NCBI GenBank assembly: GCA_946186495.1
Contig: CAMHNQ010000003.1
Span: forward strand, 32,599-96,598
Length of the DNA: 64,000 nt
Reading direction: 5' to 3'
Source of the DNA: an uncultured Bacteroidales bacterium
GTDB lineage: Bacteria; Bacteroidota; Bacteroidia; Bacteroidales; WCHB1-69
This document shows positions 1 to 64,000 of the stretch, one piece after another. How positions within the stretch are numbered: position 1 is the stretch's first letter; every line of letters starts with the position of its first letter. A program made the position numbers and the translations under genes. The notes under the pieces are model-generated. The model did not search any database and was not told the DNA's origin. It saw only the letters and a list, made by a program, of their open reading frames with translations.

Positions 1-147
1 ACAATTCTTGACAAAAAGCAAGCATAAGTTACAAAAAGTAATTTTTAAAGAACATTGCAATTTGCACGGGTCTCAGCATCCGAAGTTTTGGTGCATACTG
101 CCTAACAACAGCATACGACTGTGCCACAAAGTTTCACACCCTTTTAT

Positions 148-155
148 TATCTTTG
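148..155 (+). promoter_or_regulatory. -7 box (TATCTTTG) followed only by a 10-codon stub ORF (182-214)
   Basis: TAnnTTTG match 26 nt upstream of ATG at 182. The ORF reads MTNGLIRKYI then TAG. Confidence 0.3.
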
Positions 156-166
156 CGGCGTCGTTT

Positions 167-376
167 TTAAACCCCACAATTATGACCAATGGACTTATTA
201 GAAAGTATATATAGCTGATAGACACGGTGAACCAAGCGGGTTCTACCGGAATCACCTTCAAGGAAATCCAGCGCAAATGTGAACGGAACGACCTGCTCTC
301 CGGTGGCAACGTGGCAGTTGGTGCCATCCTGCTCATACTTCCATTGGACTAAAGTGTCATAGATTTTCCGTTTCAT
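167..376 (-). pseudogene. possible 5' remnant of a fourth COG1373-type AAA+ ATPase gene
   Basis: Starts MKRKIYDTLVQWKYEQDG, an N-terminal pattern I associate with AAA_14/DUF4143 ATPases. The expected Walker A position reads GEQVVPFT and the ORF ends after 69 codons. It lies 30 bp downstream of the intact paralog. Confidence 0.3.
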
Positions 377-406
377 AAATCACGCCCGCCGACGAGGATG
401 CCGGGG

Positions 407-1753
407 TTAAAGTCCCGACAAATCAACGGTATAAACGATATTGTCGGGGATTTCCCTCACCAGGAATGCTGTCATATAGATGGGAAGGTAAAGAATCTTA
501 GCTGATTGACGGACATTTGTGTTGCAGAACACAATGGCTTTGCGAATCTGATATTCCTCGTTGGCCATAACGTTTGTCAAAGCGTTGTGACGTTGATAAT
601 CCTTGCCAGATTTGACTTCTATGGGCATAACTTCCCCGTTTTTTTCAATGACGAAATCCAGTTCGCCCTGTTTTTTGCTGTTGAAGTAGTAAAGGTCGAA
701 CCCGTGTGCGTGAAGTTCTTGGGCCACGGCATTCTCATAGACGGCGCCGAAATTGATGCTTTTCTCGTCTGTCAGCAGTTGAATCTGTATTCCGCCGTCG
801 TATTGGCTGGCCAAAAGTCCGACATCGTTTTGAAACAGCTTGAACAAGTTCCTTGACTGGGACAATCTCAATGGAACAACGGGGGCTTCCACGTTGTAAA
901 CCGGCAATGCGACACCTGCTTCTTTAAGCCATAAGAAACTGTTTTCATAACGGGAAAACTTCAGTTGTTCATTCAATTTTTTCAGGATAAAACGCTTGTT
1001 TTTTGCATTGAGTTCCGAAGGGATAAGATCAAAAATCTCATTGAGATAGAGTTTGTGCGCCGGATCGTATTTTGAAATGTCACGTTTGTAAAGCCTTAGG
1101 ATAGCCTGCTGCTCTGCCCATACGGTTTGGAGATTGTTTGTGTCAATGTAATTTTGCACTACGGCGGGCATGCCGCCCACGATGAGATAAAGACGGAACA
1201 ACTCCATCAGTTTGGAATGGACATAATCGTCAACGGGTTGTCGTGTGTTCCACGCTTTCTTCACCTCCGTCCACACCATCTCGCTGATACCGATGGCGTT
1301 GAAAAATTCCTCAAGGTCAAGCGGAAACATCTCTTTGACATCCATATAGCCAACGGGTTCAGAACGAAGGTCTTTTAGTTCAACGCCTAATAAAGAGCCG
1401 CTCATAATGTAACGATAGCTACCTTCCTCCACCAGAAACTTGACTGCAGTCACCATTTCGGGGCATTCCTGTACTTCGTCGAAGAAAATGAGCGTTTTAC
1501 CTTTGACAAGCGGCTGTTTGGTCAGTGCGGAAATACGCAACAGCAGTTCACGGCTTCCTTTTGCTCCGGAAAGAGCTTTCTTCGCCTCTTCCATCTCAAC
1601 GAAGTTGATTTCCACAAGATTCTCAAAGTGTGTTTTCCCGAAATGGCGGATGGAAAACGACTTTCCGGTTTGTCGTGCGCCTGTGACGAGCAACGCTTTA
1701 TTTGTTGTGGCGTAGTAATTCTCTAAATATTTGTCAATCTTTCTTCCAAGCAT
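407..1753 (-). CDS. AAA+ ATPase with C-terminal PD-(D/E)xK-like domain (COG1373 / AAA_14 + DUF4143 type)
   Basis: ATG at 1753 (MLGRKIDKYLENYY) is preferred over the track start at 1786 because a -7 box sits at 1776-1783. Walker A GARQTGKS, Walker B LIFFDEVQ, C-terminal ELDFVI...IEVKSGK. Confidence 0.85.
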   Translation of the reverse strand: MLGRKIDKYLENYYATTNKALLVTGARQTGKSFSIRHFGKTHFENLVEINFVEMEEAKKALSGAKGSRELLLRISALTKQPLVKGKTLIFFDEVQECPEMVTAVKFLVEEGSYRYIMSGSLLGVELKDLRSEPVGYMDVKEMFPLDLEEFFNAIGISEMVWTEVKKAWNTRQPVDDYVHSKLMELFRLYLIVGGMPAVVQNYIDTNNLQTVWAEQQAILRLYKRDISKYDPAHKLYLNEIFDLIPSELNAKNKRFILKKLNEQLKFSRYENSFLWLKEAGVALPVYNVEAPVVPLRLSQSRNLFKLFQNDVGLLASQYDGGIQIQLLTDEKSINFGAVYENAVAQELHAHGFDLYYFNSKKQGELDFVIEKNGEVMPIEVKSGKDYQRHNALTNVMANEEYQIRKAIVFCNTNVRQSAKILYLPIYMTAFLVREIPDNIVYTVDLSGL

Positions 1754-1759
1754 AGTTTG

Positions 1760-1840
1760 TCCGTTTTTCCAACAGCAAAAATACACTTTTTTTCCGTTTT
1801 TCCAACATGTATTTAATAAAATTTGTCTGTTTTTCTAATA
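1760..1840 (-). repeat. three phased direct repeats with 33-bp period around the promoter of the 407-1753 gene
   Basis: tccgtttttccaaca at 1760-1774 and 1793-1807; a degenerate copy tctgtttttctaata at 1826-1840. Spacing is exactly 33 bp. Confidence 0.6.
1776..1783 (-). promoter_or_regulatory. -7 box TATTTTTG
   Basis: The reverse complement of caaaaata matches the Bacteroidota TAnnTTTG consensus, 22 nt upstream of ATG 1753. Confidence 0.5.
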
Positions 1841-2009
1841 TGTATAATGTAAAACACTGAAGCACAGACGAATAAAGTCACTCCTCGAAGCTCATCAGCC
1901 CGCCGATGATTCTTCAAACTCATTGTCTTTCCGTTGTTCTTCCCTGATGCTCTGGTAGTTGTTGATGATGGAGCAGGTGGGGAGATTGAGGAGAAGGAAT
2001 GGCGGGAAC

Positions 2010-2040
2010 AAAAAAGGGCGCAACCGCACGGCTGCGCCCT
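2010..2040 (-). terminator. rho-independent terminator of the 2071-2658 gene
   Basis: The minus strand reads GGGCGCAGCC-GTGC-GGTTGCGCCC followed by TTTTTTG, about 30 nt after the stop codon. Confidence 0.65.
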
Positions 2041-2070
2041 GATATCGAATTCCCAACAGGGGTTATTGTT

Positions 2071-2658
2071 TCACAACCTTGCGCACGCGGCGAATACATG
2101 CTCGTCGAGAGCCGTCTTGTCTGGGAGCAGAACCTTTCGCAGCTTCTTGCACGAGGCGAACGCCCGGTCTTCAATATGTGTCACGGATTCAGGAATCTGG
2201 TATTGGACAAGTGTGTCGCAATGGTCGAAAGTGGCTTTCGGAACAGCGATCATCTCTGCAACGCGGCGGTCCACACCCTCCAAAAAGTCCAATAATGGTA
2301 TGTTTTGGTCCGCTTTGGCAATCCCTGCCTGCATGTCAATGACGTGAACATCGCCAACGCCTAAAAACTGCTTGTCAGACAAGTCGTACAACGTGGAGTT
2401 GAGTCCGGGAGGAATGATGTAGATGAGGTGACGCCTGATATTGTCGTGATGCGTCTTGCACAACAGGAGACTCGCGACAATCGCTTCGATTTTCAGTTCA
2501 GTGTTTGATGGACAGTGCTTTGCTTCCGGATTCGGGTGCGAAGTCGGCACCATGTTTGATGGCGAGTCCCAGACCAGCAGCCATACATCTATCGGCGGAT
2601 CATAGTCGCCGTCCTCATGACAGTACAGATACTGCTGCACGAAATCCTGGTCTGACAT
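2071..2658 (-). CDS. hypothetical protein with short BspA-type leucine-rich-repeat tail
   Basis: 195-aa ORF. The C-terminus IPESVTHIEDRAFASCKKLRKVLLPDKTALDEHVFAAC fits the BspA/LRR_5 pattern; the N-terminal 150 aa are not recognised. No signal peptide. Followed by a terminator. Confidence 0.5.
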   Translation of the reverse strand: MSDQDFVQQYLYCHEDGDYDPPIDVWLLVWDSPSNMVPTSHPNPEAKHCPSNTELKIEAIVASLLLCKTHHDNIRRHLIYIIPPGLNSTLYDLSDKQFLGVGDVHVIDMQAGIAKADQNIPLLDFLEGVDRRVAEMIAVPKATFDHCDTLVQYQIPESVTHIEDRAFASCKKLRKVLLPDKTALDEHVFAACARL

Positions 2659-2757
2659 TCACTCCGCAGGGCTGTCGTCTGCGAAGTGTAACATGATGTT
2701 TCTTTTGCACTGCTCGACATTGAAGCCGACGGGGATGATGATGGTTTTTGAGGTCAT
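2659..2757 (-). CDS. 32-codon ORF in the same frame as 2071-2658, separated from it only by a TGA
   Basis: ATG 2757, MTSKTIIIPVGFNVEQCKRNIMLHFADDSPAE, TGA at 2659-2661, then ATG at 2658 in the same frame. A -7 box lies at 2779-2786. Confidence 0.3.
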   Translation of the reverse strand: MTSKTIIIPVGFNVEQCKRNIMLHFADDSPAE

Positions 2758-2778
2758 ATTTTTGCTGTTTTTTTGCGG

Positions 2779-2786
2779 CAAAAATA
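2779..2786 (-). promoter_or_regulatory. -7 box TATTTTTG
   Basis: TAnnTTTG match 21 nt upstream of ATG 2757. Confidence 0.45.
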
Positions 2787-2848
2787 ACCATTCGCACCAT
2801 GCGCACGCTGGTTCTATTTTGTTCTAATTCGGGCGGAAGGGAAGCGTG

Positions 2849-2910
2849 GCCAAACTTGTCAGTGAAAACGCGCCAAACTTGCCAGTCACCTCACATGCCC
2901 ACTTGTCATT
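2849..2910. repeat. iteron-like direct repeats GCCAAACTTGYCAGT
   Basis: Copies at 2849-2863 and 2872-2886 (1 mismatch), and a shortened third copy gcccacttgtcatt at 2897-2910. Spacing 23-25 bp. An AT-rich stretch follows at 2940-3050. Confidence 0.5.
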
Positions 2911-2940
2911 TCAGAAAAATGCCGTAAACGGAAAAAATCT
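2908..2940 (+). repeat. 33-bp exact direct repeat, copy 1 (atttcagaaaaatgccgtaaacggaaaaaatct)
   Basis: An identical 33-mer recurs at 3069-3101. Confidence 0.8.
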
Positions 2941-3054
2941 AAAACAAACTTATTTTAATTTCACACTTCTTAATTATAACATTCGATTATAATATGTTGA
3001 TATTCAATTTTTATAAAAATATTTACAGGGCTTAAAACCGATTTCTTATTTTTG

Positions 3055-3062
3055 TATTTTTG
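3055..3062 (+). promoter_or_regulatory. -7 box TATTTTTG (a second overlapping match at 3047-3054)
   Basis: TAnnTTTG match 47 nt upstream of ATG 3110. Confidence 0.5.
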
Positions 3063-3068
3063 CGCATT

Positions 3069-3101
3069 ATTTCAGAAAAATGCCGTAAACGGAAAAAATC
3101 T
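3069..3101 (+). repeat. 33-bp exact direct repeat, copy 2, forming the leader of the 3110 gene
   Basis: Identical to 2908-2940. Lies between the -7 box and the ATG. Confidence 0.8.
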
Positions 3102-3109
3102 TAAATGCC

Positions 3110-4351
3110 ATGTTGTTCAAACGAAAAAGATACCTGGAAAAATTGGTGGCTCACCGGCGCAACCATCTAATCAAAGTGGTGACAGGACTCCGCCGGTCAG
3201 GGAAGTCGTTCCTGCTTTTCAACCTTTTTTACAATCATCTTAAGGAAAACGGAGTGCCCGAGGACCATATTGTCACCGTGGACTTGGAAAACCGCCGAAA
3301 CAAAATGCTTCGCGATCCAGATGCCTTGATGAAATATCTCGATGGACGCACGACGGACAAAGGCATGTATTACATCTTGTTAGACGAAATACAATTGGTG
3401 GAGGAATTTGAAGACGTATTGAACAGCTATTTGAAAATGGACAATGTCGATGTGTATGTAACCGGCAGCAATTCCAAATTTTTGTCACGAGATGTGATGA
3501 CGGAGTTCCGTGGCCGAGGAGACGAAATCCGTATCTATCCGTTGTCGTTGTCGGAAATTGCGGAAGCAATGCCCGACATGAAGTGGGACCGACTTTGGCA
3601 AAACTACCTGAATTACGGCGGCCTGCCGTTGACGGTTCTATTCCCCTCCGACACGGATCGGGAACAGTATCTGAAATTGTTGTTCAAGGAGACGTACCTG
3701 CGCGACATCATCGAGCGTAACCACGTGCAGAACGATGTCGCCTTGGAGATGCTGCTTGACATCATCTCATCATCGGTGGGTTCCCTGACCAATCCGTCAA
3801 AACTGTCACGCACATTCAGCAATTTAGGGCGCACAGAGTTGTCGGAGGCAACCATAAAAAAGTACTTGGACTATTTGGATGATGCTTTTCTGATCAGTCG
3901 TGCTAACCGTTACGATGTGAAAGGAAAGCACTATATCTCAACACCCTCGAAGTATTATTTCACGGATGTCGGACTTCGCAACGCTCGTCTGAACTTTCGG
4001 CAGGTTGAGGAGACGCATATCATGGAAAATGTGATTTACAATGAGCTGCTAATGCGCGGTTACAGTGTGGATGTAGGGGTGGTGGAATGCCGCGAGGGCG
4101 ATGCCCGCAAACAAGTGGAAATAGATTTCGTGGTCAACAAGGGCAGCCAACGGTATTATATACAATCTGCTTATGCGCTGCCCACGGAGGAGAAACGGCA
4201 GCAGGAGTTCCGTCCGTTGCGTGCGATTGGCGATTCGTTCAAGAAGATTGTTGTTGTGAAAGAGGATATCCTCCTGCGCCGCGACGACAGCGGAATTGTC
4301 ACGATGGGGCTCCGGCAGTTCCTGATAGAGGAAGACAGTCTGGAGAAGTGA
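3110..4351 (+). CDS. AAA+ ATPase (COG1373 / DUF4143 type), second paralog
   Basis: Walker A GLRRSGKS, Walker B YILLDEIQ, C-terminal EIDFVV...YYIQSAY. 413 aa. Confidence 0.85.
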   Translation: MLFKRKRYLEKLVAHRRNHLIKVVTGLRRSGKSFLLFNLFYNHLKENGVPEDHIVTVDLENRRNKMLRDPDALMKYLDGRTTDKGMYYILLDEIQLVEEFEDVLNSYLKMDNVDVYVTGSNSKFLSRDVMTEFRGRGDEIRIYPLSLSEIAEAMPDMKWDRLWQNYLNYGGLPLTVLFPSDTDREQYLKLLFKETYLRDIIERNHVQNDVALEMLLDIISSSVGSLTNPSKLSRTFSNLGRTELSEATIKKYLDYLDDAFLISRANRYDVKGKHYISTPSKYYFTDVGLRNARLNFRQVEETHIMENVIYNELLMRGYSVDVGVVECREGDARKQVEIDFVVNKGSQRYYIQSAYALPTEEKRQQEFRPLRAIGDSFKKIVVVKEDILLRRDDSGIVTMGLRQFLIEEDSLEK

Positions 4352-4472
4352 ACACGCTGATTGTGGTCTCATTTTTCCTGTTGAGGTGGTCAATCTTCAT
4401 TTTTTATGCAATTCTGGAATCCGATGGCAAAATTGCATGAAGAATGATACAATACTGTCCAAAAATTATTTA

Positions 4473-4575
4473 TTGAGTCCACCTGAAAAAGTCAAAATTG
4501 ACGATTTTTTTGCTTGTAACACATTGACAATCAAATATTGGTTTTAATGAAAACCACTTTTTCAAGTGGACTCAA
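4473..4575. mobile_element. 103-bp MITE-like element with 20-bp terminal inverted repeats, copy 1
   Basis: TTGAGTCCACCTGAAAAAGT ... ACTTTTTCAAGTGGACTCAA. A second copy at 27469-27571 differs at 1 of 103 positions. Confidence 0.6.
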
Positions 4576-4745
4576 TAGTTCACATTCAACAAATAAAAAT
4601 CGGGGCAAAAGTACAAAATTCATATCTTCGCCGGAAGCGAGACTGTGCAATGATTCGTGACAAGTCATCGTTTTGCGGTCATACCTTTGCTTTTTTTGAT
4701 GCGGCAAAGATAACGCAAGACTGTGCCGATTCGTGGCATTGTGAT

Positions 4746-4770
4746 ATTTTCGGAGTTACATTCCGAAAAT
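4746..4770. promoter_or_regulatory. palindrome ATTTTCGGA-N7-TCCGAAAAT overlapping a 20-bp direct repeat
   Basis: 9-bp perfect arms. GGAGTT(A/G)CATTCCGAAAATT occurs at 4752-4771 and 4784-4803 (32-bp period), just upstream of the -7 box at 4806. Confidence 0.45.
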
Positions 4771-4805
4771 TCATATAAAATATGGAGTTGCATTCCGAAA
4801 ATTTG

Positions 4806-4813
4806 TATTTTTG
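4806..4813 (+). promoter_or_regulatory. -7 box TATTTTTG
   Basis: TAnnTTTG match 17 nt upstream of ATG 4831. Confidence 0.5.
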
Positions 4814-4830
4814 CAGAAAATTTGAAGAAG

Positions 4831-5976
4831 ATGATTAAACGGTTATTGACTCCCAAAGAGCTTTCGGAAGAGAGTACTTTTCTGTTCGGTGCGAGACAAA
4901 CAGGCAAAACCACGCTGTTGTTGGAATTGTTTCCAGACGCGCAATTTTATGACTTGTTGGAAAGCAACACGTTTGAGCGACTGCAGCGAAACCCTTCCCT
5001 GTTGAGGCAGGAGTTGGAAATGTGTGACTCGGACACGCTGGTTATCATCGACGAAGTGCAGTCGCTGCCCATTCTGCTGAACGAGGTGCAATGGCTGATG
5101 GTGCGCAAAGGACTCCGTTTCATTCTGAGCGGGTCAAGTGCGCGGAAGCTCAAACGCGGAGGTGTTAATATGCTCGGAGGCAGGGCGTTGGAAACCAATT
5201 TCTATCCCCTGACAAGCGCGGAGGTTCCAGATTTCGACATTGTAAAGGTGGTCAATCAGGGAATGATTCCACGTCATTATCTCGCCTCATCAGAAAAATA
5301 CTGGCAGATGCTACAAGCCTATGTTGCTGTATATTTGAAAGAGGAAATCAAGGCGGAAGCTTTGGTGCGCAATCTCTCCACGTTCACCCGTTTCTTGGAG
5401 GTTGCAGCCCTGACCAATGGCGAGATGGTCAACTTCAGCAACATCGCGCAGGATTGCGGGGTGGACTCAAAAACCGTGGCGGCATATTTTTCCATTTTGG
5501 AGGAGACCTTGATAGGCTATATGATTCCTGCGTTTTCCAAGACGGTGAAACGCAAGTTGCGGCAGTCGCCGAAATTTTACTATTTTGACGTAGCCATCCC
5601 CAACTATCTGCTGGGCCGTCGCTCGCTGGCACCCGGCTCGGCGGATTTCGGCCACGCTTTCGAGCATTTTGTGATACAGGAAATCGTAGCGTATTTGGGC
5701 TATCACCGCATAAAAGAGGCGTTGTCTTACTGGCACACCTACACGGATTACGAAGTGGATGCGGTGCTGGGAGATGCGGAGGTTGCTATCGAGATAAAAT
5801 CGACGAACGAGGTGCAATCGCGCCATTTGCGCGGGTTGAAGGCATTCAAGGAAGAGCATCCGGAGTGTCGGCTCATTGTGGTGGCATTGGAGGAACGTCC
5901 CCGGCTGGTCAACGGGGTGGAGGTGTGGCCCGTCAAGGCTTTCTTAGAGCAACTGTGGACAGGGAAAGTTTTCTAA
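4831..5976 (+). CDS. AAA+ ATPase (COG1373 / DUF4143 type), third paralog
   Basis: ATG 4831 (MIKRLLTPKEL) is chosen because the -7 box lies inside the longer track ORF. Walker A GARQTGKT, Walker B LVIIDEVQ, C-terminal YEVDAVL...IEIKS. Confidence 0.85.
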   Translation: MIKRLLTPKELSEESTFLFGARQTGKTTLLLELFPDAQFYDLLESNTFERLQRNPSLLRQELEMCDSDTLVIIDEVQSLPILLNEVQWLMVRKGLRFILSGSSARKLKRGGVNMLGGRALETNFYPLTSAEVPDFDIVKVVNQGMIPRHYLASSEKYWQMLQAYVAVYLKEEIKAEALVRNLSTFTRFLEVAALTNGEMVNFSNIAQDCGVDSKTVAAYFSILEETLIGYMIPAFSKTVKRKLRQSPKFYYFDVAIPNYLLGRRSLAPGSADFGHAFEHFVIQEIVAYLGYHRIKEALSYWHTYTDYEVDAVLGDAEVAIEIKSTNEVQSRHLRGLKAFKEEHPECRLIVVALEERPRLVNGVEVWPVKAFLEQLWTGKVF

Positions 5977-6176
5977 GTCGCCACCAAGCCCGGCAGACCT
6001 ACAGCCTGCCAGCTGAAAGTGAATAGTGAGCAGTGAACAGGAGTCTTAACACGACAAGGCGCCCCGTTAGGATTGCAAGGTGTTCTCGTGGTTTTCCGGA
6101 GGGGATTCCGCTCGCTCACCGATGCGCACACTGGCGAATTGGAGAGTTTGACTTGGTGTCCGGAATTTGGAGAACA

Positions 6177-8105
6177 TTATAATTCACTCAATTCAAGCCA
6201 CTCCGTCTCTTTCTCCTCCAATTCTTCTTTCACCTTTTCGTAGTCGCGGTACAATTCCCCGGATGCGATGGCGGCAGCATAGTGCTCCGGATCCGCCAGC
6301 TTCGCTTCGATTTCGGTTTGCCGCTGCTGCAGGGCCGCCATCTCGTCCTCCAGCTTCCGGAGCCGGTTCTTTCGCTTGCGGTCTTCGGCCTCTCGCTGCT
6401 TTTTCTGCTCCCACAATTCTTTGCTACTGGAGACTTTCTCTCCAAAGGCACCATTCTCGGCGACGTTTCGACTTTGCAGCTCGTTCAGTGTCTCCATCCT
6501 ACGCTGCGCCAGGAAATCATAGACATCGCCCGTGAAGGCGTGCATCTGATGGTTTTTGAACTCATACACCTTGGAAGTCAACCCTTGCAGAAAATCTCGG
6601 TCGTGGGAGACGAGGATCAAGCTGCCCTCATATTGCAGCAAGGCATTCTTGAGCACATCCTTGGAGGGCATGTCGAGGTGATTGGTAGGCTCGTCGAGTA
6701 TGAGCAGGTTAAAGGGAGAGAGCAGCAGCTTGGCGAGAGCCAGCCGCGCTTTCTCGCCACCCGAAAGCACCCTGACTTTCTTCTCTGTATCTTCTGTGTC
6801 GAAGAGGAAACTGCCGAGAATAGTGCGGATTTTGGGTCGTATGTCGCCCACCGCGACGTCGTCGATGGTTTCGAAAACCGTCTTGTCGGGATTCAGCAGT
6901 TGTGCCTGGTTTTGGGCATAATAGCCGACCACGACTTGGTAGCCGAGCTGCAGCTCGCCGCTTTCAGGGGGAAGCGACCCCACAATGGCTTTCACCATAG
7001 TCGACTTGCCTTCGCCATTGCGTCCCACAAACGCCACCCGCTCGCCGCGTTCCAAACGGAAATCGACCCCATTGAGCACACCTGGCTTCGTGTCGTAGCC
7101 AAGACTGAGGCCCTTGCTCTCCACCACCACTAATCCAGAATGCGGTGCGGGAGGGAATTTGAAGGAGATGGAGCTGGTGTCGTACTCATCCACGGCAATG
7201 CGGTCCATTTTCTCCAGCATCTTGATGCGGCTCTGCACCTGACGCGCTTTCGTGGCCTTATAGCGGAAACGTTCGATGAAGCGTTCTATCTGCGCGATCT
7301 CTTTTTGCTGGTTTTCATACGCAGACTGCTGGCTTTCAATACGCTCCAAGCGCCGTTCAACATATTGCGAATAACTGCACTTATAGTCTTGGATGCTACC
7401 CAAAGTGATTTCGATGGTCCGGTTGGTCACCCGGTCGAGGAAGGCGCGGTCATGGGAGACCAGGATGACGCAGCCGTCATAGTTGGCCAGGTAGTCCTCC
7501 AGCCACTGGATGGACTCGATGTCGAGATGGTTTGTAGGCTCGTCCAACAGGATGATTTCGGGTTTCTGCAGGAGGATTTTGGCCAAGCAGACGCGCATCT
7601 GCCAGCCGTTGCTGAAAGAGGACATGGGTTGGTGGAACTCCTCGCGAAGGAAGCCCATGCCCGCCAGCACCTTCTCCGTGTCAGCCTCCATCGTGTTACC
7701 GCCGAGATGCTGGTATCGGTCGTTCAAATCGGAAAGTTGCTGCGTCAACTGGGCATACTCTTCGGACTCGTAGTCGGCACGCTCCGAAAGAGCCACCGAT
7801 ATCCGTTCCATTTTCCGTTCCATGGCCTGGATTTCCGAAAATGCGGAGACTGCCTCGTCCCATACGGAAAGCGGCGAATTTCCGACCAGCTCCTGCGGGA
7901 GGTATCCTACGCGATGCCCGGAGGTGATGACCATGGTGCCCGATGCCGGTTCTATGTCGCGGTGGATAATCTTCAGCAGCGTGGATTTGCCTGCGCCGTT
8001 GTGACCGACCAACCCGATCCTGTCGCGGTCGCCTGCCACAAAAGAGACATCCTTGAAAAGGAAGTCTCCCGTGAAATTCACCGACAATTTGTTGATTTGA
8101 ATCAT
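6177..8105 (-). CDS. ABC-F family ATPase (two ABC cassettes, no TM domain)
   Basis: GHNGAGKST and GRNGEGKST Walker A motifs, LSGGEK signature, two ILLDEPTNHLD-type Walker B motifs, charged coiled-coil C-terminus. 642 aa. Confidence 0.9.
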   Translation of the reverse strand: MIQINKLSVNFTGDFLFKDVSFVAGDRDRIGLVGHNGAGKSTLLKIIHRDIEPASGTMVITSGHRVGYLPQELVGNSPLSVWDEAVSAFSEIQAMERKMERISVALSERADYESEEYAQLTQQLSDLNDRYQHLGGNTMEADTEKVLAGMGFLREEFHQPMSSFSNGWQMRVCLAKILLQKPEIILLDEPTNHLDIESIQWLEDYLANYDGCVILVSHDRAFLDRVTNRTIEITLGSIQDYKCSYSQYVERRLERIESQQSAYENQQKEIAQIERFIERFRYKATKARQVQSRIKMLEKMDRIAVDEYDTSSISFKFPPAPHSGLVVVESKGLSLGYDTKPGVLNGVDFRLERGERVAFVGRNGEGKSTMVKAIVGSLPPESGELQLGYQVVVGYYAQNQAQLLNPDKTVFETIDDVAVGDIRPKIRTILGSFLFDTEDTEKKVRVLSGGEKARLALAKLLLSPFNLLILDEPTNHLDMPSKDVLKNALLQYEGSLILVSHDRDFLQGLTSKVYEFKNHQMHAFTGDVYDFLAQRRMETLNELQSRNVAENGAFGEKVSSSKELWEQKKQREAEDRKRKNRLRKLEDEMAALQQRQTEIEAKLADPEHYAAAIASGELYRDYEKVKEELEEKETEWLELSEL

Positions 8106-8113
8106 TCGGTAGT

Positions 8114-8134
8114 GGTTATGGGTTATGGATTATT
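8114..8134 (-). repeat. tandem heptamers (GGTTATG x2 + GATTATT; CATAACC on the mRNA strand) abutting the ABC-F start codon
   Basis: Read directly from the sequence. Lies in the 55-bp ftsW/ABC-F spacer. Confidence 0.6.
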
Positions 8135-8160
8135 GAAGTTAGGGGGCGTCGTTTGCCGCG

Positions 8161-9318
8161 TCATCGTCTCAACATCTCAAACGGGTCCTCTTTCCGACTT
8201 TCGAGATAGGAGACCTTGCCTATGTTGAGGAGCATGCCCATGGCACAGCCGGAGACGAAGAGCGAGGCTCCGCCGCTGCTGATGAACGGCAGCGTCTGCC
8301 CGGTGGTGGGCAGCAGTTCGCAGTTCACGCCGATGTGCACGAGCGCCTGGCAGGTGAACCAGAACCCGATGCCAAACGCCAGTAGCCTCCCGAAGTCGCC
8401 CGTGGCCTCTTTGGCGATCTTCCTGGCCCGGTAGAAGAGAATCAGGTAGGCGAAAAGGATGGCCACGCCAACCACAATGCCGGTCTCCTCGAACAGGGAT
8501 GCGAATGCGTAGTCCGTCTCTTTTTCGGGCAGCCGGTTCTTGATGACGCCCTTGCCGGGCCCCGCAGGGTTGAAGCCTGAGCGGGCGATAGCCGAACGCG
8601 CCAGAATCATCTGGTCACCGTATCCGTCTATGTTGTCTTTGGTGATGTAATACTCCCAACGGTTGATGAACGTTGCCATACGGCCGATCTGCGACTTCTT
8701 GTCGTCGCTCAGGTTCGCCACCACAATCACGGCCAAAATCAACAATGCCGAAACGATGCCGACCATCCCCGCAATGTCGCGAAGCTTGAAACCGCCCACA
8801 AAGAAGATCACCATCCCCGTGACGAACAGGATAATTGCCGTTGACATATTCAGGATGGCTATCCCCATGCAGAAACCGCCTAACAGGAGAAACAGATAAC
8901 GGACATTCGCCCGGGAGAGCTCCCCATGGTTATGGTATTGCCGTGCAATGTAGTTGGAGATGTAGAAAATGATGAGAAATCCGATGAAATAGAACGTCTG
9001 CACGTCCCGGCCGAAGATCGTGACACCGCGAACCGCTTCCGAGAACAATGTCAAGACGAGCAGGACGATGGCGACCACCAAAACCACCGGGGCAAACACA
9101 CCCATCTTCCGGTAGTCAACCTGGTACACCAGAAACATCCCGACATATCCGAACAGCAGGTGCTTGAGATGCTGCAGCACCACCTGGCCGCGCATACTGT
9201 AGACCATGACGACAGAAACCACCGTCAGGAACACCACCACGATGGGGATGATCTTGTCGGACTTGAAATGGATTCGCCGGAGCAACGGGACTTTCGCCGC
9301 AGAAGTATCGGTATCCAT
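8161..9318 (-). CDS. ftsW: FtsW/RodA (SEDS) family cell-division protein
   Basis: Polytopic membrane protein; GQTLPFISSGGASL near the C-terminus; occupies the ftsW slot of the dcw block. Confidence 0.85.
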   Translation of the reverse strand: MDTDTSAAKVPLLRRIHFKSDKIIPIVVVFLTVVSVVMVYSMRGQVVLQHLKHLLFGYVGMFLVYQVDYRKMGVFAPVVLVVAIVLLVLTLFSEAVRGVTIFGRDVQTFYFIGFLIIFYISNYIARQYHNHGELSRANVRYLFLLLGGFCMGIAILNMSTAIILFVTGMVIFFVGGFKLRDIAGMVGIVSALLILAVIVVANLSDDKKSQIGRMATFINRWEYYITKDNIDGYGDQMILARSAIARSGFNPAGPGKGVIKNRLPEKETDYAFASLFEETGIVVGVAILFAYLILFYRARKIAKEATGDFGRLLAFGIGFWFTCQALVHIGVNCELLPTTGQTLPFISSGGASLFVSGCAMGMLLNIGKVSYLESRKEDPFEMLRR

Positions 9319-9324
9319 AAGGCA

Positions 9325-9882
9325 TCAGAGTTGTGCGACAGAAGCCTTGAAGCGTTCGCCCCGCTCGCGGTAGGTGACTTGGCCGCTGCCGTGAATGCCG
9401 GGGGCATACAGCACCACATCGCCCCGCTCGCAGGAATAGAAAGCGTGGTTCACCGCATCCTCCATACTCATCGTCATCATCACCGGGACCCCCGTCTCCG
9501 CAATCTTCTGATACACGTCGACATTGTAAACCCCTTGCAGCACAACTTCCTTCACTTTCTTGCGAACTTCCTCAAGTATATCATCGGTCAAGACTTCAGG
9601 TGTGTCAATGTTGGTGATCCACACGGTGGGCCTGGTCATCGACTGCAGCGAGTACCACACGGCATTGGCCGTGGTGGAACGCGCGTCGTCGATGAACTCC
9701 ACGCCGGAAAAGCTCTTCACACGCTCCAGCTTATGGGCGCTCCCCTCAAAATCGGACAAAGACTCGGCAATGTTCTTCTGACGCAGGCGGATAAGGTGCT
9801 CCGAGAGCGTCCCCACCCGCGGGTTATAGGTCTCTTTGGCTTGTTCAAACAAGCGGAAACTGTTCGTTTTTTTTGTAGGCAT
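9325..9882 (-). CDS. MurD C-terminal-domain-only protein (degenerate), in the murD slot
   Basis: The 185-aa product aligns by eye only to the C-terminal domain of MurD: SDFEGSAHKLERV..GVEFIDDARSTTANAVWYSLQSM..VVLYAPG..ERGERF. The N-terminal and central P-loop domains are absent, and only 59 bp separate it from the mraY stop. Confidence 0.7.
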   Translation of the reverse strand: MPTKKTNSFRLFEQAKETYNPRVGTLSEHLIRLRQKNIAESLSDFEGSAHKLERVKSFSGVEFIDDARSTTANAVWYSLQSMTRPTVWITNIDTPEVLTDDILEEVRKKVKEVVLQGVYNVDVYQKIAETGVPVMMTMSMEDAVNHAFYSCERGDVVLYAPGIHGSGQVTYRERGERFKASVAQL

Positions 9883-9884
9883 AT

Positions 9885-9929
9885 GGTTTTGGTTTAGGTT
9901 AATGGTTAATAGTTGAAGGTTAATGGATT
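9885..9929 (-). repeat. tandem GGTTAAT-type heptamers in the mraY/murD-like spacer
   Basis: ggttttggtttaggttaatggttaatagttgaaggttaatggattag, immediately 5' of ATG 9882 on the mRNA strand. Confidence 0.55.
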
Positions 9930-9941
9930 AGAAATTAAAAA

Positions 9942-11204
9942 TTATCGTATTTTGAGTGTGGCAAGGGTTAGTACAGCCAGCAACATACTGATTACTATGA
10001 AGCGTTGCACGATTTTGGACTCATGCATGCCTTTCTTCTGGAAATGGTGATGCAACGGAGCCATCTTGAAAATCCGGCGACCTTCGCCGTAGCGCTTCTT
10101 CGTGTATTTGAAGTAGGACACCTGCATAATCACTGAGATGGACTGCGCCAGGTAAACCCCGCAAAGAATCGGAATCAGGAGTTCCTTCCGGATAATGATA
10201 CAGGAGACAGCCACGATGCCTCCCAACGTCAGGCTGCCCGTATCACCCATGAAGACCTGGGCTGGATAGCAGTTCCACCAGTAAAAGCCGATGCAGGCCC
10301 CTATCACGGCGGAAATGAAGATCACAAGCTCCCCGATATTAGGTATATACATAATATCCAAATAGTTGGCAAAAATCACGTTGCCCGACACGTAGGCCAG
10401 CAAAGCAATGCCCACCGCCACTGTGGCTGTGGTGCCTGTCGCCAGACCGTCCAGGCCGTCCGTAAGGTTTGCACCGTTGGAGACTGCGGCGATGATGAAG
10501 ACAATGATCGGGATAAAAATCAGGAACGACCACTTTCCGGTTTTGTCACCCAACCAACGGGTGAGTACGGAATAGTCCAGCTCATGGTTCTTGAAGAACG
10601 GTATGGTCGTCTTGGAGGAATGGTGCGGCTCGTCAAAAAGTCTCGGGGTGTGCGCATTATCCTGATTCTCCACGCGGAGAAGTTCATTGGAGGTGACCTC
10701 TGTCACCTGTTTTGTCGGAACTTTTTTCTCGCAAATGACGGCATCCGGATGAAAGTACATGACCGAGCCGACCACCAGGCCGAGCAGGATCTGCCCGACA
10801 AGCTTCTTTCGCGGGGAAAGACCATCCTTGTTTTTCTTGAAGACTTTGATATAATCGTCCGAAAAACCCAGGATTCCGAGCCATATCGTAGTGAAAATCA
10901 TCAAGATAATGTAGATATTCTTCAAATCGCAGAACAATAGCACGGGCAACAAGATGGCGGCGATGATGATGAGGCCGCCCATGGTCGGCGTACCGGCCTT
11001 TTCACTTTGACCGGCCAAGCCCAACTCCCGGACACTTTCACCTATCTGTTTCTTCCTCAATACATTGATAAAATACTTCCCGAAAAAGATGGCGATAATC
11101 AATGCCACGACAAAAGCCAATGCGGAACGGAAAGATATATACTGGAAGATTCCGGTACCCGGATACCTGTATTCGTGAAGCCAAGAAAAAAAATAATACA
11201 ACAT
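9942..11204 (-). CDS. mraY: phospho-N-acetylmuramoyl-pentapeptide transferase
   Basis: SDDYIKVFKK, MGDTGSLTLGG and APLHHHFQKKG motifs. 420 aa; dcw position. Confidence 0.95.
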   Translation of the reverse strand: MLYYFFSWLHEYRYPGTGIFQYISFRSALAFVVALIIAIFFGKYFINVLRKKQIGESVRELGLAGQSEKAGTPTMGGLIIIAAILLPVLLFCDLKNIYIILMIFTTIWLGILGFSDDYIKVFKKNKDGLSPRKKLVGQILLGLVVGSVMYFHPDAVICEKKVPTKQVTEVTSNELLRVENQDNAHTPRLFDEPHHSSKTTIPFFKNHELDYSVLTRWLGDKTGKWSFLIFIPIIVFIIAAVSNGANLTDGLDGLATGTTATVAVGIALLAYVSGNVIFANYLDIMYIPNIGELVIFISAVIGACIGFYWWNCYPAQVFMGDTGSLTLGGIVAVSCIIIRKELLIPILCGVYLAQSISVIMQVSYFKYTKKRYGEGRRIFKMAPLHHHFQKKGMHESKIVQRFIVISMLLAVLTLATLKIR

Positions 11205-11218
11205 AACTAACTTATTTA

Positions 11219-12688
11219 CTATATATTGAGAAAGGATTTCAATTCTTCCGTATCATCAAAATGGTGTTTCACATGGTTTATTTCCTGATAGGTCTCATGA
11301 CCTTTGCCGGCCACCAAGAGCACCCCGTCCGGCGGCAGCATCATGCAGGCTGCCTTTATGGCCTCGCGCCGGTTCTCGATGACCGACACGTAACGGGACT
11401 TGGATGCCGGCACACCTTTCCGCATGTCATCCAGGATGGCCATCGGATCTTCCGTGCGCGGGTTGTCGGAGGTCAGCAAGACTTTTGAGCTGTATTTGCA
11501 TGCGATTTCTGCCATCTCCGGACGCTTGAGCGCATCTCGGTCGCCGCCGCAGCCCACAACCGTGATCACCTCAGTCTCCTTGCCGACAATATCACGGATG
11601 GTCTTCAGCACATTTTCCAGCGCGTCAGGCGTGTGCGCGTAATCCACAATGGCCGTTCCGCCATCCTTGGCACGCAACATCTGGAAACGCCCGGCAGCGC
11701 TGTCCAGCAGGCTCATCTTCGTCAGCACCGTCTCCGCTTCCATCCCCAACAGCACCGCCGTCCCATAGATAGCCAGGAGATTGTAGGCATTGAACTTGCC
11801 GCAGAGCTTGAAATAGACTTCCCGATTGTTGATGCGCATATGCAATCCCGAAAAGGCATTCTCCATCACCACGCCCTTGAAATCGGCAGCCGTACGCAGG
11901 CTGTATGTGTGGACGGTTGCCTTGGTGTTCTGGACCATCACACGGCCGTTCTTGTCGTCCACATTGGTCAACGCGAAGGCACTTTTGGGCAATTTGTCGA
12001 AAAAGGACTTTTTGGCGGCAATGTAGTTCGCGAAAGTCTTGTGGAAGTCCAAATGGTCGTGGGTGATGTTGCTGAAGATAGCCCCGGCAAACCTCAACCC
12101 AGACACCCGATGTTGACACAAAGCATGGGAACTCACTTCCATAAAGCAGTATTCACACTGATATTCGACCATTTGCGAAAGCAAGCGATTGAGCTCCACT
12201 GCATCTGGCGTGGTGTGGGTCGCCGGCACCTCCGCATCGCCAATGCGATTGACGATGGTGGACAACAGACCCGTGCGATGGCCCATCAGCATGAACAGGC
12301 GGTGCAGCAGCGTCACCGTGGTGGTTTTCCCGTTCGTGCCGGTGATGCCGACGAGTTTGAGCTTCCGGCTCGGGTGGTCGTAAAAAGCGTCAGCGAGCAG
12401 TCCAAGGGCCACGGCACTGTCGGGCACCCTGATGTAGCAGACATTCTCCGAGATCTCTTCCGGCAACGTCTCGCAAACTACGGCACGACACCCTTGCGCC
12501 ACGGCAGCCCCGATGTATTTATGTCCATCCGTTTGAGTACCGCGCTGGGCCACATACAGTTGCGTCGCGCCTTCGGTCTGCTCTGACACGTTGCGCGAAT
12601 CGAACAGGATCTCCGTGACGTTCCACGCCGTCTCTCCTGTCAACTCATACGAGCGCAACGCTTTCAGCAATATATCCAGTGGTTTCAT
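11219..12688 (-). CDS. murE: UDP-N-acetylmuramoyl-tripeptide synthetase (MurE)
   Basis: GITGTNGKTTT P-loop and DNPRTEDP motif. ATG 12688 (MKPLDILL) is preferred over the TTG at 12739. Confidence 0.9.
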   Translation of the reverse strand: MKPLDILLKALRSYELTGETAWNVTEILFDSRNVSEQTEGATQLYVAQRGTQTDGHKYIGAAVAQGCRAVVCETLPEEISENVCYIRVPDSAVALGLLADAFYDHPSRKLKLVGITGTNGKTTTVTLLHRLFMLMGHRTGLLSTIVNRIGDAEVPATHTTPDAVELNRLLSQMVEYQCEYCFMEVSSHALCQHRVSGLRFAGAIFSNITHDHLDFHKTFANYIAAKKSFFDKLPKSAFALTNVDDKNGRVMVQNTKATVHTYSLRTAADFKGVVMENAFSGLHMRINNREVYFKLCGKFNAYNLLAIYGTAVLLGMEAETVLTKMSLLDSAAGRFQMLRAKDGGTAIVDYAHTPDALENVLKTIRDIVGKETEVITVVGCGGDRDALKRPEMAEIACKYSSKVLLTSDNPRTEDPMAILDDMRKGVPASKSRYVSVIENRREAIKAACMMLPPDGVLLVAGKGHETYQEINHVKHHFDDTEELKSFLNI

Positions 12689-12701
12689 TGTCTTTGTCAA
12701 A

Positions 12702-12730
12702 GGTTTTAGGTTATGGTTATGGTGGTTTAT
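12702..12730 (-). repeat. GGTTAT(G) tandem repeats in the ftsI/murE spacer
   Basis: ggttttaggttatggttatggtggtttat, 14 nt 5' of the murE ATG on the mRNA strand. Confidence 0.5.
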
Positions 12731-12735
12731 ACGAT

Positions 12736-15000
12736 TCAATGATCCAGATAAAGTTTCACAATTCCGGTCTGGCTGTCGTGGACTTGTGACTTGACCCGCC
12801 CTTTGCCGATGACACGGACTTCATATCCGGCACGGATGAGTTCCGTGACAGCATCGGAGGCGAGCATCCCGCGCACATCAGGCATTTTCTGGAACTCCTT
12901 CATCTGGAGAGCCACAGCCGTCACGTGACGGTTGGTGTCAGCCCTATCCACACGCATATACGGAGCCGTCGTCTCATAAGTCACCGTATCGTAGCCCAAA
13001 CCGCTCAGCAGGGTGTTGAAGTACTTTTTGCGCACCGGCGCGGTACGTCCTATCGGGGTGAAAGGCGCGTCGGCGGCACGGCGGGTGGCGCTGTAGTTGG
13101 AGCTGTTCATGATACTGCGCGCGATTTTCGCAAAGGCGTCGACGGCCACTGTGCTGTGATGCGGCACACCGTAGATATAGACGATGACCGTGTATTGAGG
13201 CTTGTCCATAGGGAAATAGCCGCAGAACGAGACCGCGTTGACATCCTTCCGGTAGTCACGGATGGTCTCATCCCATATGTCACGGGTTCCCGTCTTCCCC
13301 GCGAACATGCAGTTCTCGTCGCGGAACCGGCGTGCCGTGCCATGCTCGCCCCACACCACCTGCTCCAGATAGTGCCGGGCTTTGCGAACCGTAGAGGCCG
13401 AGGCTATGGAATCCATCAGCACCTGTGGCTCAAAACGCTGGACGGTATCATACGTATCCGTGACATAACGCACGAACAGGGGGGCCATCATCTTGCCGCC
13501 ATTGGCGATGGCATTGTAATAAACCAATGTACGAATAATCGGGACATTGAAGCCTGCGCCGAAGCAGGTGGCGTAATAGGTGTTGAAATCGTTGGTGCCG
13601 TCTTTGATTTTCGCCGGCATGACATCCCCGAGTTGTGTGTGGAGGGTGTCCAAGAGACCCATTTTCCTCAGTTGTGCAAGATATTGCGGAAATCCTCTTT
13701 TCCCGTACGACTCGAAGATCATGCTGGCCATGCCGACATTGGACGAGCGCTGGAACACCTCCAAGGCGGGGACCTCCACGGAGGGGTACTGGTAGTCCAC
13801 TTTCGTGTAATGCTTCACTTGGCCGGACTTGGTGGGATAGTCGAACGTGTGGTTATAGATTGGATACCGCCCCACCGTGTCGTTGGGGGTCTTCTCGAGA
13901 TAGGCCAGCAGGGAAGCGAGCTTGAACGTGGAGCCCGGCTCCACCTTTGCATTGAGGGCGTATTCCATGCTTTCGGTGTAGTAGGAGGCATCGGCGGCAG
14001 CGCGGCGGAGGTTGGAGATGGCCTTGATTTCGCCCGTCTTGGTCTCCATCACGATGGCGCAACCCCATTCGGCATTCAGTTCCGACAGCTTCCGGGAAAG
14101 TTCGTTGTGGACGGCATGTTGGATCTCCAACTTTATGGTTGTATGGATGTTATGTCCGTCAACGGGATCCAGGCGGTCGCGCAGCGGCACCTTGGCGTGA
14201 TTCAGTTCCAGATACTTCTTGCTCCCCTCCACCCCTGCCAGGATGCTGTTCATCGAATGCTCAAGGCCGTACTGGCGGTCGGGGGTCTCCACGCCGAGTG
14301 TCCGCTTGGCCATCTCCCCGTAAGGGTTGATGCGCACGTTGGTGGAGACGAAGTTGAGATGGGTGTGAACTGTCCGCCTCCGCACCGTGTCGCCCGACTT
14401 CTCGCTCCATACATATTTATATAAGTAGGGTCTGTTCTTGATGAAAGCGGTATCGACTCCGGTCACCCATATCCGTTCGTCCCATTCCCTCACCGGGAAG
14501 AGGGTCGCATAACGGTGATTCCGGATATTGCCTGTGAAGAACTGGTAGTAGTAGTCGGCGTTGTACCTCGGGAACCTGTCCTTGAACTGGGTGTAGAAGT
14601 CGTCGGCCAGTTTGCGGAAGATTTCGTCGTAGGCCTTCGGGTTGCGCTTGAGGGTGTCCTGATACTCGCGTGCGAAGCCCTTGCCGTCGAAGGCGACCTC
14701 GAACACAGTGAAGTTGGCCACAAGCACGCGCCCCCGGTCGTCGTAAATCTCGCCACGTAGCGGACGAAGGGTGTTTTCGCGGACGTAGCAATAGGTGTCG
14801 CCCGTGACCTTGTCCTCCCAACCGGGTTCCGTAGTGTCCACGCACTTGTCAGAGGTTCCCGACGCGAGGGCGCGTTCCGCGACGGAGAGGTATAGAATCT
14901 TCGCCAAGCAGGCGATGCCCGCCAGCACCATCATCAGATAGACGGCGGTCATTCTCCGCATCACGGAGGGGGAGGTCTCTTGCTTGCTATTGGTCTTCAT
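12736..15000 (-). CDS. ftsI: penicillin-binding protein (FtsI/PBP3-like transpeptidase)
   Basis: STFK, SSN and KTGT active-site motifs; N-terminal TM anchor. 754 aa. Confidence 0.9.
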   Translation of the reverse strand: MKTNSKQETSPSVMRRMTAVYLMMVLAGIACLAKILYLSVAERALASGTSDKCVDTTEPGWEDKVTGDTYCYVRENTLRPLRGEIYDDRGRVLVANFTVFEVAFDGKGFAREYQDTLKRNPKAYDEIFRKLADDFYTQFKDRFPRYNADYYYQFFTGNIRNHRYATLFPVREWDERIWVTGVDTAFIKNRPYLYKYVWSEKSGDTVRRRTVHTHLNFVSTNVRINPYGEMAKRTLGVETPDRQYGLEHSMNSILAGVEGSKKYLELNHAKVPLRDRLDPVDGHNIHTTIKLEIQHAVHNELSRKLSELNAEWGCAIVMETKTGEIKAISNLRRAAADASYYTESMEYALNAKVEPGSTFKLASLLAYLEKTPNDTVGRYPIYNHTFDYPTKSGQVKHYTKVDYQYPSVEVPALEVFQRSSNVGMASMIFESYGKRGFPQYLAQLRKMGLLDTLHTQLGDVMPAKIKDGTNDFNTYYATCFGAGFNVPIIRTLVYYNAIANGGKMMAPLFVRYVTDTYDTVQRFEPQVLMDSIASASTVRKARHYLEQVVWGEHGTARRFRDENCMFAGKTGTRDIWDETIRDYRKDVNAVSFCGYFPMDKPQYTVIVYIYGVPHHSTVAVDAFAKIARSIMNSSNYSATRRAADAPFTPIGRTAPVRKKYFNTLLSGLGYDTVTYETTAPYMRVDRADTNRHVTAVALQMKEFQKMPDVRGMLASDAVTELIRAGYEVRVIGKGRVKSQVHDSQTGIVKLYLDH

Positions 15001-15403
15001 GCTTGCGCTCCTTTCTTTTAAACCAACGACGTTTCTGCACGGGTTTCGGGGTCTCCTTGACCGTGAAGTTGTGCTTCTCGTCCGTGATGAAGCCTCTTTC
15101 CTGCATCCTCTGGATGAGGATCTTGTTCTTTTCGTACGGAATAAACTGGTTGTTAGCCTTCAGCTTGCTGATTTCCGCCTTATACGTGTTTTCGAGTTCA
15201 ACAATCCTTTTCAGCTTCATGCTGATCCGTTGCTCGCTAATCACCAGCAGCGTGACGAGCACGATGACAAAGAAAAAGTAGAAATACCACGGGCGCATCT
15301 GTTTTTTCGCCAATATCTCGCCTCCGAAGATATTGGAGAAAAACCTGCCGAACCCGGTTTTCTCCGGTTGCTGCTCCCTGTTGGTTTTAGATGTTGTTTC
15401 CAT
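14987..15403 (-). CDS. FtsL-like small bitopic cell-division protein
   Basis: 138 aa with a single TM (WYFYFFFVIVLVTLLVI) followed by a coiled-coil-like segment. Slot between rsmH and ftsI, overlapping both neighbours. Confidence 0.6.
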   Translation of the reverse strand: METTSKTNREQQPEKTGFGRFFSNIFGGEILAKKQMRPWYFYFFFVIVLVTLLVISEQRISMKLKRIVELENTYKAEISKLKANNQFIPYEKNKILIQRMQERGFITDEKHNFTVKETPKPVQKRRWFKRKERKHEDQ

Positions 15404-16310
15404 GACTGACCGGTATTATCTTCTCCGCCACGCGCAGTTTGGCGCTGCGCGCGCGGGGGTTATTGCTAATCTCTTCTGAATCGGGCTGCACTGCCTTGCG
15501 CGTTATCAACTTGAAAGGCGTTTGCGGATTGCCGTAGAAATCCTTCTTCACCTCACCGTCCAAGTTGCCCGCCCGCATGAAGTTCTTCACCATGCGGTCT
15601 TCCAAAGAATGGTAGGAAATCACCGCCAGCCGTCCGCCAACCTTCAACGCGTCAACGGATTGCGCCAGGAAAGCCTCCAGGGCTTCCATTTCCTGGTTGA
15701 CCTCAATGCGGATAGCCTGGAAAATTTTGGAAAGGGTCTTGTTCTCCTTGCCGCGCAGCAACGCGGGCTCCAACACACCGGCAAGCTGACGGGTGGTGGC
15801 GATGGGCTGCCCTGTCCGGGCTTTCACAATGCGCCGCGCCAGGGCACGGCCGTCCGGAAGCTCGCCGTAGCGATAGAAAATCCGGCTCAAGGCCTGTTCG
15901 TCATACTGGTTGACAACCTCTTGCGCCGACAACCCCGTCTGCCGGTTCATGCGCATGTCCAAAGCCCCGTCCTCCCGATAGGAGAAACCGCGCTCCGGCG
16001 TGTCGAACTGGTGCGAGGAAACCCCAAGGTCCGCCAGGATACCGTCAACGGGGAAGGCCTGATGATATTTCAGGAAACGGTTGAGGTTCTTGAAATTGGA
16101 GGGAACAAAGGTGAACCGTTCGTCGGCAATGAGACGCGCCTGCACGTCCGCGTCCTGGTCGAACGCGACGAGACGGCCGCAGCCGAGCCTGCCGAGGATC
16201 TCGCGCGAATGTCCTCCTCCGCCGTAGGTGACATCCACATAAACACCATCAGGGTTCGCAACCAAATAATCTACAGACAGTTGACATAGCACAGGGTTAT
16301 GATATTCCAT
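15387..16310 (-). CDS. rsmH: 16S rRNA (cytosine1402-N4)-methyltransferase
   Basis: MEYHNPVL...DVTYGGGGHS...ISYHSLEDR pattern. 307 aa. Confidence 0.95.
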   Translation of the reverse strand: MEYHNPVLCQLSVDYLVANPDGVYVDVTYGGGGHSREILGRLGCGRLVAFDQDADVQARLIADERFTFVPSNFKNLNRFLKYHQAFPVDGILADLGVSSHQFDTPERGFSYREDGALDMRMNRQTGLSAQEVVNQYDEQALSRIFYRYGELPDGRALARRIVKARTGQPIATTRQLAGVLEPALLRGKENKTLSKIFQAIRIEVNQEMEALEAFLAQSVDALKVGGRLAVISYHSLEDRMVKNFMRAGNLDGEVKKDFYGNPQTPFKLITRKAVQPDSEEISNNPRARSAKLRVAEKIIPVSHGNNI

Positions 16311-16779
16311 CAGAGCCCTCCTTTTCCGCTATATAGTGACCGAGGTGCATCTCCTCGTTGAGTTTCTCCAGATCCTCAGGACTCATGTCGAACTTCTCGT
16401 GATACTTCTTGCTGTTCCACATCTCTATCTGTCCATTATCCAGAAGCATGACCAGCTCCTTGTCGATGGAATAGATATCCATCAACGGCTTTGGGATCAC
16501 GATCCGGTCTTGGGCGTCGCACTCCACCATTGCAGTGTTGCGCAAGAAGGCGTTTCGATAAAGCTTCACCCGGGTCAGGTTCCGGTCCAGGGAGTTCATG
16601 TAGTCCATCTGCTTCCGGTAGGCTTTCTCGGACCAAAGCATGATGTACTCGCCGAAACCATGCGTGACATAGAACGTCTTCCGCTCATCCTCCGGCAACG
16701 AACGCAGCAAGCCCGTGGGCAGCTTCAGCCGTCCGCTCTTCTCAATCGAGACTTCCCAATATCCGTATTCCGTTGTCAT
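16297..16779 (-). CDS. mraZ: transcriptional regulator MraZ
   Basis: Two SpoVT/AbrB-like halves (GRLKLP, DRIVIP). ATG 16779 (MTTEYGYWE) is chosen; the track extension to 16944 covers the promoter region. Confidence 0.85.
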   Translation of the reverse strand: MTTEYGYWEVSIEKSGRLKLPTGLLRSLPEDERKTFYVTHGFGEYIMLWSEKAYRKQMDYMNSLDRNLTRVKLYRNAFLRNTAMVECDAQDRIVIPKPLMDIYSIDKELVMLLDNGQIEMWNSKKYHEKFDMSPEDLEKLNEEMHLGHYIAEKEGSDGIS

Positions 16780-16810
16780 TCTATACTTTATATCACGCAA
16801 TTCAAGACGA

Positions 16811-16818
16811 CAAAAATA
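16811..16818 (-). promoter_or_regulatory. -7 box TATTTTTG upstream of mraZ
   Basis: TAnnTTTG match 31 nt upstream of ATG 16779. Confidence 0.45.
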
Positions 16819-17144
16819 TAATTTTTCCAAACCTAATTTCCACAAGCGCAGACAAAATAAACAATTGTTAGTTAAAACTATATGTATCATATTGATATTC
16901 AGCAAGGAAATAAATGGAAAAAAGTTATGAACACATTTCAACAAAAACCATAAACATCTGGAAAGAAGTTTCTTACAGCAACCCTATTGAAAAAACCGTT
17001 ATCCTATTGATTTTCTGTTGATTCCATATCATCTATAAAAAACAGCCGTACAAAATGGGAATCCCGGGAGAGCCAGTATGGAAAATTATGGAAGCCTCTG
17101 GAACGTGACGGAAAGCCACCGCTGTCTGGTTCCCCAAAAAATAC

Positions 17145-17152
17145 TATCTTTG
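17145..17152 (+). promoter_or_regulatory. -7 box TATCTTTG upstream of hflX
   Basis: TAnnTTTG match 35 nt upstream of ATG 17188. Confidence 0.45.
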
Positions 17153-17187
17153 CCGTTCTTATTTGGAGACCCCTTTAAAAGAGACAT

Positions 17188-18378
17188 ATGGCGATAGAAT
17201 ACCCTGACAATTACCGTGAGACGGCCGTGCTGATTGCCGTCTCGACCCCCGACGTGGCAGAGGAAAAGACAATGGAGTACCTCGACGAGCTGGCTTTCTT
17301 GGTGGAGACTGCGGGCGGCGTATGCGTGCAGAAGTTCATCCAGAACCTGGCCCACCCTGACACGCGCACCTATTTCGGTTCCGGAAAAATCCGCGAAGTG
17401 GCCGACTACGTGCACCAGCACGACATCGACATGGTGGTGGTGGACGACGAGCTCCCCCCCTCACAGCAGCGCAACATCGAGCAGCTCGCGAAATGCAAGG
17501 TGATGGACCGCACGCACCTCATCCTCGACATCTTCGCCAAACATGCGCAGACCGCCCATGCCAAGACGCAGGTGGAGCTGGCGCAGTACAAATACCTGCT
17601 CCCGCGCCTTACCGGCATGTGGACACACTTGGAGAAACAGCGCGGCGGCATCGGCATGAGGGGACCCGGCGAGAAGGAGATCGAGACCGACCGCCGCATC
17701 ATTCGCGACCGTATCTCTCTGTTGGAAAAGCGGTTGAAAGACATTGACCGACAGAAGAAAACCCAACGCGGTCACCGCGAGCAGTTCGTCCGCGTGGCCC
17801 TCGTGGGTTACACCAACGTCGGGAAATCGACCATCATGAACTTGCTCAGCAACTCCGAGGTCCTTGTGGAGAACAAGCTCTTCGCCACCCTCGACACCAC
17901 CGTCCGCAAGGTCGTGTTCCAGAACCTGCCGTTCCTGCTCTCCGACACGGTAGGCTTCATCCGCAAGCTGCCCCACGGACTGGTGGAGTCGTTCAAGTCC
18001 ACCCTCGACGAAGTCCGCGAGACGCACCTGCTGCTGCACGTGGTCGACATCAGCCACCCCGACTTCGAGGAGCAGATCCAGACCGTGCAGAAGACGTTGG
18101 ACGAAATCCATTGCGGCGACAAGCCCACCGTCATCATCTTCAACAAGATAGACCAATACTCCTGGGTGGAGAAAGCCGAAGACGACCTCACCCCGAAGAC
18201 CAAGGAGAACATCACACTCGACGAGCTCAAAGCCACCTGGATGGCGAAACTCGGCCCGAAAACCCTCTTCATTTCCGCCAAGACAAAGGAAAACGTGAAC
18301 GAAATGAAGGACTTCCTGTACGAGGAAATCAAAAAGCTGCACATCCAGATCTATCCGTACAATAATTTCCTGTATTAG
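17188..18378 (+). CDS. hflX: GTPase HflX
   Basis: HflX N-terminal domain, then G1 GYTNVGKST, G3 DTVGF, G4 NKID. 396 aa. Confidence 0.95.
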   Translation: MAIEYPDNYRETAVLIAVSTPDVAEEKTMEYLDELAFLVETAGGVCVQKFIQNLAHPDTRTYFGSGKIREVADYVHQHDIDMVVVDDELPPSQQRNIEQLAKCKVMDRTHLILDIFAKHAQTAHAKTQVELAQYKYLLPRLTGMWTHLEKQRGGIGMRGPGEKEIETDRRIIRDRISLLEKRLKDIDRQKKTQRGHREQFVRVALVGYTNVGKSTIMNLLSNSEVLVENKLFATLDTTVRKVVFQNLPFLLSDTVGFIRKLPHGLVESFKSTLDEVRETHLLLHVVDISHPDFEEQIQTVQKTLDEIHCGDKPTVIIFNKIDQYSWVEKAEDDLTPKTKENITLDELKATWMAKLGPKTLFISAKTKENVNEMKDFLYEEIKKLHIQIYPYNNFLY

Positions 18379-18496
18379 AATCCCACAAGGGATGCAAACC
18401 CGATGCGTGCCAACCCTGGGCAAATATCGTGAGTCTTGGGACAGGTGCCAGCGGGATGCCCCGCCCCCTTGTTCATCGGCGAAGCGCGACAGACCT

Positions 18497-21400
18497 TCAG
18501 CAGCAACGGACCGCACTCGTGCCGTGGCTCACGGGCTGCACGACGATCTTCGTCGGAATCTTCTCGGCCAAAGCATCCAAATGACTGATAATTCCGATGT
18601 TACAGTGTACAATATGATGAAGTTGCTGCAAGGTGTTCACCACGCTGTCGCACAAACTGCTATCCAACTGGCTGATGCCCTCGTCGATGAAGAGGAAGTC
18701 GGAGGAGATGCCCTGAAGGGCGAGATTGGAGAGGCCTAACGCGAGGGCGATGGAGATGAGGAAACCCTCACCGCCTGAGACCATCTCCACAGGCCGCGGG
18801 GCCCCGTCCATGTACTTGTCTTTCACCAGTATCATCAGTTCACGGCCTGCCCCGGTGAGTTCGTATCGGTCGGACAGCATCGACAGAAAATAGTTGGTGT
18901 TGTCGAGAAGCTTCTGGAGGATGAAGCTCTGTGCAATCTTGCGGAACGTCTTGCCGGTGCTGTCGCCGAAGAGGTTGTTGAGCCGTTCCCACTGCCGGAC
19001 CTGCTGCTGCAACGTGTCCAATTTCGCCAACGTGTCGGCGTATTTCCGCTTGTTGTCGGCATCTTGTTGCAAAATCTGCTGGATTTGCCCGATCTGCTGC
19101 AACTTCGCCGACTTCTGCTCTCCTTTTTGGGAAATCTGCCGCTCTATGTCGGAGAGTTGCTCGTTGTCTCCAAACTCCGGCTTCGACTCCTCGTGTTTAC
19201 GCAGGATTTCCTGCGACTGCTGCCATTTGCCGAGGGCAGTCTGGGCTTGCTCTTGCGCCGCCTTCAGCCGGTCTCTCATTCGGGCAATCTCTTCGGAGGT
19301 TATGTCGACCAGTTCCGTCAACTTCTGCTCCGGGATTTCCGGATGCATCATGTAAAAATTGTGAAGAGTCTCTTCCGTTTGAGCCTTTCTCGCAGACAGT
19401 TCCGACTTCTTTTGCGACAAAACAGCGCAGTTTTCTGCCAACTGCATCCATTTTTCCGCCAAATGCGGGATTTTTTCCCCTTCTGTCGCAGACTGCCATA
19501 CGAACAACGACGACACTTTCTTTTCGAAGGCCTGCATCTGATTCAGTTCGAGTTGTCCTTTCTCGGCCGTTGCTTGGCGGTTTTCCAGATCTTCCTTGCA
19601 CTTTTCGCAGGCTTTAGCCTCTTGCTCAAGTCTTTTGGCCGTCGCAAGCGGTTTCGTCTCCCATTCCGGGTAAATGTCGCTGAAATATCCGGACAATTCC
19701 ACTTTGAGCGTTTCGACATTTTGTGAAGTATGCGCTATTTGATCTTGCAGACTATCCAGCGACTTTTGCGCAGAAACGAGATTCACTTCCGCCTGATGCC
19801 TGTCTGATGTCAGCTTTTCCAACTGTTTGCCTTGGGCCGAAAGCATGTCCGTTTTCCCGGCCAACTCTTTGTTGATCAGAAGCGCCTCCTGGATCTGACG
19901 GGCGACACCCTGGGCTGCCGAATCAACATTGCTTATTTGATTCTCGATCTGTTTGTCAATAGTTTTATCCACCGTGATGTTCAGTGTCCGGCAGACTTCG
20001 CCCAAGGCCGTCAATGCGGTTTTCTGCTGCTGCGATTTCTTTTGGAAATCCTTTTGCGCGACTTCCAAGCTTGCCTGCGCACGGCCCAGGTCAGTGCTGA
20101 TGATGTCCACCGCCTTTTTACGGTCCGAAACAGCCTTGTTTGCTTCGCCAAGTTGTTGTTGCAACCTTTTCACACTTTGTTCAACGGCTTCATTCGTAAG
20201 CAGTTGCTCTACTTTTTGTCCGCAAACGGGACAGTGGTCGCCCACGTGGAGACTTGCGCGGACTTGCTTGGCGAAATCATTGACGCTCTGCGCCGCTGAT
20301 TCGTAGCACTTCTGTGCAGTCTCCTGAACCGCCTGGGCCGCCGAAAAACGCTGTTGCGCCTCCTCGAATTGTTTGTTCAGTTCCTGAACCCGCTGTTGTT
20401 GCATTGTCACCGCACCTTTTATCCCTACGATTTCATCCTGCTGGTCCCTCAGCTCGCGAACCGACTTCCACACATTCTCCAACTTGTTCTGCAGATTCGT
20501 CATCTCGGTCTGCTTCCGAGTGAGTTCCGCCAAATCGAATTGCTGCACCTTTGTTTTCAGCGTTTCCGTCTCCCGTGTGAGCTGGGCGATGGCTTCTTGC
20601 TGACGATCTATCTCCTGCTTTTTTGTCTCCAACGCCTCCCCGTATTGTCCGAGCAAGGCCGCCGCAGCCTTGCTTTTTTCTTCCGCCTGAGACAACTCTT
20701 GTTGCAAACGGACGAAATGGCCGAGTTTTTCACTCAGAACAGGTGACTTGGCATAAATATCCGCCTTGTAAGCCAGGGATTTCAATTCGTTTTGGAATTT
20801 TTCGATTTCGATGTAAGAACACGCCAATTGTTCCTGTTCATACCGCGTACCGGCTGTAAGCATCCGATAATCACTCTGGCACTGTTGCTCTGATTCCTGA
20901 AGAAGATTGGAATCCCGACGAAGTTGCAGCAATTCGGTGTAGGTTTTGCGTGCCTTCTCCGTTTTTTCCCAAAGTCGTACGGTTTCCTGCGCACGAAGGT
21001 GCTTTTCGGATTTTGTCACTGCGTCGGCGGCGGACCACTGCGTTTCAGAATTTCTTACATTCTCCTGATATTGAGCTAATTGTTTAATCCATGTGGATTT
21101 GTTTGCCAACACTTTCATCTCATGGTCAATCTGTTTGTCCTCCGCATCTGCCACTTGGATATTCCTCTGATATTCTGCTATTTGCTCCTCGTCTAACCGC
21201 ACCACATTCTCATTCTCGCTATAGAGCTGGTCGTAAGCCCTCTTTTGGGCATTGTATTTCTCGTAGATCCGCCTTCCAATCTCCGAAAATATACTCGTAT
21301 CCGTCAATTTTTCCAATATTTCGGCCTTTGCGTTCTGGTCGCTCTTCATAAACTTGGTGAACTCGCCCTGAGCCAGCATGGTAGTGCGACAGAACTGTTC

Positions 21401-21883
21401 GTATGTAAGTCCTGTGACCGTAATCACCTGTTGTTCAACCTCCTTTAACTTTGTCCAAACCCCGTTTTCGGATGTCAGCGACCACTCGGTGTTGTTGAGA
21501 TTTCCGTTTCGATTGATGGAGAAGACGGTTTTCGCCACGTATGTGATGCTGTCATTTCCAACAAACTGCAGACTGCACCACCCCTCCTTGGTACCGCGCT
21601 TCAAATATTGCCGCAGGTCGTTGATGGCAATACCCTTGCTTTTGTCGCTGAATTGGAATTCGGGATCGGCATACTGGTTCTCCTTTTTCTCCGTGATGCT
21701 TTGCAGCCGCGGCGTTTTACAGAACAGGGTCATGCAAATGGCGTCAAGGATGGTACTCTTGCCGGCGCCTGACGGCCCCCAAATCATGAAGATGTGCTGG
21801 TCGGCCGGCATCAGATGCTCGAAGTCAACAGTCGCGTCCGCTATCGAGTTGATATTGTGGATTTGCAAGTTCTTGAATTTCAT
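18497..21883 (-). CDS. sbcC: SbcC/Rad50-like exonuclease ATPase subunit
   Basis: Walker A GPSGAGKST, very long coiled coil with a CPVC zinc hook, C-terminal SGGEGF signature and FIDEG Walker B. 1128 aa. Confidence 0.9.
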   Translation of the reverse strand: MKFKNLQIHNINSIADATVDFEHLMPADQHIFMIWGPSGAGKSTILDAICMTLFCKTPRLQSITEKKENQYADPEFQFSDKSKGIAINDLRQYLKRGTKEGWCSLQFVGNDSITYVAKTVFSINRNGNLNNTEWSLTSENGVWTKLKEVEQQVITVTGLTYEQFCRTTMLAQGEFTKFMKSDQNAKAEILEKLTDTSIFSEIGRRIYEKYNAQKRAYDQLYSENENVVRLDEEQIAEYQRNIQVADAEDKQIDHEMKVLANKSTWIKQLAQYQENVRNSETQWSAADAVTKSEKHLRAQETVRLWEKTEKARKTYTELLQLRRDSNLLQESEQQCQSDYRMLTAGTRYEQEQLACSYIEIEKFQNELKSLAYKADIYAKSPVLSEKLGHFVRLQQELSQAEEKSKAAAALLGQYGEALETKKQEIDRQQEAIAQLTRETETLKTKVQQFDLAELTRKQTEMTNLQNKLENVWKSVRELRDQQDEIVGIKGAVTMQQQRVQELNKQFEEAQQRFSAAQAVQETAQKCYESAAQSVNDFAKQVRASLHVGDHCPVCGQKVEQLLTNEAVEQSVKRLQQQLGEANKAVSDRKKAVDIISTDLGRAQASLEVAQKDFQKKSQQQKTALTALGEVCRTLNITVDKTIDKQIENQISNVDSAAQGVARQIQEALLINKELAGKTDMLSAQGKQLEKLTSDRHQAEVNLVSAQKSLDSLQDQIAHTSQNVETLKVELSGYFSDIYPEWETKPLATAKRLEQEAKACEKCKEDLENRQATAEKGQLELNQMQAFEKKVSSLFVWQSATEGEKIPHLAEKWMQLAENCAVLSQKKSELSARKAQTEETLHNFYMMHPEIPEQKLTELVDITSEEIARMRDRLKAAQEQAQTALGKWQQSQEILRKHEESKPEFGDNEQLSDIERQISQKGEQKSAKLQQIGQIQQILQQDADNKRKYADTLAKLDTLQQQVRQWERLNNLFGDSTGKTFRKIAQSFILQKLLDNTNYFLSMLSDRYELTGAGRELMILVKDKYMDGAPRPVEMVSGGEGFLISIALALGLSNLALQGISSDFLFIDEGISQLDSSLCDSVVNTLQQLHHIVHCNIGIISHLDALAEKIPTKIVVQPVSHGTSAVRCC

Positions 21884-21907
21884 TTTTCCGTGGAAAGTGA
21901 ATGGTGA

Positions 21908-23095
21908 TTACAGGGATTGTTCCGATCTGACTTCTTGTATTACAGAATGTAGCAGTTCTTTTAGTGTATCATCCATATCTGTCTGGATTGTATTGGTGAA
22001 ATATCGTTCGGCGATTTCAAAAGGATCTTTTTCACGAAACTCCGTAAGGTTGAAGTCGGGTTTCTCCATCCTTGTTTTGCCATCGGAATGCAATCGCGTG
22101 ACTTTGTAGTCGCAGTAGAGCAGCCCCTCCCCGCGTTCGAGGAGGCTCCGGACACGGTTCTCCGTGTCGGAGGGCAGCCGTTCCGACGAGAGGACATTAA
22201 GCTGCACATATCCTTGTTCTTGAGGAAGATGCGACTCCAGAAAATCTAATGCCTCCTCTAAAGGCTTCGGTTCGGTAGGCAGCACATAGAACTGCCGCAA
22301 GGGTTTCAGTGCGAGCGTTTCTATCTTCGGCATGTCCCCGTGACGGTCAACCGTCACCATGGTCACCGAGTGCGTGAACTGCTCCTTGAAATTGAGCTGC
22401 ACCGGGCTGCCGCAGTAGCGGGCTTTGCCGTTCGGGAGGGTCTGCGGGGTATGGATATGCCCCAAGGCGAAGTAGTCGTAGTCATCGTCGACATCGTCGA
22501 GACTCATGCTGTTGATGCCGCCCACGATATCCCGCCCGTTGAAGTTGGCGGTTTCGTGAGCCGTGAAAATGGCGTTGCCCACGGTGGTGTGACCCATCAG
22601 GATTACGGGAAGCCCTTGCGGGTTCCTGCGGCGGATTTCCTTCAGGATAATATTGTACAAATCGTTCTGATAGTCGGGAATGTAGGGCACTGCGGCCACC
22701 CACCCTTTGCCGGGAATCCCGATGATGTGCTTGTCGAGAAGGTATTCGTCGCCGGCTTTCTCCACCGCACCCACAAAGCAGGTGTTCACCCGCCGCCACA
22801 CGCCCGACATGCTCTCCACCCGCGAGCTGCTGTCGTGGTTGCCTGCGGTGAGGACAAGGAGCATTTCCGGTGCCAAGTCACAGATACGCAGCAGATTGTC
22901 AGACAGGAAGCGCATGGAGTTGTTACTCGGAGTGTTCTTGTCATAGAGGTCACCACTGACCACTAGAACGTCAGGACGCTCCCGCCGGATGATGTCGCAA
23001 AGTTGGTCGAAGAAATAGCGGTGTTCCTCCTGCCGGTCATAATGGAAGTTGAACACCTGGCCGATATGCCAATCTGAAGTATGGAGAATTTTCAT
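21908..23095 (-). CDS. sbcD: SbcD/Mre11-like nuclease subunit
   Basis: MKILHTSDWHIG, GDLYD, GNHD and GHIH phosphoesterase motifs. ATG 23095 is preferred over the TTG at 23125. Confidence 0.9.
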   Translation of the reverse strand: MKILHTSDWHIGQVFNFHYDRQEEHRYFFDQLCDIIRRERPDVLVVSGDLYDKNTPSNNSMRFLSDNLLRICDLAPEMLLVLTAGNHDSSSRVESMSGVWRRVNTCFVGAVEKAGDEYLLDKHIIGIPGKGWVAAVPYIPDYQNDLYNIILKEIRRRNPQGLPVILMGHTTVGNAIFTAHETANFNGRDIVGGINSMSLDDVDDDYDYFALGHIHTPQTLPNGKARYCGSPVQLNFKEQFTHSVTMVTVDRHGDMPKIETLALKPLRQFYVLPTEPKPLEEALDFLESHLPQEQGYVQLNVLSSERLPSDTENRVRSLLERGEGLLYCDYKVTRLHSDGKTRMEKPDFNLTEFREKDPFEIAERYFTNTIQTDMDDTLKELLHSVIQEVRSEQSL

Positions 23096-23132
23096 GCCAT
23101 GGAATTTCAGACGGCAAAGATACAATTTTAAT

Positions 23133-23160
23133 GGTTATGGGTTATTGGTTATGGGTTATG
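23133..23160 (-). repeat. four tandem heptamers GGTTAT(G/T) abutting the IS end
   Basis: ggttatg ggttatt ggttatg ggttatg, followed immediately by the IS terminal repeat at 23163. Confidence 0.65.
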
Positions 23161-23162
23161 GG

Positions 23163-23761
23163 CAGGGCTTACGTATCAACTTTTTTATTTGGGCGAGCCA
23201 GCGCGGATTAGGAGACGACGCTTCCAAGCGTCGCAATGCATACGCCGGCGATTCATCCAACCGCTGATATGCAGTGCCTGTCACGGTCGGCGAATATGTG
23301 TTTCGTACAAAATATGGAAACAAAGCTTTTTGATTGTTTCAAGGACCTGGAGGACCCGCGCAGGCTCACCCACATCCTGCATCCCGCCCGCAACATTATC
23401 TACATCGCGTTCGCTGCCAACTTCAACGCAGCCTGCAAGATAGCCGTAGCACTGCTCATCCACGACGGCTATGACCACGGCAAGAAAAAACTCTCCATAA
23501 GGCGCAAAATGAACAAGGCTATACTCAACCAGAAATACCTGGAGCATCTGCTGTCGATGTTGTAGCCGTCAAACACACAGCACCTGTTTTTTGTCACCCG
23601 TAACCGCTTGAAAATCAGCAAGTGCTGATTCGGCGTGCTTTTTTTGCGAAAAAAAGGCTTCAAATGCAGCTAAAAGGCAAAAAAAACGGCTAACGCCACA
23701 ACATGATGCGGCTCAATGCTCTGACACTTGGTTGTTTGGACGAGTTGATGCGTAAGCCCTG
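23163..23761 (+). mobile_element. internally deleted ISAs1-family element (599 bp) retaining both terminal inverted repeats
   Basis: Left end CAGGGCTTACGTATCAACT (23163-23181) against right end AGTTGATGCGTAAGCCCTG (23743-23761), 1 mismatch. Encloses an 83-codon transposase remnant. Confidence 0.6.
23314..23565 (+). pseudogene. ISAs1-family transposase remnant (N- and C-termini fused, catalytic core deleted)
   Basis: METKLFDCFKDLEDPRRLTHILHPARNIIYIAFAA matches the N-terminal DPR...H.L..I pattern of ISAs1 transposases. SIRRKMNKAILNQKYLEHLL resembles their C-terminus. Only 83 aa. Confidence 0.6.
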
Positions 23762-23854
23762 TGTGAATAACGAAGCGGGGGGTGACAGGGAGCGGGGGGA
23801 CGGACGCTGGTTGTGCCGGGAGGGGGACGCGCCAATGGCCTGCCCCCTGACAGC

Positions 23855-26194
23855 CTAAACCACCTCTATCGTGCCTTTGTTCGCATTCATTCTGACATGG
23901 TCGCCGTTCTTCAGCAGTTTCGTGGCACCCTTGACATTGACCACGGCTGGCAGTCCGTATTCCCGTGCGACAACAGCCCCGTGCGACAAGGAGGAGCCGA
24001 TTTCGGTAATCAGCCCGTTGACGATGGAATAGTAAGGGGTCCAGCCGATGTCCGTGAATCTTGCCACCATAATCTCGCCTTTCTTCAGCTGATTCGCATC
24101 ATCGATGGAATAGACCAGATGAACCACCCCTTCGCACTGGCCGTTGGAGACTGGGACACCTTTCAGCACACCTTCACTCTGGCCGATGTCCAGGGCATCC
24201 GGCACCGGCTTGCCGATATAGACATCGTCGAAAGAAAGCTCCTCCTGGATGGCATAAGCCTTCCGCCTTCTGACGGCCAAGGGCACGAGAATCGTGTCGC
24301 CGCCGATAAGCCGGCCGATTTCGTCATGTGTCAGGAAATAGATCAAATCGGCATCGGGAATCATGCCGTCAGCCACCAAGAGACGTGCCAGACGGGCATA
24401 CTGTGTCTTGAAAATATCGATGATTTCTATCAAACGGGATTTCGTGTACTCACGATCCACGACAGCCTGCCGGGACTTCTTGGCGAAACTGATGGAGACA
24501 GCCTTCAACAGAGGGCTTTTGATGAAGGAAAACTCGTCCCGAAGGTCAAGATCGCTCCCTCCTTGGACGAGACTCATCGGCGACCTGATGATGCTCTGCA
24601 GATAGTTCATAAGCGGGAGTTCGTCCTCCCTCCACGGCTTGTTCCTCAACTCCGCCTCCTTGATGCACCGATGGCCATGGCGTTCAATGAATGTCCGGTA
24701 ATTCGCGGCAATCTCCGCATCGCCCCTGATGTATTCCAACAGCTGCCCGGACGTGTAACCGACAGCTTCCGGCCTCCGCTCTTTGATCTGTCGCGCCAAA
24801 TCCTGCAACCGCGACAATATATCGGCACTCTCAATATCCGGAATGTTCGACAACAGGTGAGACAAAAACGACTGATACTCCTTTTTGTCAGGAAAATATT
24901 TGTCCAACAGCCGGTAAAGTGTGCTGGACGCGCTACCGGAATAGGAGGACGAGGCGTAATGGTAGATGAGACTCTCGTCAAGATAGGCGAGGTTGTCATT
25001 GATGTTTCTGTACAGTTCCTGTCCGGAAGAGGTTTCGGGGAATTGAATCTTGGGCAGCAGATCGTCAAGCTTCTTCATCGCGCGGTTCCCGGAGAGCACA
25101 TAATGGAGGAACTTCACGGAATTGACGGTGCGCACGAAGGGATTGGCGAACGGGACGGAGACGGGCGGGCAATCGTAGTATTCGCCCATGATGGACAAAT
25201 TCATCGACTGGGGGTCCGCGACGGCGACTTTCGCGTTCATATTGTACAGCAGGTTCATGTCGAAGAACAGGTGTCCGGAGATGGAAGAGATCAGTCTCAG
25301 GGGTTTCTCTTCAAAGGGCGACTTATATGCGCCGGCCTTGTAGAGCATGTAGCGCATGCCGTAGTCGATGGCTTTCGCCGAGGTCGAAAGAGTCAGCGGG
25401 GTGACCGCTCCCGGCATCATTTCACCGACATTCCTCTTGGTGAACAGATGTCCGCTCAAATCCTCATCCCGGTCGAACTCTTCAATGTCAACGACCTCAG
25501 TCGTGACAGGGCGCATCTGCAGCAGGAACAACACCCCGTCTTTCATGGCCCACTCAAGGTCCTGCTCGCCGCCGAAAATTTTCCGGGCGTTTTTTGCCGT
25601 CTCATACAGCCGTTTGACCTCGTCATCCGCAAGCAGGTCATCGCCGCAGGGCCGGTAACACTTGCGGGATATCTCGTAACGGTGGGCGCTGGCCTGCCCG
25701 GAGACCAGGCGCTCGCCCTGCCCGGCCACCGCCTCTATCAATATGGCCGAGCCGTTATTCGGACTGGCCGTGAAAAGAACTCCAGCCTTGTCGCTGTCAA
25801 CCATCTCTTGGACAACGACATTCATCGTCCCAGTCCCCAAGTCAAAATGCCGGGCATAATCCTTCACCCTACGGGTGTTCAAGGACTCCAGGCATTTTCT
25901 CACGCTCTCAACAAGATGCTGGCGGTCAACAAACAGGCAGGTTTCATATTGGCCTGCGTTGGAAGCCTCCGTCTGATCCTCGTTCGAGGCTGAAGAGCGC
26001 ACCGACACCAGCCCCGCACCCAGCGTGTCGAATGCCTGATACAGTGGCTCTTCCTCTATCTGGTCGATTTGTGTGACGACAAAACCCCTGGGAACTTTGA
26101 AATTGTGCCTGACCAGCTGGTCCAATCCCTTTGCCTTTCCTCCAACAGTCTGATACACCGTCTCGGGCAACTTCCCCAACTGATATATTTTCAT
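23855..26194 (-). CDS. PEP-utilising phosphotransferase, rifampin-phosphotransferase (RPH)-like three-domain architecture
   Basis: N-terminal PPDK_N/ATP-grasp pattern (VGGKAKGL, VRSSASNED, DLEWAMKDG..LLQMRPVT). Central NVGEMMPGAVTPLTLS segment as in RPH substrate domains. C-terminal swivel His domain (GSSLSHGAVVAREYGLPAVV). 779 aa. Confidence 0.8.
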   Translation of the reverse strand: MKIYQLGKLPETVYQTVGGKAKGLDQLVRHNFKVPRGFVVTQIDQIEEEPLYQAFDTLGAGLVSVRSSASNEDQTEASNAGQYETCLFVDRQHLVESVRKCLESLNTRRVKDYARHFDLGTGTMNVVVQEMVDSDKAGVLFTASPNNGSAILIEAVAGQGERLVSGQASAHRYEISRKCYRPCGDDLLADDEVKRLYETAKNARKIFGGEQDLEWAMKDGVLFLLQMRPVTTEVVDIEEFDRDEDLSGHLFTKRNVGEMMPGAVTPLTLSTSAKAIDYGMRYMLYKAGAYKSPFEEKPLRLISSISGHLFFDMNLLYNMNAKVAVADPQSMNLSIMGEYYDCPPVSVPFANPFVRTVNSVKFLHYVLSGNRAMKKLDDLLPKIQFPETSSGQELYRNINDNLAYLDESLIYHYASSSYSGSASSTLYRLLDKYFPDKKEYQSFLSHLLSNIPDIESADILSRLQDLARQIKERRPEAVGYTSGQLLEYIRGDAEIAANYRTFIERHGHRCIKEAELRNKPWREDELPLMNYLQSIIRSPMSLVQGGSDLDLRDEFSFIKSPLLKAVSISFAKKSRQAVVDREYTKSRLIEIIDIFKTQYARLARLLVADGMIPDADLIYFLTHDEIGRLIGGDTILVPLAVRRRKAYAIQEELSFDDVYIGKPVPDALDIGQSEGVLKGVPVSNGQCEGVVHLVYSIDDANQLKKGEIMVARFTDIGWTPYYSIVNGLITEIGSSLSHGAVVAREYGLPAVVNVKGATKLLKNGDHVRMNANKGTIEVV

Positions 26195-27207
26195 CTCTTG
26201 ATATTTTTCAGATCCTTTTGGTTAAAATAACGGCTCCGGTCTCCATTAAAACCGATTTCCATAATACCCCGGCAGTTCTTCCCGTCAATCACAAACTCCG
26301 CGACATTCTCGTGCAGGACATATTGCCCGTTCTGAAAATGGTAGGTGACGCCCGCCAAGGGTTTGGAGAGAACATGCATCCTCCGTCCGTCGTCCAGGTC
26401 CACATTCAGCGACAATTCGCGGGGGACGGTTCCGAAGCTGACCTGACGGAGATCCAGATCGGCCCGCCGGAGATAGCGCTGCCCGTCTTCGTCACGGCAA
26501 TTACCTACCTCCAGCACCGTCATCACCGGATAGGAGACCATGGAGTAGTTGAACTGGAGAGATGGGGAGACCGCCATGAGCCAAAGATGGTTGTTCATAT
26601 AGTTCCAGTCGCGTCGCCCGAACGAATGGTCGCGCACACAGGGAAGTTGGAAACGGTACGTTCTGCCATTCAGGACCATTTGGCCTTCCAGGACGCCTTC
26701 CTGCTCATAATGGCACTGGCCGCTGACATTCTGCAACTCCCCGAAGAACGCCCTGCTCCACTTCTCGTTGGCAATGCCCGCTGCCATTCTCTCGGCAGGC
26801 ATGTCGCTTGTGAAATCGACAGGCTTCTGCGTGGCGACAAAGGTCGCATCGAAAGCGACTTGGTCGCTCTCGTTCAGCAGGCCATGGAAAGAGACCCCCC
26901 AGCGGTCGCCATTTTTCTCCACGACGACCGGAGATTGCCCGCTCGGGAACGTCTCCTGTTTCAACGAATACAGTTCACCCCCGATGAAGAGGGCAAACCA
27001 CGCCTCGTCCACGCCAGCCCTCCTGCCCAAGCGTGCGAAGAGGGACATCTCCTCGCCATGTGCTGAGAAATAATAGGAGTTATTCACCATCGGGTCTCTG
27101 ATGCCCTCTATCGAAAAACTCTCGGCAAACCGGTAATCAAAGGGATTTTGTCTGTTCCTTTTGCCGATAGCCTTGCTCATCAGAAACTTTTTCAAATTGT
27201 ACAACAT
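26191..27207 (-). CDS. hypothetical protein co-transcribed with the RPH-like gene
   Basis: 338-aa ORF whose stop overlaps the downstream start by 4 nt. No signal peptide. Family not recognised. RDHSFGRRDW is faintly reminiscent of CrtC/AttH-like beta-barrel proteins (low confidence). Confidence 0.65.
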   Translation of the reverse strand: MLYNLKKFLMSKAIGKRNRQNPFDYRFAESFSIEGIRDPMVNNSYYFSAHGEEMSLFARLGRRAGVDEAWFALFIGGELYSLKQETFPSGQSPVVVEKNGDRWGVSFHGLLNESDQVAFDATFVATQKPVDFTSDMPAERMAAGIANEKWSRAFFGELQNVSGQCHYEQEGVLEGQMVLNGRTYRFQLPCVRDHSFGRRDWNYMNNHLWLMAVSPSLQFNYSMVSYPVMTVLEVGNCRDEDGQRYLRRADLDLRQVSFGTVPRELSLNVDLDDGRRMHVLSKPLAGVTYHFQNGQYVLHENVAEFVIDGKNCRGIMEIGFNGDRSRYFNQKDLKNIKR

Positions 27208-27246
27208 AAAGAAGCCTTAATCTATGAGACACAATCCTTTTTTTGG

Positions 27247-27254
27247 CAAAATTA
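27247..27254 (-). promoter_or_regulatory. -7 box TAATTTTG (second match TATTTTTG at 27262-27269)
   Basis: TAnnTTTG matches 39 and 54 nt upstream of ATG 27207. Confidence 0.4.
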
Positions 27255-27310
27255 AAGTCGGCAAAAATAAAAAAATCATCAATGTTTTCGACACATCGTT
27301 CCCTTATACC

Positions 27311-27461
27311 CAGGGTTTACGCATCAACTTTTTTATTTGGGCGAGCCAGCGCGGATTAGGAGACGACGCTTCCAAGCGTCGCAATGCATACGCCGGCGAT
27401 TCATCCAACCGCTGATATGCAGTGCCTGTCACGGTCGGCGAATATGTGTTTTGTACAAAAT
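27311..27461 (+). mobile_element. solo left end (151 bp) of the same ISAs1-like element
   Basis: Collinear with 23163-23313 with 3 mismatches. Ends exactly where the transposase ATG would start. Confidence 0.65.
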
Positions 27462-27468
27462 TTAGTTA

Positions 27469-27571
27469 TTGAGTCCACCTGAAAAAGTCAAAATTGACGA
27501 TTTTTTTGCTTGTAACACATTGACAATCAAATATTAGTTTTAATGAAAACCACTTTTTCAAGTGGACTCAA
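27469..27571. mobile_element. 103-bp MITE-like element, copy 2
   Basis: Same TIRs as 4473-4575, 1 mismatch in 103 bp. Begins 7 bp after the IS fragment. Confidence 0.6.
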
Positions 27572-27775
27572 AATTTTATTTCAGAAAGACAACTTGGGCA
27601 GCTTGGACAATTTGGACAACAAAGAATCCATTCCTGCTTTTTTTTCATCTGCAGGTCCCTGTGTGGGGTGGGTCGGCTGGGAGTGTGGCTGCGTTAGGAT
27701 TTCGTGCCTCCGGCACGCCGCGCGGCCGGCAAATGGATATCCTTTTCCGCATGCGGAGTTTGTATGAAAAATGTG

Positions 27776-27783
27776 TATTTTTG
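27776..27783 (+). promoter_or_regulatory. -7 box TATTTTTG
   Basis: TAnnTTTG match 20 nt upstream of ATG 27804. Confidence 0.5.
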
Positions 27784-27803
27784 CAGGCTAAAAGAGAAAG
27801 GAC

Positions 27804-29399
27804 ATGAAAAAGACATTTTTACTGATAGCGGCCGTGCTTATAGGGTTCGCACTTCGGGCGCAAAGTGCCGCAGACATAGAGTCGGACGGCATGGAGTGCA
27901 CCTCCATCACCGTCGGGAAAAAGGCATCGGCGGACGGGTCTGTGATGACCTCTCACACCGACGACAGCCACCGTACGCGGACGAACATCTACGTGACCCC
28001 CGCCATGGACCACGAGCGTGGGGAGAAAGTGACGATGTATCGTCGGGAATGGGCCAAGAAGCAGATTCCCGGTCAGATGCAGCGCTACGACAACATCCCC
28101 ATCGGGGAGATTCCGGAGGTGGAGCACACCTACCAGTTCCTCAACACGGCCTACCCCTGCGTCAACGAGGCGCAATTGGCCATCGGGGAGTCGACTTTCG
28201 GAGGCCGCCCCGAGCTGAAGTCCGACAGCGGGCTGATCGACTGCCAGCGGCTCTGCCAGCTGCTGCTGCAACGGTGCTGTACGGCTCGCGAGGCCATCGA
28301 GACCGCAGGTGTCCTGCTCAAGAAGTACGGATGGATTGACGCCGGCGAGTGCCTGACCATCGCCGACAAGGACGAGGTGTGGCACCTCGAGATCCTTGGC
28401 CCCGGCAAGGGCAAGCTCGGCGCCGTATGGGCCGCACAGCGCGTGCCCGACGACCACGTAGCCGTCAACGCCAACGCTTCCACCATCCGCGAAATCAACC
28501 TCAAGGACAAGGACTACTTCATGGCTTCGGAGAACGTCCATTCCCTGGCCCGCGAGAACGGCTGGTGGGACGGCAAGGAGCCCTTCCGCTTCGCCTACGC
28601 CTACGCGCCGCAGACCCGCACCATGATGGCCTGCCGCCGCCGCGAATGGCGAGTCTTCGACCTCGTGGCCCCCTCCCTGCACCTCGACCCCAACGCCGAG
28701 AACTTCCCCTTCTCCGTCAAACCCGACACCCTCGTCTCTCTGGAAAAGATGATGAGCATCTTCAAAGACTACTACGAAGGCACTCCCTACGACATGCGCA
28801 AAACACTGACCGTCACCGACAAAGACGGCAAAACCGTCATCTCCCCTATGGCCAACCCCTTCATGAAACTCGACGAGCTGAAGCTGCACCGCATCAATGG
28901 CGGCTGGAACGAACGCGGCGAACGCAGCATCGCCGTCCACTTCACCGTGTACGGCACCATCATCCAATGCCGTAACTGGCTGCCCGACGAGGTGGGCGCC
29001 CTCTGCTGGTTCGCCCTCGACAACGTCGCCTCCTCCATCTACGTGCCCATCTACGCCAACGTCTCCGACCTGCCCGAAACCTACAAGACCGACGGCCGCG
29101 TCACCGGATTCAGCAAAGAGGCCGCCTGGTGGGCCTTCAACCGCGTCGGCACCCTCGCCGCTCAACGGTGGGGCGACATGCACGTCTTGATTGACAAAGC
29201 CTGGGCGCCCATGCAACAAGAATTCATCACTGAGCACCGGGTCATCGAACAGGAAGCCCTGGAACTCATCAACCAGGACCGATATGAGGAGGCCATCCAA
29301 ATACTCACCAACTTCACCGACAACTGCGGCAACGAAGCCGTGGAACGTGCATGGAAACTCGGCGACGAAATATGGACCGCCTTTGACGGCATGTGGTGA
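27804..29399 (+). CDS. secreted C69-family dipeptidase
   Basis: Signal peptide, then CTSITVGKKASADGSVMTSHTDDS (N-terminal Cys nucleophile pattern of peptidase C69). 531 aa. Confidence 0.85.
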   Translation: MKKTFLLIAAVLIGFALRAQSAADIESDGMECTSITVGKKASADGSVMTSHTDDSHRTRTNIYVTPAMDHERGEKVTMYRREWAKKQIPGQMQRYDNIPIGEIPEVEHTYQFLNTAYPCVNEAQLAIGESTFGGRPELKSDSGLIDCQRLCQLLLQRCCTAREAIETAGVLLKKYGWIDAGECLTIADKDEVWHLEILGPGKGKLGAVWAAQRVPDDHVAVNANASTIREINLKDKDYFMASENVHSLARENGWWDGKEPFRFAYAYAPQTRTMMACRRREWRVFDLVAPSLHLDPNAENFPFSVKPDTLVSLEKMMSIFKDYYEGTPYDMRKTLTVTDKDGKTVISPMANPFMKLDELKLHRINGGWNERGERSIAVHFTVYGTIIQCRNWLPDEVGALCWFALDNVASSIYVPIYANVSDLPETYKTDGRVTGFSKEAAWWAFNRVGTLAAQRWGDMHVLIDKAWAPMQQEFITEHRVIEQEALELINQDRYEEAIQILTNFTDNCGNEAVERAWKLGDEIWTAFDGMW

Positions 29400-29457
29400 T
29401 TTGAAACTTGAAACGATGCCTTGAGATTTGTGATTTTGTAACATTATTACCGAAAAT

Positions 29458-30219
29458 ATGATTCCCGCTATATACGAAAATCAATTCCACATACCTTCCT
29501 ATTTTGTAGACGACCGGGCGGAACTCACCCCGAACGCGCTGCTAAGCCTGCTGCAGGAAATGAGCAACAACCACGCTTCCATCCTCGGCGCCGGCTGGCA
29601 TGACCTGCGCCAGAAAGGCTTCTTCTGGGTAATCACCAGATTACAGCTGAAAATCAAACGAATGCCTCAATGGACAGAATCCGTACTGCTTCGCTCATGG
29701 GTGCGCAAGTCCGACGCCGCCACCTCCCCAAGAGACTACGAGATGCTCGACGCTCACGGCAACACTCTCATCGCCGGCAGCTCGGTGTGGGCTATCCTCG
29801 ACACCGCCGAGGGACATCCACAAAGAATGGACCAATTCGACGGGGGATTCCTTCCGCAAGAAAGGAGCACTCTCGACAGAAAACCACAGAAAATCAACGC
29901 CCTGCAACTCCCTGACACCCCGAAAAACCTCAAAGAAGTGTTGCCCTCTGACATCGACATGAACCACCACGTCAACAACGCACACTACATCCAATGGGCC
30001 TTCGATTCCGTCAACGAATCCTTCCGACAAAGCCATCAACTCCAGGAACTGACCGTCAACTTCCTGTCCCAAGCAAAATTGGGCGACTGCTACTCCGTCT
30101 ATTCAAAACGCGTCTCCGACACCTCGTACCAGACCACCCTCTACTCCCCCGAAAACCGGCAGGAATACTGCCGCATCCTCACAAACTGGCAACCAAACCA
30201 TAATCACTTAAACAGTTAG
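29458..30219 (+). CDS. acyl-ACP thioesterase
   Basis: Double hot-dog pattern: GFFWVITRLQLKIKR and DIDMNHHVNNAHYIQW. 253 aa. Confidence 0.8.
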   Translation: MIPAIYENQFHIPSYFVDDRAELTPNALLSLLQEMSNNHASILGAGWHDLRQKGFFWVITRLQLKIKRMPQWTESVLLRSWVRKSDAATSPRDYEMLDAHGNTLIAGSSVWAILDTAEGHPQRMDQFDGGFLPQERSTLDRKPQKINALQLPDTPKNLKEVLPSDIDMNHHVNNAHYIQWAFDSVNESFRQSHQLQELTVNFLSQAKLGDCYSVYSKRVSDTSYQTTLYSPENRQEYCRILTNWQPNHNHLNS

Positions 30220-30220
30220 C

Positions 30221-30811
30221 ATGTACATCAATGAACGTCTGTTCCGTGAGTTCCTGCAGATTCACGAAATCCTGTGGGTGGGCATCAACTTCTCCAAAGC
30301 CAAGTTCACCCGCACGGGATTCAACTTCTCCCAGGATATCATGCAACACTATTTTCATGAATGGAACATGCTGATCCTGAACGACCAAAAGAAATACGAC
30401 ATCCGGATGAGTTTCCGGAAACCCGTGATGCAATACGACCTTTCCACCATAACGAAACTCAACAAATCCGTAAAAGTCAACGACTTGCTCACCCGTTTCA
30501 TCAGCGCGAAGAATGTCATGACCGATGATCAGATCCGCGAATACGTGGAGACACTTTCGCTGCCCAAAAGCCTGCCTTTCGCCCTGACCTTCGTGGTCGA
30601 GTCGTTCGACACATCCGTGAAGACCGCCTCCATCTGGGTCGTCATCACCAAAACCGAATCGCAGGAGGTGATTCTCTGCGAGAAATTCCTCAAAACACCC
30701 GCCGGCCTCGGCACTCGGAACTATTGGGCCCGCACTTTCTACAACGTCTTCTACGACATACAGTCCAACGCCTTCCTCCGCTGGGAAAACATGGTGAAAC
30801 CCACCTCGTAA
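30221..30811 (+). CDS. hypothetical protein
   Basis: 196-aa ORF starting 1 nt after the thioesterase stop. No recognisable motifs. Confidence 0.55.
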   Translation: MYINERLFREFLQIHEILWVGINFSKAKFTRTGFNFSQDIMQHYFHEWNMLILNDQKKYDIRMSFRKPVMQYDLSTITKLNKSVKVNDLLTRFISAKNVMTDDQIREYVETLSLPKSLPFALTFVVESFDTSVKTASIWVVITKTESQEVILCEKFLKTPAGLGTRNYWARTFYNVFYDIQSNAFLRWENMVKPTS

Positions 30812-30897
30812 ACCAAGGACGTGAAACCCACGATTCGTCATCCGCGCCGTTCAAGAATCCATTGCCGAATCCTCTCGGAACAGTGGACAGCGCGCGG

Positions 30898-32130
30898 TTA
30901 CAAGTCACACAGGTACAAATTCGCATCCCCATAGCTGAGAAACCGATAGCCATGGTCGAGTGCATGCCGGTATATTTTCCGCCATCCGTCGCCCAGGAAG
31001 TTGGAAATCAGCAGCAGCAACGTGCTTTTCGGCTGATGGAAATTCGTGATGAGGCCGTCCACGATGTGGCGGGTGTAGGTGGGGAGGATGATGAGGCGCG
31101 TGCCGGCACGGAGCATGTCCGTGTCGTGGTCACGGAGATATGCCAGGATGGCCGACAACGACTGCTCCACCGTCACCTTGTGGATTTCCGGAACGTCATA
31201 GGTCTCCCACTGCTCCACTAACAGCGGGTTTGGCAGCTGCAGGTGCATCTTCGCGCCGATGACGAAAAGCGACTCAAGCGTCCGGGTGACCGTGGTCCCC
31301 ACGGCAATCAGCCTTTTCTCCCTGTTATCCAACAATTCACGTACAAAATCCTCCGTGATCACAATCTTCTCCTCGTGCATGAAATGCCCCCCGATGGTCT
31401 CCGACGAGACCGGCTTGAAAGTCCCGGCTCCAACGTGCAGGGTGACATATTCCGTCTGGACCCCCCTCGCGTTAAGCTTGCGCAGAAGCTCCTCGGTAAA
31501 ATGCAGGCCGGCCGTGGGCGCCGCCACGGAACCGTCATAACGGGCGTACACCGTCTGGTAGCGTTGCGCATCGCTTTCCTCGGCATCCCGGTGGATGTAG
31601 GGCGGCAACGGCACTTTCCCGTAGGCCTCAATCCACTCGGCAAACGAGACATCGGCCTCGTCCCACGTGAACGTCACCTCAAACGTCCCCTCGACTACCT
31701 CGCCTCTTTCGGCACGGACACGCACAACCCGCTTACCCATAGGCACTTCTATATACAAAGGAGATTTCCACTTGCGGGCGTTGCCCACCATGCACTTCCA
31801 CGTCACGGCACCGCTGAGCGAAAAGGCCACGGCAGGATCCGTGGAAGGGGCAAGGGGTTCCAAACAGAAAATCTCGATGGCGGCCCCCGTGGCGTTGTGC
31901 ACCGGCAAACGCGCGTGAATCACTTTGGAGTTGTTGAACACCAACCAGTCACGCTCACCCAAAAAGTCAGGCAGGGAATTAAACCGCGCATCCGTAACAG
32001 TATCCTCATCCCTATCATATATCAACAATTTGGAACTGTCACGCTGCTCCACAGGGTAATATGCGATGCGCGAATCCGGCAACGGATAGTCGTAGTCCTC
32101 AATACGTATGTTTCGGTTCTTGTCTGTCAT
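30898..32130 (-). CDS. queA: S-adenosylmethionine:tRNA ribosyltransferase-isomerase
   Basis: VAAPTAGLHFT, GTTVTRTLES and ITNFHQPKSTLLLL motifs. ATG 32130 (MTDKNRNIRIEDY) is chosen. Confidence 0.9.
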   Translation of the reverse strand: MTDKNRNIRIEDYDYPLPDSRIAYYPVEQRDSSKLLIYDRDEDTVTDARFNSLPDFLGERDWLVFNNSKVIHARLPVHNATGAAIEIFCLEPLAPSTDPAVAFSLSGAVTWKCMVGNARKWKSPLYIEVPMGKRVVRVRAERGEVVEGTFEVTFTWDEADVSFAEWIEAYGKVPLPPYIHRDAEESDAQRYQTVYARYDGSVAAPTAGLHFTEELLRKLNARGVQTEYVTLHVGAGTFKPVSSETIGGHFMHEEKIVITEDFVRELLDNREKRLIAVGTTVTRTLESLFVIGAKMHLQLPNPLLVEQWETYDVPEIHKVTVEQSLSAILAYLRDHDTDMLRAGTRLIILPTYTRHIVDGLITNFHQPKSTLLLLISNFLGDGWRKIYRHALDHGYRFLSYGDANLYLCDL

Positions 32131-32263
32131 GGCGGCAAAAATAGCAAAAATAAGCACTCCTGACAACTAAAGACCGTCGTAAATTATCAACCCGTCAACT
32201 TGGTTCAGTCGCAAGGCGCAAAAGCGACAACATAAATCAGCGAATAACAACCGAAAACAGCCT

Positions 32264-32360
32264 TTACCCTTACTTCACCCTGCTTTCACCCTTACTCTAC
32301 CCTTACTCAAGAGTATATCTAGAGTAAGCCTGTAAGCAGGCTATAAGCAGGCTGTAGGCA
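32264..32360. repeat. imperfect long palindrome built from short direct repeats
   Basis: Left arm carries cccttact x3; right arm carries taagcaggct x2. Centre is CTTACTC-N13-GAGTAAG. Lies in the queA/OMP divergent intergenic region. Confidence 0.45.
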
Positions 32361-32461
32361 GTGGCGGACGCGATTAATCACGGCCGCACGTTTTTAACAA
32401 TTATTAACTTGACAGACCTCCCTTTTTTTTGTATATTTGCATTGAAACAATTTATAAAACC

Positions 32462-33253
32462 ATGAAAATAGGAAAAACCAGTAAAACACTGATTATATGC
32501 TGTTTATGTATATACAACCTACAGCCGGCGGCATCACAGGAGTGGCTGTTCCGCGCCCATAGCAGCGAAATCTTTCCGGAGTCACCTGCAACGGGATGCT
32601 TCCTCTCCTCATTCGCGGACATGCGTCTGCGTGACGACTTCGGCATGAAGGAGATGATGCACGCCCAGGTCAACGGGAACTGGGTGAGTGGCGGAAACTG
32701 CCTGCTGACGTCTTTGGCGCACTATGGCTACACACACTACGGGGACCTCCAGCTCGCCGTAGGCTACGGGCGAAACTTCGGCAACCGTTTCTCGCTGTGT
32801 ACCAGACTGTTTTATTCAGTACAACATGCCCGCGACTACCCAGCCCGGCACTCCATCTCCACCGACTTCGCGTTCGCCTGCCGGATAACCCCGACGTTAT
32901 GGGTGGAGACCACCGTCTTCAACCCGTTCTTGATGCGTTACGGCTTGATTGGCAAGGAGGTGATCCCGCTGAAGTTTTCCATCAGTTGCGGCTACCTGCC
33001 CTCCCGGAAGCTGCTGGTCGCCCTAACGATGTCGAAAAGCCTCCCGGGGGCATGGGAAATCAACGGGCGCATCCTCACACAAGCCGCCCAACCACTTCTG
33101 CTCGCCGCCGACTGCTCTAGCCACCGCATCGCACTGACCGTCAGCATTGTACACAAGCGTTTCCTCTTCAACATCCAAACCGCCTGGCATTACCGCATCG
33201 CGCTCTCGCCCCGAATCGGGATGAGCGTCTTCCCTGAAAACATGAAACCCTAA
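32462..33253 (+). CDS. hypothetical protein, possible outer-membrane beta-barrel
   Basis: ATG 32462 (MKIGKTSKTLIICCL) with a signal-like N-terminus. Alternating aromatic/polar segments. Family not recognised. Confidence 0.5.
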   Translation: MKIGKTSKTLIICCLCIYNLQPAASQEWLFRAHSSEIFPESPATGCFLSSFADMRLRDDFGMKEMMHAQVNGNWVSGGNCLLTSLAHYGYTHYGDLQLAVGYGRNFGNRFSLCTRLFYSVQHARDYPARHSISTDFAFACRITPTLWVETTVFNPFLMRYGLIGKEVIPLKFSISCGYLPSRKLLVALTMSKSLPGAWEINGRILTQAAQPLLLAADCSSHRIALTVSIVHKRFLFNIQTAWHYRIALSPRIGMSVFPENMKP

Positions 33254-33273
33254 ACTTAACACCGCTATTCGCC

Positions 33274-35259
33274 ATGAACACCAAACACTTATTGTCCATA
33301 ACATGCATATTGTGGCTCTCCCCTTTGCGGGGCATGTCCCAGACGGATTCCACGACACTCCACGAGCGCCTGGTTGACCTGTGGGAGATGGAATGGGAGC
33401 CGGCAGAGGCGACACAGGGGCTTGAAGCCCTGCAACATCCGGAAGGGCTGGAATTCGCATCCGAAGAGTTGTTGGAGAGAATCGACCGGAACCAAGGAGG
33501 CCGCCGGCCCAACATGAACGACCTGAGCTATGAGGAAGCCGTGAATATACTATCTCTCAATGACTTTCAATATTACCAGCTCCAACTATACATCGAGACT
33601 TACGGCCGGCTATACAGCCTCCACGAGATAGAGGCCATTGAAGGGTTCACGGCGGCGGACCGTCTGCGCCTGGCGGGCCTCGCAGTGATCGAGCCTCCGC
33701 CGAGACGTCATCCGACCTTCAGGGAGCTGTTGAAAGGGGGTAGGCATGTCTTCTGGGTGCGTCACAGGCAAGTGCTTGAGCGGCAGGACGGCTACGACAC
33801 CACCCGCCCAAAGCATTACGAGGGGTCGCCGGCGCACGTGCAGTTCCGTTACGAGTATGCCATCAGCCAGCGCGCCGGCATCCGGTTCGCCGGGGAGAAA
33901 GACGCCGGGGAGGCCTTCTTCCGCGGGGCGGAAAGGCGGGGATTCGGCCACTGTTCCGGCTCGGCCCACCTGGACAATGCCGGATGGGTGAAACGGGCCG
34001 TTTTGGGCGATTTCCGGCTCAATTTCGGGCAAGGCCTGGTGCTGGGTTCCTCGATGATGTCAGGGAAAGGTTCCGGGGTGGATGGGGTCAGGCGTTTCGG
34101 GGAGGGGATCCGCCCGGTGGCCACCACGAGCGAGAGCCGTCACTTCCGAGGCGTGGCCGCCACCGTAGGCAACACCCGCTGGGCAGGCAGCGCCTTCGCA
34201 GGGGAGGTGACAGAGAGCCGGAACGCCGCACTTGGAGGGGCGGTCACCTGCCGCCTGCCCAGGTTCGGCCTGAGCGGACAGGCGGTCTGCTACGGGGACT
34301 ACGGCGACAGTGCCGGCGTGCGGGAGAAGTGGCACGCGATGGTCCACCCCAGGCAGTGGAACGCCGGGCTCGCGTACCATGCCCTCATCCGCCACTGCCT
34401 GCTGTTCGGGGAGGCGGCCGTCAACGAGAAGGGAAAGCTTGCGGCCTTACAGGCAGCCATCCTCCCCGTCACACCCGCGCTCCGGCTCGCCGTCCTGCTG
34501 CGCCACTATGCCACGGACTTCCAGTCTCCCATGGGCAATGGCTTCCGCACCGGGACCAACGGCTGCGGGGAGTTCGGGAGCTACCTTGCCGGGCATCTCG
34601 TGCTGTCGAAAAACGTGGAAGCGGACCTCTTCGCCGACTATTACCGGTTGACTTGGCTGAGCTACTGCACCGATGCACCCGTGCAAGGCTTCGACGCCGG
34701 CGCCGGCCTCACCTGCAGGCTGACCCGCAACAGCAACCTCGCACTCCGCTACCAATGGCGAACACGTCCCTCGAACGAAAGCGGGGACCCCCGCCTCCAC
34801 CGACTGGCAGAACAATGCCGGCACCGATTCAGGCTCTCGTGGGGGAACACCCCCCTACCCTGTCTGAAGACGAAGACAGAGCTCAACATGGTGTTCAACA
34901 GGGAACCTGGCAAACGACAATGGCGCAAGGGCATCCTGCTCTACCAGGACTTCTCCGTCAGCCTCAACAGGCCGAATCTGGCCTTCGCGCTGCGCGTCGC
35001 CTATTTCGACACCGACAGCTACGACGAACGCCTCTACGCCTACGAAAACGACGTCTACTACGCCTTCACGATCGGATCCTACTACTATCAGGGAATTCGG
35101 GGTTACCTGCTCATGCGCTACAAGGTGCAGCGCTTCACCCTCTGGCTGCGGCTGTCCCGCACCCGCTATCTCAACCGCACCGACATCGGCAGCGGCCTCA
35201 CCCGCATCGACAAGCCCCACAAAACGGAGTTGAAGGTCCAAGGCATGTACAGGTTCTGA
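33274..35259 (+). CDS. ComEA-like helix-hairpin-helix domain fused to a large predicted outer-membrane barrel
   Basis: Signal peptide. NMNDLSYEEAVNILSLNDFQYYQLQLYIETYGRLYSLHEIEAIEGFTAADRLRL fits the ComEA HhH pattern. About 500 aa of beta-rich sequence ending ..LKVQGMYRF (terminal Phe). Confidence 0.7.
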   Translation: MNTKHLLSITCILWLSPLRGMSQTDSTTLHERLVDLWEMEWEPAEATQGLEALQHPEGLEFASEELLERIDRNQGGRRPNMNDLSYEEAVNILSLNDFQYYQLQLYIETYGRLYSLHEIEAIEGFTAADRLRLAGLAVIEPPPRRHPTFRELLKGGRHVFWVRHRQVLERQDGYDTTRPKHYEGSPAHVQFRYEYAISQRAGIRFAGEKDAGEAFFRGAERRGFGHCSGSAHLDNAGWVKRAVLGDFRLNFGQGLVLGSSMMSGKGSGVDGVRRFGEGIRPVATTSESRHFRGVAATVGNTRWAGSAFAGEVTESRNAALGGAVTCRLPRFGLSGQAVCYGDYGDSAGVREKWHAMVHPRQWNAGLAYHALIRHCLLFGEAAVNEKGKLAALQAAILPVTPALRLAVLLRHYATDFQSPMGNGFRTGTNGCGEFGSYLAGHLVLSKNVEADLFADYYRLTWLSYCTDAPVQGFDAGAGLTCRLTRNSNLALRYQWRTRPSNESGDPRLHRLAEQCRHRFRLSWGNTPLPCLKTKTELNMVFNREPGKRQWRKGILLYQDFSVSLNRPNLAFALRVAYFDTDSYDERLYAYENDVYYAFTIGSYYYQGIRGYLLMRYKVQRFTLWLRLSRTRYLNRTDIGSGLTRIDKPHKTELKVQGMYRF

Positions 35260-35288
35260 GAGCGGAAAGACGAACGCAACCCTCCGGG

Positions 35289-35921
35289 CTACAGAATCAG
35301 GTCGCGCACATCGTCCTGGATGCCCAACACCTGCGCAATACCCAGCAGGACGCCGTCAATCTTGTCCTTGACGAACTCGGTGGAGGGGATGACATGCAGG
35401 TCGGGATGGCGCTGCCACACCCTGAGGAGGTTGTCGTCCACGCGGATGGCCTCGGCGAGGGTCTCCTCCATACGGGCGGAGTTGTTGCTCAGCGTGTAGC
35501 TGTTCGGGGCGCCCTTGGCACTGGTGCACAGGTGGAACACGGCCTTGTAACGCGCCATGAGCTCGGCTTCAGTGACGCCGACCTGCCGCAACAGCTCCTG
35601 CCAATCGCCCGGGTCCATGTAGGCTGAAAGGTCCATCGCACCCCGGTCATTGACGATAATCGCGGGCTTCCCGGTCGCCTTGGCAATGTTGTGGAACGAA
35701 TCCTCCATCTGCAGCAGAAAGAGCATCATGTTCCGGTGTATCTCGAAATAGAGATGCCTGTCTTTGGTGAGGAACTCGGCACCGGCCTTGATAAACAAGG
35801 TGGCTGCCTCGGGAAGCGTGAACACCGCATAACCCAACTTCGCATAGAACTCCTCTATGCGTTCATTCGTGGTGGTTTTGCCCGCACAAGGCCCACCCGT
35901 CAACACAATCTTGGTAATCAT
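35289..35921 (-). CDS. small P-loop NTPase (AAA_28-like)
   Basis: ATG 35921: MITKIVLTGGPCAGKTT. 210 aa. Starts 5 nt after the trmB stop. Confidence 0.7.
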   Translation of the reverse strand: MITKIVLTGGPCAGKTTTNERIEEFYAKLGYAVFTLPEAATLFIKAGAEFLTKDRHLYFEIHRNMMLFLLQMEDSFHNIAKATGKPAIIVNDRGAMDLSAYMDPGDWQELLRQVGVTEAELMARYKAVFHLCTSAKGAPNSYTLSNNSARMEETLAEAIRVDDNLLRVWQRHPDLHVIPSTEFVKDKIDGVLLGIAQVLGIQDDVRDLIL

Positions 35922-35926
35922 AACTG

Positions 35927-36598
35927 CTAACTTCTGACTGCTAACTTCACATAGTGTATCGTCTTGCCCTCCTCCAGCCATTTGCGTTCGTAGAAGGTCT
36001 GCACCTCCGTGAGCAGGGGGTCGGCGGCACCGGCATAGACGTCCGGGATGTTTTCCAAGATCTGCCATCCTTGTTCGGGCGCCACTTCCAGAAGATACTC
36101 GTAAAGGAAGTCGCTGTCACACTTGAGATGCAGAAGCCCACCCTCGGCGGGCCATATCCGGCGGTAGTAGTCGTTCACGAAGTGGGGGCCGACCAGCCGC
36201 TTGCGCTCCTTCTTGATCTGGGGATCCGGGAATGTCACCCAAATCTCATCGACCTCGCCGGGCGCGAAATAGTGCTCTATGTGGTCAATGGTGATGCGCA
36301 GGAACGCCACGTTGGCCAACTGCTGCTCAAGGGCATCCTTGCAGCCCCGCCATAACCGCGCACCCTTGCGGTCCACCCCGATATAGTTGCGGCCGGGAAA
36401 ACGCTGCGCCATCGCCAACGTGTACTCCCCTTTACCGCAACCCAACTCCAGCACGATCGGCCGGTCATTGCGGAAATAGTCCTCCCGCCACCGGCCACGC
36501 AACGGGAACGCCTCGCCCGCGCGGTCATACTCCGTATGCTGGAACAAATTATCAAACGTCGCGTTCTCCGCGAACCTCGCTAACTTATGTTTTGCCAT
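35927..36598 (-). CDS. trmB: tRNA (guanine46-N7)-methyltransferase
   Basis: LELGCGKGEYT SAM motif and FPDPQIKKERKR pattern. 223 aa. Confidence 0.9.
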   Translation of the reverse strand: MAKHKLARFAENATFDNLFQHTEYDRAGEAFPLRGRWREDYFRNDRPIVLELGCGKGEYTLAMAQRFPGRNYIGVDRKGARLWRGCKDALEQQLANVAFLRITIDHIEHYFAPGEVDEIWVTFPDPQIKKERKRLVGPHFVNDYYRRIWPAEGGLLHLKCDSDFLYEYLLEVAPEQGWQILENIPDVYAGAADPLLTEVQTFYERKWLEEGKTIHYVKLAVRS

Positions 36599-36608
36599 TG
36601 TTTCTTGA

Positions 36609-36662
36609 TTTGTGACTTTTGACTTTTGACGTTGGTTTGTGACTTATGACTTGGGATTTGGA
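36609..36662 (-). repeat. tandem TGACTT(T/A)-type repeats in the exporter/trmB spacer
   Basis: The mRNA strand reads AAGTCATAAGTCACAAACCAACGTCAAAAGTCAAAAGTCACAAATCAAG just 5' of the trmB ATG. Confidence 0.55.
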
Positions 36663-36672
36663 CATTAGGGTG

Positions 36673-38448
36673 TCAGCTGCTGACGGCCAACTGGTAGTAG
36701 GCCCCGTGCGCGGCCATCAGCTCGTCGTGCGTACCCTGCTCGACGATACGGCCGGCATTGAGGACACAGATGCAGCCGGCATGTTGGACGGTAGAGAGCC
36801 GATGCGCGATCATCACCACGGTACACCGCTTCGACAGGGTCTCCACAGACTGCTGAAAGAGCCGTTCGGACTCCGTGTCCAACGCAGAGGTGGCCTCGTC
36901 GAGAATGAGCACAGGAGCTTTGCGCAAGACGGCGCGCGCGATACTGATACGCTGCCGCTGCCCGCCGGAAAGCGTCACCCCGCGGTCTCCCACCTCATGC
37001 TGGAACCCACCGGGCAGCGACATCACAAAATCGTAGATGTTCGCAACCCTCGCGGCCTCCTCGACCTCCTCCATCGTGGCAGGAAAACCCATCGTGATGT
37101 TCCGGTATATCGTGTCGTGGAAGAGCATCACGTCCTGCGACACCAAGGCGAAAAGACGGCGGTAGTCCGAAATACGGAAACGGTCTGCCGGCACCCCGTC
37201 GAGAAGAACCGAACCCTTCGTGGGGTCGTAAAAGCGCATCAACAGGTCCGTCAGGGTTGTTTTGCCGGACCCGGACAGCCCGACAAAGGCCACTGATGTA
37301 CCTTTGGAAATTCTCAAACTCACATCGTGGATGACCTCACCGTCACATCCCTTATAAGTGAAACTCACATGCTTGAAATCCAAAGCATCCTGAAATCCCC
37401 CGACGGGAAGCGCGTCAGGACGCTCTTCAACGGAGTCTGCAATGGACAGGAACTCGTGAATGCGGTCCAACGCCGCCTCTCCCCTCTTGTATTCCGAAAA
37501 GGCGGAGGAAATGTTCTGCGCCGGCGTGATAATCTGGGAAAAGAGGGCGATATAGGTGATGAACATCTCAGGCGAGAGCGACGACCGCTGCGAGAGCACC
37601 AGCGTCCCCCCGATGACCAGGATCACCATCACGGAAGTGACACCCAGGAACTCACTGAGCGGCGATGCAAGGTAAGTCTGACGATAAACCTTGCGCTGGT
37701 TCTGATGGAAATGCGTGTTCAGGCGGCGGAACTTCCCGTACATCCGTTTCTGCCCATTGAAACCGTATATCACCCGAAGCCCGGAGATGGTTTCCTCAAC
37801 ATGCGACAGCAGGACGCCAAGTCGCTGCCGATAGGTTTTGGAAGAACGCTTCAAGAGGTAGGAGAGAAACCCGATGACCAGAAAAGAGGCCGGCATCAGC
37901 AAGACTGCCCACAGGGAAAGCTGGTAGTCGATCCAGAAAAGGCAGACGAGATAACAAAGGAGCGCAATGGGATCGGTCAGAAACTGCTGAATGGAATTGA
38001 GAATCGTATAATCAACCTCCTGCGTATCGTTGACGGCACGCGTCACCATGTCTCCCCGATTCTCGCGGTTGAAATAGCCCAACGGCAGGGAAATCATCTT
38101 GTCGTAAAGACGGTTACGGATGTTGAAAAGAAAATCACTGCGAACATGAGCCATATTCCAGTGGGAGAAGTAAGAGGCGAGATTGCGGAGGAGATAGAGC
38201 AGGGCGGCGAAAAGGATGATCCCAACCACTGCGCCACGCGCCTCCACGAACGGGACGAACTTACCCAAAAGCCCCACCATATAGGAGGATATCGGACTTA
38301 ATCCCTCAAGGCTGCCATGAAAGAGAAGCTTGAGAAAAGGCTCTATCATCATGAAAACGAAGATCGTAAGGATGACATACACGAGATTGGACAGGAACAC
38401 CAATCCCAGTCGGAACACATAATGACTGAAAAAATTCAACCGCTTCAT
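36673..38448 (-). CDS. ABC exporter, fused permease-ATPase (MsbA-like)
   Basis: Six-TM N-terminal half. GLSGSGKTT, LSGGQRQR and LILDEATSALD motifs. ATG 38448 (MKRLNFF) is preferred over the TTG at 38457. Confidence 0.9.
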   Translation of the reverse strand: MKRLNFFSHYVFRLGLVFLSNLVYVILTIFVFMMIEPFLKLLFHGSLEGLSPISSYMVGLLGKFVPFVEARGAVVGIILFAALLYLLRNLASYFSHWNMAHVRSDFLFNIRNRLYDKMISLPLGYFNRENRGDMVTRAVNDTQEVDYTILNSIQQFLTDPIALLCYLVCLFWIDYQLSLWAVLLMPASFLVIGFLSYLLKRSSKTYRQRLGVLLSHVEETISGLRVIYGFNGQKRMYGKFRRLNTHFHQNQRKVYRQTYLASPLSEFLGVTSVMVILVIGGTLVLSQRSSLSPEMFITYIALFSQIITPAQNISSAFSEYKRGEAALDRIHEFLSIADSVEERPDALPVGGFQDALDFKHVSFTYKGCDGEVIHDVSLRISKGTSVAFVGLSGSGKTTLTDLLMRFYDPTKGSVLLDGVPADRFRISDYRRLFALVSQDVMLFHDTIYRNITMGFPATMEEVEEAARVANIYDFVMSLPGGFQHEVGDRGVTLSGGQRQRISIARAVLRKAPVLILDEATSALDTESERLFQQSVETLSKRCTVVMIAHRLSTVQHAGCICVLNAGRIVEQGTHDELMAAHGAYYQLAVSS

Positions 38449-38492
38449 GAATGGCAAATGTGGGGAAAAAGGAAATGCTGTAATTAAAACCT

Positions 38493-38530
38493 AAAAAAAA
38501 AGGAGTTGCACGCGATGTGCGTACAACTCC
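38493..38530 (-). terminator. rho-independent terminator of the giant gene
   Basis: The minus strand reads GGAGTTGTACGC-ACATC-GCGTGCAACTCC followed by T9, 21 nt after the stop. Confidence 0.8.
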
Positions 38531-38551
38531 TTCGCTTAATGGATAACTTCA

Positions 38552-41500
38552 TTACTTTGACGAGACCATGACAACAAGTTTTTTGGTAACCACGGCGTCA
38601 GCAGTGCGGACGGTCATGATATAAGAACCAAGCGACAAATTGTCAACGTTAGACTCGAAATAGTAATTATCATTGTCAATGAAGATCTTACCAGTGTAGA
38701 TCTGCTTGCCTGCAAGAGAAGTGATCGTCACGGTGGCTTCGCCGCTCATGTTGTGGACACGAGCCTTGAAAGTCGTGGTGATGGCAGGAGCCGGGTTCGG
38801 CCAAACTTCCATCTCGGGCACAATCACAGCCTCATCGCCTGTGATGGCAGGAGTAACAACAGGAAGTTCAGTAACAGGCTCTTGAGCAACCATGCTCTCA
38901 CCAGTGACGTTGATGATGATGGAGTCGGTAACGAGCAGCGTGCGGACATAAGTGCTGACCATAGAGTTCTGGCCGCCGATGTGCTGTTGCTCACCGTTCT
39001 CATTGGTGTACGGGTGTTGGAAGTCGTTATTGTTGGATGTAGCCATCAGTCTGTAAACAACCTTGTACTCACCAGCGAGTCTGAACGGGACAATCTGAGC
39101 GTCAACAGGACGGTTAGCGAGGAAGTGCATCCACAAATCGTCGTAAACGTTGTTATTGCTCAGGCCGAGATTAGAACTCGGGAAGTGGTTTCCGGAAGTG
39201 GCAGATGACGGGTTGGAGACAGCATAGTTGAAGTAAGAGGTATTGGTAAGAGGAGTGCCGTCACCGCTGAGCCAGCTCATGGTGTTGGAAGTAACCCAAG
39301 AAGGAGACTGTGCAGGATCCAACGGGTTGATGAGCGTCTGGGTCGTCAAGTATTCACCGATTTGGTTGTCGGCGATCTTAACACCATTGTAGTAAATGTC
39401 ATACTCAACATAGACCAAGGTGTCGGGGTTGAAGCATTCGGTACCAACCATCCAGGTGTAGTTCAGGTATTCACCCGTCTGGGCGGTGAAATTGTGGGTT
39501 TCATCGCCGTTCTCGTTGGTGAAGATGAACTCAGGAGCATTGGTGACCTTGATTACAGCAGACTCGGAAGAGGTACCCACGCAACCGTTGGCGTCGGTGA
39601 CAGTAACGGTGACCGTCGTGTACTCAACGCCGATCTCGTCACCTTGCATAGAAGCAATCGTGGTGAATGAATTACCAGTTTGAGGATCTTGTTCAACACC
39701 ATTGATGTTGAAGACATAATTAGTGAAACCAAGTTCAGCAAGGATAGTGATAGACTCACCGGCGCAAGCTCTTTCAGGTCCGGCAATCGTAGGATCCGGA
39801 AGCGGGTTGACAACGAGGGTCAGCGTGTCGCGGACGATACCGCAAGCCTCTCCGTTGTCGTTGAGCGTGACGACGAGCTTCTTGCCGTTGTACTGTTCGG
39901 AAGTCAGCACCGTGGCGAAGTCGAAGGCGTTGCCGTCAACGGTCCAAGCGGTGTCATACTTGTCGGCATTGCCGTGGAAGTTGACGGTCAGACCGGCCTG
40001 AGCCATGGTAATCGCATTGCCTTCGCAAATTTCGATTTCGTCGTTCAGGGAGACAACAGGAACATTGTTCACCGTGAGTTTCGTCCAAGGAGTGTTGAAG
40101 GTTTCGCCGCACTCGGTCGTCCAGGTGTAACTGACATAGACATCAGCAGCGTCGGTGACGACGGTAGAAGCGGTGGCAGCCGTAGCATTGGCGCCATCGG
40201 CGTTGTTGCAGGTCTTCCAACCGGAAGCCGTGACAGAAGCCGTGCCGGTCCACGAAGGCTGTGTGGCGACGAACGCACTTAGTTGAGCACCGCTGCAAGC
40301 AGCTTGATAAACAGGAGTTGTGTAGCTGTTCGTCTTCACCGTAACCTGAGCGAATGCCGTGTCAGCACCGCAATCCGGAGCGATGTTCGGAGTGGCGATC
40401 ACTCTGATTCTGTCGCCAGCTTGGATCGGAAGAGCGGCGTTGAGAGCCAACACGTTAGAACCGCGAACAACAGCATAGTTCACACTCACCTCAGAAGCGG
40501 CATAGTTGCCATAGTCGTTAATCACAGCATGAACACCAGTAATAATCTCGTCAGCCGTGACGTTCGGACAAACCGTCACATTGGAAACTGCAACATCAAT
40601 CTTATCGAGGATACGGAACGTACCCAAGTTGACAGTCTTGTTGCCGCAGTCATTCTCCACATAGTAAGCCACATTCGCATTGGGATTGTCTTGGATGAGC
40701 GCAACTACAGATTCTGCGGAAGTAAACTGCATAGGATCATTCGGCATATTGACAATCCAGTGCTCTTCATCGGCAAACTCCGTGTGGATCGCGTTTTCAA
40801 GAGCTGTAGCGGCGTCATTGATACAAAGGTCGGTCGGGAGCTCGTCAACAGTGAGTCTCGGCTGAGGATTCACCGTCACGATCACTGTGTTCGTAGTAAC
40901 AGTGTTGCCACAATGGTCTTGCATCGTGAAGAAGATATTGGCATTGTTCAGGGCGTAAGGCACTGCCATACCATCACTGACACCACCAGGCACCTGAGCG
41001 GCGGTGTAAATGGCAACGTTCGTAAAGTCGCCGGTCACGAAATCGCTGAAGTGCAGAATGTCACCCTCACAATAAGTTTTAGCTGCGATGGTGTAGATCG
41101 TGGTATCAACATGGAAAGTACCGTTGGCCGTAGCCTCGGCGCAGAGGCCGTTGTTATTGGCAACCGTCAGCGTAAGGGACTGACCGTGGTGAGTGTAGTA
41201 TCTCGGCGTGAAGTTGTAAGTGAACTCCTGGTTTTCAGCCGTCACATTATAAGTACCGACAGTAGCGCCATTGAAGGTCAATGTAGCAGTTGCCGGAGTA
41301 CCGAACGTGGAGACTCTGAATTTAAGAGATGCAGCTTCATTGTTGCAATAAGAGGTAGCCAGCGCGAAGGAATCGATAGCCGGGGCCTTGCTCACTTCAA
41401 ACTCGATGCCTGCGGAAACAGTACCACAGTCGTTCGTGAAGACTCTGGTCACATTATTGTGGGTAGAGGCGAACTCATAGTCAATCTCAGTGGTTTCGGG

Positions 41501-44500
41501 AAGTTCAACACCGTTGCACATCCACTTCACATCGCCCTCGGAACCGTTCCAGTCAGGGACGAAGGTAGCGTTGAAGTCAGCCAGGGTCTTGTTCTCGGTC
41601 TCACAGAAAGCGGGAACCTCGTAATGGTTAGGCGTAACCGTCGGGGCGCCGATAAGCGTGATGGTATAGGTCACGATGCTGTCGCAGCCCTTGGTGACGC
41701 TGGTGTAGGAGATTTCTCTCGTGGTGGTGTAAGGATAATCCTGACCTTGAGGAAGGACAACGACACCATTCGATCCGGGAAGCGTGTAGCGCTCACAAGC
41801 GGTTTCAACGACACTCACACGGTCAATGCGCTTGAAGTTCACGGGGATGGAGGTAATGCCCGACATGCATCCGAAGGTGTTGGCAGCTCTCACGCAGAAA
41901 GTGACATTGTCATTTGCGTAGTCGGTACCGACAACATTGATGGTCCGGACACCAGTACCCACATGACCGAGGGTCCACTGGATGGACTCGACATCGAGTT
42001 CCTCGAAGTTACGGTTGTGGACGGTGATGGTCAGAGGCTCATTCTCACAGAAAGAGTTCGGATGAGTGGTGCTGGCCTCACGGCCGTTGATGGTCAGATA
42101 GAGTTCAGGATTCGGGTGGATATAGACGCGAACCGTGCGGTTGTAGTCACATCCGGTGACAGGGTTGTGAACCGTAAGGATGTAATCGCAACCATTCACA
42201 ACATAGTGGTCGGTCTGGACAGGGATGACAGCAGTGCTGGACGTGCTGGGATCAGCGCAAGGAGCGTACCAGCTGTACTCAAGCTGAACATTGTCGCAGG
42301 TATCAACAGCATTGGCAGTGAGCATGATGCCCTCGGTGCCGTAGCAGTAGTGGAATTCTTCGCCAACGCCGAAGTTGTCGCTGATCGTGATAACAGGAGC
42401 GCAGCTGTCGGCAGTAGGAACGGCAACCACTCTCTCGAAAGTACAGGAAGAAGTGGTGTCCTTCACAGTGACAGTGTATTCAGTACCAACGAGGTTGGTG
42501 AAAACAGGGTTCGTGGTGAAGTTCACACCATCGATGCTGTAGGTAAAGACAGGCTCAGGATTCGTGGAAGTCGGGTTGACAACCGTCAGCGTACCGTTGC
42601 CATTAACTTGGCTGCAGGTATAGGAAGGAGTGGTCTCGACCTCGAAGTTAACCGTATAAGGCTCCCACGCGACATTGATGTAACCGTCGATACTACAACC
42701 CGTAGCAGGCTCGAAAGCAACAACGTGATAATCACCGTGAGCAAGCCAATACTTGGTTGTGGTCATGGGCAGTTCGTAAGGAACATCCATGTCAACATCG
42801 TCGGCGTCATAGAAATAGTACATGAAGATGCGGGAGTCAGTTGTGCTGTGTACAGGTTTGAGAACCGTCACAGTACCGTTACCGGGCTTCTCAAAGGTAG
42901 GAGCGCAGAAATGATCCGGAGTGGAGACGAGGGAAATCTCGTCGATAGCATACTGGTCAATGGTGAATGTATTGGTGGCAGGACAGTTGAATGTGCTGAC
43001 AGCCGTAACATTGTAAGTACCACTGTTGAGGCCGGCAAAAACTGCGTTGTTACCGTTCACCAACTGGAGAGAGTCGTAGTTGTTGCCAACAACTCTGAAG
43101 CCCTTGGCACTAATAGGCGAATAAAGGGATCCGTTTCTCTTGTTCAGAACAACTTTCACTGAACCGTTGAACAACGTGGAATCACAGAAGTCATTGCGAT
43201 GGGTGATGTAAGTGATATAAGGAGTAACCGTCTCGTTTGTGATATTGATGTTCGTCTTGGTGACCTGACAGTTGTTAGGAGTATAGGCAATGATGGAATA
43301 GGTACCGGCAGGCAGAGACGTCCAGACATTGTTAGCGGAGGTCTGGTCTGCGATGGAATCATTGTCGGAATTGTACAGAACATAAGAAGCGTAAGCGGTC
43401 TTGTTGTTAATCTTGATAGAACCATTCACAGTGTCAACATAATCGTTGACACAGAATTGGTTGTTGGTGGTACTGACCTGAATATTGGGATAAGTACGCC
43501 CATCGTTAACGCGGACAGAACCCTCGCCGTAACAACCGGTGACAGGGTTATAAACAGTGATGGAGTAGGAGCCATTGACAAGACCGGTGATCGTCGTGTC
43601 AGCAGCGATCACGCCCGTAGTGTACTCGTAACCAGAGGTCTCAACGCAGTGGATTTCGTACTGGAGACCAGGAGTCTTCAACGTAATGGTACCGTTAGGC
43701 TCGGTGCAGTTAGTATTGGCAGTGGAGGTGGCAACGAATACCTCGTCCTCGGTCTCCATACCGACAAAGACGTTCACAGCCGTAGCGCAATGCGTCATGA
43801 CATCAGTCTTGATAATGGTATAAGTGCCATGAGAGAGGCCTTCGTAAGAAGTAAGAACTTCACCGTCTTTAACAAGCGTATAGGTGTAGCCGGCTTCCTG
43901 AGTAAGGATAATACGGCCGTTGTTGTCGGCGCAAACCGTAACATCCTCGACAGTGTAAACAGGAGGTGCAGGAAGCACGATGGTGGAACCAACCGTCACG
44001 ACAGTGCTGCGCTCGCAACCATCGAGGGTGACGACTGCAACATTGTAATCGCCAGCGGCAAGGGAGTCGAAGACGATAGTGTTCCAAGGAAGCTGTTGTT
44101 CAGGATGCAAAGGAACATCGGAACGTTTGGTAATAGGTCCGTAGATATCGTTCCAGAGTATGACGTAGAAACCGGAAGGAACAGTGTCAACAGAAATGAT
44201 ACCGTTGTTGCGCTCGCACATGGTGGAGGGCCAAATACGGGTGTGGATGTCGTCGCCCTGGTAGAAAACGGTAAGGTTGGCAGTGGCAGAAGCCTGACAG
44301 CCAAAGACATCCGTAACGGTAACTTGGTATTCATACTCACCAGCTTCGAGAGCCTCTTGGATAGTCAGGACATCGGAAGTGCTCAGCACAGTGGTGCCGC
44401 CAACTTCTTTCCAAGACCAGGTGACATTAGTCTCGACATTGTCGCCGCGAGTTGCAGTGGCATTGTAGTCAACACCGTCAAGCTCGATCGTCTCTTGACA

Positions 44501-47500
44501 TTCAGCTTGGGTAAGAGGAGCAATGCTGACAGAGATGTAGTCGGCAGGCTTGAGGGCGTTCACGGTGGTAGTCGTCACAGCACCGCAAGGATTCTTGACG
44601 GTGATGGTCACCACTTGGGTGTCGGCGGTGAAGACAGTGCCGGCGGCAGGTTCCTGCTTATACCAGTCAGCCTTGGCGGTAATCTCAGAGAAAGAATAGC
44701 AGTTGTCGGAAATCATTTCGCGGGTGACGAGATCCTTGAAGTCAGGGACAAGGAGCTTACAACCTTCGGAAATGTTCACAGTGGTATCGGGAATCGTGCT
44801 GATGAAGGCAGGAGCCTGAGCCTGGGAGGTGAAAGTGCGGGTAGCTTCGCTCATACATCCGAGGTCATCGGTGACGACAACCTTAGCGGTATAGACCGTG
44901 TCGCACCATTCAGGGATGATGGTGATCCAAGTGCTGTTGGTGTGAGGCATGTTGTTAACGCTCTCACCGGACCAGGTGTAGTCCATGATAGCCTGATAAG
45001 GCTCAAGGTTATGGGAGACAGCCTCGATGGTGAGGTTGCCATAGGTCGGGCAGTAGGGCTCGGTAGCGCCGTTGAGGACAACGGGTTCGATGGTGACGGT
45101 CGGCAGGTTTCTGACGTGCACAAAGACAGGGTCGGAAACGGCGCTGCAGCCGATGGCGTTGGTGACGGTCATCACGAACTCATAGTCGCCGGCAGCGGGT
45201 GCGACGACGCCGGTCACGGTGCCATTGACGTTGGTGAACTCAACCGGTTTGCCATTCACTTCGCTCCAAGCATAGGTGTAGGGAACGAACGGGCCGGAAA
45301 CGGTGTCGTCAACAATCTTGGAGTCGAGGAACTCAAGGTTGATCGTGTCGTTAAAACAGATGTTGCGGTCGAAAATGATGGCGTTCGGGAGGATGTCAAG
45401 CGTGTCGGGACGATCAAGGAAGAGCTGGAGCTCGGTAGTGCTGTTACCGCATCTGTCGGTGATAGTCACAGCAACGGTGAGGTGGTTGCGTTCCCTGAAG
45501 ATGTTGGTTGCGCCAATCGGGGACTCGGTGTTGTTCTCCCAGGTGAAGGCGACGGTGCTCATCAGGTAAGCGCTGTCGGTGCAGTTGTCATACACATAGG
45601 GGGCGATGGCGTTGACGAACGTCATGCTGTCGGGGGAGTTGAACTTGCAGTCGCCGGCAGGAACCGGGAAGATGCGGATAGGTCTGTCGTTGGTGAACTC
45701 AGGAGCCACAGAGTCGCGGCCGATGATCGTGTGGGTGAAAGTTGCGGTGTTGCCGCAGCTGTCTTTGAATGTATAGACTCTTTCCATCACCAGTTGACAG
45801 GTCGTGTCAGCAGTGGAAAGGATACGAGCCTGGGAGGTCATAGAAATCAGATTGCAGTTGTCGGTGACCTCTGCGATATTGGAAGCGTTGAAGGCTTCGA
45901 CAGTAGCGAAAGCAGCCGGGAAAGCCTCGGCGTCGCAGGTGTTGACAACCGTCGTGTAGGCGGCCGGGGTCACGACAGGAGCGACGGTATCGCCCACAGC
46001 GTAGTTGAAGGTCACCACATCGGACTTACAGCCGTTAGCGTCAACCACAAACACGGAAGAGGTGAACTGGTCACCGCACAGGGCCGTATCGGGGATGACA
46101 TTGTAGGCCTCCTGGTTTTTCTCAGCCGTGGAAGGAATCTCACCCTCGACCGTGAAACGGATATTGCTACGATAATTTTGATACCTACGACTATTACTCG
46201 GAATTGAATTCGGGTTATCGATGTATGAAGAATTGTAATCACTGCGCCAATACATTACCATATTTCCATCGCAACTAGATCCACGAAACATAGCACCGCT
46301 CGCAGTAGGCGCATTCTTCACAGCAACCGTCACAACCAAATTCTGGGTGGCATCGTAATCGTACGGGGTTTGAAGCTCAATTTCATTCCATCCGGGTTGA
46401 CCAAAAGAAAAAGTACCGTCATACACTTTTACCCCTTGCGGGAACCAAGCCCTCGTAGAGGTGTTGAAGTAGGATTGATCCGTGGTAGAGAGATAAATTT
46501 GAATGTTTTTGGTCAGATTTCTATCGACTGCCCAATCGAAAGCGACCTTTGTGATTTTACCGGCAGCGACTTCCTCGTTGGTGAAGATCTGCTGTGAATA
46601 GGTATTGTTATAAACTGGATTGAAGGGGAGATCAAAACTCGAAGTTGCGACACCCGTGACGGTGCTTTCAACCTCAGGATTAGCCACAACTCTCTCGCCA
46701 TTGACCAACATCTCCGTCACATTCGTCCAACGATAGGTATAGTCAGCGTCCGTTTGGTCGGTGTTGTTGTTGATTTTCACCTTCATCGTCACCTCAGCAC
46801 CAAGACAGTTGAGGGAGTCAGGAGTGGTAACGGCAGCCAGTTCCGGGGTCTGGTGCAGGGTGACCGTGAAGTAGCTGTACATTTTGGAGGTGCAGTTGGC
46901 AGCCTCACCGTAAGAGACAGCAAAGAAATAGATCACCGTGTCCTTGTTGACGGAAGGCATGTAATCCTGCAAGTTGACATTCAGATTGTTACCCTTGAAG
47001 ACAAAGGTGTTGGTGTCAATATAGCTGGAATACAGATTGCCAATTGCCATTGATTCATAATATAACGGTCTGGACAGGTTGCTGTACCAGAGGGTGGTAG
47101 AGGCGCAGCTCTCATCCGGGGTGGAAGCGACGTTGAGCATCGTGTTGGCGTCAATAGCCTCAAGACAATATTCGGTTTGGGCGGGGCCAACGAGTACGGG
47201 GGCTTCCAACTCGCTGAACGTCACCGTGAACGTGACGGCCGGACCCTCGCAGACGAGCGTGTCGTTATAGGTGTTCACTTGGCGAACCATATAGCTGTGC
47301 TCGCCAATAGCTGTGCTGATAGTCGGAGGGGTGTCGTTCCATTTCATTTGGAGACCGGAACGATAATACCATTGGAGCTTGGTAGCGGAAGCGGTGGCGT
47401 CGAGGCCTCTTTGATCCATGGTGATCAGGGCAAGGAGCTGTTCCATACCGAAGACATCGCATTTGCAGAGGTTCGCGTTTTGAGCCGCAACGATAGGTGT

Positions 47501-48487
47501 GTGGCGGACATAGAAATGGACAGTGTCGAGGCGTTCCACTTGGAAGTGCTCGCAAGCGCCTTCACCGATCAGGTCGCCGAAAACGATCAGGGTGTCGACA
47601 TTTCTGTTGGAGAGATCCTCGTTGAACGTATAGACGGGACGACCGTATTCAAACGTGGTGTTGTCGCAGACTTCCTTGGAGAGGGAGCCTTTCACAAGAT
47701 AGTGGATAGAGTCGGAAGCGATGATATTGCCACAGCAGGACATGTGTCCGCCGATGTATTGGGTTTCGGACTCGCCCCAGGTGAGGTTGTTCCAATCGGT
47801 ACCGCCGACGCGTTCGCGGACACGCATCACAAGAGCGTAATTACCAACTTGTTTCCATTTGATTTGGACGACCGTGCGGGTCTGTGCCAGGAAGTTCGCA
47901 TAGAAGTAGTCGAGAGCTTCGGTATAGATGGGGGTGAAGCCCATAGCGGGAGCGGTTTCCATCGTGATGTAGTTGGTAATCGTCTGACCAGGAGTGCCTT
48001 GGCTGACCGGCATGGCGCCAGGGTAGTTGGTCGGCGTATTACACTGCCAGCCGGAGAACATGTCAGCCTGGGTCGGCGCGTTGCAGAAGCCGTAGTTGTT
48101 CGGCATCTGGCCGCCGAGCCAATGGATGGACTGGCATTGGCCCTGCTGGTTCAGTTCCGGATAGAGCGTGTAAATGTAGAAATCTGCATAAGCGGACAGA
48201 TTCTCATTCACCAGCTGGCCATCACGGTACAGCAACCAGTCAATTGAGACTCTCTTGTTGGCGTCAGCACCTGTCGGGCAGAAATGCAGCTCGTACAGGT
48301 CCGTATTACCAACCACGGCGGGGTTCAGGACATTGTCCAGCACCAAATTGCCGCCAGCAGCGTTCGCAACACCGGTGATCGTCTCCGGCTGGAGATTCTC
48401 AATCCAGAAATTGCTTTGCGCGCTTGTGCTGAAGCTCAGAAGCCCCAGCAGAATGCTTAGAAAGCAAATTGATAATAGTTTTTTCAT
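38552..48487 (-). CDS. 3311-aa T9SS-secreted giant surface protein (Ig-like/HYR-like repeat adhesin candidate)
   Basis: Signal peptide MKKLLSICFLSILLGLLSFSTSAQ. Dozens of Cys-containing beta-sandwich-like repeats (e.g. VTDNCN, VYDNCTDS, ITDRCGNS, VTDVFGC). C-terminal T9SS sorting domain (VWPNPAP..ITSLAGKQIY..LSLGSYIMTV..KKLVV). Has its own promoter and terminator. Confidence 0.9.
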   Translation of the reverse strand: MKKLLSICFLSILLGLLSFSTSAQSNFWIENLQPETITGVANAAGGNLVLDNVLNPAVVGNTDLYELHFCPTGADANKRVSIDWLLYRDGQLVNENLSAYADFYIYTLYPELNQQGQCQSIHWLGGQMPNNYGFCNAPTQADMFSGWQCNTPTNYPGAMPVSQGTPGQTITNYITMETAPAMGFTPIYTEALDYFYANFLAQTRTVVQIKWKQVGNYALVMRVRERVGGTDWNNLTWGESETQYIGGHMSCCGNIIASDSIHYLVKGSLSKEVCDNTTFEYGRPVYTFNEDLSNRNVDTLIVFGDLIGEGACEHFQVERLDTVHFYVRHTPIVAAQNANLCKCDVFGMEQLLALITMDQRGLDATASATKLQWYYRSGLQMKWNDTPPTISTAIGEHSYMVRQVNTYNDTLVCEGPAVTFTVTFSELEAPVLVGPAQTEYCLEAIDANTMLNVASTPDESCASTTLWYSNLSRPLYYESMAIGNLYSSYIDTNTFVFKGNNLNVNLQDYMPSVNKDTVIYFFAVSYGEAANCTSKMYSYFTVTLHQTPELAAVTTPDSLNCLGAEVTMKVKINNNTDQTDADYTYRWTNVTEMLVNGERVVANPEVESTVTGVATSSFDLPFNPVYNNTYSQQIFTNEEVAAGKITKVAFDWAVDRNLTKNIQIYLSTTDQSYFNTSTRAWFPQGVKVYDGTFSFGQPGWNEIELQTPYDYDATQNLVVTVAVKNAPTASGAMFRGSSCDGNMVMYWRSDYNSSYIDNPNSIPSNSRRYQNYRSNIRFTVEGEIPSTAEKNQEAYNVIPDTALCGDQFTSSVFVVDANGCKSDVVTFNYAVGDTVAPVVTPAAYTTVVNTCDAEAFPAAFATVEAFNASNIAEVTDNCNLISMTSQARILSTADTTCQLVMERVYTFKDSCGNTATFTHTIIGRDSVAPEFTNDRPIRIFPVPAGDCKFNSPDSMTFVNAIAPYVYDNCTDSAYLMSTVAFTWENNTESPIGATNIFRERNHLTVAVTITDRCGNSTTELQLFLDRPDTLDILPNAIIFDRNICFNDTINLEFLDSKIVDDTVSGPFVPYTYAWSEVNGKPVEFTNVNGTVTGVVAPAAGDYEFVMTVTNAIGCSAVSDPVFVHVRNLPTVTIEPVVLNGATEPYCPTYGNLTIEAVSHNLEPYQAIMDYTWSGESVNNMPHTNSTWITIIPEWCDTVYTAKVVVTDDLGCMSEATRTFTSQAQAPAFISTIPDTTVNISEGCKLLVPDFKDLVTREMISDNCYSFSEITAKADWYKQEPAAGTVFTADTQVVTITVKNPCGAVTTTTVNALKPADYISVSIAPLTQAECQETIELDGVDYNATATRGDNVETNVTWSWKEVGGTTVLSTSDVLTIQEALEAGEYEYQVTVTDVFGCQASATANLTVFYQGDDIHTRIWPSTMCERNNGIISVDTVPSGFYVILWNDIYGPITKRSDVPLHPEQQLPWNTIVFDSLAAGDYNVAVVTLDGCERSTVVTVGSTIVLPAPPVYTVEDVTVCADNNGRIILTQEAGYTYTLVKDGEVLTSYEGLSHGTYTIIKTDVMTHCATAVNVFVGMETEDEVFVATSTANTNCTEPNGTITLKTPGLQYEIHCVETSGYEYTTGVIAADTTITGLVNGSYSITVYNPVTGCYGEGSVRVNDGRTYPNIQVSTTNNQFCVNDYVDTVNGSIKINNKTAYASYVLYNSDNDSIADQTSANNVWTSLPAGTYSIIAYTPNNCQVTKTNINITNETVTPYITYITHRNDFCDSTLFNGSVKVVLNKRNGSLYSPISAKGFRVVGNNYDSLQLVNGNNAVFAGLNSGTYNVTAVSTFNCPATNTFTIDQYAIDEISLVSTPDHFCAPTFEKPGNGTVTVLKPVHSTTDSRIFMYYFYDADDVDMDVPYELPMTTTKYWLAHGDYHVVAFEPATGCSIDGYINVAWEPYTVNFEVETTPSYTCSQVNGNGTLTVVNPTSTNPEPVFTYSIDGVNFTTNPVFTNLVGTEYTVTVKDTTSSCTFERVVAVPTADSCAPVITISDNFGVGEEFHYCYGTEGIMLTANAVDTCDNVQLEYSWYAPCADPSTSSTAVIPVQTDHYVVNGCDYILTVHNPVTGCDYNRTVRVYIHPNPELYLTINGREASTTHPNSFCENEPLTITVHNRNFEELDVESIQWTLGHVGTGVRTINVVGTDYANDNVTFCVRAANTFGCMSGITSIPVNFKRIDRVSVVETACERYTLPGSNGVVVLPQGQDYPYTTTREISYTSVTKGCDSIVTYTITLIGAPTVTPNHYEVPAFCETENKTLADFNATFVPDWNGSEGDVKWMCNGVELPETTEIDYEFASTHNNVTRVFTNDCGTVSAGIEFEVSKAPAIDSFALATSYCNNEAASLKFRVSTFGTPATATLTFNGATVGTYNVTAENQEFTYNFTPRYYTHHGQSLTLTVANNNGLCAEATANGTFHVDTTIYTIAAKTYCEGDILHFSDFVTGDFTNVAIYTAAQVPGGVSDGMAVPYALNNANIFFTMQDHCGNTVTTNTVIVTVNPQPRLTVDELPTDLCINDAATALENAIHTEFADEEHWIVNMPNDPMQFTSAESVVALIQDNPNANVAYYVENDCGNKTVNLGTFRILDKIDVAVSNVTVCPNVTADEIITGVHAVINDYGNYAASEVSVNYAVVRGSNVLALNAALPIQAGDRIRVIATPNIAPDCGADTAFAQVTVKTNSYTTPVYQAACSGAQLSAFVATQPSWTGTASVTASGWKTCNNADGANATAATASTVVTDAADVYVSYTWTTECGETFNTPWTKLTVNNVPVVSLNDEIEICEGNAITMAQAGLTVNFHGNADKYDTAWTVDGNAFDFATVLTSEQYNGKKLVVTLNDNGEACGIVRDTLTLVVNPLPDPTIAGPERACAGESITILAELGFTNYVFNINGVEQDPQTGNSFTTIASMQGDEIGVEYTTVTVTVTDANGCVGTSSESAVIKVTNAPEFIFTNENGDETHNFTAQTGEYLNYTWMVGTECFNPDTLVYVEYDIYYNGVKIADNQIGEYLTTQTLINPLDPAQSPSWVTSNTMSWLSGDGTPLTNTSYFNYAVSNPSSATSGNHFPSSNLGLSNNNVYDDLWMHFLANRPVDAQIVPFRLAGEYKVVYRLMATSNNNDFQHPYTNENGEQQHIGGQNSMVSTYVRTLLVTDSIIINVTGESMVAQEPVTELPVVTPAITGDEAVIVPEMEVWPNPAPAITTTFKARVHNMSGEATVTITSLAGKQIYTGKIFIDNDNYYFESNVDNLSLGSYIMTVRTADAVVTKKLVVMVSSK

Positions 48488-48600
48488 ACTGTTTTTGTTT
48501 AATTTGTAATTTATATTATTTATTTTTCTCTATTCGATTCTTTTTCAGCCTTTATTTCAACACTATACATTACATTACACTATACATAATTTTTAACCTG

Positions 48601-48608
48601 CAAAAATA
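48601..48608 (-). promoter_or_regulatory. -7 box TATTTTTG for the giant gene
   Basis: TAnnTTTG match 113 nt upstream of ATG 48487, within an AT-rich 370-bp region. Confidence 0.45.
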
Positions 48609-48610
48609 CA

Positions 48611-48659
48611 TTTTTTTTTCATTGTATATCCACCTATCTTATTTTTTTTGTTTTTTTTT
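48611..48659. repeat. homopolymer tracts (T9, T8, T9 on the + strand; A tracts on the coding strand) immediately upstream of the -7 box
   Basis: 48611-48619 T9, 48642-48649 T8, 48651-48659 T9; a further T8 at 48716-48723. Confidence 0.8.
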
Positions 48660-48858
48660 GGTAGTAGATTTAATCATCATATAATCAATGGATTATGACA
48701 AAAATAAGGTTGTGATTTTTTTTCCACAGATACTGACAATGTTTTCAACAGCTCGACCGTCCGCAAATGCGCAAACCGCAACCGTAACTTCCAACCCCTC
48801 TTAAAACAACCCATATCCGACATCGCCGCGAGAATCAAACACACTGTATAATTAATCA

Positions 48859-48890
48859 AATCGCGCCGAAATATCGAATTCTCGGCGCGA
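48859..48890 (-). terminator. hairpin downstream of the PorE-like gene (putative terminator)
   Basis: ATCGCGCCGA-N12-TCGGCGCGAT, a perfect 10-bp stem about 100 nt after the stop. Followed on the minus strand by TTTGATTAATTAT (weak U tract). Confidence 0.45.
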
Positions 48891-48993
48891 TATGGATTAA
48901 TACGTTGATATTTAACGGTTTATACTGACATTTATAGCTGATTTTCAGTGATTTGGCACAAAAACCGGACTCGCAACCATGAAGCCCCCTCCG

Positions 48994-50934
48994 CTAACGG
49001 ATTATCTTGAACTCGGTCCTCCGGTTCTCCGCCCGGCCCTCTTCCGTGCCATTGTCGGCGACAGGAACCCGCTTGCCATATCCCTTGTACTGCAACCGGT
49101 CTGCGGGAATGCCCTTGCCCACAAGGTATTCATAAACAGACTTGGCCCGGTTCTCGGAAAGTCGGTCGTTGTATTCATCCGTGCCTTGGTCGTCGGTATG
49201 TCCGCAAACTTCAATACGCAATGCGGGGTTCTTGCGCAGGTAATCAGCCAGGCGGTCGAGCTCCACAAACGACTCTGGCTTGAGTTCGGTGCGGTCGAAG
49301 TCAAAGAAGACATTCTTCAGTGCAACCACCGTTCCGACGTCCGTGGGCTGGAGGGCGATGTCCTTGAGATAGGGAGAGAGTTCCGTATAGCTGCGTTCCA
49401 GCTGGAAGTTCTCGGAGTAGAAAGGATAGTCAGGATGGGAAACATTAAGCAGGACATTGCCACCCGTATGGATACAGGCGAGATAGCTACCGTCTTTGGG
49501 ATCCGACGTGGTAGAAGTAAGTAACTGTTTGGTACTCAAGTCAATCATCTCGATACGGGCCTCAAGGGGGTCTCCGGTGAAAGCATCTCTCACCCGTCCT
49601 TTGATGTAGGTGACGGGATTCGGGCGGAGCTGGTCGTCAAGTTCGAAGCTGTAGAGGTCAAGACCGCCGAACCCCCCATCCTTGTCGGAGGCGATATAGG
49701 CCATCGTACCGGAAGCGTTGATGAAGATGTTGATTTCGTCAGCGGGGGAGTTGATGGGGTAACCCAGATTCTTCGGAGAGGTCCAGGTACCATCGGGAAG
49801 ACGGGTGGCATAGTACAGGTCGTAGCCGCCCATGCCGACCCTTCCGTTCGAGGCGAAGTAGAGGGTGCGGCCGTCGCTATGGATAAAGGGCGCAGCATCG
49901 TCGCCAGGCGTATTAATCTCAGGGCCAAGGTTTTCCGGAATCGAAAACTCTCCTTCGGCCGTCATGGTGGTGACCCATATGTCCATGCCGCCATACCCGC
50001 CGGGACGGGAAGAGGCGAAGTAGATGGTCATGCCATCGGAAGCCATCGTAGGCTGACTCTCCCAGGCAGGGGTGTTGACCGGGGCGGCGAAGTTACGGGG
50101 CCTCGACCAGCGGCCGCCCATGAGCTTCGCCCAGTAGAGGTCGCAGCTTCCAATGCCGTAGTCGGCATCGCACATGGTGTAGAGCAAGTACTTGCCGTCG
50201 GGGGACACGCACTGTGCGCCTTCGTTGTAGCCAGTCTTGATGGGGGAGCCGAATGCCTGGCGCGGCGACCACTCTGCATCGACTCGCCGGCTGAAGTAGA
50301 GATCCTCTTCATTGAGACAGAATGCGCAGACCGTCTGTTGGTCGCGAGGCCGCTTGACCGTGAACACAATCTGTTCGTCATCCGCCGTGATGGCGGCAAG
50401 CGACTCGTCCCACTCGGAATTGATGTTCGGCCCGAGGTTGACTAACTCGAAACGGCGCGGATGCCGCATCGCGTCGATGGCAAAGCGGCAATTGGCAATA
50501 ATCTTCTGCGCATCGGGATGCACTTCCGAGTACTGGATTCCCTTTTGGAGGAAAAGCTGCATGGTGTTGAGGGTATACTCATAGGCACCGCACTTGGCGC
50601 CTTCGCTGCCGGCGATGAAATAGAGCATCGGATCCGGATCGCCAATCAGGTCAATGGCATGCTGGTAATTGACCATAGCGGAGTCGGACTTGAGTTGGAA
50701 GTTGTATATATCCCCTTTCATGATGTAGATGTCAGAGTAGTTCGGGTCTTTCGCCTGCGCCTGGTTCAGATAATTCATGGCTTTGACGAAGTCGTGCGAC
50801 TGCATGGACAGCTTGGCTTTCTCGAACAGATTTGCCGCCTTGGAGGGTTTTTGGGCCAGTAGGCCGAGAGGCGTCAAAATAGCCAAAATATACAACAATA
50901 TTATATATACTATATTTAATTTATAGCGCATCAT
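48994..50934 (-). CDS. PorE-like protein: TPR + TolB/WD40-like beta-propeller + carboxypeptidase-regulatory-like + OmpA_C domains
   Basis: N-terminal TPR-like helices. Four or more repeats of the type SPDGKYLLY / ASDGMTIYFASSRPGGYGGMDIW / SDGRTLYFASNG..GGYDLYY. YIKGRVRDAFTGDPL CRD-like segment. C-terminal OmpA_C (RIEVCGHTDDQGTDEYNDRLSENRA..NRRTEFKI). Confidence 0.8.
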   Translation of the reverse strand: MMRYKLNIVYIILLYILAILTPLGLLAQKPSKAANLFEKAKLSMQSHDFVKAMNYLNQAQAKDPNYSDIYIMKGDIYNFQLKSDSAMVNYQHAIDLIGDPDPMLYFIAGSEGAKCGAYEYTLNTMQLFLQKGIQYSEVHPDAQKIIANCRFAIDAMRHPRRFELVNLGPNINSEWDESLAAITADDEQIVFTVKRPRDQQTVCAFCLNEEDLYFSRRVDAEWSPRQAFGSPIKTGYNEGAQCVSPDGKYLLYTMCDADYGIGSCDLYWAKLMGGRWSRPRNFAAPVNTPAWESQPTMASDGMTIYFASSRPGGYGGMDIWVTTMTAEGEFSIPENLGPEINTPGDDAAPFIHSDGRTLYFASNGRVGMGGYDLYYATRLPDGTWTSPKNLGYPINSPADEINIFINASGTMAYIASDKDGGFGGLDLYSFELDDQLRPNPVTYIKGRVRDAFTGDPLEARIEMIDLSTKQLLTSTTSDPKDGSYLACIHTGGNVLLNVSHPDYPFYSENFQLERSYTELSPYLKDIALQPTDVGTVVALKNVFFDFDRTELKPESFVELDRLADYLRKNPALRIEVCGHTDDQGTDEYNDRLSENRAKSVYEYLVGKGIPADRLQYKGYGKRVPVADNGTEEGRAENRRTEFKIIR

Positions 50935-51727
50935 CCAATGTTTTTAACTGTTTCGCCTTTTCCCAATATTTATCCATTTCGGCGAGAGACATGTCTGTGA
51001 GGTTGCGCCCGTCTTCACGCACCATCTTTTCGAGCAGTTGGAAGCGGCGGATGAACTTGCGGTTTGTTTTCTCCAAGGCATCCTCGGGATGTATATGGAG
51101 GAAGCGGGCGTAGTTGATGAGGGAGAAGAGAACGTCGCCAAACTCCTCTTCCATCCTGTCCTGCCGGTTGTTACGTACTTCTTCCTGCAGTTCGCCGAGT
51201 TCTTCCTGAACTTTCTCCCACACCTGGTCCTTGTTGTCCCAGTCAAAGCCGACGCCATTGGCCTTATCCTGAATGCGGTAGGCTTTGGTGAGTGCCGGCA
51301 TTGCGGAGGGGATGCCCCCCAGGACGGAGCGGTTGCCCTCGGTTTTCAGCTTTATTTTCTCCCAGTTCTCATGAACCTCGTTGGCGGTATTAGCAGCCTT
51401 CTCCCCATAGACATGGGGATGCCTGCGTATCAACTTGTCGCATAATTGATTAATAACATCCTTAATATCAAAGAGATGCTGTTCAGATGCAATCTTGGAA
51501 TAGAACACAATATGCAACATCAGATCCCCGAGTTCCTTGCACATGTCCTGGTAATCTTTCCCGAAAATAGCATCTGCCAGCTCGAACGTCTCCTCAATGG
51601 TGAGATTTCGAAGGGAATCGAAGGTTTGTTCCCGGTCCCACGGGCACTTTTCCCGCAACTCATCCATGATTTGCAGCAGATGCCGGAACGCCGCGAGGGA
51701 ATCTTCGTATTTATCTGGTTGATTCAT
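50921..51727 (-). CDS. mazG: nucleoside triphosphate pyrophosphohydrolase MazG
   Basis: Tandem MazG domains with EETFELADAI and EEFGDVLFSL. ATG 51727 (MNQPDKYEDSL) is chosen. Confidence 0.9.
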   Translation of the reverse strand: MNQPDKYEDSLAAFRHLLQIMDELREKCPWDREQTFDSLRNLTIEETFELADAIFGKDYQDMCKELGDLMLHIVFYSKIASEQHLFDIKDVINQLCDKLIRRHPHVYGEKAANTANEVHENWEKIKLKTEGNRSVLGGIPSAMPALTKAYRIQDKANGVGFDWDNKDQVWEKVQEELGELQEEVRNNRQDRMEEEFGDVLFSLINYARFLHIHPEDALEKTNRKFIRRFQLLEKMVREDGRNLTDMSLAEMDKYWEKAKQLKTLDDAL

Positions 51728-51755
51728 ATTTACATTATCATTATGGTTTCGTCCC

Positions 51756-51785
51756 TTGTGGAGACGCAGGAATTTGCGTCTCCAC
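51756..51785 (-). terminator. perfect 12-bp-stem hairpin between proS and mazG (terminator or processing/attenuation site)
   Basis: TGTGGAGACGCA-GGAATT-TGCGTCTCCACA. No U tract follows on the minus strand. Confidence 0.4.
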
Positions 51786-51811
51786 ATAGCGGACAATTCG
51801 GTTGAGTGCCG

Positions 51812-53287
51812 TTAATAGGCCCGTGCGAACAACACCCGTTGGTGCGACGGCTTGCCGGTAAGGATACACTTGCCCTCTTCTTGAGGGTTGTTGAACGGAA
51901 TGCAGCGGATGGTCGCCTTGCAAAGATCCTTGATTTTCTCTTCGGTTTCAGGGGTGCCGTCCCAGTGGGCATAAACAAATCCGGGCTTGTTGTCGAGCAG
52001 GTCGATGAACTCGTCCCAGGTGTCAGCCTTGTAGGTATGTTCTTCACGGAACTTGAGTGCTTTGTTGTAGAGGTTCTGTTGAATCTCCTCCAAAAGATGT
52101 TGGATATGTTCCACGAGCGTGTCGAAGGAGACATTGTATTTCTCCATGGTGTCGCGGCGAGCCACTTCTGCTTCGTTATTCTCCATATCTTTGGGTCCGA
52201 TGGCCACGCGTACGGGGACACCTTTCAGTTCATATTCGTTGAACTTCCAACCGGAGCGCTTGGTGTCATCGTTGTCGAACTTGACGGCAATGCCGAGGGA
52301 CTTGAGTTTTTGGACGAGTGTATCTACCTTGTCTGCAATCTGTTGACGTTGTTCTTCGGTTTTGTAAATCGGAACGATGACCACTTGGATAGGTGCAAGG
52401 ACGGGAGGAAGCACGAGGCCGTTATCGTCGGAGTGGGTCATGATGAGGGCGCCGATGAGTCGTGTGGAGACGCCCCAGGAGGTGGCCCACACATATTCCT
52501 GTTCGTTCTTCTGGTTGAGGAACTTCACGTCGAAAGCCTTGGCGAAGTTTTGGCCGAGGAAGTGGGAGGTGCCGGCCTGCAAGGCCTTGCCGTCCTGCAT
52601 GAGGGCTTCGATGCAGTAGGTGTCGAGGGCGCCGCCGAAGCGTTCGTTCGGGGACTTGACACCCATGACGACGGGGATGGCCATGTGTTTCTCGGCGAAA
52701 TCGGCATAGACATGGATCATCTTGTCGGTTTCCTCGAGGGCTTCTTCACGGGTGGCGTGGGCGGTGTGGCCTTCCTGCCAGAGGAATTCGGCGGTGCGGA
52801 GGAAGAGGCGGGTACGCATCTCCCAACGGACGACGTTAGCCCACTGGTTGCATAGGATGGGGAGGTCGCGGTAGGATTGTATCCAATTCTTGTAGGTGTC
52901 CCAGATGATGGTTTCGGAAGTGGGGCGCACGATAAGTTCCTCTTCCAGCTTCGCTTCTGGGTCAACGACAACGCCGCCGCCGTTCGGGTCGTTCTTCAGA
53001 CGGTAATGGGTCACCACCGCACATTCCTTGGCAAAGCCCTCCACATGGCTGGCTTCACGGCTGAAGAAAGATTTCGGGATGAATATCGGGAAATAGGCGT
53101 TGGAATGGCCTGTATCCTTGAACATCTGGTCCAATTGACGTTGCATTTTCTCCCAAATCGCATATCCGTAGGGTTTTATAACCATACAACCACGCACGGA
53201 GGAGTTCTCCGCCAGGTCCGCTTTCTTCACAATGTCATTATACCACTGCGAATAATTCTCTGCTCTTGTACAAAAATTTTTTGCCAT
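51812..53287 (-). CDS. proS: proline--tRNA ligase
   Basis: 491 aa, class II aaRS of the archaeal/eukaryote-like ProRS type usual in Bacteroidota. Segments [16 protein letters not shown] and [14 protein letters not shown]. Confidence 0.95.
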
Positions 53288-53314
53288 AAAAACTGATATA
53301 TATTAACTTTTTAG

Positions 53315-53322
53315 TACTTTTG
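53315..53322 (+). promoter_or_regulatory. -7 box TACTTTTG
   Basis: TAnnTTTG match 57 nt upstream of ATG 53380. Confidence 0.45.
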
Positions 53323-53367
53323 CCGTCTAATAAAAAATTAAGGTGCAAAAATAATAAATTAAGAGAT

Positions 53368-53374
53368 AAGGAGG
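53368..53374 (+). promoter_or_regulatory. canonical Shine-Dalgarno AAGGAGG, 5 nt before the ATG
   Basis: Read directly: ataAGGAGGacattATG. No other start in this window that I inspected has such a match. Confidence 0.5.
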
Positions 53375-53379
53375 ACATT

Positions 53380-55068
53380 ATGAAGAAACAAATTTTATTC
53401 GTACTGAGCGCAATAACTTGCTTATTGGCCGCTTGTTCGACAGCGAATTTCGCCTATTACGACGACATTTACTCGACTACGGGCGAGAACGACGCCCAGT
53501 CGGTGAAAGCCAGCGCCTCACAGAAGGCGACCGGAAAGCCTGCCGTGGAAGCCGATTCCATAATCTACGAGACCGACGAGAACGGCAACCTCCTCCGTAC
53601 ATTGACCTATTACCCGGGTAGCACTGAGCCGGTGGTCACCACCTACATGGAAGTGGTGGACGACTCTACAGCGGCCACCGGAGCCTCAAGCAGCTACGCT
53701 TACGACCCGGACGACTATTACGACTACGCCTACAGTTCCCGCCTTCGCCGGTTCCACACCAACGTCTATGCCGGCTGGGGTTACTACGACCCCTTCTTCA
53801 CCAACCTTTACTGGTACGACTACAGCCCGGCGAGCTTCGGCATAAGCATCTACTTGGGTTACAACTGGTGGTGGCCGAACTACTACTACCGTCCCTACTA
53901 CTACGCGCCCTGTTGGTATGACTACGGATGGCGCTATGGTTGGGGCTGGCACGGTCCTCACTACGTATACTATGATCCGTGTCATCATCATCACTACCAC
54001 CACGGTTGCGCCCCCGTTGACTACTACCACAACCACCGCGACCCGAACCACAGCTACTATTATGGTCACCGCAACAACCTCGGCCCCTCGGTGGGGAATC
54101 CCGGCAACGGCAGGGATCGCGGCGAACGTCCTGACGGCGGCAACAACCTGGCCGGCGGCATGGGCGGCGGCACCAACAACCACTACTCCGTGACCTCCAC
54201 CCCAGTCTCCTTCAACCAACGCTACGACCAGTTGGCAGGCACGACGGGTGCAGGAAGCTCCTCCAACGGCACCGCCACTCCCTCTTCCGCCCGTACGGAC
54301 CTCAACGGCAAAACCGCCTCTTCCGCCCGCACCGAGCCAAGCTCCAATGTAAAACCCACTACAGCACAGCCGATTAACAACGGCAACACCACCCGACCGG
54401 CCTCTGTGGCAGCCGACAGGACAGAGGGTACGGCCACGAATATCAGGCCCTCCGCAGCCACCACGAACACAAATGCCAGACCTTCTGCTACCACCACAAA
54501 CACGAACGCCAGACCCTCTGCTGCCACCACGAACACGAACGCCAGACCTTCTGCTACCACTTCCGCAACCGCTCCCCGCACGGTGACCCGCACGGTGGTG
54601 ACCCCCTCATCCGCAAACGCCCGTCCGACCAACAACGGCACCGCCCGCCCCACGACCTCCCGTCCCTCTTCCGGCACAACGACCATCACCCGGACTGTCC
54701 CGTCTAACAACAACGCACGTCCTGCCTCCACAACAAGGCCGTCCGCAACAAGCACTCCGTCAAGATCTTACAACCGTCCGTCAAGCAGCTCGACCAACAG
54801 CCGACCCTCCTACAGCGCACCCGCTAACGGCAGTCGCTCCAACTACAGCACGCCAGAGCGAAACAATAGCCGTTCAAACTACAGTTCGCCGTCACATAGC
54901 AGCCGTTCAAGCTACAGCTCGCCGTCAAGCAGCAGCCGTTCAAGCTACAGTTCGCCGTCAAGCAGCAGCCGTTCAAGCTACGGCGGCGGTTCAACCCACA
55001 GCGGCAGTTTTTCCCGAGGCGGCGGCGGTTCATACAGTTCCGGTTCACACGCCAGCGGAAGAAGATAG
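53380..55068 (+). CDS. lipoprotein with aromatic/His-rich block and long S/T/N/R/P-rich repetitive tail
   Basis: Lipobox LLAAC. Y/W-rich block (NWWWPNYYYRPYYYAPCWYDYGWRYGWGWHGPHYVYYDPCHHHHYHHG), then the RPSA(A/T)TTNTNA and SRSSYSSPSSS repeat arrays. 562 aa from ATG 53380. Confidence 0.75.
   Translation: MKKQILFVLSAITCLLAACSTANFAYYDDIYSTTGENDAQSVKASASQKATGKPAVEADSIIYETDENGNLLRTLTYYPGSTEPVVTTYMEVVDDSTAATGASSSYAYDPDDYYDYAYSSRLRRFHTNVYAGWGYYDPFFTNLYWYDYSPASFGISIYLGYNWWWPNYYYRPYYYAPCWYDYGWRYGWGWHGPHYVYYDPCHHHHYHHGCAPVDYYHNHRDPNHSYYYGHRNNLGPSVGNPGNGRDRGERPDGGNNLAGGMGGGTNNHYSVTSTPVSFNQRYDQLAGTTGAGSSSNGTATPSSARTDLNGKTASSARTEPSSNVKPTTAQPINNGNTTRPASVAADRTEGTATNIRPSAATTNTNARPSATTTNTNARPSAATTNTNARPSATTSATAPRTVTRTVVTPSSANARPTNNGTARPTTSRPSSGTTTITRTVPSNNNARPASTTRPSATSTPSRSYNRPSSSSTNSRPSYSAPANGSRSNYSTPERNNSRSNYSSPSHSSRSSYSSPSSSSRSSYSSPSSSSRSSYGGGSTHSGSFSRGGGGSYSSGSHASGRR
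54445..54562 (+). repeat. in-frame 33-bp tandem repeat, about 3.5 units (RPSA[A/T]TTNTNA)
   Basis: Units at 54445-54477, 54478-54510 and 54511-54543, plus a partial fourth. Confidence 0.85.
54826..54985 (+). repeat. in-frame 33-bp tandem repeat, about 4 units (SRS[N/S]YSSPS[H/S]S)
   Basis: Units at 54868-54900, 54901-54933 and 54934-54966, with degenerate flanking units. Confidence 0.85.
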
Positions 55069-55082
55069 TACGACAAAACAAT

Positions 55083-55118
55083 TCACCAATCACCAATCAC
55101 CAATTCACCAATCACAAG
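55083..55118 (+). repeat. five tandem heptamers TCACCAA immediately 5' of the ATG at 55122
   Basis: tcaccaa tcaccaa tcaccaa ttcaccaa tcacaag, then gaaaATG. Confidence 0.8.
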
Positions 55119-55121
55119 AAA

Positions 55122-56564
55122 ATGAAAAGAATAGCAGCATACATCATCGTGATCATGAGTATTTTCGGTATGGCGCGGGCGCAGGGCGACTATGAGGCCA
55201 TCACCTTCTCGCAGTCGGACTATTGGGGCACGGCGCGCTTCATGGGAGCCGGCGGCGCTTTCGGGGCCACGGGCGGAGACTTCTCGGCCGTAAGCACGAA
55301 CCCTGCCTCCATCGGTCTCTTCAAGCGGCACGAGACCTCCATCACCCCGATGGTATTGTCATTCGGCTATACCGACACCTACTATTACAACGGCAAGAGT
55401 TCCGCGCAAAAGTTCAAATACACGGTTCCGCAGGCTGGCATTGTACTGGCCAACAGCATCCGGCAAGACACCAAATGGAAGTTCTGGCAATTCGGGTTCG
55501 GATACAACCGCATCATGGACTTCAACCAGACATTCCGCGCCAACGCGCAGGTTAACAGCACATTGGCTGACATGATTATTCCTCATGCCAACGGAACGGA
55601 CTACCGTTACCTCACCGGCGACGCCGCGTTGGCCTGGTACGGTTGGGTTATCGACACCATCCCAGGCACCCACAACCAATACTACAGCTTCTTCTCCAAC
55701 CAAGACATTGAACAGCAAGCGCTTGTCGTGCGCAGCGGCGCCATCAACGAGATGAGCCTCACCTTGGGCGGCAACTACAACGACAAGCTGTTCATTGGCG
55801 CCTCCCTGGGTTTCCCGTTCCTGGATTTCAAAGAGACGACCACCTACAGGGAGATGCCTGCCTACGGGGGCGACCTCTCCGGGGTCAAAGACTACACCCT
55901 CACGTCTGTCCAACGTAACACGGGTGCCGGCGTGAACTTCAAGCTCGGTTTCACCTACCAGCCCGTCAACTTCATACGCATCGGCGCGGCCTTCCACACG
56001 CCCACCTACTATTGGAAAGTCAGAGACAACTTCTACAGGGATATCCTGACCCACCTCTCCAACGGCACCAACTTAGACTACAATTACGAGAACATCAACA
56101 CATTCACGCTGACCACCCCGTTGAAGTTCAATGTCAACAGTGCATTCCTCATCGCCAAGCGCGCTTTTGTGGCGGCAGAATACGAGTTCGAGAACTACGG
56201 CATGGCTACACTCTATGCCGACAACTACGACTACATTGCTGAAAACGAGGCTATCAAAACCAAATACGGCATCTCCCACAGTGTGCGCGTCGGTGCCGAA
56301 GTCAACGTCACGCAAGGGTTCGCCCTCCGCGCCGGATACCGGCTCAGGACCTCTCCTTACAAGATGGCGGAGAGCAACTACAACAACATGGCACATTATG
56401 TCTCCGCCGGCCTGGGCTTCCGGGGGAAAATCCTCTTCTTCGACCTCGCCTACGTGCTTCGCATGAGCAAGGACTCCTACTGGCTTTACGATGCCTACGG
56501 TGCGCCCTGCCTGTACAACTCCAAGATTCACAGCGTAGTGGCCACCATCGGCTGCAAGTTCTGA
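55122..56564 (+). CDS. FadL/OMPP1-like outer-membrane beta-barrel protein
   Basis: Signal peptide. N-terminal ARFMGAGGAFGATGGDFSAVSTNPASIGL, like the FadL-family hatch region. Beta-strand-rich, ends ..ATIGCKF. Confidence 0.75.
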   Translation: MKRIAAYIIVIMSIFGMARAQGDYEAITFSQSDYWGTARFMGAGGAFGATGGDFSAVSTNPASIGLFKRHETSITPMVLSFGYTDTYYYNGKSSAQKFKYTVPQAGIVLANSIRQDTKWKFWQFGFGYNRIMDFNQTFRANAQVNSTLADMIIPHANGTDYRYLTGDAALAWYGWVIDTIPGTHNQYYSFFSNQDIEQQALVVRSGAINEMSLTLGGNYNDKLFIGASLGFPFLDFKETTTYREMPAYGGDLSGVKDYTLTSVQRNTGAGVNFKLGFTYQPVNFIRIGAAFHTPTYYWKVRDNFYRDILTHLSNGTNLDYNYENINTFTLTTPLKFNVNSAFLIAKRAFVAAEYEFENYGMATLYADNYDYIAENEAIKTKYGISHSVRVGAEVNVTQGFALRAGYRLRTSPYKMAESNYNNMAHYVSAGLGFRGKILFFDLAYVLRMSKDSYWLYDAYGAPCLYNSKIHSVVATIGCKF

Positions 56565-56609
56565 AGCTTGTGGCTTTGCCAACTGTTAACGGACAACCCC
56601 TGTTTCGCT

Positions 56610-57401
56610 GTGAAACGCATCATCATCACCCTAACTTGTATAGTCGCCCTGGGCTTCGCAAACGCTCAAGAGCGACTTTTTTTCACACCACCCTCTTGCA
56701 CAAGCGTGACCACCGACATTCAAGGCAACCTCTACGTCACGAGCGGCGTCTCCCTCCACAAATTCACCGCCGACGGTGACAAACGGTGGAACTACAGCAA
56801 CCCCTCTTACGGAGACCTATCACAGGTGGATGCGGGCATCGCCTCGAAAATCCTGCTCTTTTATCGTGAGAGCAGCAATATCTTACTCCTAAACAGCGAG
56901 TTGGCCCCAATAGGGAACCCGCTGAACCTGCTCGACAAGTCGATGATGACCGTCAGCCTCGCAGCCATGGGCAACCCCGACAGAATCGTGCTGTACGATG
57001 ACGCCAACCAGGAGTTGACCATCACCGACCTGAACCTGAACGTGTTGTCGCGAACACAACTCACTTTCCCGGGAGAGTTCCATCCGACAACCATGCAGGT
57101 CGTGCCGGAACACCGCATCGCCCTGTTGGACACCCTGCGCGGCATTTGCCTCTTCGACTTCTACGGCACTTTCGACCGGACTATTCCGATTCCCGGAATA
57201 ATGGCTATGCAGTTGATGAAAAATCAAATTCTTTACCTGAAAGACAGGACATTATACCAATACACCTTACCCACGGAAACCACGCCTTTGGACCTCCAGC
57301 CTTTAAATACAGGAATGCCGGACATGAAAACGTTCCATATCCGGCATCACTTCTTGTATTATATTGACAACCAAAACGTTGTCTGGAAAAGCAAAATGTA
57401 G
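56610..57401 (+). CDS. hypothetical secreted protein, beta-propeller-like
   Basis: GTG 56610 gives VKRIIITLTCIVALGFANAQ (signal-like). The track start at 56568 is an alternative. Family not recognised. Confidence 0.55.
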   Translation: MKRIIITLTCIVALGFANAQERLFFTPPSCTSVTTDIQGNLYVTSGVSLHKFTADGDKRWNYSNPSYGDLSQVDAGIASKILLFYRESSNILLLNSELAPIGNPLNLLDKSMMTVSLAAMGNPDRIVLYDDANQELTITDLNLNVLSRTQLTFPGEFHPTTMQVVPEHRIALLDTLRGICLFDFYGTFDRTIPIPGIMAMQLMKNQILYLKDRTLYQYTLPTETTPLDLQPLNTGMPDMKTFHIRHHFLYYIDNQNVVWKSKM

Positions 57402-57425
57402 TCCTTCAGTCGTTCACTTTGCCTG

Positions 57426-58001
57426 TCACTCCGCAATCGCATCTTGAATACGGTCCTTGAACTCGTTCAGGCGGTTCTCGAACTTATGAATGCCGGCGAG
57501 GGCCACGAGGTAAGCGAGGCCATTGAGGATGATACCAATGCCGATGAGGACGGTGAGGGTCGTGCCGGCGGCTTTCGGGTAAACAAAACCCAGGATACCC
57601 AGGACGGCGGCCACGAGACCAAGAAGGCAGATGCACCACCAATAGGAGAATCCCACCTTCCTGAAGTCGAAGGCCTCAATAATCAGGGTGATGCCTTCCA
57701 CCATGACCCAGAAAGCGAACACGAACGGCAGGGAGGCCGCCACGGCCGGGGTGGAAGCAAGGAAGAATATGCCAAGGAAAATCTGCAACAAGGACGAGAG
57801 CATGCGGGTGCCGCTGTTCGGGAGGAACATTTGTGTCCTGAAGGTGAAAATCAAGGTAAACAGGCCAGACATCAGTATGATACAGCCTAACAGCCAAGCA
57901 CTTGCAAACAACGTCTCCACCGGTTTGCACAGACAAACAACACCCAGTGCGATGAGTGCCACGCCGGCAATCGCCAGCCAAATTTTTGTACTTTTCTTCA
58001 T
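57426..58001 (-). CDS. HdeD/DUF308-family membrane protein
   Basis: 191 aa with six TM segments and the repeated pattern typical of HdeD-like proteins (LGVVCLCKP..LLGCIILMSGLF). Confidence 0.75.
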   Translation of the reverse strand: MKKSTKIWLAIAGVALIALGVVCLCKPVETLFASAWLLGCIILMSGLFTLIFTFRTQMFLPNSGTRMLSSLLQIFLGIFFLASTPAVAASLPFVFAFWVMVEGITLIIEAFDFRKVGFSYWWCICLLGLVAAVLGILGFVYPKAAGTTLTVLIGIGIILNGLAYLVALAGIHKFENRLNEFKDRIQDAIAE

Positions 58002-58033
58002 ATTAACGGTTTTTAAGTAAAGGAAATGGTATT

Positions 58034-59239
58034 TTATTCGTGCTTATACACTGGCAGCGGTTGGTCAACCTGCTCGTTCCAGGGCAGGCCGTAACCGCCA
58101 ATCTCCTTCATGAAGGGATCCGGGTCGAACTGCTCGACGTTGAAGACACCCTTGCCCTGCCACGTGCCGGTGAGGATCATCTTTGCGCCCAGCATGGCGG
58201 GGACACCGGTGGTGTAGGAGACTGCCTGCGCGCCGACTTCCTTGTAGCAGGCGGCGTGGTCGCAGTTGTTCCACACATAGTAGGTGCGTTCCTTGCCGTC
58301 TTTCACGCCCTTGATCTGGCAGCCGATGGAGGTTTGGCCATGGTAACCCTCGCCAAGAGACGACGGTTCGGGCAGCACCGCCTTCAGGAACTGCAACGGC
58401 ACAATCTCCATGCCCTTGTAGTTGATGGGCTTGATGCTCGTCATGCCCACTTCTTGCAAGACGTTCAGCACGGTGAGGTATTTCTGTCCGAAAGTCATCC
58501 AGAAACGGGCGCGCTTGATAGTCGGATAGCTCTTTACGAGAGATTCAAGTTCCTCATGATAAAGCAGATACGACTCACGGTCACCGATATTAGGATATTC
58601 CACCGGACGATGAATCGACATCGGGTCGATTTCCACCCACTGGCCGTTCTCCCAATATTTTCCACGCTGCGTGATTTCCCGGATGTTGATTTCGGGGTTG
58701 AAATTAGTGGCGAACGCCTTTCCGTGGTCACCAGCATTGCAGTCGACGATGTCGAGATAGTGCATTTCATCAAAATAGTGCTTGGCGGCATACGCGGTGT
58801 AGATGCTGGTCATGCCGGGATCGAATCCGCAGCCGAGCAGGGCCATGATGCCGGCCTCCTTGAAACGGTCGTGGTAGGCCCACTGCCAGCTGTACTCGAA
58901 CTTCGCCTTGTCGCGGGGTTCGTAGTTGGCGGTGTCCATGTAGTTGGTTTTCGTGGCAAGACAGGCGTCCATCAAAGGAAGATCCTGATAAGGAAGTGCC
59001 ACATTAATCAGCAAATCAGGCTTGTAACTTTCGAGCAGACGTACTGTCTCCTCCACATTGTCGGCATCGACCTGGGCTGTCTGGATGCGATTGCCGCCGA
59101 TTTGGGCGGCGATGGCGTCGCATTTCGCCTTCGTACGCGAGGCCAACATGATTTCGGTGAACACTTCCGGCACGGAAGCGCATTTGTGAGCCACTACGGA
59201 ACCTACGCCGCCAGCTCCAATGATTAATACTTTTGCCAT
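58034..59239 (-). CDS. saccharopine-dehydrogenase-family enzyme, carboxynorspermidine synthase-like
   Basis: MAKVLIIGAGGVGSVVAHK Rossmann start, LINVALPYQDL, GCGFDPG. 401 aa. Confidence 0.85.
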   Translation of the reverse strand: MAKVLIIGAGGVGSVVAHKCASVPEVFTEIMLASRTKAKCDAIAAQIGGNRIQTAQVDADNVEETVRLLESYKPDLLINVALPYQDLPLMDACLATKTNYMDTANYEPRDKAKFEYSWQWAYHDRFKEAGIMALLGCGFDPGMTSIYTAYAAKHYFDEMHYLDIVDCNAGDHGKAFATNFNPEINIREITQRGKYWENGQWVEIDPMSIHRPVEYPNIGDRESYLLYHEELESLVKSYPTIKRARFWMTFGQKYLTVLNVLQEVGMTSIKPINYKGMEIVPLQFLKAVLPEPSSLGEGYHGQTSIGCQIKGVKDGKERTYYVWNNCDHAACYKEVGAQAVSYTTGVPAMLGAKMILTGTWQGKGVFNVEQFDPDPFMKEIGGYGLPWNEQVDQPLPVYKHE

Positions 59240-59286
59240 TTTACTAAGATGATTTAATGATACTTACCAGTTCTGATTTGAAAGTG

Positions 59287-59294
59287 CAAAGGTA
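59287..59294 (-). promoter_or_regulatory. -7 box TACCTTTG
   Basis: TAnnTTTG match 47 nt upstream of ATG 59239. Confidence 0.4.
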
Positions 59295-59344
59295 CATAAA
59301 TTTCAAATACACATGAACCTCCCGATTTCAGGCGGATCTCACTC

Positions 59345-59420
59345 CTGGAAAATCCCCATGCAGGAGGTGCCGCCTGCATTCAGGCAACTTCGAGTTCTTC
59401 CTTGAGGTCCTGTCATGCGG
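59345..59420 (+). pseudogene. relic of the 3' end of a paralog of the 60308-61855 gene
   Basis: attcaggcaacttcgagttcttcc (59378-59401) is identical to 61746-61769. The flanks are roughly 70 percent similar by eye. Confidence 0.6.
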
Positions 59421-59430
59421 CAACAACGCC

Positions 59431-60189
59431 CTATTCGGACTCCTTGTCCAAGACCAGGCGGAAGCCGATGTAGTTGAACGGGGAGTTGGGGATGCTTTGG
59501 CTGCGGGCGGAAACGCGGCAGACGTCCCAATAGCTGGTCATGCAGCCGCCGCGATAGACCTTGGTCTCGCCCAAGTTGTACCCGGTCGGGTTCACGAGCG
59601 TCTCGGCGGAGTTCCATTCATAGAGGTCGAAGCCGTCGCTGCACCATTCATAGACATTGCCGCTCATGTCATAGATACCCAGCTCGTTGGGTTTCCGGGT
59701 GCCGACCGCGTGGGGGATGTTCCCGCTGTTCTTCTTGCACCAGGCCACCTCCTCCAGGTCATCGGATCCGCTGAACCTGTAGTTGTGGGAAAGCCGGCCG
59801 CCGCGGGCTGCGTATTCCCATTCCGCCTCGGTGGGCAAACGGTATTTCCTGCCCGTGAGCTGGTTCAGCTTGGCAATGAAGGTCTGCGCCTCGTACCAGC
59901 TGACGCGCGTGACGGGCAGGCTGTCGCCGGTGACCTTGGAGGGGTTCTTGCCGCCCATCACCGCCATCCAGAGTGCTTGGGTCACTTCGTACTTGCCGAT
60001 GTAGAAGCTGTTTAGCCTCACCGGATGGGCCGGGGCTTCGTTGCGGGAGCAGTCGGCATGACTGTCCGTGCAGCCCATCATGAATTCTCCCCCCTGCACG
60101 TACACCAACTCGATGGTGGGGAGCTGTGCGCAGGCCGGAAATGCCAGCATAACCGCAACAATGGCGAAGAAAAAGTACCTATTTTTCAT
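59431..60189 (-). CDS. secreted formylglycine-generating-enzyme (SUMF1/FGE) domain protein
   Basis: Signal peptide. HPVRLNSFYIGKYEVTQALW and YRLPTEAEWEYAARGG motifs. 252 aa. Confidence 0.85.
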   Translation of the reverse strand: MKNRYFFFAIVAVMLAFPACAQLPTIELVYVQGGEFMMGCTDSHADCSRNEAPAHPVRLNSFYIGKYEVTQALWMAVMGGKNPSKVTGDSLPVTRVSWYEAQTFIAKLNQLTGRKYRLPTEAEWEYAARGGRLSHNYRFSGSDDLEEVAWCKKNSGNIPHAVGTRKPNELGIYDMSGNVYEWCSDGFDLYEWNSAETLVNPTGYNLGETKVYRGGCMTSYWDVCRVSARSQSIPNSPFNYIGFRLVLDKESE

Positions 60190-60307
60190 AACTTTAGAGA
60201 TTTAAGTTCTCTATTTTGCGACTGTCTTTTTTTCAAAAAGTTTAAGGTTCCAAAGTTAGAATAATTTTTTGTACTTTTGTCGAGTAAATATTTATCATCA
60301 TTAATTT

Positions 60308-61855
60308 ATGAAAAGATTATCCATTATAGCTCTGTTGCTTGGACTGTTAACCCTGTCGGGTGCTACGCAAACCACTTCCCTTGGCGGTCCTGTCGTGAAC
60401 ATGCAGAAAAACGCTGGAGTGTGGGTTCTGGACAACAACAATGACCACGTCGTCTTTGCCACGCTGCAACCCGGAATCCCACGCGGGTACGAGGACTTCC
60501 TGATTCACCGGTACGACAAGCACGCCCACACCATGGAGACCCAAAAGCTGGATGATGACCTGGATTGCCGTTTTGCCTATTATTACGACAACCGGGAAAT
60601 TGCCGTCAAACCAGCCACAAACAGCAAAACCAAATCCATTGAATATCTCAGGGCATCCGTGCCTTCGGCCGTTTCTTCCAAAGCAATCAAGAAATTGGAC
60701 TTCACCTCTTTCTACCAAGTGCCTTTGGAGTCGTACAGGTACACTTCCTCTCAAATAGCCTTTTCGCCAGACCGGTCAAAATTCGCCATACTGACCATCC
60801 TGAAGCCAAAATCCGACAAACAAGCCGCGCATGTTGCCGATGTCGCCGTATTCGAGGACAATGGCAGTCTCCTATGGCACCAACGCCAGCTCGCCCGTTG
60901 GATGGTCAACGATGAAATGCCATTTTTTCTGTCGGACGACGGGGTTGTCTATACGGCGGAATATGGCAGTTATTACAATGAATACGCCCATCAGAAAGAT
61001 TCGCTCCACATTTCAGTTTACAGCAATGACGATGTCCGAAATTATGTGGAAGGCTTCGGTGACGGAGCCGTGTTTAATTGCGGAAAGGGAATCTTGAAAG
61101 ACGGCCGTTTTGTAGTTTGCGGAGTACCCTGCACAAACAAGCGCAACTCCGGCCGGTTGCTCACCTATTTTGTCTCCCCGAACGGTGAAGTGGAAATGGA
61201 GGAATCCTCTTTTGAACTTTCTCTTGACGACGGGCATCGGTATGAATACAACGAGCTCAACAGCGGCCTTGAAAAGTTCCTTCCTTATATTTTTGAAGTT
61301 AAAGAACTGAATGACGGGAAATTACTTATAGTCGGCGAGTATAATTACCGGACTCAGGTGGGCACCTCCGTCACCATTGGCGGCGCGTGGGGCGTTGAGG
61401 AAATCATGGGTTACGTTTCCCGCAATCTTTTCGTCGCAACCCTCTCCGGCAAAGGCGAAGTGCTGTCCACCTATCTCTATCCCCGGGCTACCTCTACACC
61501 GGAGATTCGCCGCAAGACATACAATCTCAACCCCCCAGGGGTGTTTGTCCATGCTGGAAAAAACATGTTGATATACAATGACCACAAGGAGAATTTCGCC
61601 ACGGACAACAGCATTTGGCGACTCCTGTACAACAACAAGGCTGGAGAGACCTGCGTGGTGGTCGCCGATGCGCAACAGCAAGGGGCTTTCAATGGCAAAG
61701 CGGTTTTCGCTTCCGGAAAATCTCCCTACTTGCCAAGTTCCCCCTATTCAGGCAACTTCGAGTTCTTCCATACGATTTTGTCATGCGATGAGGATGCCGT
61801 ATATTACCTGCTAAAGCGTGATGACGGCTTCCACGTGGAACGGATTACTTGGTAA
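60308..61855 (+). CDS. hypothetical secreted protein (515 aa)
   Basis: Signal peptide MKRLSIIALLLGLLTLSGA. Family not recognised. Transcribed divergently from the FGE-like gene. Confidence 0.65.
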   Translation: MKRLSIIALLLGLLTLSGATQTTSLGGPVVNMQKNAGVWVLDNNNDHVVFATLQPGIPRGYEDFLIHRYDKHAHTMETQKLDDDLDCRFAYYYDNREIAVKPATNSKTKSIEYLRASVPSAVSSKAIKKLDFTSFYQVPLESYRYTSSQIAFSPDRSKFAILTILKPKSDKQAAHVADVAVFEDNGSLLWHQRQLARWMVNDEMPFFLSDDGVVYTAEYGSYYNEYAHQKDSLHISVYSNDDVRNYVEGFGDGAVFNCGKGILKDGRFVVCGVPCTNKRNSGRLLTYFVSPNGEVEMEESSFELSLDDGHRYEYNELNSGLEKFLPYIFEVKELNDGKLLIVGEYNYRTQVGTSVTIGGAWGVEEIMGYVSRNLFVATLSGKGEVLSTYLYPRATSTPEIRRKTYNLNPPGVFVHAGKNMLIYNDHKENFATDNSIWRLLYNNKAGETCVVVADAQQQGAFNGKAVFASGKSPYLPSSPYSGNFEFFHTILSCDEDAVYYLLKRDDGFHVERITW

Positions 61856-62113
61856 TACGACAGTTGCCGTTTGCACGGTCTTGCATCTGTGGTTTGGCAT
61901 CCGATTGTCGTGACAAATGCACAAAAAAGACTTTGAGGCGCCAAGAGCCAGACCTATGCCTCCCTTGTAGAGAGGCACCACGTCGTGTCTCCCCCCAAAA
62001 AAACTTCAATGTTTTTTTTAGGCATATTTCTTTAGACAACCCCAAATGAAACACAGTTTTCTTTGCACAATTCTGTTGTTTTCACTTATCTGTCACGGGC
62101 AGGAACTGTTTGA

Positions 62114-62228
62114 CAGCATGACCGCAACAATGGCGAAAAAAAGTACCTGTTTTTCATAACTTTAGAGATTCCAATCCTAATTTCGGGGCCGCACGTTTTT
62201 CAAAAAAGTTTAAAGTTCAAGGTCAGAA
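62114..62228 (-). pseudogene. relic of the 5' end plus upstream region of an FGE-like paralog
   Basis: Collinear with 60145-60260. ATGAAAAACAGGTACTTTTTTTCGCC against ATGAAAAATAGGTACTTTTTCTTCGCC, i.e. a 1-nt deletion frameshift after codon 7. Confidence 0.65.
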
Positions 62229-62807
62229 CGTGTATCGCACCCCCAAGTCCAGCCCCCAGTCGAATTTGTGATCGGCGAACTTGTTGGGAGCGAAGATGCA
62301 GCGGTAACCCGGACGGAAATCGAGCTGCAGGGCAAGCGGGATGTCGAACTTGTACTCCAGTCCGAAGAAGCCGTTCGCGCCAGCCTTGCAGTTGTGGACG
62401 CTCCGTCTGGTAACGGAATTCGGGTTTGGGTCGCCCGGATCAGGATTCGGGTTATAACCCGCATCGCCCGGCGCCAAGCCGATGATGTAGCAGAAAGGTT
62501 GCCCGTTGTAGCCGATGCTGCCGCCCAGACCCACAAACCCGTACAGTCCTTTGACGAGCCGCCCCTCGTACATGAAGTTCGGGGCGACTTCCGCCGACCA
62601 CAGGTGCGAGCCGTAAACGTAACAGTACTTCGTACCCAAATCGACCTGGATGGCGAAGTGGTTGGCGGGAAAAAACTTGTAGGAAAACGCCTGCGTTGTG
62701 CCGAGGGTCGCGCCGACGCCTTCCTTATAGGGGGCCTGCGCGTGAGCCAAGGACATGACGCCCGCCAAAACAGCGGCGAACAGGATGAAGATGCGGTTCC
62801 TTTTCAT
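62223..62807 (-). CDS. small outer-membrane beta-barrel protein
   Basis: Signal peptide. Alternating-pattern strands. Ends GLDLGVRYTF. 194 aa. Confidence 0.7.
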   Translation of the reverse strand: MKRNRIFILFAAVLAGVMSLAHAQAPYKEGVGATLGTTQAFSYKFFPANHFAIQVDLGTKYCYVYGSHLWSAEVAPNFMYEGRLVKGLYGFVGLGGSIGYNGQPFCYIIGLAPGDAGYNPNPDPGDPNPNSVTRRSVHNCKAGANGFFGLEYKFDIPLALQLDFRPGYRCIFAPNKFADHKFDWGLDLGVRYTF

Positions 62808-63003
62808 GATGATATTACTTTTTATTGCTCTAACTCACAAAACATTATAAATTTCTTACTTGTTTTAGATAACAACGGCGAAGATACATAATATATGGAA
62901 ATGGAAATCGTGTTTAGTTGATGCCGGAAAAACAAATACAGATATTGGAAAAAGTTTTTATACTTGGGAAATGTGTATTTTTCCACCGTATAAAATACAT
63001 ACT

Positions 63004-63312
63004 ATGCGAATATTTTCTAAAAGCACACTCGTAGAGTAATATACAAAAAATCCACAGTCAAGACAACCTTTGGAAGACTGGTACCTTATTACAAATAAGG
63101 CTAACTGGCAAAACCTGAGTAACATCCGAAAAATGTTCAACAATGTGGATTATGTCGGCAATGATCGGTATGTGTTTAACATCAAAGGGAATCATTACCG
63201 CCTTGTTGTTGTGATAAGGTTCACGAAAGGTAGAGTGTTTATCCGATTTGTTGGAACGCATGCTGAATACGACAAAAACATTGTAACGGAAAGCCCGACA
63301 GCGCGGCGGTAG
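63004..63312 (+). pseudogene. higB: HigB-like (RelE/ParE-fold) toxin gene with an in-frame TAA at codon 12 and an altered 3' end
   Basis: ATG 63004 gives MRIFSKSTLVE, TAA at 63037-63039, then in the same frame YTKNPQSRQPLEDWYLITNKANWQNLSNIRKMFNNVDYVGNDRYVFNIKGNHYRLVVVIRFTKGRVFIRFVGTHAEYDK. Confidence 0.7.
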
Positions 63313-63350
63313 GAGCCAACATTTCCCCAAATTGGCCCGTTGATGCGATT

Positions 63351-63399
63351 TTGCGACGCTGGGAAGCGTCGCCTCCTACGCGCCGGCTCGCACAAATAA
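63351..63399 (-). repeat. third, diverged and inverted copy of the hairpin core of the IS leader
   Basis: ttgcgacgctgggaagcgtcgcctcctacgcgccggctcgcacaaataa against the reverse complement of 23185-23236; roughly 85 percent identity by eye. Confidence 0.5.
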
Positions 63400-63446
63400 C
63401 AAAAACAAAAAAATAACATCCGGTTGTGGATATCCGAATATTTTTG

Positions 63447-63454
63447 TACCTTTG
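63447..63454 (+). promoter_or_regulatory. -7 box TACCTTTG (overlapping second match at 63439-63446)
   Basis: TAnnTTTG match 66 nt upstream of ATG 63521. Confidence 0.45.
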
Positions 63455-63511
63455 CCCGCCTATTTTGGCAAATTGGATTTTGTTAATAATCAACCAATTA
63501 AGAATTTATAA

Positions 63512-64000
<489 letters not shown>

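What the first reader, a model, noticed from the sequence alone, without database searches (positions are those of the whole stretch)
23163..27461. IS-bracketed 3.5-kb cassette: RPH-like phosphotransferase operon between two same-orientation IS left ends
The first 151 bp of the mini-IS (23163-23313) recur at 27311-27461 with only 3 mismatches, in the same orientation. Between them lies one operon with its own promoter boxes: a 338-aa unknown protein followed, with a 4-nt overlap, by a 779-aa enzyme. The enzyme has the ATP-grasp / substrate-domain / swivel-His architecture of rifampin phosphotransferases (VRSSASNED, NVGEMMPGAVTPLTLS, SHGAVVAREYG). The flanking genes are unrelated housekeeping genes (sbcDC on one side, a C69 dipeptidase on the other). 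Directly repeated IS sequence allows excision or amplification by homologous recombination, and the context looks like acquired cargo. This may be a small-molecule (possibly antibiotic) phosphorylating module with an uncharacterised partner.
Basis: partly seen in the sequence, partly recalled or inferred. Interest (0 to 1): 0.55.

Follow-up and report, generated by a model that had tools for sequence, protein, structure and literature searches.

The report
IS-flanked kinase plus phospho-lyase gene pair
Decayed insertion-sequence copies flank a conserved two-gene unit that sits between two housekeeping genes in a rumen Bacteroidales genome, and the unit most likely phosphorylates a hydroxyl group and then eliminates the phosphate rather than conferring rifampin resistance.

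Summary
The 151 bp at 23163-23313 recur at 27311-27461 with 3 mismatches, in the same orientation. Between them lies a 338-aa plus 779-aa operon with an ATGA overlap.

The repeats are ends of an ISAs1-family IS. The left copy is a 600-bp internally deleted mini-IS. The right copy is a solo left end interrupted by a 103-nt MITE-like element.

Three related Bacteroidales species have sbcD and the C69 dipeptidase gene directly adjacent, so the roughly 4.4-kb block is an insertion. The same gene pair (76%/65% aa identity) lies at a different, IS-free chromosomal locus in many rumen Bacteroidales. Its base composition looks native, and no homologue of the partner was found on plasmids or viral contigs.

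The 779-aa protein keeps the RPH-type dikinase catalytic residues. It fails the curated cut-offs for RPH, PigC and PEP synthase, and it lacks the rifampin-contact residues.

The "unknown" partner is a remote homologue of 25-phosphosteroid lyase. Its family is always linked to this dikinase in the loci examined. It is fused to the dikinase in some prokaryotes and invertebrates, and fused to an APH/EcKL kinase in a protist.

Best reading: an IS-relocated kinase + phospho-lyase (ATP-driven elimination) module with an unknown substrate.

The parts
23133..23162 (.). GGTTATG x4.3 tandem repeat. It is the sbcD-proximal edge of the original sbcD<>C69 spacer and the left boundary of the inserted block.
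   Evidence: Analogous heptamer arrays occur in the intact spacers of L015 and L016.
23163..23762 (+). Mini-IS, an internally deleted ISAs1-family element. IRL is at 23163-23181 and IRR at 23744-23762. There is no flanking target-site duplication.
   Evidence: Homology to the L020 IS copy stops at 23419, which marks the deletion junction. The transposase N-terminus encoded in L020 hits NF033564 (ISAs1) at 121.7 bits against a cut-off of 70.
23314..23565 (+). 83-aa remnant ORF, apparently a fusion of the transposase N- and C-termini. It is non-functional.
   Evidence: Weak DDE_Tnp_1_assoc match over residues 6-37, E 5e-4, below the cut-off. No NCBIfam hit.
23855..26194 (-). 779-aa RPH-type small-molecule dikinase: ATP-grasp domain, substrate domain with Rph_4th, and a C-terminal His-swivel domain. 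Predicted phosphocarrier is His738.
   Evidence: Pfam PPDK_N and PEP-utilizers. Precomputed PF27448 Rph_4th. Full-length alignment to RPH-Lm 5FBS, E 7e-56, with R66, T85, R581, E582, K585 and H738 conserved.
26191..27207 (-). 338-aa protein related to 25-phosphosteroid lyase (DUF7064/DUF7065, AttH-like double beta-domain). It is translationally coupled to the dikinase by an ATGA overlap. Conserved motif R192-D193-H194-S-F-G197-x-R199.
   Evidence: AF2 model pLDDT 84, pTM 0.85. Foldseek top hits are 9G4C, 9FZN and 9G2I, E 6e-13. Profile hit to 9fzn_A, E 5.6e-7. Column conservation.
27208..27310 (-). 103-bp non-IS spacer upstream of the operon. It carries TAATTTTG (27254-27247) and TATTTTTG -7-type boxes and is the presumed promoter.
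   Evidence: This is a consensus match only. The full TTTG-N17-23-TAnnTTTG pattern is not found here.
27311..27469 (+). Solo left end of a second copy of the same IS. It is in the same orientation as the mini-IS, with its IRL facing the operon.
   Evidence: It matches L020 positions 1743-1585 over 159 nt at 96% identity.
27469..27571 (.). MITE-like element with 20-bp terminal inverted repeats. It interrupts or terminates the solo IS end.
   Evidence: I2; D3. RNA fold z-score -4.56.
4473..4575 (.). Second copy of the same MITE-like element. It is not part of the cassette and is listed for reference.
27588..27620 (.). GACAACTTG x3.7 tandem repeat. It is the C69-proximal part of the original spacer and the right boundary of the inserted block.
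21908..23125 (-). sbcD, the flanking gene. It is directly adjacent to the C69 gene in related species.
27804..29399 (+). C69 family dipeptidase gene, the other flanking gene.

Best explanation
A roughly 4.4-kb block (23163 to about 27580) sits in what was originally a short divergent spacer between sbcD and a C69 dipeptidase gene in an uncultured rumen Bacteroidales bacterium.

The block consists of an ISAs1-family IS copy, now a 600-bp transposase-less mini-IS, then a two-gene operon, then the first 159 nt of a second IS copy in the same orientation, which is cut by a MITE-like element. The operon was carried here by IS activity, either as a composite IS-cargo-IS unit or by recombination between IS copies. 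The IS copies then decayed, so the block can no longer transpose. Only rare homologous recombination across the 151-bp repeats could still delete it.

The cargo is not a classical resistance gene. It is a conserved, self-contained two-enzyme module. The 779-aa RPH-type dikinase would use ATP (giving AMP + Pi) to load phosphate onto His738 of its swivel domain and then transfer it to a hydroxyl group of a probably hydrophobic small molecule. The translationally coupled 338-aa protein, a remote homologue of 25-phosphosteroid lyase, would then eliminate the phosphate to leave a C=C bond. The net reaction is an ATP-driven dehydration.

Shown here: the anatomy, the empty site in relatives, conservation of the pair, the kinase fusions, the conserved catalytic residues, and the fold and profile similarity to 25-PSL.

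Inferred: that IS activity (rather than another route) moved the operon, the chemistry of both steps, the order of the steps, and the class of substrate, which remains unknown.
For: Insertion:
- L015, L016 and L018 keep the same extended synteny (orf422, orf196, acyl-ACP thioesterase, C69 | sbcD, sbcC, orf396), with C69 and sbcD about 95-150 bp apart and no IS, MITE or operon.
- The mini-IS has no target-site duplication, so it did not insert here alone.
- The same structure occurs at 98.6-99.3% nt identity in five other metagenome contigs.

IS family.

Pair conservation:
- Same order and same overlap in rumen Bacteroidales at another locus.
- Adjacent in four distant loci, where the partner is 44, 36 and 31% identical and the dikinase 46, 38 and 41% identical in the three loci measured.
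- Within 2 kb in one further locus.

Fusions:
- Partner-like N-terminus plus dikinase in metagenomic proteins on short contigs (taken here as prokaryotic; organism not confirmed) and in oyster, flatworm and snail proteins.
- Partner-like domain fused to an unrelated APH/EcKL kinase in a protist.

Lyase homology:
- Foldseek top five PDB hits are all 25-PSL, E 6e-13 to 1e-11, TM 0.58-0.60.
- The family profile finds only 25-PSL in the PDB, E 5.6e-7, through collinear motifs. These include RD[HR]S[FWY]GxR, whose Asp is Asn in entry 9G4C. The Asp is D193 here and is conserved in 60 of 67 family representatives.
- 25-PSL itself works downstream of a kinase, 25-HSK (PMC8449060, PMC11061730).

Dikinase competence: the equivalents of R117, T136, R666, E667, K670 and H825 of RPH-Lm are all conserved (PMC4844700).

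Precedent for phosphate as a leaving group in this enzyme family: HapC/PigC (PMC13534948).
Against: - No biochemical data exist for any member of this pair.
- Similarity to 25-PSL is remote, about 15% identity. TM-scores are no better than for AttH, and the same fold includes hydratases and pericyclases.
- Some residues conserved in this family differ in 25-PSL: H166 and E168 align with R and A.
- The kinase partner of 25-PSL is an ADP-forming APH-type enzyme, not a dikinase (PMC8449060).
- No conserved third gene hints at a substrate.
- The donor locus and the mechanism of arrival cannot be reconstructed. Intragenomic relocation cannot be told from transfer from a related Bacteroidales.
- The AF2 model of the dikinase failed.
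Confidence: 0.55

Rival explanations
1. One reading: a horizontally acquired antibiotic-inactivating cassette of the rifamycin or similar type. The RPH-like enzyme phosphorylates the drug. The partner is an accessory protein, or makes inactivation irreversible by eliminating the phosphate.
For: RPH-Lm is the closest solved structure by sequence. The catalytic residues are conserved. IS bracketing and the empty site in relatives are typical of resistance cargo.
Against: - The RPH equivalog models score 249 and 172 bits against cut-offs of 999 and 1700. PEP-synthase-like and PigC models score equally well or better.
- The rifampin-contact residues Q336, Q337 and Y351 are not conserved (PMC4844700).
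- No homologue of the partner was found on 72,556 plasmids or in IMG/VR.
- The pair is chromosomal and syntenic in many MAGs without IS.
- Fused versions occur in invertebrate animals.
- Composition is native-like.
Confidence: 0.1
2. The module is the same coupled kinase plus AttH-fold enzyme, but the chemistry differs. Phosphate could be installed as a leaving group for substitution, cyclisation or condensation, as in PigC/HapC. Alternatively the partner could act first as a hydratase of the CrtC or kievitone-hydratase type, making the alcohol that the kinase then phosphorylates.
For: The AttH-like fold includes hydratases and pericyclases. PigC/HapC use phosphorylation for condensation (PMC13534948), and PigC and RedH models score as well as RPH. 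The residues H166 and E168 conserved in this family differ from 25-PSL.
Against: 25-PSL is the best structural match and the only sequence-profile match. The Asp-containing motif is shared with it. The partner family is fused to two unrelated kinase types, which fits a phosphoester substrate.
Confidence: 0.22
3. The operon is native to this position, and two IS copies simply inserted on either side of it. No relocation took place.
For: All six contigs of this species-level population carry the operon here. Composition is native-like.
Against: - Three related species with the same flanking synteny have no operon at this site.
- Other Bacteroidales carry the pair at a different conserved locus.
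- The mini-IS lacks a target-site duplication.
- The IS ends hug the operon, at about 90 and 103 bp.
Confidence: 0.05
4. The 779-aa protein is a genuine PEP synthase or pyruvate dikinase of central metabolism.
For: Database names such as 'pyruvate, water dikinase' and the PPDK_N and PEP-utilizers domains.
Against: There is no PEP/pyruvate-binding TIM-barrel domain. The His domain is C-terminal, as in RPH. TIGR01418 scores 191 bits against a cut-off of 740.
Confidence: 0.02

Closest known systems
25-hydroxysteroid kinase (25-HSK) plus 25-phosphosteroid lyase (25-PSL) of Sterolibacterium denitrificans (PDB 9FZN, 9G2I, 9G4C; PMC8449060, PMC7411048)
   Same: A two-enzyme logic in which a kinase makes a phosphoester and a lyase eliminates the phosphate. 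The 338-aa protein is the closest structural match to 25-PSL and the only sequence-profile match in the PDB. It shares the RDxSxGxR motif.
   Different: The kinase here is an AMP-forming RPH-type His-swivel dikinase, not an ADP-forming APH-type kinase. Here the two genes overlap, whereas no lyase candidate gene lies near the 25-HSK gene (PMC8449060). Identity to 25-PSL is only about 15%. The host is a fermentative gut anaerobe without the molybdenum steroid hydroxylases of that pathway in view. The substrate is unknown.
Rifampin phosphotransferase RPH (Listeria monocytogenes, PDB 5FBS and 5HV1; PMC4844700)
   Same: Three-domain order of ATP-grasp, substrate-binding domain and C-terminal swivel His. 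The residues for ATP alpha-phosphate binding and phosphotransfer are conserved.
   Different: The protein is about 90 residues shorter. The rifampin-contact residues are not conserved. It scores far below the curated cut-off. It always has a lyase-like partner, which RPH does not have.
PigC / RedH / HapC prodiginine ligases (PMC13534948)
   Same: The same dikinase family and similar HMM scores. They use the transferred phosphate as a leaving group rather than as an inactivating tag.
   Different: There is no prodiginine gene cluster. The curated cut-offs are not met. In PigC the follow-up chemistry happens within the same protein, whereas here a separate AttH-fold enzyme is attached.
HpeHI and MarK aromatic dikinases (PMC12167813, PMC12624787)
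   Same: RPH-family small-molecule dikinases used in catabolism. HpeHI shows that this family can work as a multi-protein system.
   Different: In HpeHI the two proteins are the split halves of the dikinase itself. Here the dikinase is complete and the second protein has an unrelated fold.
IS-bracketed (composite-transposon-like) cargo; ISAs1-family insertion sequences
   Same: Direct-orientation IS copies bracket the cargo closely. Relatives have an empty site. Assemblies break at the repeats.
   Different: Neither copy is intact. There is no outer right end and no target-site duplication. The cargo is a conserved chromosomal module rather than a typical accessory gene.

Membership tests
Rifamycin-inactivating phosphotransferase (RPH; NCBIfam NF041857 / NF000283) | Domain order: ATP-grasp, substrate-binding domain, C-terminal phosphohistidine swivel domain | tested here: met
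   PPDK_N at the N-terminus and PEP-utilizers at residues 704-774. Rph_4th is precomputed. The alignment to 5FBS covers residues 64-778.
Rifamycin-inactivating phosphotransferase (RPH; NCBIfam NF041857 / NF000283) | Catalytic His825 plus R666, E667, K670, R117 and T136 of RPH-Lm | tested here: met
   The equivalents are H738, R581, E582, K585, R66 and T85 (residue roles from PMC4844700).
Rifamycin-inactivating phosphotransferase (RPH; NCBIfam NF041857 / NF000283) | Score at or above the curated equivalog cut-off | tested here: not met
   248.8 bits against 999 for NF041857, and 171.9 against 1700 for NF000283.
Rifamycin-inactivating phosphotransferase (RPH; NCBIfam NF041857 / NF000283) | Rifampin-contacting residues Q336, Q337 and Y351 | tested here: not met
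   These align to G, E and S in the motif NVGEMMPGAVTPLTLS.
Rifamycin-inactivating phosphotransferase (RPH; NCBIfam NF041857 / NF000283) | Phosphorylates rifamycins and confers resistance | not testable with these tools
   Needs expression and MIC or LC-MS assays.
PEP synthase (TIGR01418 / PRK06464) | Central His domain, C-terminal PEP/pyruvate-binding TIM-barrel domain, and score above the cut-off | tested here: not met
   No PEP-utilizers_C domain was found. The His domain is C-terminal. 190.7 bits against a cut-off of 739.75.
Prodiginine ligase PigC / RedH | Score above the equivalog cut-off | tested here: not met
   260 bits against 1300, and 251 against 1350. The neighbouring genes are sbcD and C69.
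25-phosphosteroid lyase-like (AttH-fold) enzymes | Two-beta-domain AttH-like fold, with 25-PSL as the closest structure | tested here: met
   Model pLDDT 84.4, pTM 0.85. Foldseek ranks 1-5 are 25-PSL chains, E 6e-13 to 1e-11, probability 1.00, TM 0.58-0.60.
25-phosphosteroid lyase-like (AttH-fold) enzymes | Detectable sequence homology, including the Asp-containing motif (Asp is Asn in 9G4C) | tested here: met
   Profile A2 against the PDB finds 9fzn_A at E 5.6e-7 through three collinear stretches. The individual stretches are weak, with i-Evalues of 1.4 to 34. RDHSFGxR aligns with RDRSWGVR. D193 is conserved in 60 of 67 representatives. That the D-to-N entry marks a catalytic residue is my inference.
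25-phosphosteroid lyase-like (AttH-fold) enzymes | Works on the product of a dedicated kinase | tested here: inconclusive
   Genetic linkage to a kinase was seen in 7 of 7 genomic contexts, and there are fusions to two kinase classes. Linkage is shown; the flow of substrate is inferred.
25-phosphosteroid lyase-like (AttH-fold) enzymes | Phosphate elimination that yields an alkene | not testable with these tools
   Needs an enzyme assay.
Pfam DUF7064 / DUF7065 (Rv3169-like) | Score at or above the gathering threshold | tested here: inconclusive
   DUF7064 scores 30.6 bits against 24.7, so it is met. DUF7065 scores 21.6 against 27, so it is not met. NCBIfam Rv3169_fam scores 17.4 against 150, so it is not met.
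ISAs1-family insertion sequence | ISAs1 DDE transposase | tested here: inconclusive
   The window copies have none; there is only an 83-aa remnant with a weak DDE_Tnp_1_assoc match at E 5e-4. A 96-97% identical IS end in L020 is followed by a transposase N-terminus that hits NF033564 at 121.7 bits against a cut-off of 70.
ISAs1-family insertion sequence | Terminal inverted repeats | tested here: met
   19-bp repeats, 18 of 19 matching, at 23163-23181 and 23744-23762.
ISAs1-family insertion sequence | Flanking target-site duplication | tested here: not met
   The left flank GTTATGGG and the right flank TGTGAATA do not match.
Composite transposon | Two transposition-competent IS copies with outward-facing ends and a target-site duplication around the whole unit | tested here: not met
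   The left copy lacks a transposase. The right copy is a 159-nt left end only. There is no right outer end and no duplication.

The most novel reading that the evidence does not exclude
The RPH-like 'PEP synthase / rifampicin phosphotransferase' proteins that travel with, or are fused to, a DUF7064/65 domain form an uncharacterised enzyme system. They occur in gut and rumen Bacteroidales and Clostridiales, in some other prokaryotes, and in molluscs and flatworms. In this reading a His-swivel dikinase hands a phosphoester directly to a 25-PSL-like lyase. Together they carry out ATP-driven dehydration (C-O cleavage) of an unactivated, probably tertiary or sterol/isoprenoid-type, alcohol without oxygen or radical chemistry. 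This window would then show that the module can be moved by IS elements.
Probability: 0.35. Interest if true: 0.72.

Novelty: new variant of a known kind. Interest (0 to 1): 0.55.

Why it matters
If the inference holds, three things follow.

1. A set of genes routinely annotated as PEP synthase or rifampicin phosphotransferase, including in rumen resistome surveys and in oyster genomes, would be misnamed. They would belong to a kinase-lyase system instead.
2. The phosphorylation-elimination strategy is so far known from one anaerobic steroid pathway that uses an APH-type kinase. It would prove to be more widespread and to have recruited a second, unrelated kinase type.
3. The module is small, self-contained and easy to express, so the hypothesis can be tested directly.

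The IS part by itself is ordinary. It is a clean example, with an empty site for comparison, of IS-mediated relocation followed by IS decay.

Tried and rejected
- Exact-protein look-ups of the 779-aa protein and of SbcD found nothing. Near-identical contigs were reached through homologue searches instead.
- The AF2 model of the 779-aa protein, built from a shallow alignment of sequences at least 75% identical, was unusable (pLDDT 49.6, pTM 0.33). No fold search was run on it.
- The narrow profile A1 of the partner found nothing in the PDB. Only the broad profile A2 reached 25-PSL.
- Rfam found nothing in the window at gathering threshold.
- The strict Bacteroidetes promoter pattern TTTG-N17-23-TAnnTTTG is absent upstream of the operon. 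Only the -7 box is present.
- Homologues of the partner were not found on plasmids or on viral contigs.
- The 'ancestral' locus seen in other Bacteroidales (M20 peptidase, a 188-aa hypothetical protein, Band_7) is not in this window. Relocation within the genome therefore cannot be told from transfer.
- The closest SbcD relatives, L011 to L014, have a different gene upstream of sbcD and tell us nothing about the empty site.
- GC, GC3 and codon usage do not set the cassette apart from its neighbours.
- Literature searches for DUF7064, DUF7065 or a dikinase-lyase pair found no characterisation. The paper describing the 25-PSL structures is not in the library.

Full report
**1. Observation**

The repeat is real and is exactly as described. 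The 151 bp at 23163-23313 recur at 27311-27461 with three mismatches, in the same orientation. A 40-mer from the repeat occurs only at these two places in the window, against zero expected in shuffles.

The minus strand between the repeats carries a 338-aa ORF (26191-27207) and a 779-aa ORF (23855-26194) that overlap by 4 nt, ATGA. The quoted motifs are all present.

The flanking genes are sbcC and sbcD on one side. On the other side are a C69 dipeptidase and then an acyl-ACP thioesterase.

**2. Anatomy of the IS sequences**

The left element is a 600-bp mini-IS at 23163-23762. It has 19-bp terminal inverted repeats. It also has an 83-aa remnant ORF whose first 32 residues weakly match DDE_Tnp_1_assoc.

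A metagenome scan with a 30-mer from the IS end returned two loci. One of them, L020, carries the same end at 96-97% identity. There the end is followed by a transposase N-terminus that meets the NCBIfam ISAs1 model, 121.7 bits against a cut-off of 70.

Comparison with L020 shows three things:
- The mini-IS has lost about 107 nt upstream of the transposase start codon.
- It has also lost nearly the whole transposase; homology ends at 23419.
- The right-hand copy in the window matches the IS for 159 nt, up to 27469.

At 27469 the right-hand copy runs into a 103-nt element with 20-bp terminal inverted repeats (27469-27571). This element has a second, 98% identical copy at 4473-4575. Beyond it the IS does not resume.

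The mini-IS has no target-site duplication. The structure is therefore IS – cargo – IS stub, and both copies are dead. It does not meet the definition of a composite transposon.

**3. Is the block an insertion?**

Yes. A scan of one genome per GTDB species with SbcD returned nine Bacteroidales MAG loci; those whose sampling source is named come from rumen or gut samples of yak, reindeer and humans.

Three of them (L015, L016, L018) keep the same gene order on both sides: orf422, orf196, thioesterase, C69 | sbcD, sbcC, orf396. In these three, C69 and sbcD sit divergently, about 95-150 bp apart. They have no operon, no IS and no MITE.

Short hepta- to nonamer tandem arrays occupy the intact spacer of L015 and L016. 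In the window, such arrays lie at the two edges of the inserted block, at 23133-23162 and 27588-27620. This places the insertion between them.

The other close relatives (L011-L014) have a different gene upstream of sbcD and are uninformative.

The same IS-bracketed structure occurs at 98.6-99.3% nt identity in five other contigs, four of them from separate metagenome samples. Several of these contigs end inside the IS sequences, as expected for a multicopy repeat. No cassette-free allele of this species was recovered.

**4. Where else is the operon?**

The pair occurs at 76% (dikinase) and 65% (partner) aa identity, in the same order and with the same overlap, in many rumen Bacteroidales MAGs. 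There it lies at another, conserved locus between an M20 peptidase/188-aa gene and a Band_7 gene, without IS.

That locus is not in this window. GC, GC3 and codon usage of the two genes are typical of the window. No homologue of the partner was found on plasmids or on viral contigs.

So the block was moved by IS activity. Whether it moved within the genome or came from a related Bacteroidales cannot be decided here.

**5. The 779-aa protein**

Pfam finds PPDK_N and a C-terminal PEP-utilizers swivel domain. The collection's precomputed annotation adds Rph_4th.

The closest solved structure by sequence is Listeria rifampin phosphotransferase, E 7e-56, aligned over almost the whole length. The RPH-Lm residues shown by mutagenesis or structure to be important are R117, T136, R666, E667, K670 and the phosphocarrier H825 (PMC4844700). 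They correspond to R66, T85, R581, E582, K585 and H738 here. The enzyme is therefore very probably an active ATP-dependent His-swivel dikinase.

It does not qualify as an RPH:
- It scores 249 bits against a cut-off of 999.
- Mis-named 'PEP synthase' subfamilies (about 280 bits), PigC (260) and RedH (251) score as well or better. All are far below their cut-offs.
- The rifampin-contact residues Q336, Q337 and Y351 align to G, E and S.

It is not a PEP synthase either. It has no PEP/pyruvate-binding domain, its His domain is C-terminal, and it scores 191 bits against a cut-off of 740.

**6. The 338-aa partner**

Pfam gives only DUF7064, just above threshold, and DUF7065, below threshold.

An AlphaFold2 model from 32 homologues is confident, with pLDDT 84 and pTM 0.85, and is all-beta with two domains. 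In a Foldseek search of the PDB, the five best hits are all chains of 25-phosphosteroid lyase (25-PSL; 9G4C, 9FZN, 9G2I; E 6e-13 to 1e-11; TM 0.58-0.60). Next come the AttH-like protein 2ICH, fungal pericyclases and kievitone hydratase.

An exhaustive search of 1.84 billion cluster representatives found only 291 relatives. A profile built from 67 diverse relatives hits 25-PSL, and nothing else meaningful, in the PDB (E 5.6e-7). The hit runs through three collinear stretches, each weak on its own. One stretch aligns RDHSFGxR with RDRSWGVR. Entry 9G4C carries Asn at that Asp. I take this to mark a catalytic residue, and that is my inference. The Asp is D193 here and is conserved in 60 of 67 representatives. 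It sits among several conserved Arg and His residues (R59, R63, R192, H194, R199, H207), which would suit a phosphate site.

25-PSL eliminates phosphate from a tertiary steroid phosphoester made by the kinase 25-HSK. The net result is an ATP-dependent dehydration (PMC7411048, PMC8449060, PMC11061730).

**7. Linkage of partner and kinase**

In four distant loci the partner gene is immediately followed by a 790-812-aa dikinase with PPDK_N, Rph_4th and PEP-utilizers domains. One of these loci is named Clostridiales. The others are unnamed, with GC from 32 to 52%. In the three measured, the partner is 44, 36 and 31% identical and the dikinase 46, 38 and 41% identical. In a fifth locus the two genes are 2 kb apart. 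No third gene recurs in these neighbourhoods.

Within the partner family there are fusion proteins:
- A partner-like N-terminus plus a complete dikinase, in the same order as the genes. This occurs in metagenomic proteins on short contigs, taken here as prokaryotic, and in oyster, flatworm and snail proteins. For the oyster protein the BLASTP values are 1e-23 and 6e-110 for the two halves.
- An APH/EcKL-type kinase fused to a partner-like domain in a protist.

25-HSK is itself described as a 'phosphotransferase family' protein (PMC8449060). Association of one fold with two unrelated kinase classes is the strongest argument that this fold acts on the kinase product.

**8. Mechanism proposed**

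The dikinase takes the beta-phosphate of ATP onto His738, giving AMP + Pi. The swivel domain carries it to the substrate domain, where R581, E582 and K585 assist transfer to a hydroxyl group. The 338-aa enzyme binds the phosphoester and eliminates phosphate, with D193 as the likely base or acid and the Arg/His cluster holding the phosphate.

Translational coupling and the natural fusions suggest a complex that hands over a labile intermediate. PigC/HapC is a precedent in this dikinase family for using phosphate as a leaving group (PMC13534948).

The fold relationship suggests a hydrophobic substrate, and 25-PSL suggests a steroid- or isoprenoid-like one. Nothing here identifies the substrate.

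**9. Rivals**

- A resistance cassette remains possible, at about 0.1. It lacks specific support and has several points against it.
- A different chemistry on the same coupled module (substitution, cyclisation, or hydratase first) cannot be excluded, at about 0.2.
- 'Native operon with IS inserted around it' is contradicted by the empty sites.

**10. Verdict**

The IS story is ordinary. The interesting part is that the cargo appears to be an uncharacterised dikinase + phospho-lyase module, a new variant of the 25-HSK/25-PSL logic. It has a wide but sparse distribution and is currently annotated under misleading names. Interest 0.55.

Noticed in passing
window 4473-4575 and 27469-27571: A 103-nt MITE-like element with 20-bp terminal inverted repeats (TTGAGTCCACCTGAAAAAGT). 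The two copies are 98% identical. It forms a strong hairpin (z -4.56) and has no Rfam match. One copy sits inside the solo IS end.
   Followed up: partly
window 23133-23162 and 27588-27620; L015 and L016 C69<>sbcD spacers: Short tandem arrays (GGTTATG x4.3; GACAACTTG x3.7) flank the insertion point. Analogous hepta- to octamer arrays fill the intact spacer in related species. They may be a regulatory or variable feature of the divergent sbcD/C69 promoters.
   Followed up: partly
window 54435-54560 and 54792-54984: Arrays of 33-nt tandem repeats, apparently coding and rich in Ser, Thr and Pro codons.
   Followed up: no
window 59378-59434 / 61746-61802 and 60170-60250 / 62138-62218: Two pairs of 77% identical segments spaced 2.0-2.4 kb apart. 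They suggest tandem paralogous genes with a conserved upstream region.
   Followed up: no
proteins P0351/P0495 (Magallana gigas XP_065929472.1), P0381 (Macrostomum lignano), P0366 (Bulinus truncatus): Invertebrate proteins annotated 'rifampicin phosphotransferase' or 'phosphoenolpyruvate synthase' are fusions of a 25-PSL-like N-terminal domain with an RPH-like dikinase. The database names are probably misleading.
   Followed up: partly
protein P0368 (Artemidia motanka transcriptome): An APH/EcKL-type kinase domain is fused to a DUF7065/25-PSL-like domain. This is a second, independent kinase-lyase fusion.
   Followed up: partly
L027 1-7035: In this one lineage the partner gene and the dikinase gene are separated by an HTH regulator gene and a ferredoxin-like gene. 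The dikinase gene is followed by two NAD-binding SDR/epimerase genes, which could hint at further substrate processing.
   Followed up: no
L020 1050-1743: The only longer copy of the IS that was recovered is itself truncated after about 140 codons of the ISAs1 transposase. No intact copy of this IS was seen.
   Followed up: partly
L019 (Hadza gut MAG) 10001-21181: In this more distant relative the C69-thioesterase-orf196 block lies downstream of sbcC instead of upstream of sbcD. In L011 and L012 sbcD has a co-directional upstream gene. The sbcD upstream boundary therefore seems prone to rearrangement in this clade.
   Followed up: partly
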